A DNA stretch of 64,000 bases. It comes from Candidatus Omnitrophota bacterium. GTDB taxonomy: Bacteria > Omnitrophota > Gorgyraeia > JACQQV01. Positions within the stretch are counted from its first letter, which is position 1, and the number at the start of each line of letters is the position of its first letter. The notes under the pieces were generated by a model. That model ran no database searches. It saw only the letters and a list, made by a program, of their open reading frames with translations, and was not told the DNA's origin. Positions 1 to 64,000 of this stretch are shown in pieces. Where the stretch lies: the NCBI GenBank assembly GCA_016206785.1, contig JACQQV010000046.1, positions 19,512 through 83,511 of the forward strand, given 5' to 3'. A program made the position numbers and the translations under genes.

Positions 1-932
1 TGAATTTCTCCCCGAGAAAGGGCGGGTTTGAGAATGTTCGAGGCATCGATCGCCCCTTCTGCCCCTCCTGCGCCGACGAGGGTATGCAGCTCATCAATAA
101 AAATAATGACATTCTCGGACCGTTTGATCTCATCCATGACGGCCTTAATCCGCTCTTCAAACTGGCCACGGTATTTTGTCCCCGCCACCATGAGGGCAAG
201 GTCGAGTGTCACCACCCGTTTGTCACGAAGCACTTCGGGGATATCTCCGGCAACGATCATTTGAGCGAGCCCTTCTACAATCGCCGTTTTCCCCACCCCC
301 GCCTCGCCGAGGAGAACAGGATTATTCTTTGTCCGGCGGGCGAGAATCTGGATGACCCGTTCAATTTCATTTTTTCGACCGATCACCGGATCAAGTTTAT
401 TTTCCCGTGAGAGCGCCGTAAGATCCCGCCCAAAGGCATCCAAAGCGGGCGTCTTGGTCTTGTAGGAAGTGGTTGGGGTGCCGGGAGAAGGGGCACCAGA
501 ACCGAGAAGGGCCATCACTTCACTCCGCACCTTGGCAAGGTCCAGGCCCAAATTGAGAAGGACCTGAGAAGCGACCCCTTCCCCTTCCCGAATGAGACCG
601 AGAAGAAGATGTTCCGTACCGATATAGTTATGCCCGAGAGAACGCGCTTCATCCATGGCGAGTTCAATCACCTTCTTCGCCTTGGGAGTGAAGGGAATAT
701 CGCCGGAAACGATGGTGCTCGGTCCGGTCTGCACCAATTTTTCCACTTCTAAGCGGATGTTGTCAGAACTTAAGCCGAGGTTCCGCAGCACCGCCGCCGC
801 GACACCCTCCCCCTCTCGGACGAGGCCTAACAAGATATGCTCTGTCCCGATATAATCATGGTTGAACCGTTTCGCCTCTTCTTTGGCGAGGATGATTACT
901 TTTCGTGCCCTTTCGGTGAATCGATTAAACAT
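1..932 (-). CDS. clpC: ATP-dependent Clp ATPase ClpC, N-terminal part (gene runs off window start)
   Basis: Hand translation of the minus strand from the ATG at 932 gives [37 protein letters not shown]..., a duplicated Clp_N repeat, then the Walker [16 protein letters not shown] of AAA+ module 1. A GGAGGG RBS lies 6 nt upstream. The plus-strand track ORFs 28..264 and 84..410 are shadow ORFs. Confidence 0.85.
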
Positions 933-940
933 GTCCACCC

Positions 941-1090
941 TCCATAAAATTCCAAATCCCAAATGACAAATGTCAAAGCACAAAATCCAAAATAAATCCA
1001 AAGTCCAAATCACAAAACCTTGTTTGGGTTTTTGTCATTTGAATTTTGAGTTTATTTTGACATTTGGATTTTGTCATTTGTCATTGCTTT
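941..1090. repeat. Family A imperfect palindromic intergenic element (copy 1), built of TGACAAA/TGTCAAA heptads and CCAAAAT units
   Basis: Left arm AATGACAAATGTCAAAGCACAAAATCCAAAATAAA and right arm TTTATTTTGACATTTGGATTTTGTCATTTGTCATT are near reverse complements. The same element recurs at 2685..2760 and 5565..5702. Confidence 0.6.
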
Positions 1091-2133
1091 GATAGCTTAC
1101 CCCGAATAATCGTCGCCCGCTTCAAATCCCGCTGGGAAGCCGAGAGGGTCTTTCCCTCTAGCTTCTGGAGGTGGGCGGGCTGCGTCACAATGAACAGTTC
1201 ATTCAGTAGTTCACGGTTTAAGTCCTTGATGAGGCCCATATCCACACCGAGTCTCACCATCGAGATCAAATCAATGGTCTCATTGCTGGTAATGATATGA
1301 GCATTCTTGAGTGTCCCATAGGCGCGGAAAATACGGTCCTGGAGTTCTGCCTTTTCTTGCGTCATCAATGTCTTACGGGCACCCTGTTCATACTCAATGA
1401 CCTGACGGATGATCCGCTCAATGTTGTCGATGATCTCGATCTCGGTATGACCCAGCGTCACCTGATTGGAGATCTGGAAGAGGTTTCCACTCGCCTGAGT
1501 GCCTTCGCCATAAAATCCCCTTGCCGTGAGGTGAAGCTTCGTGATCATTTGAATGACCTTGTTGATTTGCTTCGTCATCACCAGCGCCGGCAGATGCAAC
1601 ATGACAGAGGCGCGCAGCCCTGTCCCCGTATTCGTCGGACAACAGGTGAGGTATCCCCAGTTCGTGGAGAAGGCGTAGGTCAGATGTTCGCTGAGGCTGT
1701 CATCAATGGTATCAGCCACCCGCCAGACTTCCATGAGATCGAATCCTGATTGAAGGACTTGAATCCTTAAATGGTCCTCCTCATTGACCATGATGCTAAT
1801 CATCTCATTGGGCGTCATGCACACCGCCTTGTGGTCAACATTCACGGCATGTTCTCGACTGATGAGATGGCGCTCGATGAGAAACTGCTTATCGGTCGAG
1901 GTAAGATCACCAAGTTTCAAAAAGAGGGCCCCTTTGAGATAAGGAGAAGTGAGAAAGGTCTTCTTCACCTTTTCCAACACCTCTTCCTCCTGTTTTTTAT
2001 CCGCCCAGTGAGAAAAGGGATAATGGTCAAGATTTCGCGCCAAGCGGATGCGGCTTGAGAGAACAATTTCAGACTGGGGTCCTGTCCCCTTCAACCATTC
2101 ACTCGGTTGTTCAAGAAGGTCGTCGATCTTCAT
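1081..2133 (-). CDS. mcsB: protein-arginine kinase McsB (ATP:guanido phosphotransferase)
   Basis: 350-aa ORF with the guanido-kinase active-site motif CPTNTGTGLRASV. It overlaps the upstream mcsA by 4 bp. Its stop TGA is the first triplet of the family A repeat. Confidence 0.85.
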   Translation of the reverse strand: MKIDDLLEQPSEWLKGTGPQSEIVLSSRIRLARNLDHYPFSHWADKKQEEEVLEKVKKTFLTSPYLKGALFLKLGDLTSTDKQFLIERHLISREHAVNVDHKAVCMTPNEMISIMVNEEDHLRIQVLQSGFDLMEVWRVADTIDDSLSEHLTYAFSTNWGYLTCCPTNTGTGLRASVMLHLPALVMTKQINKVIQMITKLHLTARGFYGEGTQASGNLFQISNQVTLGHTEIEIIDNIERIIRQVIEYEQGARKTLMTQEKAELQDRIFRAYGTLKNAHIITSNETIDLISMVRLGVDMGLIKDLNRELLNELFIVTQPAHLQKLEGKTLSASQRDLKRATIIRGKLSKQ

Positions 2134-2654
2134 GCCTGTTTTCCCGATTTCTTCTCAAGTTCATGAATCTTGTCCCGAAGTCTCGCCGCTTCTTCAAAGG
2201 CCTCTTCCTGAACCGCAATTTTTAATTCTTCTCGGAGTTCCTGAAGTTCGCTTTTTGGTTTCTCCTTCGGCGGCGCCGAAGGAGTCTGCACCGGCATCTT
2301 CTTGGGGGACTTCCCGACATGCTGTCCGGAACCCTGAATCCGCTTCAGGAGTCCCGTCAGACTCTTCCGGAAAGCCTGGTAACACTCGCTGCAGCCAAGT
2401 CGGCCGATCCGCTTGAAATCATCATAGGTCAGTCCGCAATTTAAGCAGGCGATCTTGGTATCCGCTTCCTGCCCAAGCTGCGACCCGAGATCGGCAAGGC
2501 CCGCCAAAAGGTCGGAGAGTCCAAAATGTTGCTCCATCGAGGCCGATTTCTTCCGGGCGCACTCTTCGCAGAGATGGAGCTCCGTCATTTCCTCGTCGAT
2601 AATTTCCGTTAGATGCACCGTCGCCTGATTGGTCTTACAGACATCGCAAACCAT
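2130..2654 (-). CDS. mcsA: protein-arginine kinase activator McsA
   Basis: 174 aa with paired Cys-X2-Cys zinc-finger motifs (CDVCK..CEEC and CLNCG..CSEC). The C-terminus carries a UVR-type motif ELREELKIAVQEEAFEEAARLRDKIHELE. It lies immediately upstream of mcsB. Confidence 0.75.
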   Translation of the reverse strand: MVCDVCKTNQATVHLTEIIDEEMTELHLCEECARKKSASMEQHFGLSDLLAGLADLGSQLGQEADTKIACLNCGLTYDDFKRIGRLGCSECYQAFRKSLTGLLKRIQGSGQHVGKSPKKMPVQTPSAPPKEKPKSELQELREELKIAVQEEAFEEAARLRDKIHELEKKSGKQA

Positions 2655-2684
2655 GTTAAACTCCGCTCATGAACATTCAGTTTA

Positions 2685-2760
2685 ATTCCAAATGACAAAG
2701 CACAAAATCCAAAATAAATTCAAATTTTCAAATAACAAAACGTTTTGTCATTTGTCATTT
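2685..2760. repeat. Family A palindromic element (copy 2, shorter)
   Basis: CCAAATGACAAAGCACAAAATCCAAAATAAATT ... GTTTTGTCATTTGTCATTT. It starts 5 nt after the ilvE stop and ends at the mcsA RBS. Confidence 0.6.
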
Positions 2761-2763
2761 TCT

Positions 2764-3654
2764 CTATAGACGGTACCGCACGCCGTCGGTCCGGGTCAGT
2801 TTATGAAATTCCCGCATGATGCGTAAGGTTAAAGGCCCTGGCTTCCCCTTGCCGATCATCCGTCCATCCACCTTCACCACCGGAATCACTTCAGCAGCCG
2901 TTCCGGTCAGAAACGATTCCTCCGCATTAAACACATTGTGGCGCGTTATCACCTCTTCCCGAATGGGAATTTTCTCCCGTCGGGCGATGGCGATGACCGC
3001 CATTCGGGTGATCCCCCTAAGAGCTCCCACATAGGTGGGGGGGGTGAGAAGTTCACCCCCTTTTGCAATAAAAATATTGTCGCCCGTGCATTCCGCCACA
3101 TATCCCGCATGGTTGAGCATGATCGCTTCTTCCTTCCCGGCATTCACCGCCTCGATTTTTGCAAGGATATTGTTCAAATAGTTGAGCGACTTGATCTGAG
3201 GATCCACGGCAGCTGGGATATTTCGCTGGGTCGGCACGGTAATGATCTCGAGGCCTTCCCGATAAAGTTTCCTGGGGTAGAGAACGATCCGGTCGGTAAT
3301 GATAATGATTGTGGGGCGATCGCACTTCCTCGGGTCAAGTCCCAGATCCCCTTCGCCCCGTGTTGTCACGAGGCGAATATACGCATCCTTCAGGCGATTC
3401 GTCTTTAACGTAAGAACGATCGCCTCCGTGAGCTCCTCCCGCGAAAGGGGTATCTTGAGCATCAAGGTTTTGGCCGATTCAAAAAATCGATCAAGGTGCT
3501 CTTTCAGTTTAAAGACAAGGCCCTCGTAAGAACGGATCCCTTCAAAGACCCCGTCTCCATAGAGAAGTCCATGATCAAAGACAGAGACCTTCGCTTCGCT
3601 TTTATCCACCAGTTTTCCGTTGAGGTACACCTTCAGGCGATTGTTGTTCCTCAT
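2764..3654 (-). CDS. ilvE: branched-chain amino acid aminotransferase (class IV PLP fold)
   Basis: 296 aa. The N-terminus (FDHGLLYGDGVFEGIRSY...LKEHLDRFFESAK) aligns with E. coli IlvE (HALHYGTSVFEGIRCY...HREHMQRLHDSAK). Confidence 0.8.
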   Translation of the reverse strand: MRNNNRLKVYLNGKLVDKSEAKVSVFDHGLLYGDGVFEGIRSYEGLVFKLKEHLDRFFESAKTLMLKIPLSREELTEAIVLTLKTNRLKDAYIRLVTTRGEGDLGLDPRKCDRPTIIIITDRIVLYPRKLYREGLEIITVPTQRNIPAAVDPQIKSLNYLNNILAKIEAVNAGKEEAIMLNHAGYVAECTGDNIFIAKGGELLTPPTYVGALRGITRMAVIAIARREKIPIREEVITRHNVFNAEESFLTGTAAEVIPVVKVDGRMIGKGKPGPLTLRIMREFHKLTRTDGVRYRL

Positions 3655-4388
3655 TGCTTCTCCTCGAGACGCCCATCTTGAATGGCAAAGACCTTTGAAG
3701 CGATTTTCGCCACGCCCTCGGCGTGCGTCACAATCAAAAAAGTCGTTTTCAGCGTTTCATTCAGCATGACCATCAGACGAAGAATCCCTTCCCCCGTTTT
3801 TGAATCCAGATTCCCGGTCGGCTCGTCACACAAGACGATGTCCGGCCGGTTCATCAAAGCGCGCGCGATGGCCACCCTCTGCTGTTCCCCTCCTGAAAGT
3901 TCATTCGGATGATGATCTTCCCGATCCCCTAAATCCAACTCTTCCAGAAGCGCCGCAGCTTCTTTCTTCACGGAAGAAAAGGCATGCCTCCTCAAGATCA
4001 TCGCCGGAAGCACGACGTTCTCGAGGGCGGAGAGCTCGGGCAGGAGATGATAAAACTGGAACACAAAACCGAGTTTCTCGTTTCGTAAGTGTGCCCGTTT
4101 CTCTTCTGAAAGGGAATAGAAATCAACCCCTTCAAAGAGAACCGATCCTTCCGAAGGCCGCTGCAGTCCTCCCAATAGGTGTAAGAGGGTTGATTTTCCT
4201 GTGCCCGATCTTCCAACAATAGCAATGATTTTTCCGCGTGGCACCTTTAGATCGATGCCTCGGATGACTTGAATTTCCTCCGCAGGACCCTCAAAAGACT
4301 TATGAAGATCCCTTGCTTCAAGAATAACATCCACCGTTTCTCGCACGCTCGGCCGCTCAGGCAACGTTTCTAAGTAAGGTCTATTCAT
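3651..4388 (-). CDS. lolD: ABC transporter ATP-binding protein, LolD-like
   Basis: Walker A GRSGTGKST, ABC signature LSGGEQQRVAIARAL and Walker B IVLCDEPTGNLD. It is paired with an FtsX-family permease. Confidence 0.7.
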   Translation of the reverse strand: MNRPYLETLPERPSVRETVDVILEARDLHKSFEGPAEEIQVIRGIDLKVPRGKIIAIVGRSGTGKSTLLHLLGGLQRPSEGSVLFEGVDFYSLSEEKRAHLRNEKLGFVFQFYHLLPELSALENVVLPAMILRRHAFSSVKKEAAALLEELDLGDREDHHPNELSGGEQQRVAIARALMNRPDIVLCDEPTGNLDSKTGEGILRLMVMLNETLKTTFLIVTHAEGVAKIASKVFAIQDGRLEEKQ

Positions 4389-5562
4389 ACCGAAGGGCTT
4401 CCACCGGATCTAGCCGAGAAGCCTGCCATGCCGGATAAAGGGTGGCGAGCCAACTGATGAGGAGTGCCGCAAAGGCGATTAAAAAAGAGTCGCCCCATTG
4501 AATTTCCACAGGAAGTCTTTCAATGTAATAAATATCCTGCGGCAGACGGATAAATGGGTATCGCTTTAAGAAGGCGCAGAGTCCAAACCCTCCCGCAACA
4601 CCCCCCAGGATTCCCACAAGACCGATGAGGAGGCCCTGAATGGAAAAGATGAGGCGGATGGAACGACCGGTACTCCCGATCGACTTCAAGACCCCAATAT
4701 CCTTTGTCTTTTCCATCACCATCATGATGAGGGAACTTGCGATGTTAAAACAGGCCACGCAAACGATGAGGGAAAGGATGATGAACATCGCTGTTTTTTC
4801 AAGCGCCAACGCCCCGAATAGATTCCGATTAAGGTCAATCCAAGTCGTGACCCGATAACGAGGGCCTAAAAGCCGTTCCACCTTCTGCCGGACCTTTTCT
4901 ACTTGGTACATATCGACGACTCGTGCACCGACGCCACCCACCAAGCCCTCCATATGGAAAAGACGACGAGCGTCCCTCAAGGAAACAAAGGCCAAATTGA
5001 GATCGTAGTCGTACATACCGGAGCGGAAGATACCTCCGACACGGAACGTTTCTCCTTTTGTCTTAAAAGAGGAAACGACTCGAAGTTCATCCCCTATATC
5101 GACATTCAACGTGTTCGCAAGTTCCCTTCCCAAAAGAATCTCCTCTGGCCCAAGCGCCATCGAACCTTTTTCAAGGTAACTCTGAATGCGGGTCACCGAG
5201 CTCTCTCTCTTGGGATCGACACCGCGCAAAAGGACCCCGCGGACAGCATCCCCCTTGACCACCATCCCCTGCCCCTGAATATAGGGGGAACTTCCCGTGA
5301 CCTCCTCCACCGAGGCCAGATGCGCCACCACCTCTTCCGGAGAGGTCATCCCCTCAAACGCCTCGATATAGAGATGGGCATTCGTCCCTGCGATTTTTTC
5401 TTTGAGATCCGAGTCAAATCCGCTCATGACCGCAATGACCACGATAAGAGCCATCACCCCCACCGCCACCCCCGCCATCGAAAGAAGTGTTGTCAGAGAC
5501 ACGAAGAAACTCTTCCGTCGACCTAAGAGGTATCGTAGTCCGATAAAGCATTCGTAACGCAT
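4381..5562 (-). CDS. lolC: lipoprotein-releasing system permease LolC/E family (FtsX-like)
   Basis: About 395 aa with four predicted TM segments and a large periplasmic loop. It overlaps lolD by 8 bp. I moved the start to MRYECFIGLRYL (ATG at 5562), which aligns with the E. coli LolC N-terminus (ALFIGLRYM). The longer track ORF (to 5613) runs into the family A repeat. Confidence 0.7.
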   Translation of the reverse strand: MRYECFIGLRYLLGRRKSFFVSLTTLLSMAGVAVGVMALIVVIAVMSGFDSDLKEKIAGTNAHLYIEAFEGMTSPEEVVAHLASVEEVTGSSPYIQGQGMVVKGDAVRGVLLRGVDPKRESSVTRIQSYLEKGSMALGPEEILLGRELANTLNVDIGDELRVVSSFKTKGETFRVGGIFRSGMYDYDLNLAFVSLRDARRLFHMEGLVGGVGARVVDMYQVEKVRQKVERLLGPRYRVTTWIDLNRNLFGALALEKTAMFIILSLIVCVACFNIASSLIMMVMEKTKDIGVLKSIGSTGRSIRLIFSIQGLLIGLVGILGGVAGGFGLCAFLKRYPFIRLPQDIYYIERLPVEIQWGDSFLIAFAALLISWLATLYPAWQASRLDPVEALRYE

Positions 5563-5564
5563 AG

Positions 5565-5702
5565 GAAAATCCAAATACCAAATGTCAAAATTCAAAGCAC
5601 AAAATAAATTCAAAATTCAAATTCCAAAACGTCAACCCCGGTTTTGTCATTTGACATTTGTGCTTTGAATTTATTTTGAATTTTGTGCTTTGTCATTTGA
5701 CA
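5565..5702. repeat. Family A palindromic element (copy 3)
   Basis: In transcript orientation it begins TGTCAAATGACAAAGCACAAAATTC 1 nt after the lysS TAA stop. It ends GAATTTATTTTGTGCTTTGAATTTTGACATTTGG just before lolC. Confidence 0.6.
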
Positions 5703-7184
5703 TTACCGTTCTGGTTTTAACTGCGGGAAGAGAATCACTTCCCGAATCGAACTTTGATTGGTGAAGAGCATGGTGAGCCGGTCAATCCCCACACCTAAGC
5801 CCGCCGCAGGCGGCATCCCATATTCGAGAGCCCTTAAAAAATCCTCGTCGATTTTTGAAGCATCTGCCACGCCATCCTGTTGCGCCTCAAAACGTCTCTT
5901 TTGTTCAATGGGATCATTCAGTTCCGAATAGGCGTTTGCCACTTCCATCCCACCGATAAAAAGTTCGAAGCGTTCACAGAGGTTCGGATTCTCTTTTTTA
6001 TTCTTCGCCAAGGGACAGAGTTCCTTAAAATAATCGATCACAAAAAGGGGCTTTCCTTTGGAGCGAGGTTCAAGGAGCTCCTCAGTCAGTTTCACAATCT
6101 GAGACCGTGAGATCTTTCCCTGTACGTTCCGGCCGATTCCCTTCCCCTCCCCTTTCTTAAGCTTCGATGCCCAGACTTCCGTCGAATCGGTGGGGCCAAT
6201 ATCATACTTCTCCTTCAGAAGCGAAGCGAAAGAGACCCGATCCCAGGGAGGGGTAAGATCGACCGATAGGACCGACCCCTCCGTCGTCTGATACGCCAAG
6301 GTGGTCTTTCCGAGAATCTCCTTTGCAAGAAAAAGGAACATCTCTTCCAGAAACGCCATCATGTCCTCATAATTCCAATACGCCGCATACGCCTCGAGCA
6401 TCGTAAATTCAGGATTGTGCCGCGTGGAAATTCCCTCATTCCGGAAACTCTTGGCGATTTCATAGACCTTCTCAAATCCGCCGACGAGGAGTTTTTTGAG
6501 ATACAGTTCCGGTGCCAACCGTAGATAAAGATCCGCGTCGAGGGCGTTATGGTGTGTCTGAAAGGGTTCGCCCGCCGCCCCACCAGGGATTGGATGCAAC
6601 ATCGGTGTCTCTACCTCGAGAAATCCGCGCTGATCCAAAAAGGCCCTCATTTTTTGAATCAGTCGACTTCGTAGGATAAAAACGGCCCGCGCCTCTTCAT
6701 TCATCATGAGGTCGACGTAGCGCTGCCGGTAACGGATTTCTATGTCTTTAAGACCATGCCACTTTTCAGGAAGAGGTCTTAGATTCTTTGCAAGGAGTTC
6801 AAACCGTTCCAGCCGGAGAGTGATTTCCCCTGTTTTGGTTTTAAAGAGAGTCCCCTCCGCTCCCAAGACATCTCCGATGTCGATCTTCGTGAAAAATTCA
6901 AACGCCTCTTTTCCAACAACGTCCTCTTTCAAATAAAGTTGGAGTTTCCCTTCCTGATCGCGCAGGTCGCAGAAACTGGACTTCCCATGGGTGCGGATTG
7001 CCAAAAGCCGCCCCGCGACTTTGGCCCGTTTTCCTTCTTCAAACTGCGAAGTGATCTCCTTAAGAGACCCGCTCCGCTCAAAGCGCCCTCCGTAAGGATC
7101 GACCGGTTCATCATAGAGCCGGAGACCCCTGAAAGCGTCCAATTTTTTGAGCCGTTCCTTGAACAGTTCGTTTATCTCATCCAT
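5703..7184 (-). CDS. lysS: lysine--tRNA ligase (class II)
   Basis: 493 aa with an N-terminal OB-fold anticodon-binding region. Class II motifs are present (FRNEGISTRHNPEFTMLE; C-terminal GLGVGIDRLTMLFT). Confidence 0.9.
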   Translation of the reverse strand: MDEINELFKERLKKLDAFRGLRLYDEPVDPYGGRFERSGSLKEITSQFEEGKRAKVAGRLLAIRTHGKSSFCDLRDQEGKLQLYLKEDVVGKEAFEFFTKIDIGDVLGAEGTLFKTKTGEITLRLERFELLAKNLRPLPEKWHGLKDIEIRYRQRYVDLMMNEEARAVFILRSRLIQKMRAFLDQRGFLEVETPMLHPIPGGAAGEPFQTHHNALDADLYLRLAPELYLKKLLVGGFEKVYEIAKSFRNEGISTRHNPEFTMLEAYAAYWNYEDMMAFLEEMFLFLAKEILGKTTLAYQTTEGSVLSVDLTPPWDRVSFASLLKEKYDIGPTDSTEVWASKLKKGEGKGIGRNVQGKISRSQIVKLTEELLEPRSKGKPLFVIDYFKELCPLAKNKKENPNLCERFELFIGGMEVANAYSELNDPIEQKRRFEAQQDGVADASKIDEDFLRALEYGMPPAAGLGVGIDRLTMLFTNQSSIREVILFPQLKPER

Positions 7185-7238
7185 AAGACAGAGTTGGTCG
7201 TAAGATTATATCGCAAGGCAAGATGCGTGTCAACAGAA

Positions 7239-8729
7239 TTAGGAAGTCTGGATTCTGGTAGGTTTCCGCTTCTCTGGAAGAAGTCGCATCAAAAGGGCAA
7301 GACCAAGGCCCAAAACCGTGGCGATGGTGCAGAACCAGGCAAACAGGTCGCCGTGGCGGGAATAGAAGGTCTCCTTTTGGGAAAGAGGAACATCCCACGT
7401 TTGAGAGGCGGTGACAAAGAGGGTCTCCCCTCCTCTTTCCAGATGCCGTAGGATCTCTCCTGTCGGGCCGATCAGGGAGGTATAGCCGGTATTTGTGACG
7501 CGCAGAACAGTTCTTCGGTTTTCAATGGCGCGGAAACAGGAGGCTTGGGCATGCTGAAAAGGGGCTCCGCTTTTCCCGAACCAAGCATCATTCGTCACGT
7601 TGACGAGGAAGTCGGACTCCTTCGCAAGACGGCGCACAAGAGGAGGGAAAATATCCTCAAAACAGATGAGGGTTGAAAAAGTCCCTTTGGGATGGCGGAA
7701 AACCGTCTCCTCTTTCCCCGGATGGAAATCTCCGGTGACAATCCATTCGCGCAGTATCGGAAAGTTTTCCTCAAAAGGAATGAACTCTCCGAACGGCACA
7801 AGATGGAGTTTATCGTAACGCTGAAGGACTTCGCCTTTTCGAAGAAAAAGGGCGCTATTATAGGTCCGGCCCTTCTCAACCCATGGGGCCCCCACCAAAA
7901 GATAGGTCTCGGATTTTTGACTCAACGACAAAAGCCGCTCCCAGAGGTCCTTCTCATCGGGAAGAAAACCGGGGACCGCTGTCTCCGGCCAGAAGATCAC
8001 ATCGGGATGATTGAGCGCCACCCACTCTGTCAGCCGTTCATACTTTTTCATGACAAGATCCTGAACAGAACGGTCCCACTTAAGATCTTGAGGGATGTTC
8101 CCCTGAATCACGGAGGCGCGGAGTGTCGAAGGAGACACGGAAGAAGTGATCTGTTTTCTCCCATAAAAAAAGGAGCCGGAGAAAAGGAGGAGAAAAAGGA
8201 CGATTGAAAAGAAAATGTCTTTTCTCCTTTTCCTCCCTTCCCTCAAAAGCTCATAAAGACAGCCATTCGCAAGCATGACCAGAAACGAGACACCATAGGC
8301 GCCGGTAAGATCTGCCACCTGGATGAGGGGAAGCATGCGCCACTGGGAATAGCCGAGGAGGCCCCATCCGAACCCTGTAAAAAGAGTGCTCCTTAAAAAT
8401 TCAAGAAAGACCCAGAGGGGAGGGATCCAAAGGATCGAATGCCGCCTCAGAAACTTCGTGCCGAGTCCAAAGAGGGCAAAGTAGAGTGAGCAATAAAGGA
8501 CCAGAACGATCGCACCCGCCCATGTGACACGGCCGACCCAATAAAGAAGGCCAAAGAAAAAAGTGAATCCTGTAACGGCTGAAAGCCAAAAGGTCTCTAG
8601 GACGCTCTTGCTTTCGGTGGCAAAGAAAAAAGGGACGAAGGCAAACCACGCGAGGAATTCAAGATCGATCTTCGGGAAAGAAATGCTCAGGAGAATGGCT
8701 GAGAAAATAGAAAGGGCGGCCGCCTTCAA
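7239..8729 (-). CDS. lnt: apolipoprotein N-acyltransferase
   Basis: 496 aa with an N-terminal multi-TM region and a C-terminal CN-hydrolase domain (FWPETA..., LICFEDIFP). The start is TTG at 8729, immediately after the secA TAA stop (TAATTG). Confidence 0.8.
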   Translation of the reverse strand: MKAAALSIFSAILLSISFPKIDLEFLAWFAFVPFFFATESKSVLETFWLSAVTGFTFFFGLLYWVGRVTWAGAIVLVLYCSLYFALFGLGTKFLRRHSILWIPPLWVFLEFLRSTLFTGFGWGLLGYSQWRMLPLIQVADLTGAYGVSFLVMLANGCLYELLREGRKRRKDIFFSIVLFLLLFSGSFFYGRKQITSSVSPSTLRASVIQGNIPQDLKWDRSVQDLVMKKYERLTEWVALNHPDVIFWPETAVPGFLPDEKDLWERLLSLSQKSETYLLVGAPWVEKGRTYNSALFLRKGEVLQRYDKLHLVPFGEFIPFEENFPILREWIVTGDFHPGKEETVFRHPKGTFSTLICFEDIFPPLVRRLAKESDFLVNVTNDAWFGKSGAPFQHAQASCFRAIENRRTVLRVTNTGYTSLIGPTGEILRHLERGGETLFVTASQTWDVPLSQKETFYSRHGDLFAWFCTIATVLGLGLALLMRLLPEKRKPTRIQTS

Positions 8730-11552
8730 TTAGGCACCATGACACTTTTTATATTTTTTACCACTTCCGCAGGGACAAGGATCGTTCCTCCCCACCTTGG
8801 GTCCCTCTCGGTGGTAAGGCTCTAGACTTTCGGGAGTCGCTGCTCGGGCAGAGGCAAAAGGATCCGAAAGTGGCGGCGGAGTTCCCTCCCCTTTCGCAGA
8901 GATCCCCTCGAATCGTGTCGCCTCCGCATGAATGAACTCCTGGGGAACGGTCTCAAAGACGCTTAATACTTTCTCGAGACCGACCGCCCTGAACTTCAAG
9001 ATGTACTCGAGGGCATCTTCTTTGATCCGCCGGATCATCCCATGAAACATTTCGTAGGCTTCATGCTGATACTCCACAAGAGGATCCTGTTGACCATAAG
9101 CCCGCAGCCCAATTCCTTCCCTGAGACCATCCATCTGATAGAGATGGTCTTTCCATTTGGAATCGACCACTTGAAGAAGGATCATCCGCTCATGAGGGCG
9201 CATGAGTTCTTCTCCCAATTCTTTTTCCTTTGTCTCGTAAGCCAGTTTAAACTGCTCTAAAATTTTCTGTTTCGCCTCTCCTCGCTCTTTCTCCTCCAAT
9301 GCCTTTGAAAAAAGGCCGAGCCCCCATTTGGTACGGGCCCATTCCGCGAGTCCCTCGAGATCCCACTCTTCCGGCCGCTGCGCCTCGTTTAGGAAAATGT
9401 CCACCTGTTCCTCGATCACTTCCTCCGCCATTTCGAAGAGGTGAACTTTCAGCGTTTCTCCTTCAATAATCGCCCGTCGCTCTTCATAAATCACCTCCCG
9501 CTGCCGATTCATGACATTGTCAAATGAAAGAAGTTGCTTACGAATCTCGAAATGGTGGCCCTCTACCCGTTTCTGCGCAATCTCGATCGATTTGGAAACC
9601 ATCGCATGTTCAATGGGAGTATTCTCTTCCCATTTGAAGAAATCCATAAACTTTGCGATCCGGTCCGAGGCGAAGATCCGCATGAGGTCATCTTCCAGAG
9701 AAAGATAGAATCGTGAGGAACCGGGATCCCCCTGGCGACCTGAACGGCCTCGAAGTTGGTTGTCGATCCGGCGCGCTTCGTGACGCTCCGTTCCTAAAAT
9801 ATGAAGCCCTCCAAGGCCAACGACCTCCCGATGTTCTATCTCCACCTCACCCTTCTTCTGGATAAGGAGGGAAGACTTCCCCTCTTCACTTAATTTTTCC
9901 TCCTCTTTTTCCCGCTGTTGAATGAGATCCCGAGTCAGAAACTGAGCATTTCCACCGAGGAGAATATCTGTTCCCCGACCGGCCATGTTGGTCGCGATGG
10001 TGACCGCATGCTTCCGACCCGCTTGGGCCACAATCCGGGCTTCCATCTCGTGATACTTTGCATTTAAGACCTGATGGGGAATTCCCCTTTTCTTGAGAAG
10101 ATCGCTTAAGACCTCCGATTTATCAATCGAAATGGTTCCCACAAGAACAGGTCGCCCTTTTTTGTAAAGATCGATGATCTCCTCGATCACCGCGCGGAAT
10201 TTTTCTTTTTCTGTCTTGTAAATAACATCGGGGTGATTGGTCCGGATGAGCGAACGGTTCGGCGGGATGACCACGACATCGAGTTTGTAAATATGTTCGA
10301 ATTCAACGGCCTCGGTGGCGGCCGTCCCGGTCATGCCGGCAAGTTTTTCGTACATCCTGAAATAATTTTGGAAGGTGACCGTCGCGAGGGTCTGGTTTTC
10401 TCGTTCGATCTTTACCCCTTCTTTCGCTTCAATCGCTTGATGAAGTCCGTCTGACCACCGCCGTCCCGGCATGAGTCTGCCGGTAAACTCATCCACAATC
10501 AGGACCTCATTGTCCTTGACAACGTAATCCACGTCCCGTTTAAAGAGGGTGTGTGCCCGAAGGGCCTGATTCACATGGTGGACGAGGTCGATATGGGCAT
10601 CCTCATACAGGTTCTCTACCCCCAGAAGTCCTTCAATCTTGTGTACCCCTTCTTCCGTGAGATGCGACGTTTCATGTTCTTCATCGACCTGATACTCCGT
10701 CCCCTTATGGAGTGACGGGATGAGCCGGTCGATCTTGTAATATTTCTCCGTAGATTCCTCTGCCGGCCCTGAAATGATAAGAGGCGTTCTCGCCTCATCG
10801 ATGAGGATAGAATCGACTTCATCGACAATCGCATAATGCAAAATACGCTGGACCCTTTCCGATTTGTCATGGACCATGTTGTCCCTTAAATAATCAAATC
10901 CAAACTCGTTGTTGGTCCCATACGTCACATCACACCCATAGGAGGTCTGCCGCTCTTGGGACGACATGTCATGTTGAATCACCCCGACGGTGAGTCCCAA
11001 AAATTCATAGATCGGGCCCATCCATTCCCTATCTCGCCGTGCCAAGTAATCGTTGACCGTAATCACATGGACCCCTTTTCCCAAAAGGGCGTTCAGATAC
11101 ACCGGAAGTGTCGCTACAAGTGTCTTCCCTTCTCCCGTCGCCATCTCGGCGATCTTTCCTTGATGAAGCACGATCCCCCCGATGAGCTGGACATCAAAGT
11201 GACGCATCTGAATCGTCCGCTTCCCCGCCTCCCGGACTACCGCAAAAGCCTCGGGAAGGATCTCCTCAAAGATTTCGTTCCTCTTCCTTTTAATTTTCTG
11301 CTTGATCCTCACCCTTTCCTCCGGGGAACTGCTTAAGACAAACGCCCCGTTGAGCTCGTCGATGTCCGGTGCGATATCCTTCTCTTTCTGCTGCAGGATC
11401 GTTTTAAACATTTCTGTCTTAACGCGCAACTCGGTATCGGAAAGAGAAGCGACCTCTTTTTCAAGGGCGTTGATTCTTTGAATGATGGGAGCGACTCTTC
11501 TCAGTTCCCGCTCGTTCTGCGTTCCAATAAACTTTAGTAACTGGTTAAGCAA
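8730..11552 (-). CDS. secA: preprotein translocase ATPase SecA
   Basis: 940 aa. The N-terminus [19 protein letters not shown] aligns with E. coli [20 protein letters not shown]. A DEAD-like motor is present. The C-terminal zinc-binding tail is [14 protein letters not shown]. The start is TTG preceded by GAGGA. Confidence 0.95.
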
Positions 11553-11635
11553 GTTGTCCTCAGCTGCGTATCTCGTGAAGCGTATCTCGTATTTCGCTTC
11601 ACGAACGACGCTTCACGCTTCACGTCCTTTGCGTT
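11553..11635 (-). promoter_or_regulatory. secA 5' leader / M48 3' region. It carries three direct GTGAAGCG repeats and one inverted copy, able to form alternative hairpins.
   Basis: Minus-strand RNA: GUGAAGCGUGAAGCGUCGUUCGUGAAGCGAAAUACGAGAUACGCUUCACGAGAUACGCAGCUGAGGACAACUUG. Confidence 0.4.
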
Positions 11636-12412
11636 TCACTCGAGATTCCCTTCCTCTCGGTTGATGTAGTCTTCAAACCGCATCTTCCCCTCGATCTCCT
11701 CGTGGACGACCCGAACACGGTCTGACACAAACGGATGGGTCCTTAAGTAAGTTCCCGGGGCGAGTTTATCCCGATGGATCTCTTTAAGTTTCTTAAGAAA
11801 ACGGGACATGCCATACGGATCGTAACCGGCGCGCCGCATCGTCTTGACCGCCAAACGGTCCGCCTGCAGTTCATCCCCTCGTGAATAGGCGAGGAAAATC
11901 TGCGTGAAGGCGATTTGGGCCCCCCGGATCGCCTGACGGTTTGTTCCTGTTCCCACGGCGAGCGCCTGGAGAAGGCCATATCCCATGGAAGCCTGAAGCC
12001 GTTTCATCGCATGGCGTGCCGCAATGTGACCGATTTCATGAGCGAGTACACCCGCCAACTCATCGTCGCTTTTGATCTTCTCAAGAAGACCCCGATTCAC
12101 GTAGACGTAGCCGCCGGGAAGAGAGATGGCATTCACCTCTTTAAGATCGAGGACTTTGAAATAATAGAGGAGTTCTTTACGGTCGCCGTGCGCGGCCAAT
12201 TTCTGTCCGATGGTGTTGACACGGTCTTGAGCGGTTTGATCCTCCAGCACTTTGAGGCGCTTCTCCAGTTGCCTCGAAATCTTTCGACCCATTTCCACCT
12301 CTTTGTCGGTCGAGTAAAGGACCCACTCTTCACGTTGGGTGGCGAGATTATAGTAAGAAGTGCTACACCCGGCCTGAAGCAAAAGGGCAACACACACAAC
12401 AAAAATGATCAC
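11636..12412 (-). CDS. M48-family zinc metalloprotease lipoprotein (BepA/YcaL-like)
   Basis: 258 aa. A lipobox LLQAGCS and the HEXXH motif LAHEIGHIAARH are present. Confidence 0.8.
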   Translation of the reverse strand: MIIFVVCVALLLQAGCSTSYYNLATQREEWVLYSTDKEVEMGRKISRQLEKRLKVLEDQTAQDRVNTIGQKLAAHGDRKELLYYFKVLDLKEVNAISLPGGYVYVNRGLLEKIKSDDELAGVLAHEIGHIAARHAMKRLQASMGYGLLQALAVGTGTNRQAIRGAQIAFTQIFLAYSRGDELQADRLAVKTMRRAGYDPYGMSRFLKKLKEIHRDKLAPGTYLRTHPFVSDRVRVVHEEIEGKMRFEDYINREEGNLE

Positions 12413-12484
12413 GGTGCTTCTTCCGAAGGGATGACGGGCCTTGGTTCATACTCTTTGAGGAAGGCGCCACAACCGCTGAGAATG

Positions 12485-12556
12485 AAGGACACAACAAGCA
12501 ACAAGTAACAAGCAACAAGATTGGCCTTTCGTCGCTTGTCTCTTGTCTCTTTCATA
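12485..12556. repeat. Family B imperfect palindromic element (copy 1): ACAAG(C)AACAAG repeats facing CTTGTCTCTTGTC
   Basis: GACACAACAAGCAACAAGTAACAAGCAACAAGATTGGCCTTTCGTCGCTTGTCTCTTGTCTC. Related copies lie at 27985..28052 and 55575..55680. Confidence 0.55.
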
Positions 12557-12559
12557 CTC

Positions 12560-13048
12560 TTAGTCCGTAATCAGGTTATAGGCCTCTCGGGCACATTCCA
12601 GAGGATCGGTCAGGATCTGCTCCCGGGTGAAGCGCAAGACATGGTAGCCATCCTCCTTGAGCGCCTTATCCTTCACTTCATCCATCATCTTCTCTTCGTC
12701 GCCCTTTTGAGAGGCGGGCGCATCATCGCACTCGATGACAATACGGACATCTTCTTTCTTGGTCTTGTAAATCACAAGGAAATCGACTTCAAACTCCCCG
12801 ATCTTCACGGCATGACCGATCGCGAGGCGGAGCATCACCTTCTCCACCACCTGGCCTTCTTTCGTCGTCTTGTAGATGAAATAGTCATTCATCAGGTCCC
12901 AGTAAAGGTGACAGAGCGCAATATACATGAATTGCTCCGTCGGATTCTGGATATCCCATTCATCCAAAAGGGCATATATTTTTGTTTCAAACGAGATCGC
13001 TTGACGTTTGCTGACCGCCTCCAAAAAGTATTTCACATTGGCAAGCAT
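12560..13048 (-). CDS. DUF559 / Vsr-like endonuclease-domain protein
   Basis: 162 aa. The C-terminal motifs VRIVIECDD and GYHVLRFTREQI are typical of the DUF559 (Mrr/Vsr-fold) family. Confidence 0.55.
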   Translation of the reverse strand: MLANVKYFLEAVSKRQAISFETKIYALLDEWDIQNPTEQFMYIALCHLYWDLMNDYFIYKTTKEGQVVEKVMLRLAIGHAVKIGEFEVDFLVIYKTKKEDVRIVIECDDAPASQKGDEEKMMDEVKDKALKEDGYHVLRFTREQILTDPLECAREAYNLITD

Positions 13049-13054
13049 CGTTTT

Positions 13055-13651
13055 CTATTCTTTCCTTTCTTCCCAGAGGCCCCTCTTCTCTTTTTGCGCC
13101 TTCAGGGCAAGGGTCTTAAACCGATCCGCATAGCGGACATTCGGCGGAACCAATAAGGGTCGCGCAAGACCTTTTTGAAGGAGAAGCGCATTTACGAAAA
13201 TCTCGTGGCTCTCCAGCATCACCTCTCCATCATAAGAAGCATTTCCGAGAAACGCGATCGGGACATACACATAGGCGAGGAGCCTCCCATAGGGATCCCG
13301 CCTCTCCCGGTCAAATTCAAGACGGACCTTCTTGCCTTCCACGAGGGCCTGATTTTCCTGAGTGGCTTCCGTCGCATACGGCTCAGGGTCATAGAACCAC
13401 GCCTCCCCCACGCGCTTACGCTCCTCTGGGGCATCGATACCAATGTAACGAACCTTCTCCCCATTTTCAAGTTCAATCGTATCCCCATCGACCACGTGGC
13501 GGACCCGAAAAGAATTCTTTTCCCCCAGAGGAATGGAGACTTTGACCCCCGCCCCCTCCCCTGTTCCATAATACAGTTTTCCACCCGCATGGCTTAGGGG
13601 CGTTGAAATAAGGAATAGGATAAGAAAGAGGGCGTCATAGTTTCCCTTCAT
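13055..13651 (-). CDS. secreted thermonuclease (staphylococcal-nuclease-like)
   Basis: The SNase motif VRHVVDGDTIELENGEKVRYIGIDAPE is present. The N-terminus MKGNYDALFLILFLISTPLSHA is a signal peptide. The start was trimmed from the longer track ORF. Confidence 0.75.
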   Translation of the reverse strand: MKGNYDALFLILFLISTPLSHAGGKLYYGTGEGAGVKVSIPLGEKNSFRVRHVVDGDTIELENGEKVRYIGIDAPEERKRVGEAWFYDPEPYATEATQENQALVEGKKVRLEFDRERRDPYGRLLAYVYVPIAFLGNASYDGEVMLESHEIFVNALLLQKGLARPLLVPPNVRYADRFKTLALKAQKEKRGLWEERKE

Positions 13652-14758
13652 GAACGTTTCTCCGACCGAGCCTGCCATTCGAGAAATGCCTGGAGAAAAA
13701 GATCGATGTTTCCGTCCATGACGGAGGTTGCGTTGGAGGTTTCTGTTTCTGTCCGATGATCCTTGACCAAAGAATAGGGATGGAAAACGTAGGAGCGGAT
13801 CTGGCTTCCCCAGGCGATCTCCCGTTTTTCCCCGTAGGCTTTCTGCAGTGCCTCCTGCCTCTCCCGTTGACCGCGTTCGTAGAGGCGTGCCCGGAGCACC
13901 TTCATCGCTGTCACCTTGTTCTTATGTTGAGACCGTTCATTCTGACATTGCACGACGACCCCTGTAGGAAGGTGGGTCATCCGGACGGCGGAATCGGTCA
14001 CATTCACATGCTGACCTCCTTTGCCACTGGAGCGGTAGGTATCAATCCGGAGGTCTGATTCTTTAATATCGATCTGGATATCATCTGAAACTTGCGGAAT
14101 GACATCTACGGAAGCGAAGGAGGTGTGACGACGTTTGTTGGCATCAAAAGGAGAAATACGGACAAGGCGGTGGACTCCCACTTCCGCCTTTAAAAAGCCA
14201 TAGGAAAATTCGCCCTTGATAAGAATCGTAACGTTTTTAAGACCCGCTTCTTCGCCAGGGAGAAAATCGAGCGTCTCGACCTTATACCTCTTCCCTTCCG
14301 CCCACCGTTCGTACATCCTGAGAAGCATTGCTGTCCAATCGCACGATTCAGTCCCACCCGCACCCGCATTGATGCTCAAGATGGCGTCTCGGAAATCGTC
14401 CTTTCCTCCAAGAAGTCTTCTTGTCTCGAGGACGCGAATTCTCTCTTCAAGAAGTTGCAACTCTTTTTCACATTCTTGAAGATCTGAAACATTTTCCTCA
14501 CTGGCCACCGCCAAAAGGTCGCGAAGGTCCTTCGCCCCCTTCTGGCATTCCAGCCACGGTTCGATCCCCCCTTTCAGTTTCTTGAGTGCCTGGATGGTTT
14601 CGTTGGCTTTCTTGGCGTCGTTCCAGAAAAGGGAACTTGCCATGTCCGTCTCAAGAGAAGCGATTTTCTTTAGGGCCGTCTCGACGTCAAAGATACCCTC
14701 GCACTTTCTCAAGGGTTTCTGTGAGGACTGCGAGTCTCGCCTTGATATCCACAAGCAT
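13648..14758 (-). CDS. prfB: peptide chain release factor 2, with +1 programmed frameshift (segments 14758..14690 and 14688..13648)
   Basis: Frame 0 from the ATG at 14758 reads MLVDIKARLAVLTETLEKVRGYL and hits an in-frame TGA. The site CGAGGGTATCTTTGAC closely matches the E. coli RF2 shift site AGGGGGTATCTTTGAC. The +1 frame continues DVETALKK...SPFDANKRRHTSF...GGQHVN. Confidence 0.9.
14686..14692 (-). other. RF2 +1 frameshift site CTT TGA C with an upstream SD-like GAGGG
   Basis: Read directly from the minus strand; see the prfB entry. Confidence 0.85.
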
Positions 14759-14811
14759 CTGTTTAACCTCTTTTAAACATTTCTATTCTACTTCAGACGC
14801 CCCCTCCAGGC

Positions 14812-14850
14812 AAATAAAAAGACCTTCTCAGGGAGAGAAGGTCTTTTTAT
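14812..14850 (-). terminator. rho-independent terminator, bidirectional in form
   Basis: AAGACCTTCTC-aggga-GAGAAGGTCTT with an A-run upstream and TTTTTAT downstream. It lies after the small repeat-protein gene and before the prfB promoter region. Confidence 0.7.
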
Positions 14851-14862
14851 TGAAAAGGAAAA

Positions 14863-15264
14863 TTACTTAACGTTTTGTGCTGAGGAGGCGGTTTGGAAAG
14901 GAGAACTGTCCGTATGTCTACGGCGAGGAGCGTTGAACCATGTCTTTTCCCAAGCCACACACCGTTTCTTGAAATTGGCCTGTCTTGAGGCGGTGGTAGA
15001 GGTATCCGTATGTCTACGGCGAGGAGCGTTTAACCAGGTATCTTCCCACCTCGAGGTCCGTTCTTGGAATTCGGCCTGCCTTTGTGCGGTCGTGGAACTA
15101 TCCGTGTGTCTGCGGTGAGGAGGATTGAGCCATGTCTTTTCCCACCTCAAGGCCCGTTGTCTACGAGACGACGACTTCTCCTCTGCCTGCGCCAGATTCA
15201 GAGAACCGATCACCACTTCCAAAAGAAGTACGATGCAGAGCGTTTTAAAAAGTCCCTTTTTCAT
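14863..15264 (-). CDS. small secreted protein with three tandem ~35-aa repeats (W-E-x-T-W-x-N-x-P-x-R-R-H-T-D)
   Basis: The signal peptide is MKKGLFKTLCIVLLLEVVIGSLNLAQA. An AAGGAGGG RBS, its own TGGTATAAT promoter (15294..15302) and its own terminator are present. Three ~105-bp tandem DNA repeats span 14905..15210. Confidence 0.6.
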   Translation of the reverse strand: MKKGLFKTLCIVLLLEVVIGSLNLAQAEEKSSSRRQRALRWEKTWLNPPHRRHTDSSTTAQRQAEFQERTSRWEDTWLNAPRRRHTDTSTTASRQANFKKRCVAWEKTWFNAPRRRHTDSSPFQTASSAQNVK

Positions 15265-15312
15265 CTTGCCCTCCTTCTAAGTCGAATTTGAAAGATTATA
15301 CCATAAAAAGAG

Positions 15313-16308
15313 TTAAAAGTAAAGTCGCTTATAAGAGCGCTCCTCCCAAAAACGTTTTTGGGTCTCGGAGAATGAATCACTTTCCAGATCCACCCCTCCC
15401 AAATCGCACAAGAGGCATTTAACCGACCCGCCCCCTTTACTGGAAAATTCCGACACATCCACGACTACAGGCTTCACCCCTTTGGATGCAATGCGCTGTA
15501 GCAGGCCTTTAGAAACAGCTGCAGGTAAGAAAAAATAAGGAGTTGCCTTAAGGAGGACCTGAAAACCGTTTGCGGCAAACGATCGTGCATCCTCTTCTCC
15601 AAGGGGAATGAGCCGATTTTTAAAAAGGGCGAGGAGTTCTTTTTGAGAAGAACGCTCAAGGGCTGGAAGATAGGCCAAAAGGTGCTCTTTCTGAGGACCC
15701 AACGGAGAAAGGGCCGTATCCCCATGATAAAACGCTTCGTCCACGAGTGCGAGAGACAAAATAGAGTGATTTTCCACAATCCTCTTCAAGAACTCAAGAT
15801 TCCGGACATCGCTTCGAAATCCATAAAGACGCCTGTAGGGAGGAAACCCAAACCGCGGGACAAACCGTTGTTTCACAATTTTGCCGGATGTGAAAAGAAA
15901 CGCAGAAGATGTCTCGATAAAGTCGGCCTCTCCTTCAAAAGGAAAAGGAATTTCTCCGATTCTAAAACCGAGTCGGCTCAAGAACGCTTCGTAGAGAGGC
16001 CGCTCCCCTTTTCTTCCAGGGGTGAGGTTACTTAAGTAAAAGCGCCCCCTGAGCCCTGTGTTTTTCGGATAAAGAAATCCGGCATTTGCGGGAAAAACAG
16101 AACCGGGGTTTTCTATGGAAGGAGGAAGGACAACGACGTGGACGCCGAGATCGGTCAAGGTCTTCGCAAAGGTGTGCCACTGTTCTTTGGCCCTCTTCAG
16201 ATCGACCTTTTTGCGAAGGCCCCAGATATTCCGTGTGTGGGGATTGCTTCCCGAACGGATATGAAAATGTTCAGGATCCCCCATGAGAACGGCAGGCACA
16301 AGGGCCAT
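15313..16308 (-). CDS. amidinotransferase-superfamily protein, AstB-like (candidate N-succinylarginine dihydrolase, short form)
   Basis: The C-terminal motif VDVSEFSSKGGGSVKCLLCDL matches the AstB active-site region [23 protein letters not shown]. It sits next to astD and astA. At 331 aa it is shorter than E. coli AstB (447 aa). Confidence 0.5.
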   Translation of the reverse strand: MALVPAVLMGDPEHFHIRSGSNPHTRNIWGLRKKVDLKRAKEQWHTFAKTLTDLGVHVVVLPPSIENPGSVFPANAGFLYPKNTGLRGRFYLSNLTPGRKGERPLYEAFLSRLGFRIGEIPFPFEGEADFIETSSAFLFTSGKIVKQRFVPRFGFPPYRRLYGFRSDVRNLEFLKRIVENHSILSLALVDEAFYHGDTALSPLGPQKEHLLAYLPALERSSQKELLALFKNRLIPLGEEDARSFAANGFQVLLKATPYFFLPAAVSKGLLQRIASKGVKPVVVDVSEFSSKGGGSVKCLLCDLGGVDLESDSFSETQKRFWEERSYKRLYF

Positions 16309-16332
16309 CCCCCCTCCTCTTTCAAAGCCAAA

Positions 16333-16393
16333 GCGGGACTAAGTCCCAATGACGGTTAGACCTATCCCCGATGAAGGCGGGACTTAGTCCCTC
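16333..16393. repeat. Family C element (copy 1): two GCGGGACT(A/T)AGTCCC 13-15-mer palindromes 31 nt apart
   Basis: GCGGGACTAAGTCCC at 16333..16347 and GCGGGACTTAGTCCC at 16377..16391. The astD stop TAA is the TTA inside the second palindrome. Confidence 0.6.
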
Positions 16394-17853
16394 CTCCCGA
16401 ACGGTTTTTCAAGGACAGCGACAGGATAGGTACAGAGATGCGGCACAAAGGCACCGACCGGGTGATGGTTGCCGCTCCGTTTCACCCCCCCGAAAGGAAG
16501 ACGGGCGCTACTATAGATCGTCGCCTGATTCCAATTGAGAAGACCGACCTCCAACTCACGGAAGATCTTTTCGTATTCTTCTTTCCTCTTCGAGAAGAAA
16601 CTGGCGATAAGACCGTAGCGGGAGGCGTTGTGGATGCGAACCGCCTCCTCCAAAGCATCCACAATGTAGATCGCCACATTCGGTCCGAAAATCTCTTCCT
16701 CTGTATAGGGACCTCGAGGGGTCTCTCCTTTCTTCACCTCCCTTAAACAGACAGAAGGTTGAACATAATAGCCTCGTCTCTCTTTCTCAAGAGGGATTCC
16801 CTTTTGAAGTACCTCGAAATTTTCCTTGGGGGCCAAGGCGGTGTGATAGAGGTACTTCTCAACCGCATCTTGACTGACTAAAGGACCCATGAAATTCTTC
16901 TCATCGAGTCCGTATCCGACCGTGACACTCTTTGCCTTATCCATAAAAGACTTAAGAAACGGCTTTGCGATTTTCTTTTCAAGAATGATCCGGCTTGTGG
17001 CATTGCACCGCTGCCCTGAAATCGAAAAGGAACCGAGCAAACAGTTCTCGACGGCGTTTTGAAGGCCGGCATGCCGTGAAACGATCGCCGCATTCTTCCC
17101 CCCCATCTCCAAGGCTACAAGTTTATCCACCTGATGCACTGTCTCTTCCCGAATCTTCTGTCCGGTGGCATAGGAACCGGTAAAAATAATGCCATGAATT
17201 TTCTCGTGGGCTACAACGGTCTTCCCGACACGCCCATCCCCCTGAACTAGATTAAAGATTCCTCTCGGGAGGCCAGTCTCATGCCACAACTCGGCAAGCA
17301 ACTGTCCCACAAAAGGAGTGAATTCCGACGGTTTAAAGATAACGCTGTTTCCCAAAAGGATGGCGGGGAGGATTTGACTATTCGGAATATGTCCCGGGAA
17401 ATTGAAAGGACCAATAATCGCTAAGATCCCTCTCGGTTTGTATCGTAAAACGCCTCTGACTCCTCTTTTGAGGGGATACGATTTTCCTTCGGAAAGACGT
17501 CCTGCTTCTTTACTCGCTAAAGGAACCCGTTCGATCATCCGATCGACTTCCTGCAACGCATCCCGTATCGGCTTCCCCATTTCACGGGTGATGAGTTGCG
17601 CCAGTTCTTCGCGCCGCCGCCTCAAGGCTTTGTGAAATTGGAGAATGGCTCTCCGACGAACCGTAAACGGTTTTTCTCTCCAGACCGAAAACCCTGCTTG
17701 GGCCGCCGCGACCGCTCGCTCTACCTCCTCCTCTGAAAACGCAAATGTCCCGACCGGATGGTCCAGGTCTCCAGGGTCCTCACTGAGAAGCGTCTGGACA
17801 TTTCCTTGCGGCTTTTGAAAATGACCCCCAATATAATTTCCTTTAAAAATCAT
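16384..17853 (-). CDS. astD: succinylglutamate-semialdehyde dehydrogenase (AstD-type aldehyde dehydrogenase)
   Basis: GPFNFPGHIPNSQILPAILLGNSVIFKPSEFTP closely matches E. coli AstD [33 protein letters not shown]. The C-terminus PFGGVKRSGNHHP matches PFGGIGASGNHRP. Confidence 0.8.
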   Translation of the reverse strand: MIFKGNYIGGHFQKPQGNVQTLLSEDPGDLDHPVGTFAFSEEEVERAVAAAQAGFSVWREKPFTVRRRAILQFHKALRRRREELAQLITREMGKPIRDALQEVDRMIERVPLASKEAGRLSEGKSYPLKRGVRGVLRYKPRGILAIIGPFNFPGHIPNSQILPAILLGNSVIFKPSEFTPFVGQLLAELWHETGLPRGIFNLVQGDGRVGKTVVAHEKIHGIIFTGSYATGQKIREETVHQVDKLVALEMGGKNAAIVSRHAGLQNAVENCLLGSFSISGQRCNATSRIILEKKIAKPFLKSFMDKAKSVTVGYGLDEKNFMGPLVSQDAVEKYLYHTALAPKENFEVLQKGIPLEKERRGYYVQPSVCLREVKKGETPRGPYTEEEIFGPNVAIYIVDALEEAVRIHNASRYGLIASFFSKRKEEYEKIFRELEVGLLNWNQATIYSSARLPFGGVKRSGNHHPVGAFVPHLCTYPVAVLEKPFGRRD

Positions 17854-17865
17854 CTTTTCCTCTCC

Positions 17866-18771
17866 TTACTCAAATGGGACCGCAATGATTTTTCTTCCCT
17901 CTTTCATTTTTAAAAAATCTTGAGCGACATAGGCCATTACTTTTCCTCTTCGGGGGACCTTCCCCTTTTGAAACCTAAATTTTTTTGCTTTTCGGATTAC
18001 AGAGATTTTCTTCCGTTCCACTTCGTAATAGGGACCTCCATCAAAAGGCTCTATCCTTCCATTGGGATGGAAACCGATTGCTTGAAGCATCCGACAGGCG
18101 GGAATAGCTTCTTTCCCCACTTTTCCAAGAAGCGCACGCACCTTTTTCGGGAAATGGGAAAGATAGACTTTACCTTTTGGAAAAAGATCGAAAATAAATT
18201 TCTTCGTGTAGACGCTCAACCGATCTCCCTCGCGGTAGGAAAGCCCTGTGAAGCGCCTCCCGAAGGCATCCCAAAAAAGACTTCCCTTCCTTTTCTGAAG
18301 AGGCGGGAGAAACTCTGCAAGGACTTGGCGTTCAAATCGTTCAGGATGAAGCGCCATATAAAGGAAGCGGGCCCAGGAAAGTTGCTTCCCGAATTTCTCC
18401 TTTCTTCGCCGATAGGCCTTCTTGAGCACAAGGCCCCCGATTTCAGTAGGACCCTGTTTCGTCGCACCGAATTTGAGATACCCCCCTTTTCGATCCCTCC
18501 CCTTTTCCAAATAGATATGCGGTGAAGAAGGGGTCCCTTGTCTTGCGATAATTAAAGAGGAGCCGAAAATCTTCTTCGAAATTTCTTCTTCGATCACGAA
18601 AAGGTATTTTGCTTTTGTTCTGGGAAGTTTTCCCTGAAAGGAGAGAACGGATGTCCGGATCAGGTTCCGGATGACCTTCGGGTCATCCGGCAGGTTGTAG
18701 GAATCAAGTTCCTTGGCCAATGAAAGAACAGCGGGAAAATCTTTTTTTTCAACGCTCCTTAGAAAAACCAT
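17866..18771 (-). CDS. astA: arginine N-succinyltransferase
   Basis: The N-terminus [21 protein letters not shown] resembles E. coli AstA [34 protein letters not shown] matches PKSEQGYVFVLED, and [10 protein letters not shown] matches FDGGPTLECD. Confidence 0.75.
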   Translation of the reverse strand: [301 protein letters not shown]

Positions 18772-20157
18772 TTAATCCTTCAGACAATAGGTCTCAATCA
18801 ACGCCCTGTAAAAATACGTTGCTTTCTCAAGTTGCTTCAACTCATTATACTCATTGGGCGAGTGGATGTTTCCTGCCGATTTGCCTGCCCCAAAAACAAG
18901 TGCAGGAATTCCCTTCTCCCAAAGATATCCCGCCTCCGTACAAGAAGGCTTCTTCGTCAGACGAAAAGGAATTCCTGCCTTGCGGCTTGCTGAGCGGCCC
19001 AAGCGGATAATGGGGCTTCCGGGGGAAACGGAAAGGCTCGGCCCATCCCGTTCGATCCGAAAACTCCCGCGGAGCCGATAGTGGCGAAGGACCTCTTTCG
19101 TTTTTTTCTTGAAGAAGGCAAGGATTTCCTGATTTTTATCTCTGGCATGCACGCGGAAATCGACGAGCACCTTAAGGAACCGACCCTCGACCCTGATCAC
19201 CCCGACATTCGATGTCATCGGCCTCTGCCATCTTCGAATCCCCCGATCAACAGTAGAAAAAAGTTCCCAGAGCGCCTTCCAGGGAACGGTGTGGGAGATG
19301 GGGTATCTGTTGGCAATCTTCTCAATGTGGAGGTGAGGAGGGGAGGGAATTTTTTGGGAAGAGGCCGCAAAAAGCGCCATGGCTTCGGCAGGAACCTGAT
19401 TGGGTGAAGTTCCACCCTCGATAAAAAGAAGGACCGGGTCAGGATCTTGAAGTGAAAGTCTCTTTAAGAAATCAAAACAAAGGCGGATGGCATTCCGTCC
19501 TTTTTCAGGAGTGCTGGAGTGGGTAGATTTCCCGACCGCCTTCATCCTATAAATTTTCTGGGACGGCGAAAGACGTGAAAAAGATCTCATCGGAATGGAA
19601 ATTTCAAGAACAACGTATCCTCGATGTTCATGAACCCATTTGAGTTCGGAGGGTTCACCCACAAAGGCGATGCCTCTTAGTCCCTTCATCCGTTTACAGA
19701 AAACCCTTACGCCTAAAAGTCCCCTCTCCTCTCCAAACGTTCCCACAATGATGAGAGGTCTTTTGAAAGAGGAGGTAGGCATGTCCGCTGAGGCAAAAAT
19801 TTTTGAAAGGATATCGAGTTTGGTATCCGCGCTTCCGAGGCCGTAGATCTTGTTTCTCTCACCCACAGGATTCCATGGATTTCCTTTTGTCTTAGTCCAG
19901 AGTGGATGGGGTCCGGGCGGAACCGTGTCGAGATGAGTCATCAGAATGAGGGGACGTTTCCCTTTTCCTTTCGCACCGATCACATTATAAAAAGGAATTT
20001 TCCCTATCTTTTGACTCTGGTAACGGACACGAAACCCTCCTTTTTTCAAAAGAGTCCCCACATGATGGGCGATCGCGCGGTTCGATGCTGTCGTAACCGA
20101 CCGAAGCCGAATCAGTTTCTTCGCCTCTTTTAAAAGTTTCTTCCGGTTTATATTCAT
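18772..20157 (-). CDS. M20-family metallopeptidase/deacylase (ArgE/DapE-like)
   Basis: 461 aa. The M20 motifs HLDTVP and GLGSADTK are present. It abuts astA. Confidence 0.65.
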   Translation of the reverse strand: MNINRKKLLKEAKKLIRLRSVTTASNRAIAHHVGTLLKKGGFRVRYQSQKIGKIPFYNVIGAKGKGKRPLILMTHLDTVPPGPHPLWTKTKGNPWNPVGERNKIYGLGSADTKLDILSKIFASADMPTSSFKRPLIIVGTFGEERGLLGVRVFCKRMKGLRGIAFVGEPSELKWVHEHRGYVVLEISIPMRSFSRLSPSQKIYRMKAVGKSTHSSTPEKGRNAIRLCFDFLKRLSLQDPDPVLLFIEGGTSPNQVPAEAMALFAASSQKIPSPPHLHIEKIANRYPISHTVPWKALWELFSTVDRGIRRWQRPMTSNVGVIRVEGRFLKVLVDFRVHARDKNQEILAFFKKKTKEVLRHYRLRGSFRIERDGPSLSVSPGSPIIRLGRSASRKAGIPFRLTKKPSCTEAGYLWEKGIPALVFGAGKSAGNIHSPNEYNELKQLEKATYFYRALIETYCLKD

Positions 20158-21557
20158 CTCCCTTGGAGCGTTTCTTCAATCCTTTCTGCCAATTTTTCAG
20201 TGATGCCCCGAACCTCCATTAATTTTTGCCGGGAGGTTTTTTTCAGTTCCTCAAGACTCTTAAAATGACAGAGAAGTTCCTGTCTTTTTCGGGGACCGAG
20301 GCCTGGGATCTCTGTTAAGATGGATTCTTCCTGCGATCTTTCGCGCAAGAGGTGGTGATACCCGATCGCAAAGCGATGGGCTTCATCGCGAATTCTTTGA
20401 ATGAGATGAAGGGCCTTGGAGGTTTTCGGAAGAATGATCGGATCAGATCGGCCCATCTGATAGATCCATTCATGACGTTTCGCGATGCCGACCATGGCAA
20501 GTTTCCCAAGACCCAGCTCCCGCAATACGCCGGAGGCTGCGCTCAAATGACCGCGACCGCCATCAATCAGAAGGAGGTCGGGTGCCTCGAGATGCTCCCT
20601 TTTCACGCGGCGATACCGACGCCGAACGACCTCCCGCATCATCTGGTAATCATCGATCCCTCTCACCTCTTTGATCCGGAAGCGCCGATACCCGTCTTTG
20701 TAAGGAATACCATCTACAAAAGAGACCATGGAGCCGCAAGCGGAGGTTCCAAAAATATTCGAAATGTCAAACGCTTCGATGCGATGGGGGATCGCCTCCA
20801 AACGAAGTACTTCTCTTAACTCCGAAAGTTGCTCCAGCCACCCTGACCGCTGATCCCGCGAGGCCACGCCACTTAAGGCCTCGATCTCATCCCGCACCTT
20901 GGCCGCCTCTTCAAAACGTTTCTCGTGGGAGAACTCCTGCATTTTTTGTGAAAGAGAGCGCAAAAGTTCCTGGCGCTTCCCTTCCAGAAAAAGTTTTGCC
21001 TCCTCCACAATATTCCCATACGCCACGCGATCAATGTACCCCACGCAAGGGGCAAGACATTGACCGATGTAGTAATCAAGGCAGGGTTTCTTCGGAAACT
21101 TCCGGCAGTTTCTGAGCGGGAAATTCCTCCGCATCGACGCAAGGGCTGAGCGGAGAAGTTTCGCATCGGTATATGGACCAAAGTAGAGGGAACCATCCTC
21201 GGCCTTGCGGCGCGTAATAAAGATGCGCGGAAATTCCTCATGAGTGAGTTTCACCCAAGGATAGGTCTTGTCATCTCGGAGGGCCACATTGTATTTCGGC
21301 CTGTGGGTCTTGATGAGGCTCGCTTCATAAAAGAGCGCTTCCGCTTCCGACCGGGTGACAAGGGTGTCCACCTCCCTGACCTGTTCCAGAAGAAGGGCGA
21401 TCTTCGACGGGTGGGATCGGGAAACTTGAAAATAGGAAAGCACCCGCTTTCTGAGCGAGGCGGCCTTGCCTACGTAGAGGATCTCACCCCCTTTCCCCTT
21501 CATCAGATACACACCGGGCGCCTCGGGAAAAGATTTTACCTTCTCTTGAAGATCCAT
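20154..21557 (-). CDS. uvrC: excinuclease ABC subunit C
   Basis: A GIY-YIG N-terminus (GVYLMKGKGGEILYVGKAASLRKRVLSYF) and a C-terminal HhH are present. I trimmed the start to MDLQEKVKSF (ATG at 21557), which aligns with E. coli UvrC. The longer track ORF overlaps murJ. Confidence 0.9.
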   Translation of the reverse strand: MDLQEKVKSFPEAPGVYLMKGKGGEILYVGKAASLRKRVLSYFQVSRSHPSKIALLLEQVREVDTLVTRSEAEALFYEASLIKTHRPKYNVALRDDKTYPWVKLTHEEFPRIFITRRKAEDGSLYFGPYTDAKLLRSALASMRRNFPLRNCRKFPKKPCLDYYIGQCLAPCVGYIDRVAYGNIVEEAKLFLEGKRQELLRSLSQKMQEFSHEKRFEEAAKVRDEIEALSGVASRDQRSGWLEQLSELREVLRLEAIPHRIEAFDISNIFGTSACGSMVSFVDGIPYKDGYRRFRIKEVRGIDDYQMMREVVRRRYRRVKREHLEAPDLLLIDGGRGHLSAASGVLRELGLGKLAMVGIAKRHEWIYQMGRSDPIILPKTSKALHLIQRIRDEAHRFAIGYHHLLRERSQEESILTEIPGLGPRKRQELLCHFKSLEELKKTSRQKLMEVRGITEKLAERIEETLQGR

Positions 21558-23125
21558 CGCGTCAACCGATCCGCTTCTTCCACCTTGAGTACAAGGGAGA
21601 AGACAAAATAAGAAATAACGCCGACCCCTATGACCAGCACAAAAGGGATGACCCGGAGACGACTTTCTCCCCCTGACATAAAATGAATGGAAAGGAAAAG
21701 GGAGAACGTCATGAGAAGACTGGCGCCACAAAATTTGCAAAAGGCCCAAAACAAGGTGCGACCGCCGAAGGAACCGATCCTTTTTTTCAAAAGAACGTAA
21801 AGAATTAGAAAATGGAGTGTCGAAGAGAGGGCTGTGGCCAAGGCAAGCCCCCCTATTTTCATCGGAAACATCAGAATGGCATTCAGTACAGCGTTTGCGA
21901 TCAGGGAAACGACGGCCGCTTTGACGGGAGTTTGTGTATCTTGAAGCGAGTAAAACGCGGAAGAGAGGATTTTGGATCCTGAAAAGGCCAGAAGTCCCAT
22001 CACATAAAAGGAAAGGGCTTGTGTGGTGATGTCTGTGGAATAAGTATCGAATTGTCCTCGCTCAAAAAGAATCTGAACGATCGGTCGCACCAATACGAGA
22101 ATTCCGACGACCGAAGGGACCATCACAAAGAAGGCTGACCTTAAGGAAAAAAGAAGGGTCTTCCGGAATTCCTCAAGACCTTGGTCATGGGCTTGGGTCG
22201 AAAGGGTAGGAAGTGCGGCGGTCGCCAAAGAAACACCGAAGAGGGCAAAAGGAAGCTGCACGATCCGATTGGAGTAATAGAGTGCGGCCACCCCTCCTTC
22301 CCCCACAATGTGACTTAAGGAAGCAAAAACCCGGTCGATGACGACGCTCAGCTGATAGACGGCAGAGCCGAGGATCCGGGGAATAAGAAGGCGGCCGGTC
22401 TGTCTGACGCCCGGATGCTGAAATGAGAGTTGAGGACGATAAACGAATCCCTTCTCGCGCAGGATCGGCCACTGAACAAAACATTGCACCGCCCCACCCA
22501 CCAGGACGCCGATCGCAAGACCGAGAACAGGGGGATGGGTATAAGGAACCAAGAAAAAGAAAGAGGCGATCATTCCAATATTTAAGAGGGTGGGCCCGAA
22601 GGCGGGCATAAAAAAATGCTGCAGGGTGTTTAAGACCCCCATGGCGTAAGCGCTTAATCCGACAAGGAAAATGAACGGGAAGAGAACACGCGTCAAAAAG
22701 ACGGTGAGTTCAAACTGTTCAGGATTCCTCAGGAAACCAGGTGCCACCAATGAGACGATCGCTGGAGCAAGAATGACCCCTAAGACACTCATCGTTCCGA
22801 TGATCAAGATGGAGGTATTCAAAAGATAGAGGGAAAGTTTCATAAACTCTTCCTTCCCCTTCCGCAAATAGGAGGCGAGGATCGGAATGACCGCTGCACT
22901 CATCGCCCCCTCAGCCACGAGGTCGCGCAAGAGGTTGGGAATGAGAAAAGCGACCACAAAGGCCTGGGCGGCGATGCCGGTACCGAAGAATCGGGCGATG
23001 AGGACATCCCGCACAAATCCTAAGATGCGGCTTAAGGAGGTGGCGAAGCCCATGACGACGGCGGAACGTGCAAGGTGGTGGCGTGGTGAGGAAGTTGTCT
23101 TACTCATTTCAAAAGTCCTTGACAT
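21536..23125 (-). CDS. murJ: lipid II flippase MurJ
   Basis: 529 aa with about 14 TM segments. The N-terminus LARSAVVMGFATSLSRILGFVRDVLIARFFG is typical of MurJ/MviN. Confidence 0.85.
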   Translation of the reverse strand: MSRTFEMSKTTSSPRHHLARSAVVMGFATSLSRILGFVRDVLIARFFGTGIAAQAFVVAFLIPNLLRDLVAEGAMSAAVIPILASYLRKGKEEFMKLSLYLLNTSILIIGTMSVLGVILAPAIVSLVAPGFLRNPEQFELTVFLTRVLFPFIFLVGLSAYAMGVLNTLQHFFMPAFGPTLLNIGMIASFFFLVPYTHPPVLGLAIGVLVGGAVQCFVQWPILREKGFVYRPQLSFQHPGVRQTGRLLIPRILGSAVYQLSVVIDRVFASLSHIVGEGGVAALYYSNRIVQLPFALFGVSLATAALPTLSTQAHDQGLEEFRKTLLFSLRSAFFVMVPSVVGILVLVRPIVQILFERGQFDTYSTDITTQALSFYVMGLLAFSGSKILSSAFYSLQDTQTPVKAAVVSLIANAVLNAILMFPMKIGGLALATALSSTLHFLILYVLLKKRIGSFGGRTLFWAFCKFCGASLLMTFSLFLSIHFMSGGESRLRVIPFVLVIGVGVISYFVFSLVLKVEEADRLTRWIFKRR

Positions 23126-23174
23126 CTGTGGGGGGATATGTTACTCTTTCGCACAGCACAAAAGGAGTGTTCTC

Positions 23175-23447
23175 ATGCCGATCAAAAAGGCGGCACTTAA
23201 AAGCATGCGAAGCGACCGAGGGCGAGAAGCCCGGAATAGTTCTGTTTTGAATGAACTGAAGACCCTTTCAAAAAAGATGGAGAGTCTCATTTCGGCCAAA
23301 GAGAGGGAAAAGGCCAAAACGCTTCTTAAGGAAGTGATCGTGAAGCTGCACAAGGCTGTCGCCCATGGCATTATTCACAAGAACCGAGCTTCACGTAAAA
23401 TCGGACGCCTCTCGCGAAAACTTGCCAAGCTCTTAACGGCATAACTC
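23175..23447 (+). CDS. rpsT: 30S ribosomal protein S20
   Basis: MPIKKAALKSMRSDRGREARN...HGIIHKNRASRKIGRLSRKLAKL resembles E. coli bS20 ([24 protein letters not shown]). An AAAGGAG RBS is present, with a candidate TTGACA-N17-TACTCT promoter at 23118..23146. Confidence 0.85.
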
Positions 23448-24395
23448 AAGCACCAGTCGTTCTGCCTCCCCCCTCCCCTCACGAGCCCCCGTCTTCACAT
23501 GACGATCTACCGTAAGCAACCGCCTCAGTCCCTTTTCAAGTTCTGAATGTTCGAATCGTGAAAGAGAGGCGAAGAAATCCTCCCGAAGTTCCCACCGAAT
23601 CCTTAACGTTCTCCCCACCTCATCGGGGGAGATCCCTTCTCCCAAGAGCTCCTTTGCCCTTACCATCCGCCGAAGGTACCATCCCACCGTGCCGAGAATC
23701 TCCTGAAGATTTTCCCTTTCTTGGAGGAGACGTGAAAAAATCGTGAGCGCCTTGAGGGGTTCCCGAGAAGCGATGGAGCGGGCCAATTCAAAACTGGTAT
23801 GGGTGAGCGAAACTCCCAATAAGGCCTCGACCGACTGTTCCTCAATGGAGGAGTTCTCCCCAAGATATGTACTTACTGTTTCAAGGGCTTTATCGAGTCG
23901 TGAAAGATTTTCCCCCACTTTTTCAAGAAGGAGTTCCCTTGCAGCAAGCGAAATCCTCTTACCATAGAAGGTGGCCCTTCGGTCAACCCATGCGGAGACC
24001 TCCGATTCCTTCAATTCTCTAAAGGTGGAAACCTTGGCAAGAAAAGCGACCTTTTCGAGAAAATGACCACGAAGATCCATTTCCTTCGTCTCCAAAAGAC
24101 AGGTTGTTTCTTTGGGAAGGTGGGTTACGATTTCAAGAAGGCGTGCCTGAAAAGGTAGGGGGGTCTTGTCGATATCCTTGATGCAAACAAACCGTCCGTG
24201 AGATTCGAAGGGAACCGTCACGAGGTCTGAAAGGACCCTTTCAGGAGAAAACTCTTTGGACCTCCCCTCGAAGGTGTCGCACGCCATGGAAGAGGGACCT
24301 TCCGGGAAAAGGCGCTTACGAAGCTTTTGCAGCGCTTCGTTCTTTTCCCATTCGTTCGTTCCTGCGAAGAGGTAAAGGTTTTCTACTCGGGCCAT
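23433..24395 (-). CDS. holA: DNA polymerase III delta subunit
   Basis: About 320 aa. The start was trimmed to MARVENLYLFAGTNEWEKN. It is adjacent to lptE, the lptE-holA arrangement also found in E. coli. Confidence 0.65.
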   Translation of the reverse strand: MARVENLYLFAGTNEWEKNEALQKLRKRLFPEGPSSMACDTFEGRSKEFSPERVLSDLVTVPFESHGRFVCIKDIDKTPLPFQARLLEIVTHLPKETTCLLETKEMDLRGHFLEKVAFLAKVSTFRELKESEVSAWVDRRATFYGKRISLAARELLLEKVGENLSRLDKALETVSTYLGENSSIEEQSVEALLGVSLTHTSFELARSIASREPLKALTIFSRLLQERENLQEILGTVGWYLRRMVRAKELLGEGISPDEVGRTLRIRWELREDFFASLSRFEHSELEKGLRRLLTVDRHVKTGAREGRGEAERLVLELCR

Positions 24396-24883
24396 TCTTC
24401 GACCGTACGGTCCACAATCCGTCGGGCCAACCGAGAGATCGCCTCCTGTCGCGCTTTCTCCTCGCTTTTTGCAAGAGGTCCTGAGACAAAAAAACTGGTA
24501 TCTCCGACGAAGTTCTTCTCTTCCCAGAGGACCGTCTGGGTGCGGGTGTCCCACAGGGAAAGTGCGACCGCTAAAACCAGGCGATACTCCTCGATCTCCT
24601 CCGTACTGGTATACCGGAGTGGTTCCCGCACAAATTTCGTGAGTCTCCCTCGCAAAACGGCATCAGCCTCTTTTTCGCCGGTGACCCGGAGGGATCCATC
24701 AAAAAGAAAACGGGAGAGGATGCCATTGGTGAGATCGATCTCAAGACCTGGTTCATAGGTCTCATTCTTGAAGGTCTCCACGTGGATCGTCTCAAGGCCA
24801 TGGGGAGGCGTTGTCTTCAAGGTATAGCCGCATCCTGACCCTGCGGCAAGAAGGATGAAAAGGATAACAAGGACTTTCTTCAC
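24383..24883 (-). CDS. lptE: LptE-like LPS-assembly lipoprotein
   Basis: 166 aa with the lipobox LLAAGSGC. Size and position (upstream of holA, downstream of leuS) are as for E. coli lptE. Confidence 0.5.
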   Translation of the reverse strand: MKKVLVILFILLAAGSGCGYTLKTTPPHGLETIHVETFKNETYEPGLEIDLTNGILSRFLFDGSLRVTGEKEADAVLRGRLTKFVREPLRYTSTEEIEEYRLVLAVALSLWDTRTQTVLWEEKNFVGDTSFFVSGPLAKSEEKARQEAISRLARRIVDRTVEEWPE

Positions 24884-25848
24884 TTCTTTTTTTCTTCTTT
24901 CTCAAGGACCGTCAACTTTTCAAGCGCAAGGCGCGCCCAAGATGTTTCCGCATAGCGCTCAATGACTTCGTTGTAATAGGTCTTTGCAGCCGCAAAGGAC
25001 TTTTGTTTCGCGTAGAATTCCGCGATTTCAAATGACTTCTCCGCCTTCCGGCCCTGCAGTTCTTGAATCGCCTCTTTCGATTCCTGAACGAGTTCGCTTT
25101 CAGGATGCTCTTCAATAAACAGCGAAAACTCGGAGATCGCCTGATCCGTCGCCTGCTCGTCGTAGCTCGCCCCCCGGGACATCTTAAAGGAGACCAGGGC
25201 GATCTGATATTTGGCATCACTCACCAATTGACTCTTCGGATAATCTTCCATCAGCTTCTCAAAGGCCTCGCGCGCCTCGCGATACTCCCCCCTCTTCTTG
25301 TGACACTCTCCGATCTTATATTGGGAGAGATCGGCATAAGGACCGTAAGGGGCATTTTCAACAACCCGTTTGAAGATGTCGATCGCTATGCCGTAGGAAG
25401 GGAGAAGTTCTAACCCTACTCCTGGCACCCTCCGTTTTTTCCCGCTATAGAAAAGATTGGCGATATGGTACTCCCGTTCGATGATTTCCTGAATTCTGCC
25501 GCTGTTAGGATATTTCCCGATGACCCCTTCATAGGCCTTAAAAGCGTTTTCATAATTTTCGAGGGCTTCATGGCAGAGGCCGATGGTGTAAAGCGCCTCC
25601 GCCGCCTCGGCACTTTTCGGGAAGCGGTTCATCAGATTCTTCATCTCTTGAAGGGCGCGGGGATACTCTTTGGCTTCGTAGAACGAGAGGGCCCACTGGA
25701 ACTGATCCTTCGGCACCGGTTTGGACATCTTTCTGGGACTCGTAAACTTGGAGGTCTTGGGGGACCAGAGCCAGAACCCGAAGGCTGTTCCTTGAATAAG
25801 GAAGAGAAGGAGGGTGATCGTCATCAGAGAGGTACGCCAATCACGCAT
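24880..25848 (-). CDS. TPR-repeat envelope protein (BamD/YbgF-like)
   Basis: 322 aa with an N-terminal hydrophobic segment, then repeated 34-aa TPR-like units (ALYTIGLCHEALENYENAFKAYEGVIGKYPNS...). Confidence 0.5.
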   Translation of the reverse strand: MRDWRTSLMTITLLLFLIQGTAFGFWLWSPKTSKFTSPRKMSKPVPKDQFQWALSFYEAKEYPRALQEMKNLMNRFPKSAEAAEALYTIGLCHEALENYENAFKAYEGVIGKYPNSGRIQEIIEREYHIANLFYSGKKRRVPGVGLELLPSYGIAIDIFKRVVENAPYGPYADLSQYKIGECHKKRGEYREAREAFEKLMEDYPKSQLVSDAKYQIALVSFKMSRGASYDEQATDQAISEFSLFIEEHPESELVQESKEAIQELQGRKAEKSFEIAEFYAKQKSFAAAKTYYNEVIERYAETSWARLALEKLTVLEKEEKKK

Positions 25849-25994
25849 GAGGTTTATTATGGCATACCCTTTGACGGGTTGTCAATCCATCGACGGGCTC
25901 AGGATTGACCCTGAGTGAAATCGAAGGATCAACGAAGGGGAGGTCTCCCCCTCTAAGGCATAAAAGACAAGAGGAGGGACGGCGCTCTTATGCC

Positions 25995-26429
25995 CTAAAG
26001 GGAGACCGTGTAAGGAAGGTCCCGGTAGACATCCTGCTTCGTAGCCGAAGGTCTCTCGGAGGGTGCAATATTCTGTTCCACAAAATGAGAGATCCGCTTC
26101 CGGTTGGGGGCAGAGATGTCCATAAACTGGATCCCCACATCGTGCTGATAACTGTAAGGAAGTTTCTGAATCCAGACCACTTTTCCGACCGCCGTGAGCC
26201 CCTCACTCGCTGGACCCAAAAAGAACTCGATCTTCAGTTTTGAGTTCACTGGCAGAAACTCCCGTGAGACCAGTCGCACACCACCGCCCCCAAGATCTTT
26301 GGTCAAAGAATCTTGAAACCGGCTTTCCTCCCCTCCGAAACGGACCGGGACATGCAGATTTAACCGTGGAAACTCACGCCTTCCCAGCACAAACGCTTTC
26401 TTTTCCATTCTTTCTATTCTGTTCTCCAT
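25995..26429 (-). CDS. PilZ-domain c-di-GMP binding protein
   Basis: The PilZ motifs RxxxR (RREFPR) and DxSxxG (DLGGGGVRL) are present. Confidence 0.65.
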   Translation of the reverse strand: MENRIERMEKKAFVLGRREFPRLNLHVPVRFGGEESRFQDSLTKDLGGGGVRLVSREFLPVNSKLKIEFFLGPASEGLTAVGKVVWIQKLPYSYQHDVGIQFMDISAPNRKRISHFVEQNIAPSERPSATKQDVYRDLPYTVSL

Positions 26430-26492
26430 AGATGTATCCTTTTAAAATTAAATAAGTTAAGTTTACTTCGTTAATACTTTAAAAAACTACGG

Positions 26493-26534
26493 GGAAACAA
26501 AAAACCCTATTCTTCCCATCGAAAGAATAGGGTT
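26493..26534 (-). terminator. rho-independent terminator downstream of comEC
   Basis: Minus strand: AACCCTATTCTT-tcgatggg-AAGAATAGGGTT followed by TTTTTTGTTT. Confidence 0.7.
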
Positions 26535-26733
26535 CTTCGGGTGTGCCAAACCCGATCAAGAAATGGCCATTTATTAACTTTTCAAGGTAGCCCTTTTAGG
26601 GGCCTTGAGACCCCATCCTTTCGAATGGGGTTCTAGCTGTTACAAAGTATACCACAAATGTGACAAATGTCAAGAGCTATTTAAAAATTATTAACATCTG
26701 TAAAGTTAGATTGGTCTCATAGGCAGTTTTATT

Positions 26734-29124
26734 TTACCTCTTTCCCCTCCAGGTGTCCATCTGGATTCTCCTTCCCTCTGAGATCATACGGATCGCGCCG
26801 GAGTGGAGGGTTTGGTAGGTTGGAATTTTGAAATCATCAAGGAGAGAAATAATTTTAGGTGAAGGAAGGTTGTAAGTTTCTCTTTCTCCAACGCTGATCA
26901 CGGCCGCATCCGGTGAGACTGCCTTCAAAAATGAGACCGCCTCTTTGCCCAAGTCTCCTCCATGATGCGGCATCTTCAAGATATCTGCATCAAGATTCTG
27001 TTTGGAATCTTCCAGACTCCTGATCGCATCTTCTTGGATGTCGGCTGTGAAAAGAAATACATTTTCTCCATGCGTCAGTCTGAGAACCACACCGTTATTA
27101 TTCTCTTCCTTCTTGATGCCACTTAAAAAGGGATGCGGCGGATGAAGCACTTCGAGGTGAACGTCTGGGAACCCAGTGATTTTCTGACCTCGTTGAAGAA
27201 GAATGGGTTTAAGGCCAAGTGTTTCAATGGTTCGCTGATACCTTCGGTAAGCAACATTTTCCTTGGGAAATCCACTTTCAAAGACATAGGTCGGGTGGAA
27301 AGTTTCGAGTATCGTCGGAATCCCCCCAACATGATCTTGGTCCGCATGAGTCACGAGAACTGCGTCGAGTCGATGAATCCCTTTTTTGCGAAGAAAAGGG
27401 GTAATGATTTTCCGACCGGCGTCAAACTCGTCTCTCCGGTCTCCCCCATCCATCAAAAGGTTTCCCCTCCCAGGAAACTGGAGAAAGATCGCATCCCCGT
27501 GACCCACGTTCAGAAAAGTAACCTCCAATTTCGGAGTCTTGAAAAGCGTCGACCAGACCCAGAAGTTACAAAGCGCAAGACCCAAGACGACCGCTTTCCA
27601 CCTGAATCGTTCCAATGGCTTCAAAAGGAAAACGCCGAGGATCGCATAATAAAGAAAAAGAAATGCGCCGGGAATTGAGGTGTGAAATGATCCGAAAGGA
27701 ATCTTATCAAAAATTTTTGTACCGTGGATGAGAAGCGAGATAAAGAAATTTTCAAGTGTGAGAAGCCATTCCGATAGGACCGGAACGAACTGGCCCAGGA
27801 GGAGCCATAAGATGCCAACGCCCACAATTGGAAAAAGAAGGGGGATCACGAAAAGGTTTGCAATCCAACTCACAGGGCTCACCACATAAAAATGGTACGC
27901 GACGACCGGCCAGATCCCGATCCAGACCCCGACGGAAATCAGAAACAGATTAAACGCGTAGCCCGCAACGCCCTTTATCTTAGCGACAAGCAACAAGCGA
28001 CAAGTGGCAAGTGACATCCGTGCACTTTGTTGCCTGTTGCTTGTTGCTTTCAGAGAAATGCGCTTACAGAGTTCACTGCTAAGAAACAGGAAAAAGACCG
28101 ACAGAAACGAAAGCTGAAATCCTACTTCAAAAAGGGAAAAGGGATTCCACAGAAGAAGGGCGAGATAGGCAAAAGAGAGGGTATTTAAAAGTGAAACTTC
28201 CCTTCCCAAAAGAGATCCCAGAAGGTAAAGAGCGATCATGACGGTTGCCCGCACAACCGGCGGAGAGCCGCCCACAAAGGCGGAAAACCCGACGAGAAAG
28301 AGAAGCGTTAGAAGAAATGAGAGCTCTTGGCGCATCCAGCACCACTTCAAGAGAAAGTAAAGGAGCGCGGCAAGAACCCCCACATGGAGACCGCTTATCG
28401 AAAGAAGATGAACAGTTCCTGTCCGTGTAAAGAGATCCCAAAGATCTCCCTCCAAACGCGTCCGGTCTCCCACCACCATGGCGCCGAAAAGAGAGGCCTC
28501 TTTTGGGGGGAGAAATTCATAAATCTGCCGCAATGCTTTTTGTCTAAAGGAAATGAAACCCCTCGCGAGAAAAGAAACATGATTTTTGCCGAGCGGCAGA
28601 AGTCCATGATGCGACCTTACCTTTAGGATTCCGTCGATCCCCCGACCGTTCAAATAAGAGGCAAGATCAAATTCGCCCGGATTTCCTGGACTCCGGAGTT
28701 TCTTAAGATCCCCTTCAAGCATCACCTCCTCTCCATAAGAAGGAAGGGAATGGCTTGAGACGAAAAGCCGAAGTCTTCCTGAAACCGGCTCCCACCTCTT
28801 TCCCCTTTTTAAGGCGAGACAGCGAAGGGTTTCATCTTTGTCAATCATTCCTATGATGCGGTGTGTTCCCTGTTCTCCCGGAATAAAATGGGAAATATTC
28901 AAGGGGCTTTCAAAGAAAGCAAGTTCCCACCGGAGCATACCGAGAGAAAGAAGAACAAGACTTAAGAGCGGCGTCGAGGCCCTGGACTGGCGCAGGCAAA
29001 AACCGAGGAGACAAAAGAGTAACGCAAAAAGGAAGATCACCCAGAAGGGAAAGTGAAAATACGAGGAGAGGAGGAGGCCCAGTGTAAAAAAAAGAGCGGC
29101 TAAAAGGAGGGAGGATTCATTCAA
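26734..29124 (-). CDS. comEC: DNA internalisation competence protein ComEC/Rec2
   Basis: 796 aa. A polytopic membrane N-terminal region, a competence domain and a C-terminal metallo-beta-lactamase motif VLVTHADQDHVGGIP are present. Confidence 0.85.
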   Translation of the reverse strand: MNESSLLLAALFFTLGLLLSSYFHFPFWVIFLFALLFCLLGFCLRQSRASTPLLSLVLLSLGMLRWELAFFESPLNISHFIPGEQGTHRIIGMIDKDETLRCLALKRGKRWEPVSGRLRLFVSSHSLPSYGEEVMLEGDLKKLRSPGNPGEFDLASYLNGRGIDGILKVRSHHGLLPLGKNHVSFLARGFISFRQKALRQIYEFLPPKEASLFGAMVVGDRTRLEGDLWDLFTRTGTVHLLSISGLHVGVLAALLYFLLKWCWMRQELSFLLTLLFLVGFSAFVGGSPPVVRATVMIALYLLGSLLGREVSLLNTLSFAYLALLLWNPFSLFEVGFQLSFLSVFFLFLSSELCKRISLKATSNRQQSARMSLATCRLLLVAKIKGVAGYAFNLFLISVGVWIGIWPVVAYHFYVVSPVSWIANLFVIPLLFPIVGVGILWLLLGQFVPVLSEWLLTLENFFISLLIHGTKIFDKIPFGSFHTSIPGAFLFLYYAILGVFLLKPLERFRWKAVVLGLALCNFWVWSTLFKTPKLEVTFLNVGHGDAIFLQFPGRGNLLMDGGDRRDEFDAGRKIITPFLRKKGIHRLDAVLVTHADQDHVGGIPTILETFHPTYVFESGFPKENVAYRRYQRTIETLGLKPILLQRGQKITGFPDVHLEVLHPPHPFLSGIKKEENNNGVVLRLTHGENVFLFTADIQEDAIRSLEDSKQNLDADILKMPHHGGDLGKEAVSFLKAVSPDAAVISVGERETYNLPSPKIISLLDDFKIPTYQTLHSGAIRMISEGRRIQMDTWRGKR
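27985..28052. repeat. Family B palindromic element (copy 2), read through in frame inside comEC
   Basis: AGCGACAAGCAACAAGCGACAAGTGGCAAGTGACATCCGTGCACTTTGTTGCCTGTTGCTTGTTGC. It encodes ...LKATSNRQQSARMSLATCRLLLVAK... of ComEC. Confidence 0.5.
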
Positions 29125-29473
29125 GAATGAGAAGGTCCTTCAGTTCCTCATAGGTTTTGGCTCCTATCCCTTTCACTTTCAGAATGTCTTCTTTCTTTCT
29201 GAATCCGTTTGCTTCTCTGTAATCGACAATCCGTCTTGCAAGTTGAGGACCAATGCGAGGAAGCCGAGCAAAATCCTCTTCCCTTCCCTCACTTAAAGAA
29301 ACCTGCTTTGCGATTTCAAAATCTTTCTCAACCTTTTCGACCGCTTCCAAGGAAGGAGTGACCTGAAGAGAAAGTGGTGCATTTTTCTTGGTGTAGGAAA
29401 AGCCGAATCCTAACAGAAGTGCACTACTTAAAACAAGGAGGGCGATCTTTTCGGAAGAGGGTGGAGAAGCCAT
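29117..29473 (-). CDS. comEA: competence protein ComEA (helix-hairpin-helix DNA-binding)
   Basis: A signal/anchor N-terminus and a C-terminal HhH (ILKVKGIGAKTYEELKDLL) are present. Confidence 0.75.
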   Translation of the reverse strand: MASPPSSEKIALLVLSSALLLGFGFSYTKKNAPLSLQVTPSLEAVEKVEKDFEIAKQVSLSEGREEDFARLPRIGPQLARRIVDYREANGFRKKEDILKVKGIGAKTYEELKDLLILE

Positions 29474-29480
29474 CTGGATC

Positions 29481-31976
29481 CTAAGTCACGACGAGATTGA
29501 CTAACTTTTTCGGGACAATCACCCACTGTTTGACCGTTTTCCCGTCAAGCCATTTTCTGATCGATTCATCGTTAAGAATTTTTTCCTTGAGGAGCTCATC
29601 GGAAAGATCGACAGCGACATTCAGTTTCGAACGGACCTTCCCGTTCACCTGAATGACAATGGTCACTTCCTCCACCGCAATCGCGTTGGGATCATAGGAA
29701 GGCCAAGAAGCGCGAAAGACGCTTCCCTTCCGCCCGAGGGAAGACCAGATCTCTTCAGCCAGATGAGGGATGAAAGGGGCAAGGAGAAGGACAAGGAGCT
29801 CAAAGGCTTCACGAAGGAGGACCCGTTCGTTCTCTTGGAGAGTTTTTTCTTCTTCACCCAAATACCGATAGATTTCATTCACGAGTTCCATCATGGAGGC
29901 GATCGCCGTGTTGAAGCGGAAAGAGCCCTCCATGTCTTCTGTCACCTTTTTAAGGGTGAGGTGAAGTTTTCTCCGAAGAGAGACCCCTTCTTCATTCAAA
30001 CCCGAAACGGCCGAGGAGACCGGAACTAAGGCTCCGCGCTTTGAAAGAAGCTGTGAAAGGCGCCAGACTCGATTCAGGAATCGAAAGGCGCCTTCGACAC
30101 CCCGATCGCTCCATTCGGCGTCCTTCTCGGGAGGACCGATAAAGAGGGTGTAGAGCCGAACGGTATCTGCACCAAAGCGCTCGATGAGTTCATCGGGGCT
30201 CACGACATTTCCCTTTGACTTCGACATCTTAAATCCGTCTTTGATGATCATCCCCTGAGTAAAGAGCCGTTCAAAGGGTTCATCGAAACCGACATATCCC
30301 AAGTCATGAAGGACCTTCACGATAAAGCGGGAGTAAAGAAGGTGAAGAATTGCATGTTCTACGCCTCCGATATATTGATCGACGGGAAGCCAACGATTGA
30401 CGAGCGCCGTGTCAAAGGGTCGCTCGGCATTCTGCGGAGAAAGGTAGCGGAGAAAGTACCAACTGGAGTCGACAAAGGTATCCATCGTATCAAATTCACG
30501 TTTCCCCTCCCCTTTGCATTTGGGGCAACGGGTTTTGACGAATTCGGGAGCGTCCTTTAAAGGAGATTCGCCGGTCGGTCTGAAACGAACATTTTCCGGT
30601 AGGAGAACTGGGAGATCCTTCTCAGGAACCGGAACAATCCCGCAGGCATTACAGTAGAGGATCGGAATGGGGGCCCCCCAATAGCGCTGCCGTGAAATAA
30701 GCCAGTCCCGGAGCCGATAGGCAGAGGTGCGTCGGCCCATCCCTTTTTTCTCCATGAAATGGGCGATCTTCTCCATCGCCTCCCGGTTTCCGAGGCCGTT
30801 GAAAAGTTCAGAATGGACCATGATCCCTTCCTCTATATAGGCTTCTTTCATGGTGAGCGGGTTGAGCGGGTTTTCCGGTTGGTCGATGACCACTTCGATG
30901 GGAAGACCGTACTTCTTGGCAAATTCAAAATCCCTTTGGTCATGGGCGGGAACCGCCATGACCGCCCCTGTTCCATATTCAAGAAGAACATAATTTGCAA
31001 CCCAGAGCGGAATTTTTCTGCCATTTACAGGATTCACGACATGCCAGCCGGTAAAAACCCCCTCCTTCTTGACTTCAAGGGCAGAGCGTTCTTCCTGGGG
31101 TTGCCGCAAGATCCGTTCCACAAACTGTTGAATCTCACCTTTATTTTTGGAATCACGAATCAGTTCTTGAAGGCGGGGATGCTCAGGGGCAAGCACCATA
31201 TAGGTTGCTCCGTAGATCGTGTCCACGCGTGTTGTAAAGCAGGTCAGCGGCTCTCCTTCGCCGTCTACCGGGAAATGGATTGCAACTCCCTCGTTCTTCC
31301 CGATCCAATTTCGTTGCATCACGCGAACCCTCTCGGGCCAATGGGTGAGTTGAGCGATATCCTTGAGGAGCCGTTCTGCATAATCGGTGATTTTGAAGAA
31401 CCATTGTTCAAGAAATTTTTGAATGACCGGTGTTTCGCACCGCTCACAGGCCCCGTTTACAACCTGTTCATTCGCAAGGACGGTCTGACAGGAGGAGCAC
31501 CAGTTGACGGCCGCCCGTTTTTTGTAGGCGAGACTTTTTTCATAGAGTTTCAAGAAAATCCACTGGCTCCACTTGTAATAATCGGGAAAGCAGGCGGTCA
31601 CTTCCCTCCGCCAGTCGTAACAGACCCCCCATTGCCGGAGCTGCCGCTTCATGGTCGCTATGTTGTTTAAGGTCGAGATCTTCGGATGGAGCCCTCCTTT
31701 GATCGCAGCGTTTTCTGCCGGAAGACCAAAGGCATCCCATCCTATCGGGGCCAGGACGTTAAAGCCGCGCATCAGTTTGTAGCGAGCAACGACGTCTCCA
31801 ATGATGTAGTTCCGACCATGTCCCACATGGAGGGTAGCAGAGGGATAGGGGAACATGACAAGGCAGTAATATTTCGTTTTATCCGTCCGGGAGGTATCGA
31901 CCTCAAAAAGTCTCTCTTTTTCCCAGAAAGATTGCCATTTCGGTTCGATCGTCCTAAAAGGATAGATTTCTTCCAT
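29481..31976 (-). CDS. leuS: leucine--tRNA ligase
   Basis: The HIGH motif (PYPSATLHVGHGRNY) and the KMSKS motif (KMSKSKGN) are present. The start is set at MEEIYPFRTIEPKWQSFW, matching E. coli MQEQYRPEEIESKVQLHW. The longer track ORF would overlap tRNA-Ala. Confidence 0.95.
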   Translation of the reverse strand: MEEIYPFRTIEPKWQSFWEKERLFEVDTSRTDKTKYYCLVMFPYPSATLHVGHGRNYIIGDVVARYKLMRGFNVLAPIGWDAFGLPAENAAIKGGLHPKISTLNNIATMKRQLRQWGVCYDWRREVTACFPDYYKWSQWIFLKLYEKSLAYKKRAAVNWCSSCQTVLANEQVVNGACERCETPVIQKFLEQWFFKITDYAERLLKDIAQLTHWPERVRVMQRNWIGKNEGVAIHFPVDGEGEPLTCFTTRVDTIYGATYMVLAPEHPRLQELIRDSKNKGEIQQFVERILRQPQEERSALEVKKEGVFTGWHVVNPVNGRKIPLWVANYVLLEYGTGAVMAVPAHDQRDFEFAKKYGLPIEVVIDQPENPLNPLTMKEAYIEEGIMVHSELFNGLGNREAMEKIAHFMEKKGMGRRTSAYRLRDWLISRQRYWGAPIPILYCNACGIVPVPEKDLPVLLPENVRFRPTGESPLKDAPEFVKTRCPKCKGEGKREFDTMDTFVDSSWYFLRYLSPQNAERPFDTALVNRWLPVDQYIGGVEHAILHLLYSRFIVKVLHDLGYVGFDEPFERLFTQGMIIKDGFKMSKSKGNVVSPDELIERFGADTVRLYTLFIGPPEKDAEWSDRGVEGAFRFLNRVWRLSQLLSKRGALVPVSSAVSGLNEEGVSLRRKLHLTLKKVTEDMEGSFRFNTAIASMMELVNEIYRYLGEEEKTLQENERVLLREAFELLVLLLAPFIPHLAEEIWSSLGRKGSVFRASWPSYDPNAIAVEEVTIVIQVNGKVRSKLNVAVDLSDELLKEKILNDESIRKWLDGKTVKQWVIVPKKLVNLVVT

Positions 31977-32017
31977 AGTTGTAAATGACGTCATCTTTTC
32001 GTATAATCGGACACCAT

Positions 32018-32091
32018 GGGGCTGTGGTGAAGCGGGATCACACGACAATGGCATTGTCGGGTCACGGGTTCGATTCCCGTCAGCTCCACCA
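32018..32091 (+). tRNA. tRNA-Ala (anticodon GGC)
   Basis: Hand-folded cloverleaf. The acceptor GGGGCTG/CAGCTCC carries the G3:U70 alanine identity pair. The anticodon stem is CGACA/TGTCG with loop ATGGCAT. The T-loop is TTCGATT and CCA is encoded. Confidence 0.85.
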
Positions 32092-32156
32092 TCCTAATAC
32101 TTTACTCATCATAACGGAAGAGAGTGCTAAAAGTCAATTTGGAGGTGAAAAGAAAA

Positions 32157-32176
32157 GGAGCCGATTAATCGGCTCC
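32157..32176. terminator. bidirectional rho-independent terminator hairpin GGAGCCGA-ttaa-TCGGCTCC, flanked by A- and T-runs
   Basis: It is followed by TTTTCTTT on the plus strand and by TTTTCTTTT on the minus strand. Confidence 0.7.
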
Positions 32177-32306
32177 TTTTCTTTAGAATACACTCGAAAA
32201 ACCGCTATCTTCTTTTTCTTTTCTTGGCGGCTTTTTTCTTTCTCTTTTTCGCCAAAGGTATCAGACCCCCTTCCTTAAGCGAACTTTTTACCAATCCATT
32301 GACACT

Positions 32307-32335
32307 ATATTACACGAAAAATCCCATTTTGTCAA
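32307..32335 (-). promoter_or_regulatory. near-consensus sigma70 promoter on the minus strand (TTGACA-N17-TAATAT)
   Basis: Reverse complement: TTGACAaaatgggatttttcgtgTAATAT. It drives a ~150-nt transcript ending at the 32157..32176 terminator. Confidence 0.55.
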
Positions 32336-32353
32336 GGGTCGTTGTGGAGTATC

Positions 32354-32362
32354 TGGTATAAT
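32354..32362 (+). promoter_or_regulatory. extended -10 promoter element TGGTATAAT upstream of tRNA-Leu
   Basis: A perfect TATAAT with an upstream TG. There is no clear -35. It lies 150 nt upstream of tRNA-Leu. Confidence 0.4.
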
Positions 32363-32515
32363 ATAAGGAAGGGGGACGACCGCAATTTGCTGAATCTCCC
32401 TTAAAGACAAATTGCGCCATTAAGGGGGAAACGCTGTTTCCCCCTTATGGGGAGCGAAGGCCGAGCAGCGACATTACGGATTGTCTCTATTTGGTCGCGC
32501 GGAGGCCGAAGCGAC

Positions 32516-32602
32516 GCCGAAGTGGCGGAATGGGTATACGCGCCGGTCTCAAAAACCGGTGGGGGCAACCCTGTGAGAGTTCGACCCTCTCCTTCGGCAC
32601 CA
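32516..32602 (+). tRNA. tRNA-Leu (anticodon CAA), type II with long variable arm
   Basis: The acceptor is GCCGAAG/CTTCGGC. The anticodon stem is CCGGT/ACCGG with loop CTCAAAA. A 15-nt variable arm, T-arm GAGAG-TTCGACC-CTCTC and an encoded CCA are present. Confidence 0.85.
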
Positions 32603-32627
32603 CTTTAGTGTACGGTTTACGGGTAGT

Positions 32628-35600
32628 TTAGACAGAATTGAGGTAGGTTTCGTACGCTTTGCGGTACTCCGAACCAATGGGGATGGGTGCAGCCTGAATC
32701 ATATTTCCTTCCATTTTTAGAAATTGAGCCAGTTCCCCCAAATTCCCGCGTGCCTGCCAAGTGTGCTGAACCACAGAGACTTCTGCCGCAACATTCACAA
32801 GAAAAGAGGCAAGATTTAAGGCGTTAGGAGTTGCCGAATCGGATGACCAATTAAAAGAAGGATCAAAAACGACCATTCTGACCTTCGACTGAATTTTCGG
32901 CTTTGCGCCCGGCGTTTTAGATTCCACAAGAGCCAGTCCCGTTTGCATTCGAGGATTCGGCATTGATACAACACCGGAACCTTTCCATAGATTTATATTG
33001 TCACGGGAGGCAATAACCACGACATCCGGACTTTCAAGCAAAGGAAAATCAATATTTTGATCTGCAAATTTTTCCCAAAGTAAATCTTCTAATGTCTTGG
33101 CATAATATCTCGACCGAATGGCGCTGCCATACCACATGCTTGCCTCTTCCTTCATCTCGACGAGAATTTGCTCTCGTGTTTTTCCATATGCGCGGAGGCG
33201 GTATTCAAGGTTTTCAGGTGAAATTCGCAAAAATTCTGCAATCTCCTCGTCGGTCCCTTTTATTCTCAGTTTTTCAAACAGCATACCTTGAGTGACAATG
33301 ACGCTGAATTGCTCGGGGCGCAGAGCGTGTTTCGCCAAATAAGCGTCAATTTCTCCGGAAGTCACCGAGGAATCGTCGATAATCAGGGTATTCTTAAAAA
33401 GACTCTTTCGATTGTCTCGAGGATTTCCGGTAGCGTCCGCCAGATGGTCTAAGGCAAGAGAAAAACTCTCCCCCAGATCTTCCCTTAATAAAGATGAATG
33501 GTAGAGGTGAAATTTGGGTTTGGCATTTCTTTTGAGCTCTTCGCTCGGCGTGCGATCCGCATATTTTCCTTGTGCCATGAGCCACTCTGGATCTCGAGCC
33601 ACATACCGCTCGGCACCGTCCCGAACCGCAATCGTCTCCGGCTGATGGACGATGAGGACTCGGTTGTCGTTCCATTCTCGATGGCTCTTTACTTCGGCCT
33701 CCTTCGACAATTGGTCGTTTCGGCGGTTGAGAATCGCGTTTGCCGGTTCACCGCGCCCCGCCCATCCGGCAATGTTCTCGGCAAGCCACTGCCGTTTCCC
33801 TTTCAGGTCGTACGCGACACCATCATCTCCAAGAAGGACCGTACTTTGATCTCCCAAAGGAAGCTCTCCTTCCAGAAACCATGCCTCCTCCCGTAAATAG
33901 GGTCTCATCCGCCGATCCCCATAGGAATTGGTAAATCTCCAGTAAGGACCGACCCTCGCTGCCCGCCCGAAGTCCTGACTCCCTTCATGGTAAACCGCTC
34001 CCTTTGCAAGGGCAATGTTTCTTCCCTCTTCATCCAAAGCCGGGTTCTGTTCGGGAGTGGTGAGTCGAATTTCTCCCTGATCCGCAATCATGAGCCACGC
34101 ATCCCCTCTTCCGAATCCGGAGACCCTTCGTTCATCCCCTACCTTCCGGATAAAGGCAACGGCGACGAGTGCGCCCGAATCCATCTTTTCGACAAGAGCG
34201 AGAAGGGCGCGGTCTGTTGTCTCATAAACGTCGCGGAAGTTTTCTCCCTTTTCACGAAGGGCATTTTCAAAAATGGAAGGGAGTTTCCGCTTGATCAGGT
34301 GCGCCGCCTCTTCGTCATAATGCCCATCGATCACAGCGATCAAATCTCCCTCAATGTTTCCTACCCTCACCGGATGAACAAGGGTGCGGCTCTCTTGGCC
34401 TTCCCGTCCCGTGCCGATATCGGCCACATAACTGACTTTTCCGCCCGAGACGGCCTCTTTCTCCCCCGCTTCGTACTCCACATTCCAGCTGTACCGACCG
34501 TCCTTAAAGAGCCAGAAACCGTTCACAAACTTGTGGTTTTCCATCCGCCACCGGCCGTCGAGATTATCCTCAAAAATATCGATTCCCCGTTTCAGTTGTT
34601 CTTCCGAATGGAACGGGTATCCCAAAACAGGGTGGTGGGTCTGTCCCGCCCGGACCATCGTCAGTTCTTCGTGTACCTGCTCGAGCGCTTCTTGAATTTT
34701 GGCCTCCATCAAAAGATCCACATCCAAAGGGTTTTTCGTTGCACTCTTGGTTTTACTGAGAATGTGCCGCAGCACCAGATCGGGCCGGAGGAGAACCCCT
34801 CCGATGATATCGTTTTGAGGACCGGGTCCGAGTTTTTGGGTGAAGTGAATCAGATGCTCCCCTGCTTTGACCCGCTGTGCCACGATACTTCCAAAGCCGA
34901 GGTACGTTTCTTCCCCATCTTCCACTTCAAAAATGGTGTTCGTTCCGACAAAGGTCGTCTCGAGAATAATTCTCCCGGAGGAATCCGGTCGGTCCGGCAC
35001 CACCGTGGAGCCGCCCCCCCAGTTGGGGGCATTCGCCACCTCTATGGTTTTTCCTTTCGCCCTGAACGTGATCGGCCGTGCGACGACATTCAAAGCCCTT
35101 CCGGCAAGATGGTGGTTTGTGTAAAGTCCCGAGACGAAAACGTTCACATGGAGGGAACCGATGCCCCGATTAACCCCCGGCGTCGAGTCGTCGAAATGGC
35201 TCGAAAGGACCGTCGCATAGGGCTCGAGCAGATGGTATTTTCCGATATTGCTGAGTTTCGCCAGAAAGAGACTCCCCTCTGTTTCGTCTCCGATAAAAGT
35301 ATTTTGAACGCGGCCCATGCTCAAGCGAACCCCATTTCCGATGTCTGAGATGTTTCCCTCCGTTGAATCGATGAACATCCGGACAAGACGTGCTCTTCTT
35401 CCGATTCTCGCGTATTGAATGCCGGATCCCCAAACGAAAGTCTCTTCACCAACGGTGGTATCGATCAGATGGGAACCGAAAATTTTCGCTCCCTTCCGGA
35501 TAACCGTCTTCCCTTCCAAAATCACGCCCGGGCCGATAACGGCCCCTTCCTCAATTTCAACCTGATTGCCGATGACGGCGGTCGGGTCAATATCGGCAAT

Positions 35601-38600
35601 GGCACCGAATTTCTCCAGAGGATTGACCGTTTCTTCGCCCCCCCTCGGCTCAAATGCTTCCGGAAGATGCTCTGCCGTCAGAATCGGTTCATAGTCGGAC
35701 ACCCGGTCGCGGGGGATCTTCGGGTCGTTTTCAGGAAGTTCTTTGAAAAGGGTCTGGCGGTAATCCGTTTCGGAAACGCCCTCTAAGGCGGTCCTCTTTA
35801 AATCGAGCGCTTCATGGGTCCATAGGCCATTCTCAAATTTCCAGCGGGGGTCTTTCTCTCCATTCCGATATCGCCACGCACCGCTATCGATATGGAGCCG
35901 GTATGCGTCCCGCCATTTTTCAAGAAGGGCGATCCGTTCGTGGTCCTGGTCATCCCTGAATTTTGCCTTCTCCTCTGCAAGCTCCGCTTCCACCAACGCC
36001 TTCCCGGTCTCAAGCATCTCCACCGGAAAATCATCACCCGTTGACTTTTTCTCGTCGGGCAGGGCATCCACCATCTCCTGCATCAGGGTAAAGATTGTAT
36101 CGGGACTGTAGATAAAAAGGAAAGGAACAGAAACCGCTTTCCGGCTCAAACCGAACTTTGCCGCACCCGGAAGTGCCATTCCCCAATCATCCCACGCCGG
36201 TTTCCCCCGAACAGGAGAACCGATCAGGGAGAAGGGCGTCGCATGCGTGAGATTCCGGTTTGCCATGAGCGTCAGGGGATCGGCAGAAGGTTGTCCTCCC
36301 CCAAGGGCGATCCACCGTAAAAACGGACTCAGGGTGGAGAGAGGGTCTACTATAAGATAGCCGTGGGCACTCGATTCTGAGCCGTCGATTCCTCTGATCC
36401 GGACCGGCGGAAAAAGCGCCTTCGGGTCCCGTGGAACAATCCGAATCATCTCCTCTTCCTTAAATTCTTCATAAAGACCGTGCGTGTGCGCTTTAAGCGG
36501 ATTCAGGGTGCCGAGGTAACTTGAATCGACTACGTTCCGTCCCATATGGGAGATCGCGGGGAGAGAAAAACTCTTTTCGACTTTAAGTTTCCGTGTATCT
36601 GGATCAAACCGGAGAGAGACGATTTCATTCGTATGGAGCGCCGAATCAATAAAAGCCTGCTTGTCCGCGTAGAACTTGTAACCGAGCCACGCCTCGCTCA
36701 CTTCAAGCGGAAGCTCGGGCGTCCCTTTCAGGGTTATTTCATGCTCCGTATGCACCAGCGTCATTTTGATATGCCGCAGCCGGTTGTTCCGTCCGATGTC
36801 GCTGTTTTGATAGACGCCGCTTTCGATTTCCGTTCCCCGGCCGACAGTCGTGTTGACCACTCTTGCGCCACTGATCCGGGCTTCCGGCCCGACCCGGGTC
36901 TGGTTCCCGGAAACCGTATAGACCCTTTTTCCGGAAAGATCTTTCCGGTCGAAGGACCAGTCGTCAAAGTTACCGGTTGTCTCCAAAACAGTATCGGATA
37001 AGACGGCGTTGTCCCCAACCAATGCTCCTGAAACAAAACTTGATTCAACAGTTGCCTGAACACCGATCTCCACGGCGTGGTCCTTTGTCGCTTGGATGTA
37101 ACTTCTTCCGATAATCCGGGCGCCCGGAAGAATTGCGACAAACCCTTCCCTCACATCGAAGACCACTTGATCGCCGACGATAGCGGCCCGTTCCAGACCG
37201 ATGATATTCCGCGGATCCCCGAGAATCTTATACCCTCCATCCCGGGCGGTGGCAAATTTTTGGTCTTCGGTCTTTGGTCTTTGGTCTATCTTTTCTCCCC
37301 CATCCCGGGCGGTTGTGGGGCCCGAGGAGCCGCGACGCCTACGAAGTGCGAGTTCATTCTTAAGAGTTTCTATTTCTCTCTCCAACAAAAATTTTGAAGA
37401 GGGTGAGGCGGTTTCGATCTGTGAAGTTAACTGGGCAATTTTGTCTTGCAGTTCCTGGGCTGTTTCTTTCCCTCTTCCTCCATCCTTGGCATGGGTTCTT
37501 TCAGTATCGTCCTCGGCGGCGCCAAAGGGTTCGATGCGAATCCCTTCAACGGACCAATCCTCACCAAATCGCGGCTTGGACCCTTTCCCTTCGACGGTCA
37601 CAACTTCCCTTGCGATGGTTGCAAGTGCCTTTGAACGCAAGCGGGCCGCTTTGACTCTCGCCTTCAGTTCTTCTGTAGGACCGGTGATCTCTGTCGCCGT
37701 TTTAAAAGGGAAGAAACCATTGAAATTTTCGCCTTCAGGAAACGTGAGATAAACGAGTTGCAACTCTATCCCCTTCTCCTCTTTTGAGAAATCTTTCAAT
37801 ATCTTCATCGATTCCTCATAAACCGCCCTATGACGCGGATGGGGATCATTGGGATCGTTTAACAAAATGATGATTTTGCCGCCCCGGCGGTACATCCCCA
37901 AAAAAGTTTTGAGGTTGCTTCTCAGTTGCGTCGCAGCCTGCCGGACGATTTCCTCATCAGGCATTTCCGGGTTTTGGCGAAGGATATCCGTGCCGATAAG
38001 GTTTGGGGGATCGGTTCCCAACCATCGTGCTGCATTTTTTTCTTCTTTTTCTCTTATTTCAGCCTTCCTCAACCGCTTTGTGGACAAGGGGATCGTTTCA
38101 TCCTCGTCTATCTCTGGCATATAAGCCCCGGATCCTGTCGATAGAATCCAGCTCTGAACATCCATTCCATATTTCTTAGACAGATACACCAGGGCTCCTC
38201 CCATGATCGCAATATCATCCGGATGCGCCGCAATCACGAGGAGGGGAACCTTTCCTCTGGAAAAGGTCTTGAACGACTCACGCCCCCACACCATTTCTCT
38301 GGATGAAAAAAGAGGCTTACCCCCTTTGAGAGTCACGGTGACATAGATTTCAGCATGAGGATGCTTTAACCCAAACTCCAGGGCATGCGCTGTGTCCGCA
38401 TTTCTCGCCATCAAATGATAGGGGAGGCGGCTATGCTGGCTGAGGTGCGCCTTGATCGCTTTCTCTTTGATCGCCGCGACCTCGTTGGTGAAAGGAACGA
38501 CCAGATTAAACCGACCTTGAACCTCAAGAGATTTGTAAAAAATGAAAATGGCCGACCGCCCCTGCGACCCCAGGACTTGTTCAACGTTGTCCCGTAGGAT

Positions 38601-40673
38601 CAGGTCATGCAAAGGTAAAAATACAAAATCGGGACGAAACTTGCGCAGATTTTTCCGAAGGGCCTTGAGGGCCTCCTCGTTCCTGTCCACAGTCATCCGG
38701 ATGATGGTGTTTCCTCTCTGTTCAAAAGCACCGATAAGGTTTCCTGCATAGAAATCAGGATCCCATGCTTTCAACTGGACAACAGCCACTTTTTTATCTT
38801 GAGGAATCGAGAATTGATGAACCCCTTCCACCTCCCGATCACCCAGAAGCACCTTCAGGTTTTCTTCCAACATCCTTCTCACACGACTTACGGTTAATTC
38901 CTTCTCCCCTCCCTCTTTGGCATACTTCTGTCCCAGCTGTCTCCCCTGCCCATCCTGGGCTGCTCCTCTTTCTAAATCACCCTTCAAGAAGCGCGGGACA
39001 CCCCGTTCGAGGGCGGGGAGCTGGCGAAGGTTTTCATCGGCAGGCGTGGCAGGCTTTGCCTTTTCTTTCAGGATCTCGTGATAAAGTTCAAGGTTTGAAG
39101 GCTGCGTAATTTTAGGAGCGATGACCATGTAGGAATAGTTCTGCTCCCTTAGAAGTCTCGTGATCTGAGCCGTATGAAAACCTCCTGCAATAAGGACCAC
39201 CACATCGACATGTTCCCCATTCATCTTTGAGATGGCATTTTCCACGAGGGCATTATCCCGCTTCATCCCGGTTTCATAAAAAGACTCCAGAAGGGCGAGA
39301 TGATTGTCAATGGGAGAGGTGTCTTCCGGGAAAGAAAGGGTGAGTTTATACTGCTGCATTTTCCCGACGAGAAATTTCTTCCACCCCTTAATGGGGAAGC
39401 CTTGACGATCTTGCTGATACGCATGAAGGTCTTCGGGAGAGAGATTTAATTCCAGAAAATTGAGGAGGATGTCCAGTCTATCGGAGATTTCAGAAAGGGT
39501 TCGTTCGTCATTCGATGTATACAAACGCCCCTTGATCTCTTTTTCAAGGATCTTTCCCTCTCGAAAAAGTTCTACATGGTCGCGGTCTGCATACAGAAGG
39601 ATATAGTCGATATAGAGGTCAAGATCCTGATGGCTTCCTTTGGCCGGGTCTTTCTGCTTCAGGATCTCTTTTAAGAAACCGTAATACTCTTTGGGCCCCG
39701 CTTCATTGAGTTTGTATTTGAGCCCCTTCTCTGCCAAGGAGGTGAGTTCTCCTTTTGAAAGGACCTGCGTCAGTTTTCCAATCAAGGCCTGATGCTGGCC
39801 GTCTACCTTCTGGAAGTCGATTTTCTTCTCTAAGACCGAGGCCTCGAGGAAATTCTTGAAGTTGGGATAGCGGGAAAGATCGACCTTTTCGCTAAGGGCC
39901 ACTCCTCCTAAATACTGGTAGTACTCAACCGCCTGCCCCTTCCCTTCCTCATACGCATATTTCTCACGCTCAAGTTCCTTGAGCCTCGGAGAAAAGAGGT
40001 TCACTTTGAGTGTCTCGACGATCGCCTTGACCGACCGTGCCACCTTAAGGGCTTTTTCTTTAAAGGCATCCACCTTAAAGAAAATATCGAGATTTTTGTC
40101 ATAGAGCTCTTCATCTTCAATCCCCCAGAGGGTGATCGGGTTATCCGATGTGATATCGAGATACTCCTCCCCTGAGATCTTTCCCGCCTTGAGGTATTTC
40201 TCAGCCACTTCAAGGCGCTTTTCTTTACTCGCTTCGGACCTTAGGAACGAAAGACTGGTATCTCCGCTTCCTCCTTCCACCAAGATGAGGCGGAGTCCGT
40301 TTTGTTTGATCAGTTTGTCGAGGATGTTGGCGAGGTTCTTTTGGGCTTCGTAATGAACATGGACATCTTGGATATGGATGACAAGGGGTTTTGGATTTCC
40401 CTGGTAGGTTTCGGAGATGCGGCCATATTCAGGGGGGACCTGAACCGCCTGGACCAGTGTTTTGGGGCGATCCCCCAGAAGACTTAAAGGATCGAGGGCG
40501 GGCTTGGGTGAACCTCTGTTTTCTTCCGGCTTAAATTCTAAATCTTGGGTCTCTCGTTCTTGCTCTTTCTTTTCTTCAACGGACCGGAAGATGCTCCGCT
40601 GGGCGTGGGAGGAAGGAACGATTGAAAAAAGAAAGCATGCCCCTAAGAAAAGGAGGAGGAGTTTCCGTGCCAT
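32628..40673 (-). CDS. giant (2681 aa) secreted multi-domain protein. Domains in order: N-terminal domain paralogous to the 41741..43327 product, a PIG-L/LmbE-like deacetylase, a coiled-coil linker, two left-handed beta-helix (hexapeptide) regions, a PP2C-like phosphatase and an unassigned C-terminal region.
   Basis: This is an uninterrupted 8-kb ORF. The signal peptide is MARKLLLLFLGACFLFSIVPSSHAQ. The PIG-L motifs are VIAAHPDD...NDPHPRH (about 37830..38260). The hexapeptide runs are IGNQVEIEEGAVIGPGVILEGKTVIRKGAKIF and IVGDQVVFDVREGFVAILPGARIIG. The PP2C-like motifs are IDGHYDEEAAHL, FGRGDAWLMIAD and LLGDDGVAYDL (about 33790..34560). The N-terminal 570 aa matches the paralogue (IHIQDVHVHYEAQKNLANIL against IHIQDAHVHYEAQKNLASIL). 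Confidence 0.8.
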   Translation of the reverse strand: MARKLLLLFLGACFLFSIVPSSHAQRSIFRSVEEKKEQERETQDLEFKPEENRGSPKPALDPLSLLGDRPKTLVQAVQVPPEYGRISETYQGNPKPLVIHIQDVHVHYEAQKNLANILDKLIKQNGLRLILVEGGSGDTSLSFLRSEASKEKRLEVAEKYLKAGKISGEEYLDITSDNPITLWGIEDEELYDKNLDIFFKVDAFKEKALKVARSVKAIVETLKVNLFSPRLKELEREKYAYEEGKGQAVEYYQYLGGVALSEKVDLSRYPNFKNFLEASVLEKKIDFQKVDGQHQALIGKLTQVLSKGELTSLAEKGLKYKLNEAGPKEYYGFLKEILKQKDPAKGSHQDLDLYIDYILLYADRDHVELFREGKILEKEIKGRLYTSNDERTLSEISDRLDILLNFLELNLSPEDLHAYQQDRQGFPIKGWKKFLVGKMQQYKLTLSFPEDTSPIDNHLALLESFYETGMKRDNALVENAISKMNGEHVDVVVLIAGGFHTAQITRLLREQNYSYMVIAPKITQPSNLELYHEILKEKAKPATPADENLRQLPALERGVPRFLKGDLERGAAQDGQGRQLGQKYAKEGGEKELTVSRVRRMLEENLKVLLGDREVEGVHQFSIPQDKKVAVVQLKAWDPDFYAGNLIGAFEQRGNTIIRMTVDRNEEALKALRKNLRKFRPDFVFLPLHDLILRDNVEQVLGSQGRSAIFIFYKSLEVQGRFNLVVPFTNEVAAIKEKAIKAHLSQHSRLPYHLMARNADTAHALEFGLKHPHAEIYVTVTLKGGKPLFSSREMVWGRESFKTFSRGKVPLLVIAAHPDDIAIMGGALVYLSKKYGMDVQSWILSTGSGAYMPEIDEDETIPLSTKRLRKAEIREKEEKNAARWLGTDPPNLIGTDILRQNPEMPDEEIVRQAATQLRSNLKTFLGMYRRGGKIIILLNDPNDPHPRHRAVYEESMKILKDFSKEEKGIELQLVYLTFPEGENFNGFFPFKTATEITGPTEELKARVKAARLRSKALATIAREVVTVEGKGSKPRFGEDWSVEGIRIEPFGAAEDDTERTHAKDGGRGKETAQELQDKIAQLTSQIETASPSSKFLLEREIETLKNELALRRRRGSSGPTTARDGGEKIDQRPKTEDQKFATARDGGYKILGDPRNIIGLERAAIVGDQVVFDVREGFVAILPGARIIGRSYIQATKDHAVEIGVQATVESSFVSGALVGDNAVLSDTVLETTGNFDDWSFDRKDLSGKRVYTVSGNQTRVGPEARISGARVVNTTVGRGTEIESGVYQNSDIGRNNRLRHIKMTLVHTEHEITLKGTPELPLEVSEAWLGYKFYADKQAFIDSALHTNEIVSLRFDPDTRKLKVEKSFSLPAISHMGRNVVDSSYLGTLNPLKAHTHGLYEEFKEEEMIRIVPRDPKALFPPVRIRGIDGSESSAHGYLIVDPLSTLSPFLRWIALGGGQPSADPLTLMANRNLTHATPFSLIGSPVRGKPAWDDWGMALPGAAKFGLSRKAVSVPFLFIYSPDTIFTLMQEMVDALPDEKKSTGDDFPVEMLETGKALVEAELAEEKAKFRDDQDHERIALLEKWRDAYRLHIDSGAWRYRNGEKDPRWKFENGLWTHEALDLKRTALEGVSETDYRQTLFKELPENDPKIPRDRVSDYEPILTAEHLPEAFEPRGGEETVNPLEKFGAIADIDPTAVIGNQVEIEEGAVIGPGVILEGKTVIRKGAKIFGSHLIDTTVGEETFVWGSGIQYARIGRRARLVRMFIDSTEGNISDIGNGVRLSMGRVQNTFIGDETEGSLFLAKLSNIGKYHLLEPYATVLSSHFDDSTPGVNRGIGSLHVNVFVSGLYTNHHLAGRALNVVARPITFRAKGKTIEVANAPNWGGGSTVVPDRPDSSGRIILETTFVGTNTIFEVEDGEETYLGFGSIVAQRVKAGEHLIHFTQKLGPGPQNDIIGGVLLRPDLVLRHILSKTKSATKNPLDVDLLMEAKIQEALEQVHEELTMVRAGQTHHPVLGYPFHSEEQLKRGIDIFEDNLDGRWRMENHKFVNGFWLFKDGRYSWNVEYEAGEKEAVSGGKVSYVADIGTGREGQESRTLVHPVRVGNIEGDLIAVIDGHYDEEAAHLIKRKLPSIFENALREKGENFRDVYETTDRALLALVEKMDSGALVAVAFIRKVGDERRVSGFGRGDAWLMIADQGEIRLTTPEQNPALDEEGRNIALAKGAVYHEGSQDFGRAARVGPYWRFTNSYGDRRMRPYLREEAWFLEGELPLGDQSTVLLGDDGVAYDLKGKRQWLAENIAGWAGRGEPANAILNRRNDQLSKEAEVKSHREWNDNRVLIVHQPETIAVRDGAERYVARDPEWLMAQGKYADRTPSEELKRNAKPKFHLYHSSLLREDLGESFSLALDHLADATGNPRDNRKSLFKNTLIIDDSSVTSGEIDAYLAKHALRPEQFSVIVTQGMLFEKLRIKGTDEEIAEFLRISPENLEYRLRAYGKTREQILVEMKEEASMWYGSAIRSRYYAKTLEDLLWEKFADQNIDFPLLESPDVVVIASRDNINLWKGSGVVSMPNPRMQTGLALVESKTPGAKPKIQSKVRMVVFDPSFNWSSDSATPNALNLASFLVNVAAEVSVVQHTWQARGNLGELAQFLKMEGNMIQAAPIPIGSEYRKAYETYLNSV

Positions 40674-40704
40674 GTTTTCTCACCACCCATCCTTCTGGAG
40701 AACC

Positions 40705-41718
40705 TTACAAGCCAGCCAAGGTGTTCCGGAGTTCGAGAAGCGTGTTCCTCGCTTGTTCAGAGACATTGATCGAAGGATTGACAAAGTCAGGACCCTCTTC
40801 AAGTTTGGCTAACAGCGCTTTCTCCAGGGCATCGACACCGGCTAGCTCTTCTTTAAAAGGAAGATCGAAGACAAACGCGACCAGCGATGTTATCGTTTTA
40901 AATGCTTCAGCCACCTCTTTCCTCGCAAAAATCTTTGTCAGTGGATGACCACCCGTGCGTTCTTTGACATAGTCATGGGTGCCGCCGGCATAACTCAAAA
41001 GTTCCGGAGGAACGACGATTCCAAAGTCATCCGGGTTCAGATCTACTTCTTCCCCCGTGTGGCGACTGGCGAAGACGTTAAGCGCCTGAATCGCATCGTC
41101 AATATTCTGGGAATCGATCCCAGCGAGGAGTGGAGTTTCTTCCCTCATCGCGTAAGGAAGGAGAACGGATACGAGACCACTTCCCACCTTTCCAAAGGTA
41201 GGATTCCGCCGAATATGCCGCCAATAGTTGACATAGGCATCCGGATTATAGGCAAAATAGGCGAGGTCAAATCCAACGACCTCTGGGGCCTCCTGGGCTT
41301 GCACCTGATTCAGAATAATCCTTGAAAGGGGGCCTTTGAAGGTAGGAAAAATCTCCTGACCAACGGAAAGCCTCTCGATTTCTGTATCAATGGCAGCCAC
41401 TGCTCCTTCAAGATGCGTTGCGAGTCCCACATTTCCTGCTTCTCTGCGAATTGGGAGCTCCTCTGCCAGCTTTCTCTTCTCCCTTTCAAGTAAAGCGATC
41501 TTGACTGCAAGATTCACTCCTCTTTCTCCACCATCTGTGGAGGTGAGGTCATCCTTCAATCCCTTCATCATGCCGGGGTTCTCTTCTGCCATCGAGGGAC
41601 GAAACGTCTCCTGCGTGAGGGCATACCCCCAGGCGGGGAGAATCGCCGTCAGCGTAAAGCATACGCCGATAAAAAATGACGCTCTTCTTTGAATTCCTTT
41701 CTGTGCGTTCTCTTTCAT
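40705..41718 (-). CDS. secreted protein of unknown function (337 aa), middle gene of the giant-protein operon
   Basis: The N-terminal signal/anchor is RRASFFIGVCFTLTAILPAWGYA. It lies 22 nt after the upstream gene and 31 nt before the giant gene. No motif was recognised. Confidence 0.5.
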   Translation of the reverse strand: MKENAQKGIQRRASFFIGVCFTLTAILPAWGYALTQETFRPSMAEENPGMMKGLKDDLTSTDGGERGVNLAVKIALLEREKRKLAEELPIRREAGNVGLATHLEGAVAAIDTEIERLSVGQEIFPTFKGPLSRIILNQVQAQEAPEVVGFDLAYFAYNPDAYVNYWRHIRRNPTFGKVGSGLVSVLLPYAMREETPLLAGIDSQNIDDAIQALNVFASRHTGEEVDLNPDDFGIVVPPELLSYAGGTHDYVKERTGGHPLTKIFARKEVAEAFKTITSLVAFVFDLPFKEELAGVDALEKALLAKLEEGPDFVNPSINVSEQARNTLLELRNTLAGL

Positions 41719-41740
41719 CTAAAACCCTCCTTTAAGGTTT

Positions 41741-43327
41741 TTATTCAACCAATCCTTCCGATCTTTGTCTGACCACAGAGTAGTAAAGTTCCGGATTCCC
41801 GGCTTCCGTAATCCTCGGGGAGATCACGATGTAAGAAGTCTTTTTATCCTTGAGAATCTGGGTAAGCCCCGGCGTATGAAATCCACCCGTGATGAGTACG
41901 GCAAACCGGACATGCTCCTTGTCCATCTGTTTGAGAGAATTCTCGACAAAGGCGATATCACGCTCCTGTGCGACGTCGTAAAAATGATCCAATGCCTTCA
42001 TATGGCTGTCGATCTCCGCGGAGCCTTCCGGAAGGGATACGGCGAGACGGTGTTCAACGCTTTTTATCTCAAGGAAAGGTAGAAAGGTTTTTACGGAAAA
42101 GCGAAGGCGGTTCTCGTGATACGTGGTATAGTCATCCGGTGAGATTTTTAGCTGAAGAAGATTGGATAAGAGTTTCAGGTGTTTTGCGATAGAGACCAGT
42201 TGCCGTTCATCCTCGGAGCGGACAAGTGTCTCACGAATCGCCTCTTCCAAGCGGTCCCCCTCTTTGAAAAGTTCCGAGTGATGAATGTCGCTATAGAGGG
42301 AAAGATAAGTGACGTACTTTTCAAGATTCTGCGCCTCTTTGAGGGATACCTCCTTTTGAGTCGCCAAGGTCTTGAGCGCTTCATAATACTCTTTCTGAGA
42401 AAGGGTTCCTTCTTTAAAGGCGAGACTTTGATCGACAAAGGATTCCATCTCGAGGTCACTGAGCTTTTCCGTCAAGGTCTTCATGATCGCGTCCCGCTCA
42501 TCATCCACCTTCTCAAAATCGATCTCTTTCTCGATAGCGGAAGCCTTGAGGAGCCGCTCGACATTCGGAGTCCCTTCCGGCGATTTAAGGGAAGCGAGAT
42601 ATTGGTAATACTCCACCAGTTCCATCTGTTCGGCATCATACGCCTCGCGCTTCCTTTCCAGCTCCCGGAGTGAAGGGTTGTAGATATTCTGTTTTAAGGT
42701 CTCAACGACCCGACGGATCCCCTCGACATTCTCGAGGGCGTTCTTCTTAAACTTCTCCACTTCCATAAAGGTGCGGAAATTCTCTTTGTAAAGTTCGGGG
42801 TCTTCGATCCCCTGCCGGATCATCGGATAATCGCTCACCAGTTCCAGATATTCGTCTCCAGACAAGAGTCCTTTCTTAAGATACCGTTCCGCCACCTCCT
42901 CGCGCGCCTTTTTCGAAGCGAGTTTTCGAAAAGAGGAGAGTTCTCCCCGGCGCTTTCCCCCTTCGACGAGAACCAGTTTCAATTGATTATTTCGGATGAG
43001 AGACTCCAGAATTGAGGCGAGATTTTTCTGCGCTTCATAGTGAACATGGGCATCCTGAATATGGATGATCGTTTTGTCCGAGTTTCCCTCATAGGCATCG
43101 ATGATTCTTCCATGCTGTTCGGGAATCTGGAGGGCGTTAAAAAGGACGGGTCTTGGGAGATGAAGCGCCGAAGGAGGAGCTTCAACCTTTGCAACCTCTT
43201 CAGTCTTCTTGACCTGTTGAAAAATGCTTCGTGAAGGTGGCTCCGCCCATACGGTCGATACAATCCCTAACAAGACGATAAGTAATTTTTGAATCACATG
43301 GCGGGTCCTGTCTCGGCGCTTTCCCAT
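41741..43327 (-). CDS. secreted protein (~530 aa) paralogous to the N-terminal domain of the giant protein; function unknown
   Basis: The start was trimmed to MGKRRDRTRHVIQKLLIVLLGIVSTVWA (signal peptide). It is collinear with giant-protein residues ~60-570. Shared blocks are IHIQDAHVHYEAQKNLASIL, LVLVEGG and VLITGGFHTPGLTQIL (against VVLIAGGFHTAQITRLL). Confidence 0.6.
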   Translation of the reverse strand: MGKRRDRTRHVIQKLLIVLLGIVSTVWAEPPSRSIFQQVKKTEEVAKVEAPPSALHLPRPVLFNALQIPEQHGRIIDAYEGNSDKTIIHIQDAHVHYEAQKNLASILESLIRNNQLKLVLVEGGKRRGELSSFRKLASKKAREEVAERYLKKGLLSGDEYLELVSDYPMIRQGIEDPELYKENFRTFMEVEKFKKNALENVEGIRRVVETLKQNIYNPSLRELERKREAYDAEQMELVEYYQYLASLKSPEGTPNVERLLKASAIEKEIDFEKVDDERDAIMKTLTEKLSDLEMESFVDQSLAFKEGTLSQKEYYEALKTLATQKEVSLKEAQNLEKYVTYLSLYSDIHHSELFKEGDRLEEAIRETLVRSEDERQLVSIAKHLKLLSNLLQLKISPDDYTTYHENRLRFSVKTFLPFLEIKSVEHRLAVSLPEGSAEIDSHMKALDHFYDVAQERDIAFVENSLKQMDKEHVRFAVLITGGFHTPGLTQILKDKKTSYIVISPRITEAGNPELYYSVVRQRSEGLVE

Positions 43328-43732
43328 TCCTTCTCGCTCCACCACTCCCCCAGTGGGGCGGACGGAAAGTGCTGTGGCCCCTTCCGCTCGTCGGAATGGG
43401 AGCCCTTGCGCCTCGCCACCCGCCATCAGCATCCTATTTTCTCTTTCCTCTATTCTATAGTTCTCTCTCATTTTTTTCACGAAGAGGGTCGCGAGGTGGG
43501 TTTAGGTTGGGAAGGATGGGGGTCCAGGCCCAAACCCTATCCCACCTGCGCGTCCCAAGTGTTTATAAAAGTTCTAAAGAAAGTGGGTAAAAAAATAACC
43601 CCCGATCCTGTGACAAGTATATCATTAGGAAGAGGGATTGTCAAGGGTTATAGGAGCTATCTAAATTTTATGTAACTATAATGTTTACAATATATTAGTT
43701 TAAACTAAAATCAACATTTTGCTTCGACTAAC

Positions 43733-44704
43733 TCACTCCCCTCCTTTTTTTTGTTCTATTTCAAAGATTCCCATCTTTCGGAACTTTTCATACCGCTCTT
43801 GAAGAAGTTTCTCTTTTGAAAGTTTTTGAAGGGGAGTCAAATGTTTGAGGAGGACCTCTTTGAGGGTGGCCGCTGTCTTTTCTGCACCCCGATGGGCCCC
43901 ACCCAAAGGTTCCGGAACAACTTCATCGATGATCCCTAATTCCAAAAGATCTTTTGCCGTGAGTCTCAATGTGCTCGCCGCTTCCGGGGCACGAGAGCGG
44001 TCTTTCCAGAGAATCGCCGCGCATCCTTCAGGAGAGATCACTGAATAATAGGCATTCTCCAGGACAAAAACTTTGTCTCCAACACCAATTCCAAGAGCTC
44101 CTCCACTTCCCCCCTCTCCAATCACTGCGATAAGGATCGGGACCGGAAGATCGATCATTTCCCGTAAATTGTATGCGATCGCATGGGCCTGTCCCCTTTC
44201 TTCCGCACCGACGCCGGGATAGGCACCGGGTGTGTCTACAAAACAAAGGATGGGGCGGTTGAACTTGGCCGCAAGTTCCATGATGCGCATCGCTTTCCGG
44301 TATCCTTCGGGATGGGCGCTCCCGAAATTCCGCATGAGATTTTCCTTGGTATCGCGGCCTTTCTGATGCCCAATCACCCCTACCACTTTTCCGTCCAATT
44401 TGGCAAATCCGGTGATGATCGCCTTGTCATCTGCAAAAAGGCGGTCTCCATGAAGTTCCGTAAAGTCGGTCATCATGAGGGTGATATAGTCAAGCGTGTA
44501 AGGGCGCTTCGGATGCCTTGCCAACTGCACCCGTTGCCAAGGCGTGAGGGTTCCGTAGACCGTCAGACGGAGCTCTTCCAGTTTCTTCTCGAGGGATTTG
44601 ATCTCTCCGTCGAGACCGATCCTCCCCTTGGCGGAAAAATCCTTGAGTTCCAAGATCTGTTTCTCAAGGTCCAAAATCGGTTTTTCAAAATTAAGATCCG
44701 CCAT
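43733..44704 (-). CDS. accA: acetyl-CoA carboxylase carboxyltransferase alpha subunit
   Basis: The start is [22 protein letters not shown], typical of AccA. The CT-alpha motifs [13 protein letters not shown] are present. The longer track ORF was trimmed. Confidence 0.9.
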
Positions 44705-44712
44705 CTGTTTTC

Positions 44713-45624
44713 CTAGTCGATAATAGTGACTTCGGTACCGATCGGGACGATCGCATAAAGTTCCTCCACATCTTGATTGAACATCCGAACGCATCCTTTC
44801 GTGCCTTGCTTACCGATGGATTCCGGTTCCCGCGTCCCGTGGATCCCGTAGCCTGGCTCGTTTATTCCCAACCAGCGGGTCCCGAGAACATTCTCCGGAC
44901 TGTCCGAAGGGACCACCGCCCCAAGCGTATACCAAACAGGATTGACCAGTTTATTGACGATCTTAAATGTCCCGACCGGCGTGGAATTGTTCTCTCCCGT
45001 GGCTACGGGATAGACTTTGAAGATCTCCTCCCCCGCCTTGAGGGCCAAAGTGTTTTGGGATTTATCCACCACAACGCTAAAACGTGTGGCGGGCACTTTC
45101 AGTTTCATGCCTGGGCGAATCAGGTCGCTCTTGAGTTGATTCGCCCTTACGAGGAGTTCAACCGTCGTCCCGTGTGACTTTGCAATTTTCGCGAGGGAAT
45201 CCCCCGACTGGACCTGAACCGTTTTATCCATAGGAGTGACCGCGGGAGAAAAAAGGATCGCCATGTTCACTTTTCCAAGTTCCTCCTGGACGAGAGGGGC
45301 CATATTGGAATTTGGGAATTCATGAATGATTTTTTCGTAGGAGCGCTTGGCCTCAAGGAAATTCTTCTTTTCAGACTGCACCGCCCCTATGCCAAAATAT
45401 CCTTCATCCTTAAGATCGGGAGGTGCGTCCTCCGCCGTCATCTGTGTATAAACCTGAAGGGCCTCATCCAATTTCCCTTTGGAAAAAGCCTCTTTTGCTT
45501 GTCTCTGAAGCCCTCCGAGGAAAAGACCCCGACCGGGCCCTCTTTTTCCCAAGACAAAGTTCAGTCCGAGTCCGCCCGCAAGAAACAGAACAACCATCGC
45601 CACGACCTGCCATCGTCTCGTCAT
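44713..45624 (-). CDS. L,D-transpeptidase (YkuD) with LysM domain
   Basis: The LysM segment is [27 protein letters not shown]. The YkuD catalytic region is [24 protein letters not shown]. Confidence 0.8.
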
Positions 45625-45635
45625 GTAATCCCTCG

Positions 45636-46112
45636 CTATGATAAGTTAAAAAATAAAAGCGATAGAAAAATCCCCAAAAACGCGCCCATGATGACCTCTA
45701 CCGGCGTATGTCCCCAGAGTTCCTTCAAGCGATCTTCTCGAATCCCCTTCTTAAAATAGATGTCATCGATCATCTTGTTTAACAGTTCCGCCTGCTTCCC
45801 GCTGGCCCGTCGCACTCCCTGCGCATCAAACATGATGATAATGGCCACGACGGCTGTCACTGCAAAAATAGGAGAATCAAACCCAGAAACACAACCCACC
45901 GATGTGGCAAGACTCGTCACCCCCGCCGCATGGCTTGAGGGCATGCCACCCGTTTCGACGAACCAGTTGAAGTTAAACCGTTTCTCCCGAAGCACCCCCA
46001 GGACCACCTTCAGCATCTGCGCGGTGAACCAGGTCAGGAGTGTCACGCCGACGATGCGGTTTGCGCCGATCTCCCTTAAGAAATCGTGCATTTCTTGGGA
46101 AGGAACCGTCAT
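45636..46112 (-). CDS. divergent PAP2-family membrane protein (DUF212-like)
   Basis: 158 aa with the motif GGMPSSHAAGVTSLA and about four TM segments. Confidence 0.65.
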   Translation of the reverse strand: MTVPSQEMHDFLREIGANRIVGVTLLTWFTAQMLKVVLGVLREKRFNFNWFVETGGMPSSHAAGVTSLATSVGCVSGFDSPIFAVTAVVAIIIMFDAQGVRRASGKQAELLNKMIDDIYFKKGIREDRLKELWGHTPVEVIMGAFLGIFLSLLFFNLS

Positions 46113-46113
46113 C

Positions 46114-47208
46114 TTAACGTCCTGTAAAACCTTTTGCCCCGCTGTGGAAGCCCTTCAAAGCGAGATCCAGCTCATCCCGGTTGTCGGCATTCATCCGCGC
46201 ATCCTCCAGCGTGATCTTCCCGGTTTGATAGAGGGAGATGAGCGCCTGCTGAAAAGTCTGCATGCCGAAAATCGCGCCATCCTGGATGAAGGATGGAATC
46301 TGAATCGTTAACCCATCGTGGATGAGTCCTCGGATCGTGGGGGTGAGAAGCATCACTTCGCAGGCAGGGATCCTTCCCTTCCCGTCCTTCCGGGGAATGA
46401 GACGCAGGGAGAGTACCCCTTTGAGAAGAAGGGAAAGTTGTAATCGCACTTCGTGATGCTGGTAGGGGGGAAAGAAATTAATGATGCGCTCTACCGTTTG
46501 GGTCGTGTTGATGGTGTGCAAGGTGCTTATCACGAGCTGCCCTGTCTCGGCCGCTTGGATAGCGCTTGTCATCGTTTCCACGTCGCGGATGTCTCCGATA
46601 TAAATCACATCCGGGGTCTGCCGCATGATGTGGCGCAGGGCATAGTAGTAGGAACGGGTGTCTCCACCTATTTCCCGTTGACTGATAATCGATTTTTTGT
46701 CGCGATGGACGAACTCAATCGGGTCCTCGATCGTGAGAATGTGCTTTTCCATATTGGTGTTGATATAGTCAACGATACTGGCCAGGGTGGTTGATTTCCC
46801 ACATCCTGTTGAGCCTGTCACCAGGACAAGCCCTCGACTCTCCTGACAAAGACTCTCCAACACCTTGGTAGGGAGACCGAGCTCTTCAAAATTGGGAACG
46901 CTACTTTTAATGGAACGGAAGACCATGCCCATGGTTCCCCTCTGGTAGTAGACATTGGCGCGGAAACGTCCTACGCCCCCCACACTCATCGAGGTATCCA
47001 ATTCAAGGTTATCTTGAAATTGTCTCTCCTGTTCCTCTGTGAGGATCTCTTTGACAAAACCGGTCATATCCGTAGGGGTAAGGTTCTGGTCGCCCTCCGG
47101 AAAAAGTTTCCCATAAACACGAAAGCAGGGAGGGCAGCCGACCTTTAAATACAGGTCTGACGCCTCCTTAAGGAGCATCATCTTGAGGAGATCTTCTACT
47201 TTTCCCAT
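46114..47208 (-). CDS. pilT: type IV pilus retraction ATPase PilT
   Basis: Walker A GSTGCGKSTT, the Asp box and the His box of PilT/PilU-family secretion ATPases are present. Confidence 0.85.
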   Translation of the reverse strand: MGKVEDLLKMMLLKEASDLYLKVGCPPCFRVYGKLFPEGDQNLTPTDMTGFVKEILTEEQERQFQDNLELDTSMSVGGVGRFRANVYYQRGTMGMVFRSIKSSVPNFEELGLPTKVLESLCQESRGLVLVTGSTGCGKSTTLASIVDYINTNMEKHILTIEDPIEFVHRDKKSIISQREIGGDTRSYYYALRHIMRQTPDVIYIGDIRDVETMTSAIQAAETGQLVISTLHTINTTQTVERIINFFPPYQHHEVRLQLSLLLKGVLSLRLIPRKDGKGRIPACEVMLLTPTIRGLIHDGLTIQIPSFIQDGAIFGMQTFQQALISLYQTGKITLEDARMNADNRDELDLALKGFHSGAKGFTGR

Positions 47209-47226
47209 ACGTAAGCTCCTATTATA

Positions 47227-48627
47227 TCACTTCCCAATGCAGAATTGGGAGAAGATTTTGTCGAGGAGGTCTTCTGTGAAAACTTCCCCCACAATCTCCC
47301 CCACGTTCTCCAAGGCTTCTCGAAGATCCACCGCCACAATTTCCGGGGGGGCCGGATGACAAAGGTGCTCCATCGCTGAGTGTAACGCCTCCACGGCACG
47401 CGTGAGCGCCTCCTGATGGCGGACATTCGTCACGAGCGACCCTTCCGAAGAAAAGGTCTTCCCCTGCCACACCATTTGAGAAATCGCTTCTTCCAGATGA
47501 GCGATCCCCTCACCAGTAATGGCTGAAACGTTCACGACTCTCTTTCCGTTCTTTACGTCAAAGAGCCTTTTCAAATTGAGTTGCTGCGGAAGATCTTTCT
47601 TATTGACCACGCAGAGGCTCGGCCGGCCTTCGATCTGATGAAGCAGTGTTTCATCTTCATGGGTCTCCGGCTCACTCCCATCCAGAACAAGAAGGATAAG
47701 GTCCGCCCGTTCGAGGTAAGAGCGGCTACGGCGGATCCCTTCGACCTCAATCTGGGAATCGGTTTCTTGAATCCCCGCCGTGTCCACAAGACGAATAGGA
47801 ATACCACGGATATTCGCTGTTTCCTCTATGGCATCGCGGGTGGTGCCTGCAATCGGAGTGACAATCGCCCGGTTCTGGTGAAGCAAGGCGTTTAAGAGAC
47901 TCGACTTTCCCACATTCGGTCGGCCGGTGATCACGGTCGTGAGCCCTTCCCGAAAAACGATACCGGTCGAGGCGCTCTCTAGGAGATCTTTCATCTCTTG
48001 ATAAAGACGGGACAGTCGTCCAAGAAGTTCACGCTCACTTAAAATTTCAATATCCTCATCCGGGAAATCGATCGCCCCCTCGAGGTGGGCAAGAGACTCC
48101 AGGAGTTCAGCCTGAAACGTTTTTACCCTCTTTGAAAGAGCCCCTCCTAGCTGCTCGACAGCACAGCGAAGACTCGCATCGGTCTTCGCGTGAATGAGGT
48201 CCAACACCGCCTCCGCCTGTGAAAGATCGATCCGCCCATTTAAAAAAGCACGCTCGGTAAATTCGCCGGGCCGAGCGAGTCTCGCGCCCTCACGTATTAA
48301 AAGTTCTAAAATTTCCCGCAATGACACGGATCCTCCATGGCCATAGATCTCAATCATATCCTCGCAGGTATAGGTGCGGGGAGACTTCAGCACCAACACA
48401 AGCACTTCATCCAACAGGCGATCCTTCTCAGGGTCCGCGATATGCCCATAGAGCGCTCGGAAAGATTCGACTTGGGAAGGGAGAATCCCTGTTTTTGAAC
48501 GGAAGACCCGATCGGCGATTTCAAAACTCCTTTTCCCACTGACACGGATGACCCCGATGGCCGCTTCTCCAATCGGCGTTGAAATCGCTGCGATGGTATC
48601 TGCGGTTTCGTCTCTGACTTTTCTCAT
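47227..48627 (-). CDS. mnmE: tRNA modification GTPase MnmE
   Basis: The G-domain motifs GRPNVGKSSLLN and DTAG are present. The C-terminal CIGK (C-x-G-K) tail is present. Its start ATG overlaps the folC stop (ATGA). Confidence 0.9.
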   Translation of the reverse strand: MRKVRDETADTIAAISTPIGEAAIGVIRVSGKRSFEIADRVFRSKTGILPSQVESFRALYGHIADPEKDRLLDEVLVLVLKSPRTYTCEDMIEIYGHGGSVSLREILELLIREGARLARPGEFTERAFLNGRIDLSQAEAVLDLIHAKTDASLRCAVEQLGGALSKRVKTFQAELLESLAHLEGAIDFPDEDIEILSERELLGRLSRLYQEMKDLLESASTGIVFREGLTTVITGRPNVGKSSLLNALLHQNRAIVTPIAGTTRDAIEETANIRGIPIRLVDTAGIQETDSQIEVEGIRRSRSYLERADLILLVLDGSEPETHEDETLLHQIEGRPSLCVVNKKDLPQQLNLKRLFDVKNGKRVVNVSAITGEGIAHLEEAISQMVWQGKTFSSEGSLVTNVRHQEALTRAVEALHSAMEHLCHPAPPEIVAVDLREALENVGEIVGEVFTEDLLDKIFSQFCIGK

Positions 48628-50036
48628 AGGAATTTCAATTTCGGGACTAAGTCCCTTTTCGCCTTAGAAGCACCTCCAGGGAACAAGTCTAACCGTGAGA
48701 GGGACTTAGTCCCGCTCTTCCTCTGTGTCAATTCTAAAACCTCTCCAACCAGATACAACGATCCTGTGACCAGTATGACTCCGTGAGAGCCGAGTCGAGC
48801 CCGTGCCAAGGTAAGCGCCTCCTTAAGGGAAGGAGTGATTTGAAGGTCTCTGGAATAAGGAGAAGCATGTTCCTTCAATATCTCACCATCGAGTGCGCGA
48901 GCCGTTTGCGCCTGGGTCACGATCACCGTCTCTGCAAGGGGACAAAGTGTTTTACAGACTGCGGCGATCTCTTTATCGGCAGAGATCCCCAGGATAAGGA
49001 CGAGGGGTCGATCCTTAAAAAAATCTAAGAAAGTGTTTTTGAGAACCGAAGCGGAGGCGCCGTTCTGCGCCCCATCGACGATCAGGGTCGGGTTTCTCTT
49101 CAGAATCTGAAACCGTCCGGGCCAATCAACCTGTGAAAGCCCTTTCCGAATCGCCTGTTGAGACACCTCTACTCCTTTTTTGGAAAGGGCTGTACAGATT
49201 GCGATCGCCACAAGGGCATTGCGTATTTGATGTTCCCCTAAAAGGGGAAGAAAAAGGTCGGAAAGTTCCCCTGCCGGTCCTCGAACATGGAAACGGGTCC
49301 CCGCTTCACTCTTTTCGATGATCCGATAGGAATAAAGAGAAGGAACTTCGAGAACTTCGACAGGAACCTCTTTGGCTACCCTTCGGATTTCCAGGAGGGC
49401 CTCCGGTTCCTGGTGAGAAATGACCGCAAAGGCCCCCCTTTTCAAAATCTGTGCCTTCTCACAGGCGATGGCGGTCAAGGTTGTGCCAAGTTTATCCATA
49501 TGGTCAAAACTAATCGGTGTCACGGCCGCCGCCAGGGGATGGATGAGGTTCGTCGCGTCGAGACGCCCTCCCATTCCAACCTCTACCACCGCGACCTCGA
49601 CGCCTTGTTCCTTAAAGAAAAGAAAACTGAGCGCTGTGAACAGTTCGAAAAAAGTGAAGGAACCTGCCGGTGAAAGACGTTCAAGGACCGGTTTTATCTT
49701 CATGACAAGGGAAGCCAATTCCTCATCCAGAATCATCCGGTCTCCCATGCCCTTCTTTGAAATCCGAATCCTTTCCCGTCGGGTGACGAGGTGGGGAGAG
49801 GTATAGAGTCCGACGGAAAGGCCCGTCTCGCGAAGGATATGATAGACCATGGCACAGGTCGATCCTTTCCCACGACTCCCTGCCACATGAATGCTTTGAA
49901 ACGAGCCCTGCGGATTGCCGAGTGCTGAAAGGAGAAGACGCATCCTCCCCAATTTCATCACATCATAGGAATAGGTGGTGATCTTTTCGTAGTCGATGAG
50001 GGAATCTAAAAACTGCAGCGCTTCTGTTTCAGTCAT
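48624..50036 (-). CDS. folC: folylpolyglutamate synthase/dihydrofolate synthase, with ~30-aa C-terminal extension encoded by a family C repeat
   Basis: The Mur-ligase-type P-loop HVAGSRGKGST is present. The start was trimmed to MTETEALQF. The conserved end GSLYLVGEVLELTQRK is followed by SGTKSLSRLDLFPGGASKAKRDLVPKLKFL, encoded by 48642..48715. Confidence 0.8.
   Translation of the reverse strand: MTETEALQFLDSLIDYEKITTYSYDVMKLGRMRLLLSALGNPQGSFQSIHVAGSRGKGSTCAMVYHILRETGLSVGLYTSPHLVTRRERIRISKKGMGDRMILDEELASLVMKIKPVLERLSPAGSFTFFELFTALSFLFFKEQGVEVAVVEVGMGGRLDATNLIHPLAAAVTPISFDHMDKLGTTLTAIACEKAQILKRGAFAVISHQEPEALLEIRRVAKEVPVEVLEVPSLYSYRIIEKSEAGTRFHVRGPAGELSDLFLPLLGEHQIRNALVAIAICTALSKKGVEVSQQAIRKGLSQVDWPGRFQILKRNPTLIVDGAQNGASASVLKNTFLDFFKDRPLVLILGISADKEIAAVCKTLCPLAETVIVTQAQTARALDGEILKEHASPYSRDLQITPSLKEALTLARARLGSHGVILVTGSLYLVGEVLELTQRKSGTKSLSRLDLFPGGASKAKRDLVPKLKFL
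48642..48715. repeat. Family C element (copy 2): CGGGACTAAGTCCC ... GGGACTTAGTCCCGC terminal inverted repeats
   Basis: The 13-mer palindromes at 48643..48655 and 48701..48713 are separated by 45 nt containing ACGGTTAGAC. In copy 1 the same internal motif appears in the opposite orientation. Confidence 0.6.
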
Positions 50037-50037
50037 C

Positions 50038-51579
50038 TTAATGTTTAAAATGCCGGAGGTTCGTAACGACCATCGCGATCTCGGAGCAATCACAGGCCTC
50101 GATCACCTCACGGTCGCGGATCGATCCCCCCGGCTGAATGATGGCACGAATCCCGGCGCGTGCCGCCACTTCCACATTATCCGGAAAAGGGAAAAACCCG
50201 TCACTCGCCAAAACCGCCCCTTCACTCCTCGGTCCCGCCTTCTCAATTGCAAGTCTTACCGCGCCTACGCGAGAGGGTTGGCCTCCGCCGATTCCGACGG
50301 TCGCCTCCCCCTGGGCAACCACAATCGCATTGGAACGAACATGCTTCGCCACCTTAAAAGCGAAAAGGAGTGAACGGAGTTCTTGCGGGGTAGGTCTTCT
50401 TTTTGTCACCGTCTTAAGCTGCGACGCCCTTATTTCTCTTTCATCTTCCGTCTGGACAAGAAGGCCCCCTGAAACCTGCTTAAACGCCCTTTGAATCTTC
50501 CCTGCTCTTTTCAATGTGTCGAAGGGAACGAGTCTTAAATTCTTTTTGTTTTTTAGAACCCTGAGTGCGACCGGTCGGATAGCAGGGAAACCGATGACCT
50601 CCAAAAATCCACTTTCAACGATCTGTTTTGCCAAAGAAGGACCGAGCGTTCGATTCACTCCGATGACCCCGCCGAATGCCGATTCAGGATCAGACTCCCA
50701 TGCTTTTTGAAAAGCCTCCTCAAGCGTCTTTCCCGCACCGACGCCGCAAGGTCCTGCATGCTTTACAATCGCGACAGCCGGTTTCCGGAAATCGGTCACA
50801 AGCCGATAGGCGCTATCCAGATCCAAAAGATTATTAAAGGAAAGAGGCCTGCCCTGAAGCGAAAACTTTCCAGAGGAAAGGCCTTTCTCAACATCGTGGT
50901 AAAACGCTGCGGACTGGTGCGGATTCTCTCCGTATCGGAGCGTTTGAACTTTCCGAAAAGAGAGTTCAAGGACATCCGGAAACAGTTCCGCCCCATGCTC
51001 TCCGAAAAAGTCCCTGATGGCTCTGTCGTAGCGACAAGTCCTTCGGAAGGCCTGATAAGCGAGCTTCTTGTTTGCCGATTCCTGGATTCCAGAGTTCTTT
51101 TTCAGTTCACGAAGCACTTCCTCATAAAATTCGCAACCGGGGACGACGGTCACATGACGATAATTTTTCGCGGCGGCGCGAAGAAGGGCGACCCCGCCGA
51201 TATCGATGAGTTCAAGGGCCTTCGAAAGGTTCATCTTCCCTTTTCCGATTCCCTCTTCAAAAGGATAAAGATCGACGGCGACAAGGTCGATCGGTTCAAT
51301 CCCCTGTTGTCTGAGAGACCGGCGGTGCGACCGATTGGAACGGTCGGCTAAAATCCCTGCATGGATTTTGGGATGAAGGGTTTTGACTCTTCCGTCCAGA
51401 AGTTCCGGAAAACCGGTATAGTCGGAAACTTCGGTGACAGGAATCCGATTCGCCTTCAAAAGTTTAGCGGTCTTTCCGGTCGAAAGAATCTCGACGCCCA
51501 ACTGCACGAGGGTCTTGGCAAAGGGCACGATTCCCCTCTTGTCGTATACGCTTAAAAGGGCCCTGCGAATTTTAGGCAC
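50038..51579 (-). CDS. purH: bifunctional AICAR transformylase / IMP cyclohydrolase
   Basis: The N-terminal MGS-like domain (ALLSVYDKRGIVPFAKTLVQLGVEILSTGKT) and the AICARFT domain are present. Confidence 0.9.
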   Translation of the reverse strand: MPKIRRALLSVYDKRGIVPFAKTLVQLGVEILSTGKTAKLLKANRIPVTEVSDYTGFPELLDGRVKTLHPKIHAGILADRSNRSHRRSLRQQGIEPIDLVAVDLYPFEEGIGKGKMNLSKALELIDIGGVALLRAAAKNYRHVTVVPGCEFYEEVLRELKKNSGIQESANKKLAYQAFRRTCRYDRAIRDFFGEHGAELFPDVLELSFRKVQTLRYGENPHQSAAFYHDVEKGLSSGKFSLQGRPLSFNNLLDLDSAYRLVTDFRKPAVAIVKHAGPCGVGAGKTLEEAFQKAWESDPESAFGGVIGVNRTLGPSLAKQIVESGFLEVIGFPAIRPVALRVLKNKKNLRLVPFDTLKRAGKIQRAFKQVSGGLLVQTEDEREIRASQLKTVTKRRPTPQELRSLLFAFKVAKHVRSNAIVVAQGEATVGIGGGQPSRVGAVRLAIEKAGPRSEGAVLASDGFFPFPDNVEVAARAGIRAIIQPGGSIRDREVIEACDCSEIAMVVTNLRHFKH

Positions 51580-52360
51580 CTTCTCTTCCTTTCTCCGCCT
51601 TCAAGGTCTGAATCATCTTGCGTGTGAACTCTCCTACTTTTCCCCTCCCCACCATTCTTCCATCTATAGAGACGACCGGCATGACCCCCATCGAGGTATT
51701 GGTCAAAAAAATCTCATCTGCCCCATAAAGATTAAATCGGGTAAAAGGTTCTTCTTGAACGGCGATCCGCCGCTCATGCGCTTTTTCAATCACCTGACCG
51801 CGAGTAATTCCTCTTAACACGCCCAGAAAAGGTGGAGGGGTAAAAAGGGAGCCTCCTTTCACAAAAAAAATGTTTGAGATTTTTCCTTCTGTCACATACC
51901 CTTCTGAATCGAGATAGATTTCTTCAAAAGGACCCTCTAAAAATAGACCGTCCAGGGTCGAGAGAATTCCATTCATAAATTCTTTCACTTTCATCTGACC
52001 GTCGAGGGCAAGGAGGGCATTTCGTCGCGTCGGAGCGGTCCTGACAGAAACCCCTCTTTCATAAAAAGAAGAGGGGTGCCGCTTCGCCTCCTTCACAATG
52101 AGAAAGAACCGCGAGCCCTTTCCTTCCCGTAAAAACGCCATTCTCACATAGGCATCCGGATAAGGCTTCGAAGCGAGTTCCCGACGGAGACGAAGTCGAA
52201 TCTCCTCTCTGGAAAGGCCAAGGGAAAGTTGGAGAGAGCGGCTTGATTCAAACAGGCGGTCGAGATGTTCGTCCATCGCAACCAATTGTCGCCGATGAGA
52301 CCGTAGCGTTTCAAAAACCCCATCCTCCCAGAGAAGGATTGCAGGAAGATCAAACAGCAT
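51572..52360 (-). CDS. pabC: class IV aminotransferase-fold protein, aminodeoxychorismate lyase-like
   Basis: 262 aa with the class IV PLP fold. It overlaps pabB by 11 bp. The assignment rests mainly on adjacency. Confidence 0.6.
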   Translation of the reverse strand: MLFDLPAILLWEDGVFETLRSHRRQLVAMDEHLDRLFESSRSLQLSLGLSREEIRLRLRRELASKPYPDAYVRMAFLREGKGSRFFLIVKEAKRHPSSFYERGVSVRTAPTRRNALLALDGQMKVKEFMNGILSTLDGLFLEGPFEEIYLDSEGYVTEGKISNIFFVKGGSLFTPPPFLGVLRGITRGQVIEKAHERRIAVQEEPFTRFNLYGADEIFLTNTSMGVMPVVSIDGRMVGRGKVGEFTRKMIQTLKAEKGREGA

Positions 52361-53876
52361 GAAGTGGACTCCTCTCTCCTCTCATCGCCTCGACGAGCGC
52401 CTGTGCCTTGTGAAGACTCTCTTCGTATTCTCTCAGGGGATCCGAATCCGCAACGATACCGGAACCGACCTGAATGTAGGCATCGTCTCCTTTCAGGATA
52501 AAGGTGCGGATCACGATATTAAGATCCATTTCTCCGTTAAATCCTAAGTAACCGATTGAGCCGGTATAAATTCCCCGCGCCACCGGTTCCAGTTCATCGA
52601 TAATCTCCATACACCGGACCTTGGGAACGCCTGTGACCGTCCCCCCGGGGAAAAGGGCGCGGAGGATCCCAAAAAGATCATTTTCCTTTTTCAATTTTCC
52701 GACGATATTGGAAACGATGTGGATCACGTGGGAATATTCCTCGAGAGTCATCATCTCGTTCACATGAACCGTTCCATAGTCACAGATCCTTCCAAGGTCA
52801 TTCCGTTCAAGATCGATGAGCATCAGATGCTCCGCCCTCTCCTTGTCACTGAGGAGGAGTTCAATGCTTTTCTCCAGAGTCTCAAAGGAATCTTTTCCTC
52901 GAGGACGGGTCCCGGCAATGGGGCGGGTCTGAAGCCACTCCCCTTCCTTCTTTAAGAGCCTCTCCGGTGAGGAACTGACAATGGAAAAATCGCCAAAGTC
53001 AAAAAAGGAGGCGAAAGGAGAAGGGTTCACTTGCCGAAGAGCCTCATAGAGCAAATACGGATGCCCGACAAAGGAGCTGTGAAGGCGCTGGGAAAGATTC
53101 GCCTGAAAGATATCTCCTGAACGGATATACGCCTTCGCCCGTTCCACCATCCATTTGAATTCGGTCTCCGACATATTGGAAGAAATGGGAGAGCAGGTGA
53201 GAATTCCGAAAGAAGGAGGGAAAGTCTTGCGGAGTGCACCTTCCATCTCCTCCATCGCTTCCAGGGCTTTGGGGTACCCCCTCTCCCCTTCTTCCGTCGG
53301 GACATTCACAAGGAGATACGTCTTATTTTCAAGATGATCGAAGGCGATCAGGCGGTCGAAGAAAAGAAAAAAGGCATCCGGAAGGAGAAGATCGTCTTTT
53401 GCAAAATTCGGGAGCTTCTCAAAAAAGTGGCGGATTTCGTAACTCAAATAGCCGACCGCCCCCCCAGCGAAAGGAGGAAGTCCCCGAAGCCTCGGCGATC
53501 GATGCTGCGACAAAAGCCTCCGAAGAATCCTGAGGGGTTCTCCGCGCATCGATTCCGTCTCATCCCTTTTTTCCAGCCAGACCCAATCCCCTTTACTTTT
53601 AAAGACAAGGTACGGATCCCATCCTAAAAAGGAATAGCGGCCGGTTAAAGGGTGGCAACGGGCACTTTCAAGAAGAAAAGGATAGCGATGCGTGAGGACC
53701 TTCGAGAGAAGTTCACTTGGTGAACCTAAATTTGTAACTTCTTTTACAATAGGTACTAAGGAGAATTCTTTGGACAGCTCTAAAAATTGGGTGAGGGAAG
53801 GTGTCGCCATGGCAGGATGATTGTAGCACAGGGAGTGATGAGAGACAAGTGGGCTCTTCGTCGATTTAGACGCCAA
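52350..53876 (-). CDS. pabB: aminodeoxychorismate synthase component I (chorismate-binding enzyme family)
   Basis: The chorismate-binding C-terminal motifs (RGIYTGSIGYLGFNGEMDLNIVIRT and GSGIVADSDP) are present. It is paired with the pabC-like gene. The true start may be the internal M (MATPSLTQFLEL). Confidence 0.65.
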   Translation of the reverse strand: MASKSTKSPLVSHHSLCYNHPAMATPSLTQFLELSKEFSLVPIVKEVTNLGSPSELLSKVLTHRYPFLLESARCHPLTGRYSFLGWDPYLVFKSKGDWVWLEKRDETESMRGEPLRILRRLLSQHRSPRLRGLPPFAGGAVGYLSYEIRHFFEKLPNFAKDDLLLPDAFFLFFDRLIAFDHLENKTYLLVNVPTEEGERGYPKALEAMEEMEGALRKTFPPSFGILTCSPISSNMSETEFKWMVERAKAYIRSGDIFQANLSQRLHSSFVGHPYLLYEALRQVNPSPFASFFDFGDFSIVSSSPERLLKKEGEWLQTRPIAGTRPRGKDSFETLEKSIELLLSDKERAEHLMLIDLERNDLGRICDYGTVHVNEMMTLEEYSHVIHIVSNIVGKLKKENDLFGILRALFPGGTVTGVPKVRCMEIIDELEPVARGIYTGSIGYLGFNGEMDLNIVIRTFILKGDDAYIQVGSGIVADSDPLREYEESLHKAQALVEAMRGERSPLHAV

Positions 53877-54891
53877 ATTTAATGTTTAAAACATCTCCCT
53901 CCTGAACGATATACTCCTTCCCTTCCAGACGGAGACGCCCCTTTTCGCGCAGGGTGTGGAGGGAGCCATGGGTGAAAAGTTCTTCACAGGAAAAGACCTC
54001 GGCCTTGATGAATCCCCTTGCCATATCGGTGTGGATTTTCCCTGCAGCATCCAGAACATTTTTCCCTTTTTGAAGGGACCAGGCTCTCGCCTCCTCCCCA
54101 ACCACCGTGAAAAAGGAAATGACATGAAAGGCCTGAAAGGCGGCGCGGAGAAAACTTTCCCTGGCGAGCTGTTCAATTCCGAGGTCTGTTATAAAACTTT
54201 TCCGCTCCGATTCCTCGAGTTCAAGGAGTTCTTTCTCAGTCTTTGCGCAAAACGCAATCCAAGGAAACCCAACTTTTGCAATGTCATCAAGGACAACACC
54301 TTTTTTTCCAATATCCCTTTCTGCAATGTTCACGATCAGTGAAAGAGGTTTTTTGGATAAAAATTCATAGGGCTTAAGCCATTTTTCTTCCTCCGGCGTA
54401 AAGGAAATTTTCCTGAGCGGTGTTTGTTTCTGAAGGGCGTCTTGACACTTCACAAGAACCGGATGTTCTTTTTCCCTTTCTTTCCTTCCCTTTTTCAAAT
54501 CTAATTCCAATTTCTGAAGAGTCGGTTCCAACACTTCTACATCTTTGAGTAGAAGTTCAGAGGAAATCGTTTGAAAATTCAGAATGGGTTTTGCGTCGGG
54601 GCTGTATGCGTTGAGGACAAGGGTAAATCCATCCGCTTCCCGTACCTGCGCAAAATTGAGTCCTTTATCAGGGGTGGCACAAAGCTGCGGGGAATCGAGG
54701 AGCTCTAGGTGGAGATACGTCTTCTTTCTGGAGTGAACGATATCCGCAAGGCGATCAAGCCGCTCGTCGAAAAAGGAAAGGGTTGCAATGGAACTTTTTT
54801 GATGGTCCGAAGGATGGGATTGAGGGCCAACGATGGCAAAAAAAGTGGTTGTCTTTCCGGATTGTGGAGGCCCGATGAGTGCGATTTTCAT
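53866..54891 (-). CDS. Obg/YchF-like GTP-binding protein with C-terminal TGS-like domain
   Basis: The P-loop is MKIALIGPPQSGKTT. The C-terminal end is VQEGDVLNIKFGV (YchF ends IVQDGDVMHFRFNV). Confidence 0.55.
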   Translation of the reverse strand: MKIALIGPPQSGKTTTFFAIVGPQSHPSDHQKSSIATLSFFDERLDRLADIVHSRKKTYLHLELLDSPQLCATPDKGLNFAQVREADGFTLVLNAYSPDAKPILNFQTISSELLLKDVEVLEPTLQKLELDLKKGRKEREKEHPVLVKCQDALQKQTPLRKISFTPEEEKWLKPYEFLSKKPLSLIVNIAERDIGKKGVVLDDIAKVGFPWIAFCAKTEKELLELEESERKSFITDLGIEQLARESFLRAAFQAFHVISFFTVVGEEARAWSLQKGKNVLDAAGKIHTDMARGFIKAEVFSCEELFTHGSLHTLREKGRLRLEGKEYIVQEGDVLNIKFGV

Positions 54892-54949
54892 AAAGATATC
54901 TTAACACAAAGGAATTTTTTTGCTATGATGAATTGCCTATGGAGGAAAA

Positions 54950-55564
54950 ATGGCACTTTTGGTTTTAATCCGCCACGGACAATCCCAGTGGAATCTTGAA
55001 AACCGTTTCACCGGGTGGATCGATATTCCTCTCACCGACATAGGACGTGAGGAGGCCCGCAAGGGTGCTGAGAAAATCAAGGGGACGCGGTTTGCGAAAG
55101 CCTTCACGTCTGCCCTCATCCGCGCCCATCAAACGCTTGATATTGTCTTGGAGGTCATCGGACAAAAAAATATCCCGGTTGAAAAAGATCAGGCCCTCAA
55201 CGAACGGCATTACGGCGCACTTCAGGGTTTGAACAAAGACGAGATGAAGAAGAAATTCGGTGAGGAACAGGTGAAACTTTGGCGGCGGAGTTACGATGTC
55301 GCCCCACCGAACGGGGAAAGTTTAAAAGACACGGCGGCACGGACGCTTCCCTACTTTAAGGAAAAGATCCTGCCGGAAGTCAAGGCAGGCAAAAATATCC
55401 TCGTTTCAGCGCACGGAAACAGTCTCCGCTCCATTGTAATGGACCTCGATAAACTTACTGAAGAAGAGGTCGTGAATCTCGAAATTGCGACCGGCGCCCC
55501 CATCGTCTACGAAATCGATCCCTCCGGAAAAATTCTTAAGAAAACCGTTCACGCCCTTTCCTAA
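54950..55564 (+). CDS. gpmA: 2,3-bisphosphoglycerate-dependent phosphoglycerate mutase
   Basis: The histidine-phosphatase motif LIRHGQSQWN and the second catalytic His in SAHGNSLR are present. An extended -10 promoter TGCTATGAT lies upstream. Confidence 0.85.
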   Translation: MALLVLIRHGQSQWNLENRFTGWIDIPLTDIGREEARKGAEKIKGTRFAKAFTSALIRAHQTLDIVLEVIGQKNIPVEKDQALNERHYGALQGLNKDEMKKKFGEEQVKLWRRSYDVAPPNGESLKDTAARTLPYFKEKILPEVKAGKNILVSAHGNSLRSIVMDLDKLTEEEVVNLEIATGAPIVYEIDPSGKILKKTVHALS

Positions 55565-55574
55565 CAATCAATTG

Positions 55575-55680
55575 GTTTACTGTTTACGGTTTACAGTGTA
55601 CGGATCACAAGAGACAAGCGACAAGAGACATGTTGCCTGTTGCCCGTTGCTTGTGACACTGTATACCGTTCACCGTACAC
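55575..55680. repeat. Family B palindromic element (copy 3), intergenic between gpmA and ogg
   Basis: ACAGTGTACGGATCACAAGAGACAAGCGACAAGAGACATGTTGCCTGTTGCCCGTTGCTTGTGACACTGTATACCGTTCACCGTACAC. It shares the core GACAT-TTGCCTGTTGC with the comEC copy. Confidence 0.6.
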
Positions 55681-55682
55681 CT

Positions 55683-56519
55683 CTATGTTTCCAAGTGTTT
55701 TCTCACATACGCGTACAGGTACTCCTGCGCGTAACCCGCAGCGCCTCTAAACTTCTTTCTCGCGAAGTGCTGCATTTTTCGAAACGTCCTGCGACGGCCA
55801 TGAAAATAGAGTTTCCTGAGGGCACGCTCGACCCAGACATCGATCGGGAACGCATCCATCCTTCCATAGGCAAAGAGAAGGACGCAGTCCGCCACCTTCT
55901 CTCCGACGCCGGGAAGGGTGAGCAAGGTTTTCTTCGCTTCCTCTGCCTTTATCCGATGGAGTTTCTCCAAGTCAAATTTTCCCTCTGCCACTTCCCTTGC
56001 CGTTTCCAAAAGATACCGGTCTCGGAATCCGGGCCGGATCGGACGAAGGTCTTTGGGTGTAAGGGATGCAAGTCGCTCCGCCGTCGGAAAGGTGTATTGG
56101 CCCAAGCCATTTACCCCGACCGGTGTCCCGAAACAGCCCGACAAGTTCTCTACAAGGGTGCTGATTCTTGAAACATTATTAAAGGAAGAGAAGATATAGG
56201 AGGCAAGGCATTCCCACGGGTCTTGACGAAGGATCCGAAGGCCCCAGAATTCCTTGATGGCAGGAGCAAGAACCGAATCGCCTTGAAGCGGTGTAAGGAT
56301 TTTTCGAAGATCCGAAGATAGGGAAAAATAATGAATCACTTCCTCTTCGGAGGCAGGTGGGTCACTTTCAACAGTGAGGGTGCTATCTTTCTGAGAGACT
56401 TTCCAAACCGAGTCCCCGACGACACCCACATATCCTTTCTCTTCCCGTCTCCAGCGGAACGCCTGGCCGCATTCAAGGGTATGTTGCAAGTTAAAATCGG
56501 TAACGTGGAGTCTTAACAT
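55683..56519 (-). CDS. ogg: 8-oxoguanine DNA glycosylase / AP lyase (Ogg, HhH-GPD)
   Basis: The N-terminus FNLQHTLECGQAFRWRRE is present. The HhH-GPD segment is LPGVGEKVADCVLLFAYGRMDAFPIDVWV. Confidence 0.75.
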   Translation of the reverse strand: MLRLHVTDFNLQHTLECGQAFRWRREEKGYVGVVGDSVWKVSQKDSTLTVESDPPASEEEVIHYFSLSSDLRKILTPLQGDSVLAPAIKEFWGLRILRQDPWECLASYIFSSFNNVSRISTLVENLSGCFGTPVGVNGLGQYTFPTAERLASLTPKDLRPIRPGFRDRYLLETAREVAEGKFDLEKLHRIKAEEAKKTLLTLPGVGEKVADCVLLFAYGRMDAFPIDVWVERALRKLYFHGRRRTFRKMQHFARKKFRGAAGYAQEYLYAYVRKHLET

Positions 56520-56679
56520 ATTTTAACTGTGCCCACTCGTGGCCGAGGGGTGGCTCGGCGGAAGGGCTCCCATTCGGACGAGCGGAAGGGGAACCTCAGT
56601 TGCAGTCAGCCCCCACGGGGGGATGGGTGGAGCGAGGACGAATGGGAAGGAGCCGAGACAGGACCCCGAGGCCAAGCGT

Positions 56680-57246
56680 TTAACCTTCAATTTTGGGAAG
56701 AGTAATCTCCTTCTGCGCCTGGTATCTTCCCTTTTTATCCTTGTAGGAAACTTCGCAGACTTCGTCCGCTTCGAAAAAAATCACCTGCCCGATGCCTTCA
56801 AAGGCATACACTTTTGCCGGAAGGGGGGTCGTGTTAAAGATCTGGAGTGTGGCATATCCTTCCCACTCCGGCTCAAAAGGGGTCACATTGATGAGGATCC
56901 CGCATCGGGCATAGCTCGATTTTCCGACGCAGAGGGTGAGAATATTTCTTGGAATCCGGAAATACTCAGCCGTCCTCCCAAGGACAAAAGAGTGTGGGGC
57001 GATCGTGCAGATCTCCCCTTTAAAATCGACGAAACAGGCCTGATCCAAATGCTTCGGGTCAACAAAGGTCGCCCGTGTCGGGTCAAACACTTTGAATTCA
57101 TCGGAGAGGGTGATGTCATAGCCATACGAAGAGAGGCCTGAAGAGATGACCCCTTGGGTGATCCGACGCTCCCCGAAAGGAGTGATCATCTGTTGCGTCT
57201 TGCACATCTTACGAATCCAGGCATCCGATTTAATGGACACGGTCAC
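56680..57246 (-). CDS. dcd: dCTP deaminase
   Basis: 188 aa. [24 protein letters not shown] and ...[16 protein letters not shown] are typical of Dcd. Confidence 0.85.
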
Positions 57247-58865
57247 TCCTCAAGGATCAGTCTCCTTAAAAAAGGAAAAGGAAGGGATCCTTCTTTTAAA
57301 AGTCTTGTGTGAAACTCTCCGAGACGGAAATGCCGCCTGCGTCGGTATTCCTCCCGCAGTTTCAAAATCTCCTGCTTCCCGATCATGTAACTGGAAGGTT
57401 GCGTCGGCTCCAGGAGATACCGACGGATCTCTCGGACGGCAGAATCATGTGCCATCGAAACCTCCCGCTTCAGAAACGCCACCCCCTCCGCCGACGTCAT
57501 TCGTCCTGTATGCAGTTGTGAATCGAGGATCACACGGGAGGCCCGCCAGAGGTGGTTTTTCATGAGGAGAAGATACGTTTTGGAATCAGGGTCAAACCCC
57601 TCCTCCAGCATCATCTCTTCACAATAGAAGGCCCACCCCTCCGCCAATACATCATCCTGAAGAAATTTCCGAATGGGAGAAGGATGGGCATTTTGCCACA
57701 CAAACTGTAGATGATGTCCCGGATAGGCTTCGTGAATGACGGTAAGACGCACTTCCTGAACGGAATGTTCCCGCAAAAGGGCCTGAATCTTACGGGTACT
57801 GCCGAAAGGAGGGGTCACATAGAAGATTCCGCGGGGGTCTTTTTCCAATGGGGCCGGTGGAAGATACGCCGCATAAGGAATAATCGGCCGCTCGTAAATC
57901 GGGGTCTCTGTCAAAAGGAGTTTATCTTTTGCAGGAATCTGGGCGATCCCCTTTTCTTCGATGAAACGCTTCACCTTTCCTAAAACTTTCTGATATTCCT
58001 GGACAAGTTTTTTGGGATGCGGGAGATCAAGGTGGCTCTTGTAAAGGATGGCACGCCAGTCCTGCCTCGGATCGATCAGCCGAGCAACCATTCGGATCTT
58101 TTTCTTCGCCTTCTCCAGTTCCTCCTGGCCCATTTCCAAAAGGGTCTTTGCATTATAAGGAAGGAGATGAACTTCTCTCAGCATAAAATCGAAAAGCTCG
58201 CGACCGACGGCGCTGGACCCTTTTGCCTTTGGCAAAAGGGTCCGTTTCAAAAACTCGCCATATGCCTGAAGGGCCTTGAGGGTCTCTTTTTGACTTTCGG
58301 AAAGATCTTTTCGCAGCGAGGCGGGTAGTGCACTTTGATGAAGCGCAAGATCCTTAAAAAAAGTAATGGAACTTTCGGTAATTTCGTAGGCCGTCAAAAT
58401 AGAATCTCTCGGGCAGACCTTAAGGTTCCTTTGGGCCTGCTTCAAATAATGGGGGATTTTTCTCATCCGGAGCGCAAGATTTCTCAAACGCTCCTCCCGA
58501 GGAGCAAAGACGCCGATGGAAAGGAGGTAACAGGCATCTGTACAGCGGCTGACATAGGAGGCGGGATCGGTTTCCCAGTCTCTTTCCCGCTTCTCCAGTT
58601 CTAGACCTGCCCAGAGATCCTGACAGAGCGCCTGGTAGTCGATCCGGTCAATGGGCTTAAGTCTCGATGGACCGATCTCCTTTCTGAAGGCGGATAAGAA
58701 TTTTGTCTCTCCTTCCAGATACTCCTCAATCCCCTCTTTCGAGAAATCGCCCAAGAGGTCATCGTAAAGATGAAAGCCGTAGTGGGTCGCCTGCATCGGA
58801 CGGGCCCTGAAAAAGAATCGCTTGTATTCCCAGAAGAGTTTATAAAGTTTTTCTTTCTCGGTCAT
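57243..58865 (-). CDS. DUF885-family putative metallopeptidase
   Basis: 540 aa with the motif [13 protein letters not shown] (HExxxGH). It overlaps dcd by 4 bp. Confidence 0.6.
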
Positions 58866-58968
58866 CGCTCCTCCATCATACTACAAAGTTGCATTTTGAT
58901 GCAATCCCCTTTCTCTTTTTGGGTTCCGAAAAAATGGTGGACAGGAGGAGAGGAACTGGTTAAAATAA

Positions 58969-60369
58969 TTGACCATGGAGAAAATCCAAAAAGCAAACTG
59001 GCTCCACGAACTCCTTCTTACACTTCCTGCAGCGAGACAGCGAGAGCTCCTCCGTTCTGTCCGGAAGATTAGTCATAAGGAAAGAATCCTCTACGAAAAA
59101 CATCGCGGGGGCCATAAAGTCATTCCCCTTTTTGTTCGGCCACGCCTCCTTAAGCCTTTTCAGCTCCGGTACTGTCGAGGCATCATCCTAGAACTCCAAA
59201 AGGCGATCCAAATCATTTACAACCACTATTTCGAAGAGCCCCTTTTTCAAGAAATCCTCCCGTTTCCTGAAATTGAAAAAGAGCATTTCATCCGATTCTA
59301 CCAAGCCCAGGGCCGGGCGCAGACCGTCATGAGCCGTTGGGACGCCGTCTCCGATTATAGCGGAGCGAACTGGAAAAAGTATCTCCGTTTTGTGGAATGG
59401 AACGGGGTCGGGATCGGTGGCCTTTATTATGCCATTGCCGCACAGACCATCATGCAGAAAGCGCTCTTTCCTCTCCTTAAAGAACTGAAACCGAATTTTA
59501 GACTCGTTAAAATGGTAGATTCCCGAGAGCTTCTTTATCGACAGATCCTCCGTCACGCCAAAAAGGTAGGGATCCGTTTAAAACGGGTGGGCCTGGTGGA
59601 GGAGCTCCGCGAACTTGGAGGGCCGCTTGAATTCGAGGAGTTCCGGGATTATTTCAAGAAAAGGGGCCTGGATGCAGTTCTCTCAGACCCTCGCGATCTT
59701 TCCTTAAATAAAGGTAAGATCCTTGCCCGCGGAAAAGTCGTTGAGATGATCTACCGGGACTCTGAACTTGAAGAGATACTCGATATGGAGAAACATGGAG
59801 ACGACATGCGCGCCTTCAAGGAGGCCTTCCGGCGGAACGCCGTGCTTTCTTCTTTAATGGGAGAGTTCGATCATAAAAGTGCTTTGGAGGTTCTCACCCG
59901 CCCTGATCTTGCGCGATATTTTACGCCTCGGCAACGGAATATCTTCCGCTTTCATGCGGTCTGGACAAGACTTCTCCGTCCCATCTTTACGACTGGTCCT
60001 GATGGAAAAAGAATCGACCTCTACGCCTATGCCAGGCGTAAAAGAGAAACGTCGGTCATTAAACCAAACAGGGAATTTGGCGGTAAGGGCGTCACCTTCG
60101 GAAAGAATCTCTCACAGCGCGAATGGGAGCGATCTCTTGAAAAGGCGTTCCGTCATCCAAGTGGGTGGGTGATTCAGGAACAGGCTGAAAACCGGCAGAA
60201 AAAATTTATCACTTCAAGGAGGAGAAAACTTCAGGAAGAATCTTTGAACGTTGTGGATGGACACATTGTGACCCCTGACGGAATTTCCATTATCGGCCGG
60301 GGTTCCCGCCTCGAAGTTGTGAATGTCGCCCGCCAAGGGGGACTTGTTGCTACATTGGTGTATCGGTAG
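58969..60369 (+). CDS. ATP-grasp family ligase (glutathionylspermidine-synthase-like / circularly permuted ATP-grasp)
   Basis: 466 aa. The C-terminal half VIKPNREFGGKGVTFGKNLSQREW...GWVIQEQAE resembles E. coli YgiC [24 protein letters not shown]...GMIVQQFHP. Confidence 0.45.
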   Translation: MTMEKIQKANWLHELLLTLPAARQRELLRSVRKISHKERILYEKHRGGHKVIPLFVRPRLLKPFQLRYCRGIILELQKAIQIIYNHYFEEPLFQEILPFPEIEKEHFIRFYQAQGRAQTVMSRWDAVSDYSGANWKKYLRFVEWNGVGIGGLYYAIAAQTIMQKALFPLLKELKPNFRLVKMVDSRELLYRQILRHAKKVGIRLKRVGLVEELRELGGPLEFEEFRDYFKKRGLDAVLSDPRDLSLNKGKILARGKVVEMIYRDSELEEILDMEKHGDDMRAFKEAFRRNAVLSSLMGEFDHKSALEVLTRPDLARYFTPRQRNIFRFHAVWTRLLRPIFTTGPDGKRIDLYAYARRKRETSVIKPNREFGGKGVTFGKNLSQREWERSLEKAFRHPSGWVIQEQAENRQKKFITSRRRKLQEESLNVVDGHIVTPDGISIIGRGSRLEVVNVARQGGLVATLVYR

Positions 60370-60371
60370 GA

Positions 60372-61505
60372 TCAGTCTTCTGGATACTCGGGGTACTCAA
60401 AGATCTCCCCTTTGTAATTCCGGAGGATGACTTTGCCGTCCCCCATACTGACCACGTAATTGGGACTGATGGGGATCTTCCCTCCCCCGCCCGGTCCATC
60501 AATCACGTAGGTCGGCACGGCATAGCCGGTTGTGTGTCCTCGAAGCCCCTCGATGATCTCGATCCCCTTCTGCACAGAGGTCCGCATGTGGGTCGTCCCT
60601 TTGACAAGATCGCACTGGTAGATGTAGTAAGGACGAACGCGAGCCATGAGGAGTTTGTGCATTAGTTCCTTCATGATAGGCAAGGAATCGTTGATGCCTC
60701 GCAGAAGTACCGTCTGGCTCCCCAATGGAATCCCTGCATCGACGAGCCGCTCGCAGGCGGCCTTCGATTCAGCGGTCACCTCTTTGGGATGGTTCACATG
60801 CACACTCATCCAGACAGGGTGGTATCTCCGGACCATCTCGCAGAACTCCGGTGTGATCCGCTGCGGCAGTGCAAACGGAAGCCGCGATCCAATTCGCAAA
60901 AACTCGATATGTTTAATCGAGCGGAGCCTCTTCAGCATGTATTCGATTTTAGCATCACTCAAGAGAAGAGGATCTCCGCCCGAAATCAGCACATCCCGCA
61001 CCACAGGCGTCTTTTCAAGATACTCACACGCACGATCAAAATCTTCCTGAATAAACAGATACTGTTTTTCCTCGCCGACCAAGCGGCTTCGGGTGCAATA
61101 GCGACAATAGACCGCACAGCGGTTTGTCACAATCATGAGCACCCGGTCAGGATAACGGTGGACAAGACCCGGCACCGGGGTATGGCTATCCTCTCCGCAA
61201 GGATCGGTCATCTCCAGAGGAGAGACGATTGACTCCCTGACGTTCGGGACAAACTGCTTCCGGATCGGACAGTTTGGATCCTGAGGGTCGATGAGTGTCG
61301 CGACATAAGGAGTAATCGCCATGGAGAGCTTATGCTTTGGAAGTTTCATCCCCTCTTCCTCATCGGGCGTCAGTTCAATCACTCTCGCTAACGCCTCTTT
61401 GGTTTTGAGGCTGTTCCGAAGTTGCCATTTCCAGTCGTTCCACTCCGCATCCGACACGTCTTTCCAAAGCGCGCGTGTGGTAGTACTACATGCCGCAATG
61501 GACAT
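60372..61505 (-). CDS. kamA: lysine 2,3-aminomutase (radical SAM, KamA family)
   Basis: The radical-SAM cluster motif CAVYCRYCTRS (CxxxCxxC) is present. A KamA-type N-terminus (WKDVSDAEWNDWKWQLRN) is present. Confidence 0.85.
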   Translation of the reverse strand: MSIAACSTTTRALWKDVSDAEWNDWKWQLRNSLKTKEALARVIELTPDEEEGMKLPKHKLSMAITPYVATLIDPQDPNCPIRKQFVPNVRESIVSPLEMTDPCGEDSHTPVPGLVHRYPDRVLMIVTNRCAVYCRYCTRSRLVGEEKQYLFIQEDFDRACEYLEKTPVVRDVLISGGDPLLLSDAKIEYMLKRLRSIKHIEFLRIGSRLPFALPQRITPEFCEMVRRYHPVWMSVHVNHPKEVTAESKAACERLVDAGIPLGSQTVLLRGINDSLPIMKELMHKLLMARVRPYYIYQCDLVKGTTHMRTSVQKGIEIIEGLRGHTTGYAVPTYVIDGPGGGGKIPISPNYVVSMGDGKVILRNYKGEIFEYPEYPED

Positions 61506-62544
61506 TCTCCCCCCTCCTTTTTGGGTTGCCTAATCTCGCCTCTTTGCGAGCAATTGCACATTCCAGAATCTTCCCAATGACTTCTGGGTATGATAAGCCG
61601 GCAGCGTCTGCCGAGCGGATGAACCCCGCATCCGATGAAATACAGGGATTCGGGTTCACCTCGATAATATAAGGGGTTCTTCCTTTAAGCCGAATGTCGA
61701 CCCGGGCATAGTCACGACAACCGAGAATCGTGCAAGCGGAGAGCGCCAACGAACGGAGCGTTTTTTCAAGAGAAACCGTCAGAAGGGCGGGACAGATCGG
61801 CGGCGTTTTGCGGTACTCCTCAGAAGATTCATCCCACTTGGAGGCGTAGGTGAGAATCTTGGGCTCCCCCTTCTTTGCGGCAGAGTGATCGATCTCCGAG
61901 ACAGGTAGAATCTGAGTCTCTTCACCGTTTCCGAGAAGGGAGATGTTGAATTCCCGGCCGTCGAGATACTCTTCCGCAATCACCGGTTGGCGGTATTCTT
62001 TGACGATCTTCTTGACTCTCCGATGAAGGGCTACTTCATCATGAACGACCGATCCCCTATCCAGCCCCAAGCTTCCATCTTCATGGAGAAGTTTGACGAT
62101 GAGAGGAAAATGGAGTCTTTTCGGCCTCCCGTTCGCCTCTTCCAACACGGCATGGGCCGGCGTGGGGAGGCCGTGGGCCGAGAGAAGTTCCTGCGCCTTC
62201 GCCTTGTCCAGACAGAGCCCAAGGGTCAGAGGATCTGATCCGGTATAGTCGATCCCTAAAAGTTCCAGAAAGGAAGCGACATACCCTTCATAGATCCCTT
62301 CTCCTTTAATATCTTCACAAAGATTGAAAATCACCTCTTCCCGGTGGCGGAGGAGGTCTTCGATAAATGCATCAAGCCGTTTATAGTTCATTTCGAGGCG
62401 ACGGGTCTTATACCCTTGCTCCAAGAGTGCCTTCTCTACCGCCTTCACCTCTACGACGATATCTTCCTGAGAAGGAAGGTACCTCCCCTTCTCAAAGGCG
62501 CTATTATCGTAAAGAATAGTGACGCGTTCTTGATACCTCATCAC
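61486..62544 (-). CDS. D-alanine--D-alanine ligase family ATP-grasp protein (1 of 2)
   Basis: 352 aa with the Ddl-like fold. Representative segments are PLIVKLLHEDGSLGL and YIIEVNPNPCISSDAGF. It overlaps kamA by 20 bp. Confidence 0.7.
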   Translation of the reverse strand: MMRYQERVTILYDNSAFEKGRYLPSQEDIVVEVKAVEKALLEQGYKTRRLEMNYKRLDAFIEDLLRHREEVIFNLCEDIKGEGIYEGYVASFLELLGIDYTGSDPLTLGLCLDKAKAQELLSAHGLPTPAHAVLEEANGRPKRLHFPLIVKLLHEDGSLGLDRGSVVHDEVALHRRVKKIVKEYRQPVIAEEYLDGREFNISLLGNGEETQILPVSEIDHSAAKKGEPKILTYASKWDESSEEYRKTPPICPALLTVSLEKTLRSLALSACTILGCRDYARVDIRLKGRTPYIIEVNPNPCISSDAGFIRSADAAGLSYPEVIGKILECAIARKEARLGNPKRRGENVHCGM

Positions 62545-63565
62545 TCAAACCCACCCGTTTACAGGCGATCGAAAGAACCTCCAGAATCAGTTCTTCATAC
62601 TTCATTCCTTGAGCCCGTGCCGCCTTTGGAAAACAGGAATTCTGCTCCGGATTCGGCAGAATCCCGGGAAGCGGATTCACTTCCAATACGTGCGGCTCCC
62701 CTTTTTCATCCAGTCGCATGTCGATGCGGCACCAATCCCTGCACTTCAAGACCTGAAAGGTCCTTTTGGCAAGATGAGACAGTTTTCGTTCAAGGGTATA
62801 AGGAATCTTTGCGGGACACTCAAAGATACGGAGAGGGGACTTCGGGGTATCCCACACCCACTTCGCTTCATAAGAATAGATCGGATGGGCTCCTCTTGGG
62901 AGTGTGTTCAAATTGATTTCGACAACCGGAAGGACTTCAAGAGAAGAGTCGTTCCCCAAGAGGGCGAGGGTAAATTCCCTGCCGGGAAGGAATTTTTCAA
63001 TAAGAGCGGGCTCTTGGTATCGTTCAAGGACAAACTTGACCTGCTTCCGGAGCTCCTGCGGCGTTTCTACAACCGCCTTGTCCAGAATCCCTTTGCTGGA
63101 ACCTTCCCAGAGCGGTTTGACAATAAGAGGAAAGGTGAGGCCGTTTAAATAGTAGTCGGTCTCTTCGCAGACCAGAAAATCGGGGGTTGCAATTCCGAAT
63201 TGGCGCAAGACCCGCTTGGTCCAAGCCTTGTCTAAGGCGACCGAGAGGGTTTCTGGACCGGAACCGGTATAAGGAATGCCGAGGGAGTCTAAGAGGGCTG
63301 GGATTTCTGCTTCGCGGAGAGGGCCAAAGCGTCCTTCCGCAATATTGAAGACGATGTCGGGTTCTTCCCTCCTGAACGCCTGAACCGACCGTTCATCCGC
63401 TTCGATCAGGACAACGTCATGGCGCTTCCGAAGGGCCGCGGCAATCGCTGTGATCGTCTCGGCGTCATCCCACTCTAAGTAGGTGTCTTCCGGAAGAGAA
63501 ACTCCCCTCCCGTTTCTGCCGCCCAGAAGGGGCCTTTTTTCGTTAAACGTTAACCCAACCTTCAT
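62504..63565 (-). CDS. D-alanine--D-alanine ligase family ATP-grasp protein (2 of 2)
   Basis: 353 aa, paralogous to the previous gene (PLIVKPLWEGSSKGI; HVLEVNPLPGILPNPEQ). Confidence 0.7.
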   Translation of the reverse strand: MKVGLTFNEKRPLLGGRNGRGVSLPEDTYLEWDDAETITAIAAALRKRHDVVLIEADERSVQAFRREEPDIVFNIAEGRFGPLREAEIPALLDSLGIPYTGSGPETLSVALDKAWTKRVLRQFGIATPDFLVCEETDYYLNGLTFPLIVKPLWEGSSKGILDKAVVETPQELRKQVKFVLERYQEPALIEKFLPGREFTLALLGNDSSLEVLPVVEINLNTLPRGAHPIYSYEAKWVWDTPKSPLRIFECPAKIPYTLERKLSHLAKRTFQVLKCRDWCRIDMRLDEKGEPHVLEVNPLPGILPNPEQNSCFPKAARAQGMKYEELILEVLSIACKRVGLSDEVSRTRHYSLR

Positions 63566-63585
63566 CGTCGCGTCACAGCTACTCT

Positions 63586-63915
63586 TTAGAGACTTTCTCC
63601 AAAAAGCGAAGCCTTTTCTTTCATGGTGCTCTTTAAGATCGCATTCACCAGCCTAAGCACCCGAAAGACCCGATCGTCCGCCACCGAATAATAGACGTTG
63701 GCTCCCTCCTGTCGAGAAACGAGGATGTTGGCCTGCTTGAGAGCCGCGAGGTGACGCGACACGTTGGATTGTCCGATTCCAATCGTGGAGACGATGTCTC
63801 CGACAATTTTTTCTCCGTCTTTGAGGTATTCGATGATTTCAAGCCGTACCGGATGCGACAGCGCCTTCAAGAAATTGGATTTGAAACTCTGCCGGGCGAC
63901 TTGAGCGTTCACCAT
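63586..63915 (-). CDS. ArsR/SmtB-family transcriptional regulator
   Basis: 109 aa. LKALSHPVRLEIIEYL, then the HTH IVSTIGIGQSNVSRHLAALKQANIL. Confidence 0.8.
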   Translation of the reverse strand: MVNAQVARQSFKSNFLKALSHPVRLEIIEYLKDGEKIVGDIVSTIGIGQSNVSRHLAALKQANILVSRQEGANVYYSVADDRVFRVLRLVNAILKSTMKEKASLFGESL

Positions 63916-64000
63916 CCCAAAACTCCTATATCTACATATCCCTCTTTCAACCTATAGAGATATTAGCATATGGCTATTTGCTTGTCAAGTCCTTTTTGCA

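Follow-up and report, generated by a model that had tools for sequence, protein, structure and literature searches.

The DNA analysed here is a stretch of 64,000 nucleotides from the genome of an uncultured Omnitrophota bacterium (the window), which carries an intact comEC/rec2 gene, for DNA uptake, on its minus strand. Inside this gene lies an imperfect palindrome, 67-78 nt long and built of degenerate 7-nt units. The gene and the parts of the element are:

26734..29124, minus strand: comEC/rec2, intact ORF of 796 aa, host of the element (ORF list, Pfam)
27982..28049, no strand assigned: core of the heptamer-repeat hairpin (TRF arrays, inverted arms, fold z-scores)
27982..28016, plus strand: left arm, (AGCGACA)x5, i.e. 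ACAAGNN units (TRF period 7, 5.0 copies, 82% matches)
28027..28049, plus strand: right arm, (TTGTTGC)x3.3 (TRF period 7, 3.3 copies)
27982..28050, minus strand: the element as translated, codons K359-A381, KATSNRQQSARMSLATCRLLLVA (codon table)

The 796-aa ORF encodes ComEC. It combines the Pfam domains DUF4131 (OB fold), Competence (TM domain) and Lactamase_B, matches the solved ComEC structures 30bt and 9vc6 by sequence, and is 100% identical to a ComEC deposited at NCBI for 'Candidatus Omnitrophica'. The gene order LeuRS-ComEA-ComEC-PilZ is found at the syntenic orthologues. All columns that are invariant over 16 aligned ComEC sequences were kept, including the metallo-beta-lactamase HxHxDH residues; the metal-binding invariants are H593, D597, H598, D695 and H720. 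The AlphaFold model had a mean pLDDT of 82, and its beta-lactamase domain matched 9ic4 at a TM-score of 0.89, normalised to the target (Foldseek, PDB). This domain alone was recovered by the Foldseek search of the PDB, the sequence-matched full-length ComEC entries not being among its matches.

The left arm of the palindrome consists of the units AGCGACA, AGCAACA, AGCGACA, AGTGGCA and AGTGACA in this order, so that no two neighbours are identical. The last two units (GTGGCAA and GTGACAT) are degenerate and make up most of the spacer. The best inverted arms (27982-28003 and 28027-28048) are 22 nt long, 86% complementary and separated by 23 nt, and the predicted stem with its outer pairs reaches about 27978-28056. 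An RNA fold of the 86-nt stretch yielded -36.3 kcal/mol for the plus strand (z-score -5.2) and -33.1 kcal/mol for the minus strand (z-score -4.8), values that 200 shuffled sequences all failed to reach. A separate Logan assembly of SRR12113385 reproduced comEC and the element without gaps, its single mismatch to the window being located outside the element at 29128. The Logan contigs extended about 1.7 kb past the window. The length of the comEC tract could be compared with this one separate assembly, as contigs from other runs end before the element (L226 at window position 27647). A look-up of ComEA, directed at population variation of the comEC tract, gave no match. The original prediction, made from the sequence alone, had described a palindrome lying wholly inside the 796-aa comEC ORF and translated as ...SLKATSNRQQSARMSLATCRLLLVAKIKG..., and its sequence, position and translation were all confirmed.

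The segment encoded by the element was absent from 15 out of 15 aligned ComEC orthologues, including the syntenic ones with about 73% and about 59% identity. In DNA alignments with the two syntenic loci (L001 and L002) the window showed a net surplus of 54 nt, equal to 18 aa, and there was no heptamer seed at the orthologous sites. The segment had been proposed to be a ~23-aa insertion, to be verified by alignment with orthologues. This alignment identified it as an addition in a loop of variable length and not as conserved ComEC sequence; the repeat does encode 23 residues, but the net excess over the orthologues is 18 aa. The loop, F340-G403, comprises 62 aa in this protein; among 119 ComEC homologues its length runs from 32 to 72 aa, with 47 aa as the median. 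It is poorly conserved, which makes the exact placement of the indel in the alignment uncertain. These sequence comparisons support the palindrome as an in-frame addition to comEC that is specific to this lineage. Disorder is predicted for the insert, since pLDDT values below 50 were obtained solely for residues 363-381, on the insert. ComEC has been described as having 11 TM helices with a periplasmic OB fold and C-terminal domain (PMC13539106). Based on this topology and on the richness of the loop in K and R, the insert-bearing loop maps between the helices assigned to TM8 and TM9 and thus is probably cytoplasmic.

The window contains further repeats of this kind, all without strand assignment:

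12485..12556: copy 1, intergenic ACAAG-heptamer hairpin (TRF, inverted arms, fold)
55574..55681: copy 3, intergenic nested heptamer hairpin (TRF, inverted arms, fold)
947..1085: 'family A' palindrome of degenerate CAAAT-type heptamers
2683..2760: family A copy with truncated right arm
5566..5704: family A copy
37259..37287: direct heptamer array (TTTGGTC)x4.1, in frame within a 2681-aa ORF (32628..40673, minus strand)

The two other ACAAG copies are intergenic, as had been stated for 12485-12556 and 55575-55680. Copy 1 begins 4 nt behind the stop codon of the gene at 12560..13048 (minus strand), the next gene start being that of 11636..12412 (minus strand); it contains TRF arrays of 4.0 and 3.0 copies with fold z-scores of -2.7 and -2.8. 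Copy 3 occupies the whole spacer between the convergent stop codons of 54950..55564 (plus strand) and 55683..56519 (minus strand). Its outer arms are composed of GGTTTAC and ACACCGT units and its inner arms (about 55604-55657) of ACAAGAG and TGTTGCC units. Four TRF arrays of 3.4-4.3 copies were found in it, with fold z-scores of -4.2 and -5.5, and its left arm holds one 7-nt register over about eight gradually changing units. Both arms of the comEC copy and copy 3 have exact 12- and 13-mers in common (ACAAGCGACAAG and TGTTGCCTGTTGC). Allowing at most one mismatch, ACAAGNNACAAG occurred 13 times in the 64-kb window versus 2.85 expected, a number reached in 0 of 100 shuffles, and 11 of these 13 occurrences fall within the three named elements.

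The family A copies, which are 93% identical across 42 nt and resemble a conventional dispersed repeat, belong to the same class of heptamer-based hairpin with another unit. They have stops in every frame and were found between genes only. In ACAAG-type hairpins, 2 to 4 of the 6 frames contain no stop (4 in both intergenic copies), and so, of the two types, it is the ACAAG type that has a chance of surviving in frame. The array at 37259-37287 is based on a unit other than that of the ACAAG hairpins and forms no hairpin; a 14-nt direct repeat flanks it on both sides, the copies lying 63 nt apart. At this array the orthologue of the 2681-aa ORF was too diverged for an insertion to be called. Altogether, period 7 accounted for 16 out of 43 TRF rows of the window, and five of its six heptamer hairpins are intergenic, each of them adjoining a stop codon. 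Two related genomes, sampled over about 34 kb, contained one short period-7 array only. The heptamer hairpins of the window have no U-tails and none was called by a simple terminator scan, in which terminator-like sites were at chance level (19 found, 19.2 expected). Two tRNAs were the only known RNA families detected in the window, and the comEC hairpin had no Rfam match. Inspection by eye of the sequences flanking the three copies revealed no direct repeats suggestive of a target-site duplication, and aligning these flanks gave no conserved ends beyond the heptamers.

The three ACAAG copies had been proposed to form a family of related elements ('family B'). Local alignments of the window copies with 120 hairpins from other genomes, among the matches listed, argue against this. 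The comEC copy aligned to copy 3 with a score of 27 and to its 12 best matches with scores of 28-34. These 12 were all ACAAG-heptamer hairpins of unrelated phyla, no window copy being among them. A family by descent was rejected, as the three copies show no excess similarity over hairpins of other genomes. They are better described as a class defined by a motif than as a family of demonstrable homology, their likeness being that of the heptamer motif itself. The intergenic copies thus are related on alignment to the extent that they have this motif in common, but in nothing beyond it. This comes close to an outcome which the original prediction itself had named as speaking against it, namely intergenic copies that prove unrelated on full alignment.

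Searching the GTDB species-representative genomes with the pattern ACAAGNNACAAGNNACAAGN{8,38}CTTGT resulted in at least 120 stretches from many phyla, with Pseudomonas strains and Clostridium akagii among the culturable organisms rich in such hairpins. Those among the matches listed were mostly clean (NNACAAG)n-loop-(CTTGTNN)n hairpins; the arrays at these loci had period 7 in 391 cases, period 6 in 52 and period 8 in 74. Where the orientation of both neighbours could be called among these matches, 23 loci were convergent, 24 tandem and 3 divergent, and the median distance of the hairpin to the adjacent stop codon was 7 nt. L114 derives from a different Omnitrophota with 70% G+C. Among the 127 hairpins listed, only that of comEC was convincingly located within a real gene. 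Other candidates inside ORFs were discarded because they mostly concerned upstream regions, signal peptides, lysine-rich stretches or spurious ORFs of high G+C content.

When viral contigs were scanned with permuted cores as a control, 68 stretches of heptamer hairpins were found for CAGAA, 22 for ACAAG and 6 for AGACA. Hence, heptamer hairpins are generic, and a special status of the ACAAG core was dismissed. An A-rich arm always coming first, the signature of a bidirectional terminator, was likewise rejected: the outer arms of copy 3 are reversed, and in viral contigs the reversed pattern was nearly as common (14 versus 22 stretches), the by-catch at genome loci being too small for this comparison. 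Paired uptake sequences reportedly serve as terminators in some competent bacteria. A reading of the hairpins as DNA-uptake sequences was not retained, given that many phyla have the same motif.

Short tandemly repeated repetitive (STRR) sequences are known from cyanobacteria. Like these, the GGGAATC-type repeats of Xanthomonas and Nostoc and the TAACTGA repeats of Beggiatoaceae, the arrays of the window are composed of 7-nt units in tandem whose core is conserved while other positions vary, are mostly intergenic and form facing inverted pairs. The units TTTGTCA and CAACAAG of the window appear to resemble STRR2 and STRR3. As in STRR sequences, at least three units follow a 7-nt period, the core is shared while drifting from unit to unit, and the location is predominantly intergenic. 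In contrast to these repeats, the host belongs to the Omnitrophota, the units are of the ACAAG type, and the arrays nearly always are paired as hairpins right behind stop codons, with one of them translated in a conserved gene. Since the host is not a cyanobacterium, the repeats were assigned to the general heptamer-repeat class and not to STRR sequences proper. Bacteria have an excess of heptamer repeats, which sometimes occur as inverted pairs (PMC4692102, PMC4679880); when facing each other, such pairs are capable of forming stem-loops (PMC4692102). According to the accounts of Mrazek 2007 given in PMC4679880 and PMC4692102, they are the most abundant class of long repeats in many bacteria.

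The hairpins also resemble REP/BIME elements and intrinsic terminators in being imperfect palindromes just 3' of genes, enriched between convergent genes and plausibly folding in the transcript. REP elements are associated with a RAYT transposase. They are characterized by a GTAG/CGTC tetranucleotide head at one end (PMC3733652), which was not seen at the ends of the three hairpin copies. Unlike intrinsic terminators, the hairpins lack a U-tract tail and have stems of 7-nt periodic units.

Rickettsia palindromic elements (RPEs) are about 100-150 bp long and fall into families that have a consensus and encode a conserved peptide, accounting for dozens of gene insertions. The comEC element shares with them that a palindromic repeat lies in frame in an intact conserved gene at a site tolerated by the fold (PMC10969869); here the site is a segment with pLDDT below 50 in a loop of 32-72 aa. 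It differs in consisting of 67-78 nt of degenerate heptamers, in being the one intragenic hairpin in 64 kb, and in having neither a family consensus beyond the unit motif nor a recurrent reading frame or conserved peptide frame. ERIC, pneumococcal BOX, Anabaena MITEs and the Neisseria Correia elements are likewise small, mostly intergenic inverted-repeat sequences with occasional in-frame fusions, but are defined by terminal inverted repeats, target-site duplications and a consensus, none of which was found here by eye. The comparison with RPEs made in the original prediction is therefore supported as to the situation (in frame, in a loop, gene intact) but not as to an RPE or MITE nature of the element, in which inspection by eye showed neither defined termini nor a target duplication and which has no recurrent frame. 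Nor can such an insertion be called uncommon outside RPEs, as a 2024 review describes in-frame fusions by intragenic MITEs, with ERIC, BOX and Anabaena MITEs as examples, as 'not unusual' (PMC10969869).

Our data are best explained by a heptanucleotide simple-sequence-repeat hairpin that became stranded in frame in a permissive loop of ComEC, where it is a tolerated passenger; we regard this as probable. Transposition of a MITE- or RPE-like non-autonomous mobile element into comEC, with survival in frame and the three copies as siblings, appears rather unlikely. The palindromic structure, the dispersal as three copies in 64 kb, the exact matches between the comEC copy and copy 3, and the parallel of the in-frame, loop-located outcome to RPEs (PMC10969869) are in line with it, as are the sampled related genomes, whose lack of such arrays suggests recent spread, and the family A repeats of the same window. 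However, neither a target-site duplication nor conserved termini beyond the heptamers were seen, by eye or in the flank alignment, the copies match hairpins of other phyla at least as well as they match one another, and the gradual drift along the left arm of copy 3 fits the growth of an array rather than the insertion of a fixed element. It is even harder to believe that the palindrome is no real insertion, whether because an ancestral loop was lost elsewhere, because of an assembly artefact or because comEC is a pseudogene. The poor conservation of the loop leaves some room for this explanation, which is extremely improbable in view of the absence of the segment from every aligned orthologue, the closest (~73% identity) included, its reproduction by a second assembler, and the intact ORF with its conserved residues and confident model.

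Two functional explanations are very unlikely. Gain or loss of 7-nt units, 7 not being a multiple of 3, might act as an on-off switch of ComEC and thereby of competence. Heptanucleotide tracts are said to mediate phase variation at the hmw promoters of H. influenzae and at neuO of E. coli, and comEC is a gene whose loss is non-lethal. Yet slippage would be inefficient because adjacent units are not identical, the tract had the same length in the one separate assembly, and the palindromic partner arm would have no role in such a switch. Alternatively, the hairpin may act in the comEC transcript or DNA: as an attenuator or terminator within the gene, as a target of an RNase, or as a protein-binding site tuning ComEC expression. 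We give this equally little credence: the strong stem of the sense strand (about -33 kcal/mol) and the complementarity kept inside a coding sequence would agree with it, but the hairpin has no U-tail, no terminator call and no Rfam match, the orthologues do without it, and it is a single instance.

The stranded heptamer hairpin preferred here could have arisen as follows. Such a hairpin is made up of arrays that face each other, both with degenerate 7-nt units (ACAAGNN and NNCTTGT). Its normal site, in the window and in many phyla, seems to be a few bases behind stop codons, where it could fold at transcript 3'-ends. From this position, the intergenic hairpins may stabilise 3'-ends or act as non-canonical terminators. 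One hairpin presumably ended up within comEC, its 23 encoded residues replacing about 5 ancestral ones, so that about 18 were added. It would be translated because its net length is divisible by three and no stop interrupts the frame used. Replication slippage, template switching or short-patch copying from another array are favoured over transposition as the mode of arrival, and some copying from elsewhere would be needed because the orthologous sites hold no heptamer seed. The 86% complementarity of the arms in a coding region could reflect either recent arrival or selection on structure. The variable length of the loop, the predicted disorder of the insert and the intact conserved residues suggest that the likeliest consequence is none; most likely the insert is a tolerated passenger, its neutrality being an assumption. 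This explanation is drawn from 64 kb of one genome with a single intragenic hairpin.

The in-frame repeat of comEC is real but fairly ordinary, as heptamer repeats and small in-frame intragenic palindromes have both been described before. It provides a clean case of repeat DNA turned into protein sequence outside Rickettsia, the protein being a conserved membrane channel. From the position of the insert, the ComEC loop mapped between TM8 and TM9 can be identified as one that tolerates about 20 additional residues, which may aid engineering or tagging of ComEC. It is unlikely that the hairpins spread actively in this Omnitrophota lineage as RPE-like elements that can be written into proteins, that the comEC tract is a 7-nt competence switch, or that a 3'-end mechanism is shared across phyla. 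If the latter were true, heptamer hairpins about 7 nt behind stop codons would reflect a shared, undescribed 3'-end mechanism, e.g. a protein reading 7-nt registers. A by-product that is possibly more useful than the finding itself is the occurrence of heptamer hairpins in many phyla and in phage contigs, tied to the first bases past stop codons. The long-noted and unexplained excess of heptamers in bacteria thereby gains a concrete positional signature, behind stops and enriched between convergent genes.

The reading frame that hosts the ACAAG-type hairpin is ComEC/Rec2: it matches solved ComEC chains, and an NCBI entry of a 'Candidatus Omnitrophica' MAG has the same protein at 100% identity. 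All columns that are invariant in a 16-sequence alignment are kept, including H593/D597/H598 of the metallo-beta-lactamase motif. The orthologues P0002 (about 73% identity) and P0004 (59%) have the gene order LeuRS-ComEA-ComEC-PilZ in common. In the window, the longest LeuRS reading frame (29481..32054, minus strand) shares its first ~37 nt with a plus-strand tRNA-Ala(GGC) at 32018-32091; translation of LeuRS probably starts at an internal Met.

Period-7 features of the window and the comEC reading frame
26734..29124, minus strand: ComEC/Rec2, Pfam DUF4131, Competence and Lactamase_B
27982-28016: left array of the comEC element, period 7, consensus AGCGACA, 5.0 copies (Tandem Repeats Finder)
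28027-28049: right array, facing the left one, period 7, TTGTTGC, 3.3 copies (Tandem Repeats Finder)
947-1085, 2683-2760 and 5566-5704: family A palindromes of degenerate CAAAT-type heptamers, longer than the ACAAG hairpins
37259-37287: direct (TTTGGTC)x4.1 array, in frame within a 2681-aa reading frame (32628..40673, minus strand)

Alignment with orthologues placed the insert in a loop: among the 16 sequences, the window protein alone has additional residues after the FQLSFLSVFF helix and before the GVWIGIWPVVAYHF helix. On the DNA level, the window comEC is 54 bases longer than either syntenic orthologue. The originally predicted in-frame insertion of ~23 residues holds insofar as the repeat encodes 23 residues (K359-A381) absent from the aligned orthologues, but about 5 ancestral ones (KYPEN in P0002) were overwritten and the net gain, anchored on both sides, is only 18 residues. 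In an AlphaFold2 model built with the same alignment (mean pLDDT 82), the sole segment below 50 is 363-381, flanked by helices 334-364 and 375-412. The stretch F340-G403 comprises 32 to 72 residues (median 47) in 119 ComEC homologues, of which the window protein is the second longest with 62. Neomoorella carbonis ComEC, as described from cryo-EM, has eleven TM helices, three of them ahead of the OB fold; both this fold and the C-terminal domain are periplasmic (PMC13539106). Mapping of the model helices on this description suggests that the insert lies on the cytoplasmic side, in the loop that joins TM8 and TM9, and the K/R-rich composition of the loop is consistent with this placement. The comEC copy is a lineage-specific in-frame addition of net 18 residues, in a loop of variable length and predicted disorder, with the remaining protein intact.

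The element itself is a heptamer-repeat hairpin. The sequence originally quoted is present at the position given for it; as predicted, it lies wholly within the comEC reading frame and is translated in frame as ...SLKATSNRQQSARMSLATCRLLLVAKIKG..., and both other copies (copy 1, 12485-12556; copy 3, about 55574-55681) are located between genes. Its best inverted arms (27982-28003 / 28027-28048) are 22 nt long, 86% complementary and separated by a 23-nt spacer. The 86-nt stretch folds as RNA with -36.3 kcal/mol on the plus strand (z = -5.2) and -33.1 kcal/mol on the minus strand (z = -4.8), and none of 200 dinucleotide shuffles reached the fold energy of the hairpin. ACAAGNNACAAG with at most one mismatch was found 13 times in the 64 kb, compared to 2.85 expected, and 11 of these matches fall in the three copies.

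Period 7, found in 16 of 43 Tandem Repeats Finder rows, is a signature of this genome stretch; about 34 kb of two related genomes contained just one short period-7 array. The family A palindromes reach 139 nt, with copies 93% identical over 42 nt. They carry stops in all six frames and occur between genes only, each with a minus-strand stop codon on one side, an apparent next minus-strand gene on the other, and a promoter-like ATGACA-N16/17-TAAAYT/GAAAAT match directed at the downstream gene. A Logan short-read contig from the same population ends inside one of them (window 998). This hairpin may fragment assemblies, and copies elsewhere in the MAG may therefore be under-represented. A stop codon adjoins all five intergenic hairpins of the window. 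In copy 3, whose outer arms consist of GGTTTAC/ACACCGT units, the left arm runs in one 7-nt register through about 8 gradually drifting units (GGTTTAC ... AGTGTAC, GGATCAC, AAGAGAC), which resembles a growing array more than a mobile element of fixed sequence. On either side of the (TTTGGTC)x4.1 array stands one copy of a 14-nt direct repeat, CCATCCCGGGCGGT, the two being perfect and exactly 63 nt apart (37237-37313; ARDGG...ARDGG in the protein). To judge from this arrangement, the array resembles a duplication-flanked in-frame insertion, but the orthologue at syntenic locus L002 is too diverged at this site for a comparison.

Further repeats are present in the window. A segment of about 120 nt occurs twice, inverted and 13 kb apart (43303-43421 and 56548-56666; 88-91% complementary in two blocks), the latter copy being intergenic and adjoining a dCTP deaminase-like gene. 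Two short GGGACTWAGTCCC palindromes, 22 nt apart (16323-16391), lie in the spacer of 15313..16308(-) and 16384..17853(-), and another at 48679-48725 (48.7 kb); this second, non-heptamer hairpin type is reminiscent of REP elements. A 96-nt tandem repeat (14902-15158, 2.7 copies) encodes 32-residue repeats, WEKTWLNxPxRRHTDSSTTAxRQA..., in a small reading frame (14863-15264, minus strand) whose hydrophobic N-terminal stretch may be a signal peptide.

The three ACAAG-type copies had been proposed to form one family, which the comparison did not bear out. The comEC copy and copy 3 have exact ACAAGCGACAAG and TGTTGCCTGTTGC in common. Each window copy was scored against ACAAG hairpins of other genomes, 120 in number. 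Among the matches listed, the comEC copy had its top partners in unrelated phyla (scores 28-34); against copy 3 it scored 27, and its best 12 matches included neither of the other window copies. Neither flanking direct repeats nor conserved termini were seen at copies 1-3. The copies have a unit motif in common, not demonstrable common descent. As in copy 3, loci of Clostridia and Acidobacteriota combine CTTGTCAC units with GTTTAC/GGTTCAC-type heptamers. An Omnitrophota MAG of 70% G+C (L114) contains an AGCGACA/TGTTGCC hairpin strongly resembling the comEC copy and copy 3 (1326-1400) and a second long hairpin, (CAATCAC)x9.4 facing (TTGGTGA)x9.3 (6892-7041).

A scan of GTDB, one genome per species, with the pattern ACAAGNNACAAGNNACAAGN{8,38}CTTGT resulted in at least 120 matches, of which a few tens are expected by chance according to a rough estimate. 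The matches listed include Acidobacteriota, Clostridia, Gammaproteobacteria (including Pseudomonas), Bacteroidota, Planctomycetota, CPR groups and three other Omnitrophota. The majority, from many phyla, have the clean hairpin form (NNACAAG)n-loop-(CTTGTNN)n, and some genomes or MAGs carry several each. In 882 kb of matched loci, 391 period-7 arrays were found versus 52 of period 6 and 74 of period 8, and 188 of the 391 have non-ACAAG cores. A special role of the ACAAG core was rejected on control scans of viral contigs (CAGAA 68 stretches, ACAAG 22, AGACA 6); reversed arm order gave 14 stretches. Among the matches listed, loci with both neighbours callable were convergent (23), tandem (24) or divergent (3), and the median distance to the adjoining stop codon was 7 nt (<=15 nt in 46 of 70). 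The usual hairpin site is just past stop codons. Of 127 hairpins in total, that of comEC alone is convincingly inside a real gene. Direct, non-hairpin ACAAGCC-type arrays at two matched loci, L026 (1057-1089, (AAGCCAC)x4.7) and L087 (4481-4516, AAACAAG/CAACAAG units), encode a short loop, KPQATSHKPQAF / KKQETSNKQQAF, directly ahead of the WTTTPWT motif of isoleucyl-tRNA synthetase; one source is an Omnitrophota single-cell genome, the other is labelled Planctomycetia.

Heptanucleotide repeats are over-represented in bacterial genomes, e.g. cyanobacterial STRR, GGGAATC-type repeats of Xanthomonas and Nostoc (some in inverted pairs) and TAACTGA in Beggiatoaceae; a proposed origin is slippage of the polymerase (PMC4692102, PMC4679880). 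The comEC element fits this simple-sequence-repeat class. The suggested likeness to Rickettsia palindromic elements (RPE) extends to the in-frame outcome, but the element is set apart from RPE and MITEs by its size, by its lack of a family consensus and of a target duplication, and by not recurring in genes; we therefore assign it to a known kind of repeat. Nor are in-frame repeats uncommon outside RPE, as had been assumed, since ERIC, BOX and Anabaena MITE cases are known and a review calls them 'not unusual' (PMC10969869).

The comEC copy is probably a hairpin of heptamer repeats that became stranded, in frame, in a permissive loop, where it would be a tolerated passenger. Intergenic hairpins would fold at 3'-ends of transcripts; no canonical terminator was called on the heptamer hairpins, which lack U-tails, and no Rfam family matched them. 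In ACAAG-type hairpins 2 to 4 of 6 frames are stop-free (4 in two intergenic copies), so that roughly one in five random insertions would leave a gene open. Since the orthologous comEC site has no heptamer seed, growth in place is less plausible than copying from another array, for which template switching or short-patch recombination may be the route.

MITE-like transposition into comEC seems unlikely, as the window copies showed no transposition feature, target duplication or family consensus. A phase switch and a functional hairpin within comEC are both very improbable. Least credible of all is an artefact or an ancestral loop; run SRR12113385, assembled separately in Logan, carries the identical comEC without gap, the sole mismatch being outside the element. 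Wider readings are improbable as well, namely that the hairpins are an actively spreading element class which remodels proteins, that the comEC tract switches competence through 7-nt slippage, or that a 3'-end mechanism is common to many phyla. Our literature search found no prior account of such hairpins in this phylum, within ComEC or hugging stop codons; in principle, none of the three is unexpected.

Follow-up and report, generated by a model that had tools for sequence, protein, structure and literature searches.

A three-gene Omnitrophota operon encoding a head protein, a tagged protein and a signal-peptide-bearing multi-enzyme protein: a putative head-and-cargo system

A compact operon in the window (the whole stretch of 64,000 nucleotides analysed here) appears to be one case of a head-and-cargo system found throughout the Omnitrophota, in which a predicted hydrolase domain, the head, accompanies enzymes of normally cytoplasmic types. 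Our preferred reading, to which we give a probability of about 0.45, is that its products are exported, are polyprotein-like and would be matured by the head hydrolase. The locus belongs to a very large and undescribed family that joins putative signal peptides and the head to intracellular-type enzymes. The head is the defining, phylum-wide element: its family comprises 9,977 clusters at 50% identity, it is always N-terminal in proteins of 0.5–5.6 kaa, and at least 511 head loci occur in species-representative genomes, nearly all of them Omnitrophota. The first-pass annotation had described three secreted products, one of them a giant, as a putative glycan- or protein-modifying machine aimed at the surface or at prey; the observation is confirmed and the interpretation is in part supported, such a machine being possible.

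The three open reading frames lie on the minus strand, in the order gene 1 (maximal frame 41741..43480), gene 2 (40705..41718, 337 aa) and gene 3, the giant head-plus-cargo protein (32628..40673, 2681 aa). They are as tightly spaced as had been claimed, with 22 nt between genes 1 and 2 and 31 nt between gene 2 and the giant gene; the Shine–Dalgarno sequence of gene 2 is AGGAGG, 8 nt 5′ of the start, and that of the giant gene is GGTGAG-like. Upstream of gene 1 there is a sigma-70-type promoter, TTGACA-17-TG-TATACT (43616..43644, minus strand), which matches 11 of 12 consensus positions, has an extended –10 element and is kept at all orthologous loci. The 5′ leader of ~290 nt contains a conserved hairpin (43483..43558, minus strand; MFE –46.5 kcal/mol, z = –3.1), a candidate cis-regulatory RNA that is limited to this clade and matched no Rfam family; a 45-nt block of the leader is invariant in the five loci compared. 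A convergent tRNA-Leu(CAA) gene (32516..32602, plus strand) forms the 3′ boundary. With a single orientation, a strong promoter upstream and the tRNA gene downstream, genes 1–3 make up a compact unit, and the three-gene arrangement recurs in syntenic form in five related genomes. Neighbouring genes encode AccA, a YkuD transpeptidase, PAP2, a PilT-like ATPase, MnmE, a Mur ligase, PurH, LeuRS, ComEA and ComEC. All three products have a signal-peptide-like start, in line with the earlier claim: a positive n-region, a hydrophobic core of 13–15 residues and a c-region of small residues. In the giant this segment (residues 1–24, MARK-LLLLFLGACFLFSIV-PSSHA/Q; 40602..40673, minus strand) is the only hydrophobic one in 2681 aa.

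The free-standing head protein encoded by gene 1 had been given as 579 aa, a figure that corresponds to the maximal, GTG-started frame reaching 43480. An ATG at 43327, which is the end coordinate of the earlier annotation, has GGAG 9 nt upstream and gives instead a product of 528 aa (41741..43327, minus strand) that begins MGKRRDRTRHVIQKLLIVLLGIVSTVWA and agrees with the N-termini of orthologues. It consists of a putative signal peptide and a Tiki/TraB-like hydrolase domain (HMM E 2.9e-197), and Pfam and NCBIfam scans of it matched no family. The proposed paralogy with the N-terminus of the giant holds (42% identity over 538 aa with giant residues 3–540, E 2e-126). The head domain of the giant itself spans residues ~75–540 (39054..40451, minus strand); its core is an alpha/beta fold, a parallel beta-sheet flanked by helices, with an all-helical insertion of ~300 residues (188–487). 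The catalytic candidates, in sequence register, are D103-x-H105, E133 exactly 28 residues further on, R472 and GGFH500 (G497-G498-F499-H500), and these are kept in 304–308 of 310 relatives. The domain that had been left unassigned, ~460 residues in length, is predicted to be a hydrolase of the EreA/ChaN/Tiki/TraB superfamily, and its catalytic set is complete.

With the Tiki/TraB-PrgY/Ere/ChaN superfamily, which includes RRSP and HopBA1, the head shares the alpha/beta core fold, the His-(28)-Glu pair, the second His in GxxH, a conserved Arg and an acidic residue that precedes the first His by two positions. The reference residues of the 2His/2Glu motif are E3900, H3902, E3930 and H4030 in RRSP and H85 and E113 in Bcr135 (PMC6254334); the H-to-E spacing of 28 residues is equal in the head, as read in sequence register. 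The nearest structural matches include the esterases EreC and Bcr135/136. Many members of the superfamily are extracytoplasmic at membranes, and Tiki and RRSP are amongst those that trim or cut proteins. The head differs in its long helical insertion, in its invariable position behind an N-terminal signal peptide and in its coupling to metabolic enzymes in long chains, to which it is either fused or adjacent; to our knowledge, no described member has such an architecture. Amongst the curated superfamily profiles (TraB_PrgY_gumN, Cofac_haem_bdg/ChaN, Erythro_esteras), the best result was PF04187 (ChaN) at E 0.21 over the GGFH region, and no member profile was matched in whole-protein Pfam and NCBIfam scans. 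Because the curated member profiles do not match, we regard the head as a new family inside the superfamily. It should be noted that the superfamily also includes esterases (Ere) and non-enzymes (ChaN, PMT C1), and an intact catalytic set is therefore no proof of a peptidase.

Gene 2, described earlier as encoding a small secreted protein, specifies a tagged cargo protein rather than an unrelated small one. Its product comprises a putative signal peptide, the tag ETFRPSMA of the D-x-L-R-P-x-S-A type (residues 37–44; 41587–41610, minus strand), a DGG (residues 62–64; 41527–41535, minus strand), a helical hairpin and a conserved alpha/beta domain (residues ~125–337); the tag is the only one of its type in the window. 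A relative, P0125, is a fusion of the gene 1 head and the gene 2 domains, and genes 1 and 2 together look like the split version of a head–cargo fusion. Two arrangements are found in the family: the head is fused to variable chains of enzymes, or stands free just 5′ of genes for tagged proteins bearing signal peptides. Free heads occur at 54 of 79 loci, with the next gene mostly beginning 0–60 nt downstream. Amongst genes that follow free heads, 34 of 37 encode a product with [LF]R in a D-x-L-R-P-x-[SA]-A context, compared with 16% of controls (p ~1e-23), the tag lying 5–23 residues past the hydrophobic core; behind fused heads taken as a whole, there is no such enrichment of the LR tag in the segment that follows directly (34% versus 31%). 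The tagged partners of free heads are mostly PGK, PFK, FBPase, TIM, aldolase and PEP-utilising enzymes, and the cargo of relatives includes PGM, PFK, PGI, PGK and others. Many cargo enzymes depend on ATP, acetyl-CoA or NAD(P), compounds that extracytoplasmic spaces lack; export is therefore open to question, or an unusual destination would be required.

The chain behind the head of the giant starts with a PIG-L deacetylase and a helical spacer, continues with two beta-helix modules and a degenerate PP2C, and ends in a C-terminal module; all are encoded on the minus strand. Module 1 (residues 590–1060; 37494..38906) begins with a degenerate Rossmann-like half (AWDPDF at 636) and continues with the PIG-L/LmbE-type deacetylase (Pfam 812–957), the assignment of which stands: the PF02585 score of 57.5 to 62 bits exceeds the cutoff of 28.2, and the zinc-binding motifs AHPDD (816) and HPRH (945, HxxH) are present. 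The spacer (residues 1067–1120), with TARDGG seams at 1121–1126 and 1142–1147 (together 37233..37475), gives weak coiled-coil-type matches only; its DGG–hairpin–DGG unit recurs in small proteins. Of the two left-handed beta-helix blocks that had been proposed, the second, module 2B (residues 1681–2068; 34470..35633), putatively of hexapeptide acyltransferase type and with a helical region, matches Hexapep at 25.4, below the cutoff of 27, GlmU/LpxA/LpxD profiles at E 5e-7 to 1e-3 over 60–100 residues and LpxA structures at E 6e-5. The first, module 2A (residues 1148–1680; 35634..37232), which also contains a helical and Trp-rich region, has a weak GlmU-type match and is assigned through its paralogy to 2B (27% identity, E 5e-7). 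The PP2C-like module (residues 2069–2348; 33630..34469; DGH 2116, DDG 2283, DN 2336) reaches 14.4 bits with PF00481 against a cutoff of 20.3, and keeps DGH, DG..D and DN of the four metal-binding acidic motifs, but its motif I, around residue 2095, is ES rather than ED, so that this copy lacks one metal-binding Asp; the orthologous segment of P0003 scores 57.4 bits. The C-terminal module (residues 2355–2681; 32631..33611), with a conserved terminus Y..YLN[SK]V, found no match in Pfam and PDB searches and is common to the close clade only.

The cargo modules have recognisable relatives in PIG-L/LmbE, hexapeptide (LbH) acyltransferases and PP2C; for the last two, the matches of the window copy fall under curated cutoffs. 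Unlike those families, they are here modules of one signal-peptide-bearing chain. The giant does pair signal-peptide-like export information with normally cytoplasmic enzyme types, as had been proposed. The combination had been called unfamiliar. It matched no annotated adhesin, toxin or defence family, but large multi-enzyme proteins have already been reported from the Omnitrophota (bioRxiv 10.1101/2023.11.21.568195), so that this part of it has a precedent. Orthologues at the same locus lose the PIG-L module or gain a phosphoglucomutase module; the particular enzymes of the giant are an interchangeable payload.

The modules are parted by [AK][KR]DG[GA] seams. Seam 1 (YAKEGG, residues 584–589; 38907..38924, minus strand) is where the deletion in P0004 begins, seam 2 (HAKDGG, residues 1061–1066; 37476..37493, minus strand) is a homology breakpoint in P0002, P0003, P0004 and P0005, and seam 5 (AVRDGA, residues 2349–2354; 33612..33629, minus strand) is kept in P0002–P0005. 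Where homology between orthologues breaks off, a DG[GA] seam is in most cases no more than 6 residues away, and the gain and loss of modules coincide with seams. DGG is found 17 times in P0001–5 against 5 expected; across the whole family it is not enriched (77 observed, 94 expected). Other lineages have recurrent motifs of their own, GARLA, RSE[LV]R and RTSP; GAR[LM]A lies inside Pfam domains in 0 of 35 instances, and many are 14–50 residues from a domain edge. An exact recurrent motif is statistically clear in only ~12% of giants. DGG often precedes a helical hairpin, and it could be a structural cap.

The analysis shows the gene structure, the fold and catalytic conservation of the head, the size and taxonomy of its family, the adjacency and fusion of heads and cargo, the tag and seam statistics and the identities of the modules; export, proteolysis, the identity of the cutting enzyme and the substrates, as set out next, are inferred. 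All three products would be exported by Sec. The cargo would travel either fused behind the head, as in gene 3, or as the product of the gene that follows, furnished with a signal peptide and an N-terminal tag of its own, as in gene 2, which the free head of gene 1 would serve. The head hydrolase might be a maturation peptidase, working in cis when it processes the giant and in trans when it processes tagged cargo, with its cuts in the tag and seams or close to them, much as Tiki acts on Wnt N-termini and RRSP on Ras, the superfamily precedents (PMC6254334). Both beta-helix acyltransferase-like modules could then be freed, together with the deacetylase, the PP2C-like module and the C-terminal module, as separate extracytoplasmic enzymes; possible targets are amino-sugar glycans that belong either to the envelope or to a cell of the prey or host. 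The fullest version of this scheme, a hitherto unrecognised, phylum-wide export-and-maturation system in which a Tiki-like head peptidase, fused or free, processes both signal-peptide-bearing precursors with the LRP tag and, at seams that differ by lineage, polyproteins of many modules, is a tentative proposal that we consider rather unlikely to hold as a whole. If it is true, complete sets of enzymes for glycolysis, gluconeogenesis and amino-sugar metabolism would be at work beyond the cytoplasm, possibly for acting on, or harvesting energy and sugars from, the contents or surface of prey or host.

The giant might alternatively be exported and stay unprocessed, as a surface or periplasmic multi-enzyme machine that modifies the envelope or prey. 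The head would then be an esterase or amidase for a non-protein substrate, like the Ere enzymes; DGG, GARLA and RSELR would be linker hinges or helix caps, and the LRP tag a sorting or docking signal. Esterases amongst the closest structural matches of the head and the repeated succession of DGG and helical hairpin fit such a scaffold, as does an AF2 model in which the post-head segment is not docked into the head as a protease substrate would be (pLDDT <60 for residues 541–570); peptides of one giant Omnitrophota protein have also been reported on attached cells, as cited in PMC10066038. We nevertheless hold it to be somewhat unlikely: the very short motifs, which differ between lineages and have unrelated flanks, look more like recognition sites, free heads are specifically paired with tagged cargo genes, and the fission and fusion of head and cargo show that covalent linkage is dispensable. 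An improbable alternative is that the hydrophobic segment is an uncleaved anchor, with head and cargo on the cytoplasmic face and enzymes of central and nucleotide-sugar metabolism tethered to the membrane. The dominance of ATP- or cofactor-dependent cytoplasmic enzymes (PGK, PFK, TIM, GAPDH, FBPase, PEP-utilisers, PGM), which may be the working glycolytic enzymes of these genomes, speaks for a metabolon of this type, and a 2026 preprint prefers a cytoplasmic-face reading for the metabolic modules of TM-only giants. The positive n-regions followed by A-x-A-like sites are nevertheless the canonical Sec layout, with the C-terminal part outside, and some cargos, several in number, have their LRP tag immediately next to the predicted cleavage site (AWA/LRP). 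The characterised relatives point the same way, Tiki being extracytoplasmic and PrgY/TraB and ChaN working at membranes outside the cytoplasm.

MARTX toxins are characterised by glycine-rich RTX-type repeats at both termini, an internal C80 cysteine protease that frees the effectors, and dedicated type I secretion genes. They offer the best analogy for the possible working mode of the giant, as large secreted proteins with a variable, recombining enzymatic array, an in-built hydrolase and short inter-module sites. The analogy could be extended to delivery itself, with modules freed inside prey or host, where ATP and acetyl-CoA are available, and there rewiring or draining metabolism; RRSP, a Tiki-fold peptidase, is itself a MARTX effector, and the Omnitrophota have been proposed to be predatory or host-dependent (PMC10066038). 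Such delivery is, in our view, very improbable. Pfam and NCBIfam scans of the giant gave no RtxA/haemolysin-type repeats, Peptidase_C80 was not matched, leaving the N-terminal Tiki-like head, of another fold, as the sole candidate hydrolase, a translocation region was not found, and the neighbours of the operon include no type I secretion genes. The cargo is central-metabolic and amino-sugar in type, with no recognisable toxins, processing is putative, and the locus is chromosomal and syntenic, with housekeeping genes on its flanks. That the giant is a misassembled or decaying frame with chance motif matches is hardly credible, and this reading was rejected: the identical 2681-aa protein is present in an independent Logan assembly, four syntenic orthologues are intact and the domains are supported by profiles.

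The closest comparison within the phylum is with the Archaeovorins and related giants (West-Roberts et al. 2023 preprint; 2026 complete-genome preprint), in which PGM, TPI, PGI, FBPase, aldolase and PPDK-type domains lie in predicted extracytoplasmic parts. The giant of the window likewise contains cytoplasmic-type enzyme modules (PIG-L, LbH, PP2C). The Archaeovorin-type giants are 10–50 times longer and have dozens of transmembrane helices, compared with 2681 aa and one hydrophobic segment here. Both preprints invoke C39/S8 peptidase domains and state the cleavage points as unknown; the Tiki/TraB-like head, the LRP tag and the seam motifs are absent from them. Head, tag and seams appear to be new, whereas large multi-enzyme Omnitrophota proteins as such were already known. 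At two loci, L006 and L007, free heads adjoin giants of 28–32 kaa.

The three genes lie on the minus strand at 41741..43480 (gene 1, as the maximal ORF), 40705..41718 (gene 2) and 32628..40673 (gene 3, encoding the giant), and they are separated by gaps of 22 and 31 nt, as the first-pass annotation had reported. Shine-Dalgarno sequences precede gene 2 (AGGAGG) and the giant (GGTGAG-like). The length of 579 aa originally given for gene 1 is that of the maximal, GTG-started ORF; the end coordinate noted with it, 43327, corresponds instead to an ATG giving 528 aa, and this start has GGAG 9 nt upstream, encodes a signal-peptide-like beginning and agrees with the orthologues. All three products begin with a signal-peptide-like segment, as had been proposed: a basic n-region precedes a hydrophobic core of 13-15 residues and a c-region of small residues. 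This is the only hydrophobic segment of the giant, whose ORF is uninterrupted; an independent assembly and four orthologues also have it intact. The gene 2 protein is 100% identical to one encoded in a MAG labelled 'Candidatus Omnitrophica bacterium' (locus tag HY590_07030). The arrangement recurs in related genomes (loci L001-L005 and L009), where a free head, one or two small proteins and a giant lie between AccA and LeuRS.

The domain that defines the giant's family is the N-terminal one, referred to here as the head. Over 100 distant homologues share with the giant only residues ~75-540, always at their own N-terminus, and the payloads that follow are unrelated; they include PGM, PFK, PGI, PGK, TPI, GAPDH, transaldolase, FBPase and glycogen synthase, along with PEP-utilisers, Lon, SecA, UbiB, kinases and others. 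A head profile matches 9,977 clusters at 50% identity (6,818 at E <= 1e-30) in proteins of 0.5 to 5.6 kaa, and at least 511 head loci were found in a scan of species-representative genomes, nearly all in Omnitrophota MAGs. The gene 1 protein, previously described as a paralogue of the giant's N-terminus, does share 42% identity with residues 3-540 of the giant (E 2e-126).

No Pfam or NCBIfam model covers the head and a PDB sequence search with it gave nothing significant. Its fold matches (value for each in brackets) are to the Bcr135/136-type proteins 2rad (9.8) and 2qgm (9.0), the TraB family protein 8bqs_DQ (9.7), HopBA1 (5t09, 9.5), EreC (6xcq, 9.1), ChaN (2g5g, 8.8), RRSP (5w6l, 7.6) and PMT (2ebf, 7.1); there is also a faint Pfam ChaN match on the GGFH motif. 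The invariant residues D103-x-H105, E133, R472 and G497-G498-F499-H500 match the 2His/2acid catalytic motif of the superfamily, including the 28-residue spacing from His to Glu that is seen in Bcr135 (H85/E113) and RRSP (H3902/E3930) (PMC6254334). They are kept in 304-308 of 310 relatives, and the head is therefore very probably an active hydrolase. It belongs by fold and catalytic motif to the Tiki/TraB/Ere superfamily and fits none of the described families. A helical insertion of ~300 residues (188-487) is peculiar to the head family.

Heads also occur as separate proteins. Among the 79 best genomic loci, the head is free at 54 and fused at 23. A free head is usually followed, 0-60 nt downstream, by a gene for a protein of 600-3300 residues, the cargo. 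Cargo proteins begin with a signal-peptide-like segment and have a conserved tag, D-x-L-R-P-x-[SA]-A, 5-23 residues behind it; 34 of 37 of them carry this tag, whereas its rate in control windows is 16% (p about 1e-23). In a Pfam scan of 15 cargo proteins most were PGK, PGK+TIM, PFK, PFK+aldolase+GAPDH, FBPase, FBPase+aldolase, PEP-utilising enzymes or DeoC aldolase; signal-peptide-like segment and D-x-L-R-P tag occur together on glycolytic or gluconeogenic enzymes after free heads at loci L011, L018, L021, L023, L024, L027, L032, L041, L044 and L074. A search of all ORFs of the window for the tag pattern gave a single match, ETFRPSMA at residues 37-44 of gene 2, directly after the signal peptide. 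The 848-residue protein P0125, from the genome that carries the giant's orthologue P0002, joins the domains of gene 1 and gene 2. Head and cargo are thus split between genes 1 and 2 and fused as a chain in gene 3. The [LF]R tag is limited to the N-termini of stand-alone cargo, and can also be recognised by eye in the closest orthologues; a family-wide tag directly behind fused heads was ruled out (34% versus 31% in control windows). Gene 2 has no homology to any part of the giant, and its structure model is poor (pLDDT 54), with meaningless Foldseek matches (all E > 0.02).

Free heads were also seen in other settings. In two distant Omnitrophota genomes, at loci L006 (1-9684 and 10001-21378) and L007 (1-9073 and 10001-15803), a free head directly follows the gene for a giant of 31,973 or 28,668 aa and immediately precedes genes for FBPase (1033 aa) and PPDK-like proteins (2159 and 1414 aa) that bear signal peptides. 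This physically links the head-cargo system to giants of 'Archaeovorin' size. At L013, L015, L017 and L033 the next gene encodes not tagged cargo but a normal leaderless GlmS (609 aa, MCGIIGYIG...); the tie to amino-sugar metabolism may be meaningful or may be chance. At L008 (9034-9840) a prepilin peptidase (Peptidase_A24) gene lies directly upstream of a free head and tagged PGK pair, a single observation that may be coincidental.

Behind its head, the giant contains the modules that had been proposed from motifs, with unequal support from profile searches. Support for the PIG-L deacetylase is solid, at 57.5-62 bits where the cutoff is 28.2; its AHPDD motif lies at 816 and its HPRH at 945. 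The second beta-helix block falls just below the Hexapep cutoff but matches GlmU/LpxA/LpxD profiles (E 5e-7 to 1e-3) and LpxA structures (E 6e-5), and the first is its paralogue (27% identity, E 5e-7); a PDB sequence search with the beta-helix region matched LpxA and LpxD only. The PP2C assignment is weak in the window copy (14.4 bits against 20.3), although the orthologous segment of P0003 scores 57 bits; the window copy retains DGH, DG..D and DN, with ES instead of ED in motif I. A PDB sequence search with the PP2C and C-terminal region gave nothing significant, and the C-terminal 330 residues have no detectable relatives beyond the close clade. A C-terminal module shared across the family was ruled out, since jackhmmer found it only in P0001-4.

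In the giant and its orthologues the modules are separated by short seams of the form [A/S/T][K/R/E/Q]-DG[G/A]. Those of the window giant are YAKEGG (584-589), HAKDGG (1061-1066), TARDGG (1121-1126 and 1142-1147) and AVRDGA (2349-2354), and DGG occurs 17 times in P0001-5 where 5 are expected. Homology breakpoints between orthologues coincide with seams: P0004 lacks exactly the PIG-L module, from seam 1 to seam 2; P0003 has two extra modules between DGG sites, one of them phosphoglucomutase; in P0002 the spacer between seams 2 and 4 is replaced; and homology to P0005 is lost after seam 2 and resumes 2 residues from a DGG. Each small protein of the operon family has 1-3 DG[GA] motifs after the signal peptide, often around a helical hairpin of ~60 residues. 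The DGG seam is specific to the window's clade and some others, a family-wide role having been ruled out (77 observed versus 94 expected over 120 giants). More distant giants have other short recurrent motifs, specific to their lineage, every few hundred residues, with unrelated flanks and outside Pfam domains: GAR[LM]A (P0043, P0024, P0038, P0042, P0067), RSE[LV]R (P0103, P0117, P0097, P0110), RTSP (P0013) and DLGMxxDGGE (P0007). GARL is the most enriched 4-mer (62 versus 12.6 expected); all 35 motifs in four GARLA proteins fall outside Pfam domains, many of them 14-50 residues from a domain edge. For most family members seam motifs are not demonstrated, because only 26 of 210 giants pass a strict test for exact recurrent 3- and 4-mers.

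Tiki trims the N-termini of Wnt proteins and RRSP is a site-specific peptidase; both are functional precedents for the head as a maturation enzyme. We suggest that the three products would be exported by Sec and that the head hydrolase would mature the cargo by cuts at or near tag and seams, made in cis in the giant and in trans in the gene 2 protein. Cleavage would release amino-sugar-directed enzymes outside the cytoplasm, namely the PIG-L deacetylase, two GlmU/Lpx-like beta-helix modules and a possibly inactive PP2C, with PGM in an orthologue. This overall reading is given a probability of about 0.45. It is rather unlikely, though worth keeping in mind, that the giant works as an intact scaffold with an esterase-type head, the seams being purely structural.

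An arrangement in which the proteins form a metabolon on the cytoplasmic face of the membrane would account for cargo that depends on ATP and cofactors, but conflicts with the canonical layout of the signal peptides, and we consider it improbable. Delivery of effectors into prey or host cells seems more improbable still. MARTX toxins offer an architectural analogy for the giant, but the locus is not one of them, since all three of their defining features are absent. No known defence or toxin family was found with PADLOC, Pfam or NCBIfam. What had first been observed at the locus is borne out; its interpretation is partly supported.

Earlier work has described large multi-enzyme proteins of Omnitrophota, listed their domains and remarked on the odd prediction that glycolytic domains lie outside the cytoplasm (10.1101/2023.11.21.568195; 10.64898/2026.06.07.730766; PMC10066038); possible cleavage points of giant proteins were given as unknown (10.1101/2023.11.21.568195). 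The giant differs from the Archaeovorins of this phylum in size and topology. In the published papers on Omnitrophota giant proteins there is no mention of motifs, linkers, Tiki or TraB, and among the papers searched none links Omnitrophota with Tiki or with polyproteins; hydrolase head, cargo tag and module seams appear to be undescribed and potentially general. The giant proteins are a recognised puzzle, for which this locus gives testable handles: a head with named catalytic residues, an N-terminal cargo tag, seam motifs at module borders, and natural split and fused head-cargo versions. Maturation of the cargo by the head, if real, would amount to a new polyprotein and export logic in bacteria, covering roughly ten thousand protein clusters, and would lead one to ask where central metabolism takes place in these ultra-small, host-dependent organisms. 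Should the cargo stay in the cytoplasm instead, standard predictors misread the signal-peptide-like segments of a whole phylum. Annotation of Omnitrophota genomes should change under either answer.

Upstream, the operon is limited by a 400-nt intergenic region after accA (43328-43732, minus strand), which in five orthologous loci is, at the DNA level, far more conserved than the flanking genes and in which promoter and 5' leader are kept. The promoter is a near-consensus sigma-70 type (TTGACA-17-TG-TATACT, 43644..43616, minus). An invariant 45-nt block of the leader (GGTGGGATAGGGyTTGGGCCTGGACCCCCATCCTTCCCAACCT) forms a long hairpin, with its core at 43483-43558 on the minus strand (MFE -46.5 kcal/mol, z -3.1). 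This element, which has no Rfam family and is restricted to the window's clade, is a candidate for a leader RNA that regulates the operon.

The neighbouring genes are of housekeeping type, with AccA, YkuD transpeptidase, PAP2, a PilT-like ATPase, MnmE, Mur ligase and PurH upstream and ComEC, ComEA and LeuRS downstream, where a convergent tRNA-Leu (32516..32602) marks the limit of the operon. A small cyclophilin-like gene (PF04126) directly follows the giant at L001 (20404-20772), L002 (16824-17195) and L003 (10405-10776); the equivalent position in the window (32100-32627) holds tRNA-Leu and tRNA-Ala only. The maximal LeuRS ORF (29481-32054, minus, 857 aa) shares its first 37 nt with tRNA-Ala(GGC) at 32018-32091 (plus strand); the true LeuRS start is probably further downstream, because the orthologous genes encode only 830-834 aa.

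Follow-up and report, generated by a model that had tools for sequence, protein, structure and literature searches.

The gene, its modules and its neighbours

The window, i.e., the whole 64,000-nucleotide stretch of Candidatus Omnitrophota contig JACQQV010000046.1 that was analysed, carries on its minus strand a gene for a long modular protein, whose modules and neighbours are given in Table 1. The protein is identical to NCBI MBI4437143.1 from a Candidatus Omnitrophota MAG, for which the public record gives only the name "PIG-L family deacetylase". Neither the PP2C module nor the junction motif described below is annotated there, and the N-module family, which comprises over 170 proteins, is likewise unannotated. 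Positional orthologs were found at four loci (L001, L002, L003, and L004), and the orthologs vary in length from 1,986 to 3,467 residues. The gene order accA, N-module paralog, uncharacterised gene, giant gene, leuS, and comEA/EC is conserved, and the locus is housekeeping and syntenic rather than island-like. The 337-residue product of the adjoining gene had no match in Pfam and has a 41% identical homolog in L001.

Table 1. Features of the giant gene and its upstream neighbours in window coordinates (aa, residues of the giant protein).
Feature	Position	Strand	Basis
Whole gene, 2,681-aa modular protein	32628..40673	(-)	ORF; NCBI MBI4437143.1
Signal peptide, aa 1-24	40602..40673	(-)	Hydropathy and conserved layout
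N-module, aa ~25-560	38994..40601	(-)	Homologs and upstream paralog
Junction motif copy 1, AKEGG, aa 585-589, N-module/mid-module border	38907..38921	(-)	BLAST HSP borders at aa 579
Mid-module, aa 590-810, no recognisable family	38244..38906	(-)	
PIG-L/LmbE-type deacetylase module, aa ~811-1060	37494..38243	(-)	PF02585
Charged coiled-coil-like linker with three junction motif copies	37233..37490	(-)	
Left-handed beta-helix module 1 and helical region, aa 1144-1680	35634..37244	(-)	Weak TIGR03991 match
Left-handed beta-helix module 2 and helical region, aa 1681-2039	34557..35633	(-)	Hexapep, GlmU/LpxA/LpxD
PP2C/PPM module, aa 2040-2350	33624..34556	(-)	Homology, fold, active-site residues
C-terminal domain, aa 2351-2681, no known family	32631..33623	(-)	
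337-aa gene, family unknown, signal-peptide-like N-terminus, adjoins giant gene (conserved)	40705..41718	(-)	
Stand-alone N-module paralog with own signal-peptide-like segment and RSIF motif	41741..43480	(-)	42% identity

The N-module belongs to an uncharacterised, Omnitrophota-wide family with an alpha/beta core, a large helical insertion and the invariant motifs IQDxH..Q, VEGG, and GGFHT. Most of its 172 homologs are stand-alone hypothetical proteins of ~500-550 residues. The paralog encoded upstream is 42% identical to the N-module over 538 residues (E 5e-136), lacks cysteine and is conserved in position in L002-L004. The AF2 model of the N-module has a pLDDT of 90.5. Its similarity to PF04187 is weak (E 0.15, in two of five members), and so are its best Foldseek matches outside coiled coils, i.e., EreA-like 2rad/3b55, EreC 6xcq, and ChaN 2g5g (E 0.12-1.4, prob 0.25-0.44). 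The core is possibly EreA/ChaN/TIKI-like.

The PIG-L module passes the PF02585 cut-off (2.6e-15, 57.5 bits versus 28.2) and contains the AHPDD motif at aa 816-820. The placement of the phosphatase C-terminal to beta-helix domains, as proposed in the first-pass annotation, agrees with two hexapeptide signals: a weak one at aa ~1131-1220 (NCBIfam TIGR03991, E 0.013), and one at aa ~1683-1784 with local matches to GlmU/LpxA/LpxD and a Hexapep match below cut-off (E 0.0011). The two beta-helix modules resemble each other (E 1e-6). For the mid-module, the region after the first beta-helix and the PIG-L region, phmmer against the PDB gave nothing useful. The C-terminal domain, which matched nothing in the PDB or Pfam, starts with the junction-like VRDGAERY and ends with a conserved AYxxYLNSV-COOH. 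It includes an HTH-like insert of ~65 residues (aa ~2460-2525) that is unique to MBI4437143.1. An HTH assignment for this domain was rejected, as the HxlR/sigma70_r3 match is below threshold and confined to that protein-specific insert.

Most module borders are marked by a recurrent junction motif, [AST][KR][DE]GG, which separates the modules. Its copies in the linker are AKDGG at aa 1062, ARDGG at aa 1122, and ARDGG at aa 1143, and it is exactly at these linker copies that modules are inserted or deleted in the relatives. Modules have been exchanged between lineages, and some relatives also carry PGM/PMM or amino-acid kinase modules.

Identity and active site of the PP2C module

The first-pass annotation had assigned a PP2C-like Ser/Thr phosphatase to positions 33790-34560 on the basis of a set of motifs, all of which were found in the minus-strand ORF 32628-40673: FKDG at aa 2056-2059, IDGHYDEEAAHL at aa 2115-2126 (window 34296-34331), FGRGDAWLMIADQGE at aa 2187-2201 (34071-34115), and LLGDDGVAYDL at aa 2280-2290 (33804-33836). 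That range corresponds to aa 2038-2295 and ends ~150 nt before WNDNRVLIV (aa 2334-2342, window 33648-33674), the motif with which the PP2C series closes. In the AF2 model the structured domain spans aa ~2054-2344 (window ~33642-34514), in which an N-terminal beta extension (aa ~2054-2085, GRWRMENHKFVNGFW...) precedes the catalytic core.

Taken by itself, the segment scores poorly. PF00481, one of the two profiles proposed for checking the assignment, gave an E of 0.051 and 13.7 bits, below the cut-off of 20.3, and the other, PF13672, did not match. No match was obtained in an NCBIfam scan of the segment or by phmmer of the segment alone against the PDB, and two word-indexed homolog searches, one queried with the segment and the other with a profile of five sequences, came back empty. 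The motifs might accordingly be a chance resemblance in a segment unrelated to PP2C. The word-indexed searches, however, missed even the query protein itself, and their blanks are tool misses because an exhaustive search did find homologs: when aa 2000-2400 were compared by phmmer with 1.84 billion representatives, 72 matches reached a library-wide E<=1e-3, the best stand-alone PP2C at 3.5e-13. Of the stand-alone matches, 38 were scanned, and every one of these belongs to PF00481 (best 2.9e-67). The orthologous modules also exceed the PF00481 cut-off of 20.3 bits, with 57.4 bits for P0002, 40.6 for P0003, 33.8 for P0004, and 30.2 for P0006. In the PDB, the family profile matched human PPM1K (2iq1; 8.8e-32) together with 75 other PP2C chains. 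The AF2 model (pLDDT 89.3, pTM 0.87) was compared with the PDB by Foldseek, and the best 50 of 143 matches (E<=0.001) were all PP2C with prob 1.00 and TM up to 0.79. It should be noted that the model partly depends on the sequence evidence, because its input alignment, from which the L001 row was left out, is dominated by bona fide PP2Cs. These homology searches, ortholog scores and profile and fold matches refute chance resemblance, to which we give next to no probability, and bear out the PP2C call.

The region at window ~33624-34556 on the minus strand (aa ~2040-2350) thus encodes a true, if diverged, domain of the PPM/PP2C fold (PF00481). The nearest solved structures are those of human PPM1K (2iq1, 4da1) and PPM1A (1a6q), and the nearest sequences are stand-alone bacterial PrpC/Stp-like enzymes of ~250 residues, some of them from Patescibacteria. 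The module shares with PPM/PP2C proteins the fold and the motif order RxxxE(D), DGH, GD, xxxGD, DG, DN. It differs from stand-alone PP2Cs in that it lies at residues ~2040-2350 of a signal-peptide-bearing chain, has the beta extension, contains no cysteine and scores below the Pfam cut-off.

Active-site residues were mapped onto PPM1A by position (R33, E37, D38, D60, G61, and H62) or by motif register (D146, D239, D282, and N283). The direct ligands of the binuclear metal centre, D60, G61, D239, and D282, are kept as D2116 and G2117 of motif II, D2284 of motif VIII, and D2336 of motif XI, the latter two within the pairs D2284-G2285 and D2336-N2337. Also kept are the phosphate-binding arginine (R33, here R2090), the general-acid histidine (H62, here H2118) and the third-metal aspartate (D146, here D2191). 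In the acidic pair of motif I, E37 is retained as E2094, and D38 is replaced by S2095, both here and in the 75% identical ortholog L001. Where the catalytic aspartates had been named as the point to check, the three direct metal-ligand aspartates and the third-metal aspartate are therefore present, and the motif-I aspartate is not. Of 50 stand-alone relatives, 49 have that aspartate (the remaining row is a gap), as do five other giant-type modules. Likewise, the histidine of the PEHN motif is glutamine here (Q2209) and in L001, and histidine in all other members.

In PPM1A, the D38A substitution strips one metal from the enzyme and lowers kcat/Km 5- to 300-fold, and measurable activity remains (PMC5390078). 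Because serine takes the place of the water-mediated ligand equivalent to D38 and D38A is this costly in PPM1A, one metal is probably bound more weakly in the module. The domain would still hydrolyse phospho-Ser/Thr with Mn2+/Mg2+. Between the module and that of L001, dN is 0.158 and dS 0.816, and the dN/dS of ~0.19 indicates purifying selection.

The same substitutions could be read as those of a pseudophosphatase or scaffold, i.e., a structural or recognition unit of the exported chain whose PP2C fold would serve to bind another module or a phosphorylated or acidic ligand rather than to catalyse turnover. The loss of one metal from PPM1A on D38A fits such a reading. So does the positional ortholog P0006, which has N, K, and G in place of D146, D239, and D282; since three catalytic aspartates are missing from it, catalysis appears not to be indispensable at the giant-gene locus in at least one lineage. 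ATP-dependent protein phosphorylation is, moreover, not expected outside the cytoplasm, and the Hanks-kinase catalytic-loop motif was found neither in the window nor in L001-L003. The intact set of metal-ligand aspartates, glycine carbonyl, phosphate-binding arginine, general-acid histidine and third-metal aspartate nevertheless exceeds what maintenance of the fold needs, D38A leaves PPM1A measurably active, and the dN/dS is low. We therefore regard a pure binding role as somewhat unlikely, and continue with an active phosphatase as the preferred reading.

Signal peptide, cysteine content and the side of the membrane

A signal peptide had been proposed for the protein, and inspection together with hydropathy bears this out: the N-terminus reads MARKLLLLFLGACFLFSIVPSSHA up to the predicted cleavage site and QRS after it. 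It is laid out as MARK, LLLLFLGACFLFSIV and PSSHA, followed by QRSIFRSV, with the positive n-region, the hydrophobic h-region of 10-15 residues and the small residues at -3/-1 of a type I signal peptide. With a hydropathy of 2.02, it is the sole strong hydrophobic span of the protein outside domain cores; the one other Kyte-Doolittle peak (aa 2157-2175) corresponds to a core strand buried in the PP2C module, and no further membrane-like span is present. The n-h-c layout and the P-x-x-x-A site followed by (Q)RSIF are conserved in P0002, P0003, P0006, and L001, where cleavage would occur between ANA and Q, LYA and Q, LHA and T, and LHA and K, respectively. All full-length orthologs retain a signal peptide, and the layout is found in five orthologs and in the upstream paralog.

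The only cysteine of the protein, C13, lies inside the signal peptide. The 2,657 mature residues contain none, compared with a background of 0.98% in neighbouring cytoplasmic proteins (P ~4e-12). Cysteine is also absent from L001, P0002, P0003, P0004, P0006, P0026, and P0049, i.e., from relatives that total ~17,000 residues. C13 lies in a lipobox-like LGAC string; that the protein is a lipoprotein was rejected, as no ortholog has a cysteine there.

Because the signal peptide is conserved, only one hydrophobic span is present and the mature chain lacks cysteine altogether, the whole modular chain would be translocated by Sec. The description of the protein as exported is plausible on these features of the chain and its relatives, which suggest an extracytoplasmic site of action for the phosphatase. 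The recognisable modules (PIG-L, left-handed beta-helix, and PP2C, and the PGM/PMM and amino-acid kinase modules of relatives) belong to enzyme classes that are usually cytoplasmic and that use nucleotide or CoA cofactors or substrates made by kinases. The usual cytoplasmic residence of every recognisable module class counts against export.

The protein could instead be a cytoplasmic regulator whose N-terminal segment is an uncleaved membrane tether or irrelevant, so that the chain remains facing the cytoplasm. Its PP2C module would control phosphorylated partners, such as the PGM/PMM-type active-site phosphoserine of relatives, within a fusion of sugar-nucleotide or envelope-precursor enzymes. 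This reading is in keeping with the PIG-L and GlmU-like beta-helix modules and the PGM/PMM and amino-acid kinase modules of relatives, with the housekeeping, syntenic character of the locus, and with a 2026 preprint (10.64898/2026.06.07.730766), where many such proteins are read as cytoplasm-facing. Against it, the n-regions carry a strong positive charge, most of all in L001, and this speaks for an N-in orientation; every ortholog has an A-x-A-like site with the conserved RSIF behind it; cysteine is wholly absent from the ~17,000 residues that the relatives total, compared with 0.98% in neighbouring cytoplasmic proteins; and no second membrane-like span would return the chain inside. We consider a cytoplasmic location rather improbable, and favour the exported chain.

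Comparison with known systems

Our preferred reading, to which we assign a probability of roughly 0.55, is that the module is an active, diverged PP2C in a Sec-exported modular chain and acts outside the cytoplasm. The chain would consist of the N-module, the PIG-L deacetylase, two beta-helix modules, the PP2C module and the C-terminal domain. The phosphatase may act in the periplasm, on the cell surface, or inside a partner or prey cell. It would then be one of several enzymes in a protein of a kind typical of Omnitrophota, with a role at the envelope or in interaction with a host. The first-pass annotation had suggested that an exported phosphatase might act on surface or host substrates.

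According to textbooks, PP2C phosphatases are regulators in the cytoplasm that pair with kinases. PstP of Mycobacterium, SpoIIE of Bacillus, and RsbU/RsbP are membrane-linked PP2Cs with cytoplasm-facing catalytic domains and known kinase or STAS partners. The protein described here has in common with them a PP2C catalytic domain with fused partner domains and a link to the membrane. It differs from them in having no kinase or STAS partner in the locus and in that its sole hydrophobic segment lies at the N-terminus and looks like a cleavable signal peptide, because of which the PP2C domain would lie outside. In a literature search we found no relevant paper on exported bacterial PP2Cs. A conserved PP2C under selection in a chain with the sequence hallmarks of export would imply either that bacteria have extracellular phosphoprotein phosphatases or that the rules by which topology is inferred for long proteins are wrong. 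Extracellular use, e.g., against a host or prey, would if true fit the epibiotic or predatory life that Omnitrophota are suspected to lead, and either outcome bears on the role of "cytoplasm-type" enzyme domains in the long proteins of this phylum.

MARTX toxins are long secreted chains of unrelated enzyme modules that vary among strains through exchange at module borders. Their likeness to the protein described here is a functional analogy only, in that both are long chains of enzyme modules whose content varies by border exchange; the MARTX hallmarks, i.e., RTX repeats, a cysteine protease domain (the mature chain lacks cysteine, and no such Pfam domains were seen) and T1SS genes, were not observed. 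By this analogy, the protein could be imagined as a Sec-exported "polyprotein" of exchangeable enzyme cassettes, among them the N-module, the deacetylase, the beta-helix modules and PP2C, as well as PGM/PMM or a kinase in relatives, with [AST][KR][DE]GG as the recombination joint and perhaps the site of proteolytic release. Its PP2C cassette would reach the surface or interior of a host or prey cell and erase Ser/Thr phosphorylation there, so that the logic of a MARTX-like effector would recur in a nanobacterial phylum without any cysteine. We view this scheme as a long shot, and processing at the junction motif as purely hypothetical.

West-Roberts et al. (2023; 10.1101/2023.11.21.568195) and the 2026 preprint describe long Omnitrophota proteins that have a signal peptide as well as Ser/Thr phosphatase and PGM/PMM domains, which look cytoplasmic and are predicted to be extracellular. 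The occurrence of Ser/Thr phosphatase and cytoplasm-type enzyme domains in such proteins is already published; term searches of the two papers gave no mention of the N-module with its upstream paralog or of the [AST][KR][DE]GG junctions. With the giants described there, the protein shares the phylum, the N-terminal signal peptide and the chain of enzyme-like domains. Those giants exceed 10-100 kaa, and the protein described here, at 2.7 kaa, falls short of the extreme length of tens of thousands of residues. In West-Roberts et al. (2023), giant genes neighbour type II secretion or pilus genes and have PilZ downstream; here, a gene for a T2SSE-family ATPase lies five genes upstream of the giant gene, and a PilZ gene follows comEC in L002, neither immediately adjacent to it. 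The protein also differs from the giants in its setting, a conserved housekeeping locus that runs from accA to leuS-comEA-comEC and in which it has a positional ortholog across lineages.

PP2C Identity of the Segment

The segment in which the first-pass annotation had seen a PP2C-like phosphatase lies in a single long minus-strand reading frame encoding a giant protein, and every motif quoted by that annotation was found in this frame, as was an additional PP2C-type motif, WNDNRVLIV, just beyond the range originally flagged. An identical protein is recorded at NCBI (MBI4437143.1, Candidatus Omnitrophota MAG), where the sole name given is "PIG-L family deacetylase," and L001, a locus of another Omnitrophica MAG, carries a module that is 75% identical to the PP2C module.

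Coordinates of the giant protein, its motifs and modules, and neighboring features
Feature	Residues	Window position (strand)
Giant ORF, 2,681 aa	1-2681	32628-40673 (-)
N-module	first ~540	38994-40601 (-)
Junction copy	585	38907-38921 (-)
PIG-L domain	812-957	
Junction copy	1062	37476-37490 (-)
Junction copy	1122	37296-37310 (-)
Junction copy	1143	37233-37247 (-)
LbH1, LbH2 and PP2C block	1144-2350	33624-37244
Motif FKDG	2056	
Motif IDGHYDEEAAHL	2115-2126	
Motif FGRGDAWLMIADQGE	2187-2201	
Motif LLGDDGVAYDL	2280-2290	
Motif WNDNRVLIV	2334-2342	
Related VRDGAE	directly C-terminal to PP2C module	~33609-33626 (-)
HTH-like insert (DEEIAEFLRISPENLEYRLRAYG)	~2460-2525	~33099-33295
C-terminus AYxxYLNSV-COOH		32631-32660
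Antisense ORF, 453 aa		33987-35348 (+)
337-aa protein		40705-41718 (-)
N-module paralog, 579 aa		41741-43480 (-)
tRNA-Ala(GGC)		32018-32091 (+)
tRNA-Leu(CAA)		32516-32602 (+)

The HMM check suggested by the first-pass annotation came out formally negative with this one sequence as input: the PF00481 HMM remained below its cut-off (E 0.051, 13.7 bits vs. 20.3), PF13672 and NCBIfam gave no match for the PP2C segment, and phmmer with this segment as the query matched no PDB sequence. The PP2C identity itself is settled by an exhaustive phmmer search with aa 2000-2400 against 1.84 billion representatives, in which 72 proteins were found at a library-wide E ≤ 1e-3. The matches included the related long proteins P0002, P0003, and P0004 (~43% identity across all 400 query residues) and dozens of stand-alone proteins of ~250 aa (best E 3.5e-13); all 38 stand-alone matches scanned were members of PF00481 (best 2.9e-67). 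The equivalent modules of P0002, P0003, P0004, and the positional ortholog P0006 passed the Pfam PP2C cut-off with 57.4, 40.6, 33.8, and 30.2 bits, respectively, and a profile of the aligned family matched human PPM1K at 8.8e-32, together with 75 further PP2C chains. An AF2 model built from the family alignment was confident (pLDDT 89.3, pTM 0.87), and the best 50 of its 143 Foldseek PDB matches at E ≤ 0.001 were all PP2Cs (prob 1.00, TM up to 0.79), although the model depends partly on the sequence evidence because its input alignment consists mostly of PP2Cs. Chance resemblance of the motifs is excluded by the phmmer matches, the PF00481 members among them, the orthologs above the cut-off, the PPM1K profile match and the fold match. 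On the strand opposite the region coding for the PP2C module and the second left-handed beta-helix module (LbH2) is an ORF of 453 aa, which is most likely spurious, because a conserved protein is encoded on the minus strand.

Active-Site Residues and Selection

The module was aligned to what we take to be the sequence of human PPM1A; the N-terminal numbering was verified by mafft --add, and the C-terminal motifs were set by motif register with the family alignment. Residues R33, E37, D60, G61, H62, D146, D239, D282, and N283 of PPM1A are kept as R2090, E2094, D2116, G2117, H2118, D2191, D2284, D2336, and N2337, while D38 is changed to S2095. Thus, conservation of the catalytic aspartates held for the three direct metal-ligand Asp and the third-metal Asp, but not for the motif-I Asp. 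Both the phosphate-binding Arg and the general-acid His are retained. At the motif-I position, the window protein and L001 have Ser; five other giant-type modules have Asp, as do 49 of the 50 stand-alone relatives, the last row being gapped at this position. The His of the PEHN motif, which is invariant elsewhere in the subfamily, is Gln in the window protein and L001.

In PPM1A, D38 contacts one metal via water, and in the D38A variant that metal was absent from crystals, kcat decreased 2- to 45-fold and kcat/Km decreased 5- to 300-fold (PMC5390078). Given these effects, S2095 would be expected to attenuate or alter catalysis rather than abolish it. Comparison with the L001 module gave dN of 0.158 and dS of 0.816; at this ratio of ~0.19, the PP2C module is under purifying selection. 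P0006 (L003:8001-13961), the ortholog that occupies the same syntenic position, retains the fold motifs while having N, K, and G in place of D146, D239, and D282, respectively, so that at least one lineage appears to have dispensed with catalysis. A non-catalytic binding module, which we consider possible but unlikely, is supported by the Ser at D38, the Gln in the PEHN motif, the degenerate site of P0006 and the absence of ATP or kinases from the cell exterior. We conclude that this is a genuine PPM-fold domain whose binuclear site is intact save for one second-shell ligand and which is probably still an Mn2+/Mg2+-dependent phospho-Ser/Thr hydrolase of reduced efficiency.

Predicted Export of the Giant Protein

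The first-pass annotation had also described the protein as exported, which agrees with its conserved signal-peptide layout, single membrane-like span and Cys-free mature chain, although the localization itself is predicted. The N-terminus reads MARK / LLLLFLGACFLFSIV / PSSHA, followed by QRSIFRSV. Although their signal-peptide sequences differ, P0002, P0003, P0006, L001, and the upstream paralog share the n-h-c layout, with Ala at -1, Pro near -5 or -6 and RSIF after the site. In a hydropathy scan of the giant protein, no other span resembled a membrane segment, and the one additional peak is a buried PP2C strand. Its one Cys, at position 13, is within the signal peptide, and none is found in the 2,657 mature residues (P ~4e-12, given an average of 0.98% in 39 neighboring ORFs). 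Cys is also absent from L001 (2,968 aa; L001:2876-11782), P0002 (3,467 aa), P0003 (2,155 aa), P0004 (771 aa), P0006 (1,986 aa), P0026 (2,004 aa), and P0049 (1,111 aa), the Cys-free long relatives totaling ~17,000 residues; most of the stand-alone cytoplasmic PP2C relatives contain 2-3 Cys each. Exported proteins typically avoid Cys, particularly where the organism is without a disulfide-forming system. The phosphatase module would therefore be carried across the inner membrane within a Sec-exported, Cys-free multi-enzyme chain and its site of action may be the periplasm, the surface or a partner cell. The domain types in the chain could instead suggest a cytoplasm-facing regulator of fused sugar-metabolism-type enzymes, but the signal peptide and the Cys-free chain make this quite improbable.

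Comparable chains have been described in two preprints. Ser/Thr phosphatase is among the domains listed for Omnitrophota giant proteins, whose PGM/PMM and glycolytic-type domains are predicted to lie outside the cell, although membrane spans were possibly missed (West-Roberts et al., 2023, bioRxiv 10.1101/2023.11.21.568195), and long Omnitrophota proteins have a signal peptide or TM helices in 94% of cases and PGM/PMM as a recurrent module (2026 preprint 10.64898/2026.06.07.730766). Thus, the general phenomenon is already published; term searches of the two papers found no mention of this particular family of ~2-3.5 kaa with its conserved locus, the N-module and its upstream paralog, the junction motif and cassette exchange, the complete absence of Cys, or the motif-I Ser variant.

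Module Junctions, Cassettes and Locus

PIG-L is the sole Pfam domain above cut-off in the giant protein (2.6e-15); hexapeptide/LbH signals are weak in Pfam and NCBIfam, and LbH1 and LbH2 are weakly alike. Relatives contain extra domains, namely PGM/PMM (P0002) and amino-acid-kinase (P0004 fragment). The N-module is 42% identical to a stand-alone paralog two genes upstream, and the similarity extends to the signal peptide and RSIF. Homologs of the N-module number at least 172 and are mostly ~500-550 aa long; none has a Pfam domain describing it, most are without a name, and the named ones are nearly all "hypothetical protein" of Omnitrophota MAGs. The motifs IQDxH, VEGG, and GGFHT are invariant in this family, and a confident AF2 model of the N-module (pLDDT 90.5) shows a large helical segment inserted into an alpha/beta core; there are only weak hints of a relationship to the EreA/ChaN/TIKI superfamily. 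Every full-length relative, even the distant P0026, has both the N-module and a PP2C module.

The giant protein has four copies of the pentapeptide [AST][KR][DE]GG, vs. 0.06 expected by shuffling (0 of 5,000 shuffles gave four), and none is present in 16,266 residues from the window's other ORFs. These copies and VRDGAE coincide exactly with module borders in all relatives. P0003 has lost PIG-L and the mid-module preceding it, with the sequence left of the aa-585 copy joined to that right of the aa-1062 copy; in P0002, ~860 residues including PGM/PMM are inserted between two junction copies. Possible roles of the pentapeptide are those of recombination joint, linker and processing site. Relative to L001, dS is ~0.8 for the block of LbH1, LbH2 and PP2C (75-79% amino-acid identity), whereas synonymous sites are saturated in the N-module, mid-module, PIG-L and C-terminal domain (36-69% identity), and the N-part is nearer to P0002 and P0003 than to L001. 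This divergence mosaic indicates that cassettes were exchanged between lineages at the junctions.

The gene order T2SSE-ATPase, DUF212, YkuD, accA, N-module paralog, one or two unknown signal-peptide proteins, giant gene, (cyclophilin-like), leuS, comEA, and comEC is kept in the orthologous loci L001-L004; therefore, this is a core locus retained vertically, not an island. The giant gene and the N-module paralog flank the gene of the 337-aa protein of unknown family, which has a signal-peptide-like N-terminus, is conserved in position in L001-L004 and contains a TDGGE string resembling the junction motif.

An HTH-like insert of ~65 residues in the C-terminal domain, with sub-threshold matches to HxlR and sigma-70 region 3, is found only in the window protein and is absent from all orthologs. 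The C-terminus AYxxYLNSV is conserved in the window protein, P0002, and P0003 (L001 ends in YLNKV) and could be a sorting or secretion signal. The interval from the giant gene to leuS holds the two tRNA genes, which are encoded on the opposite strand.
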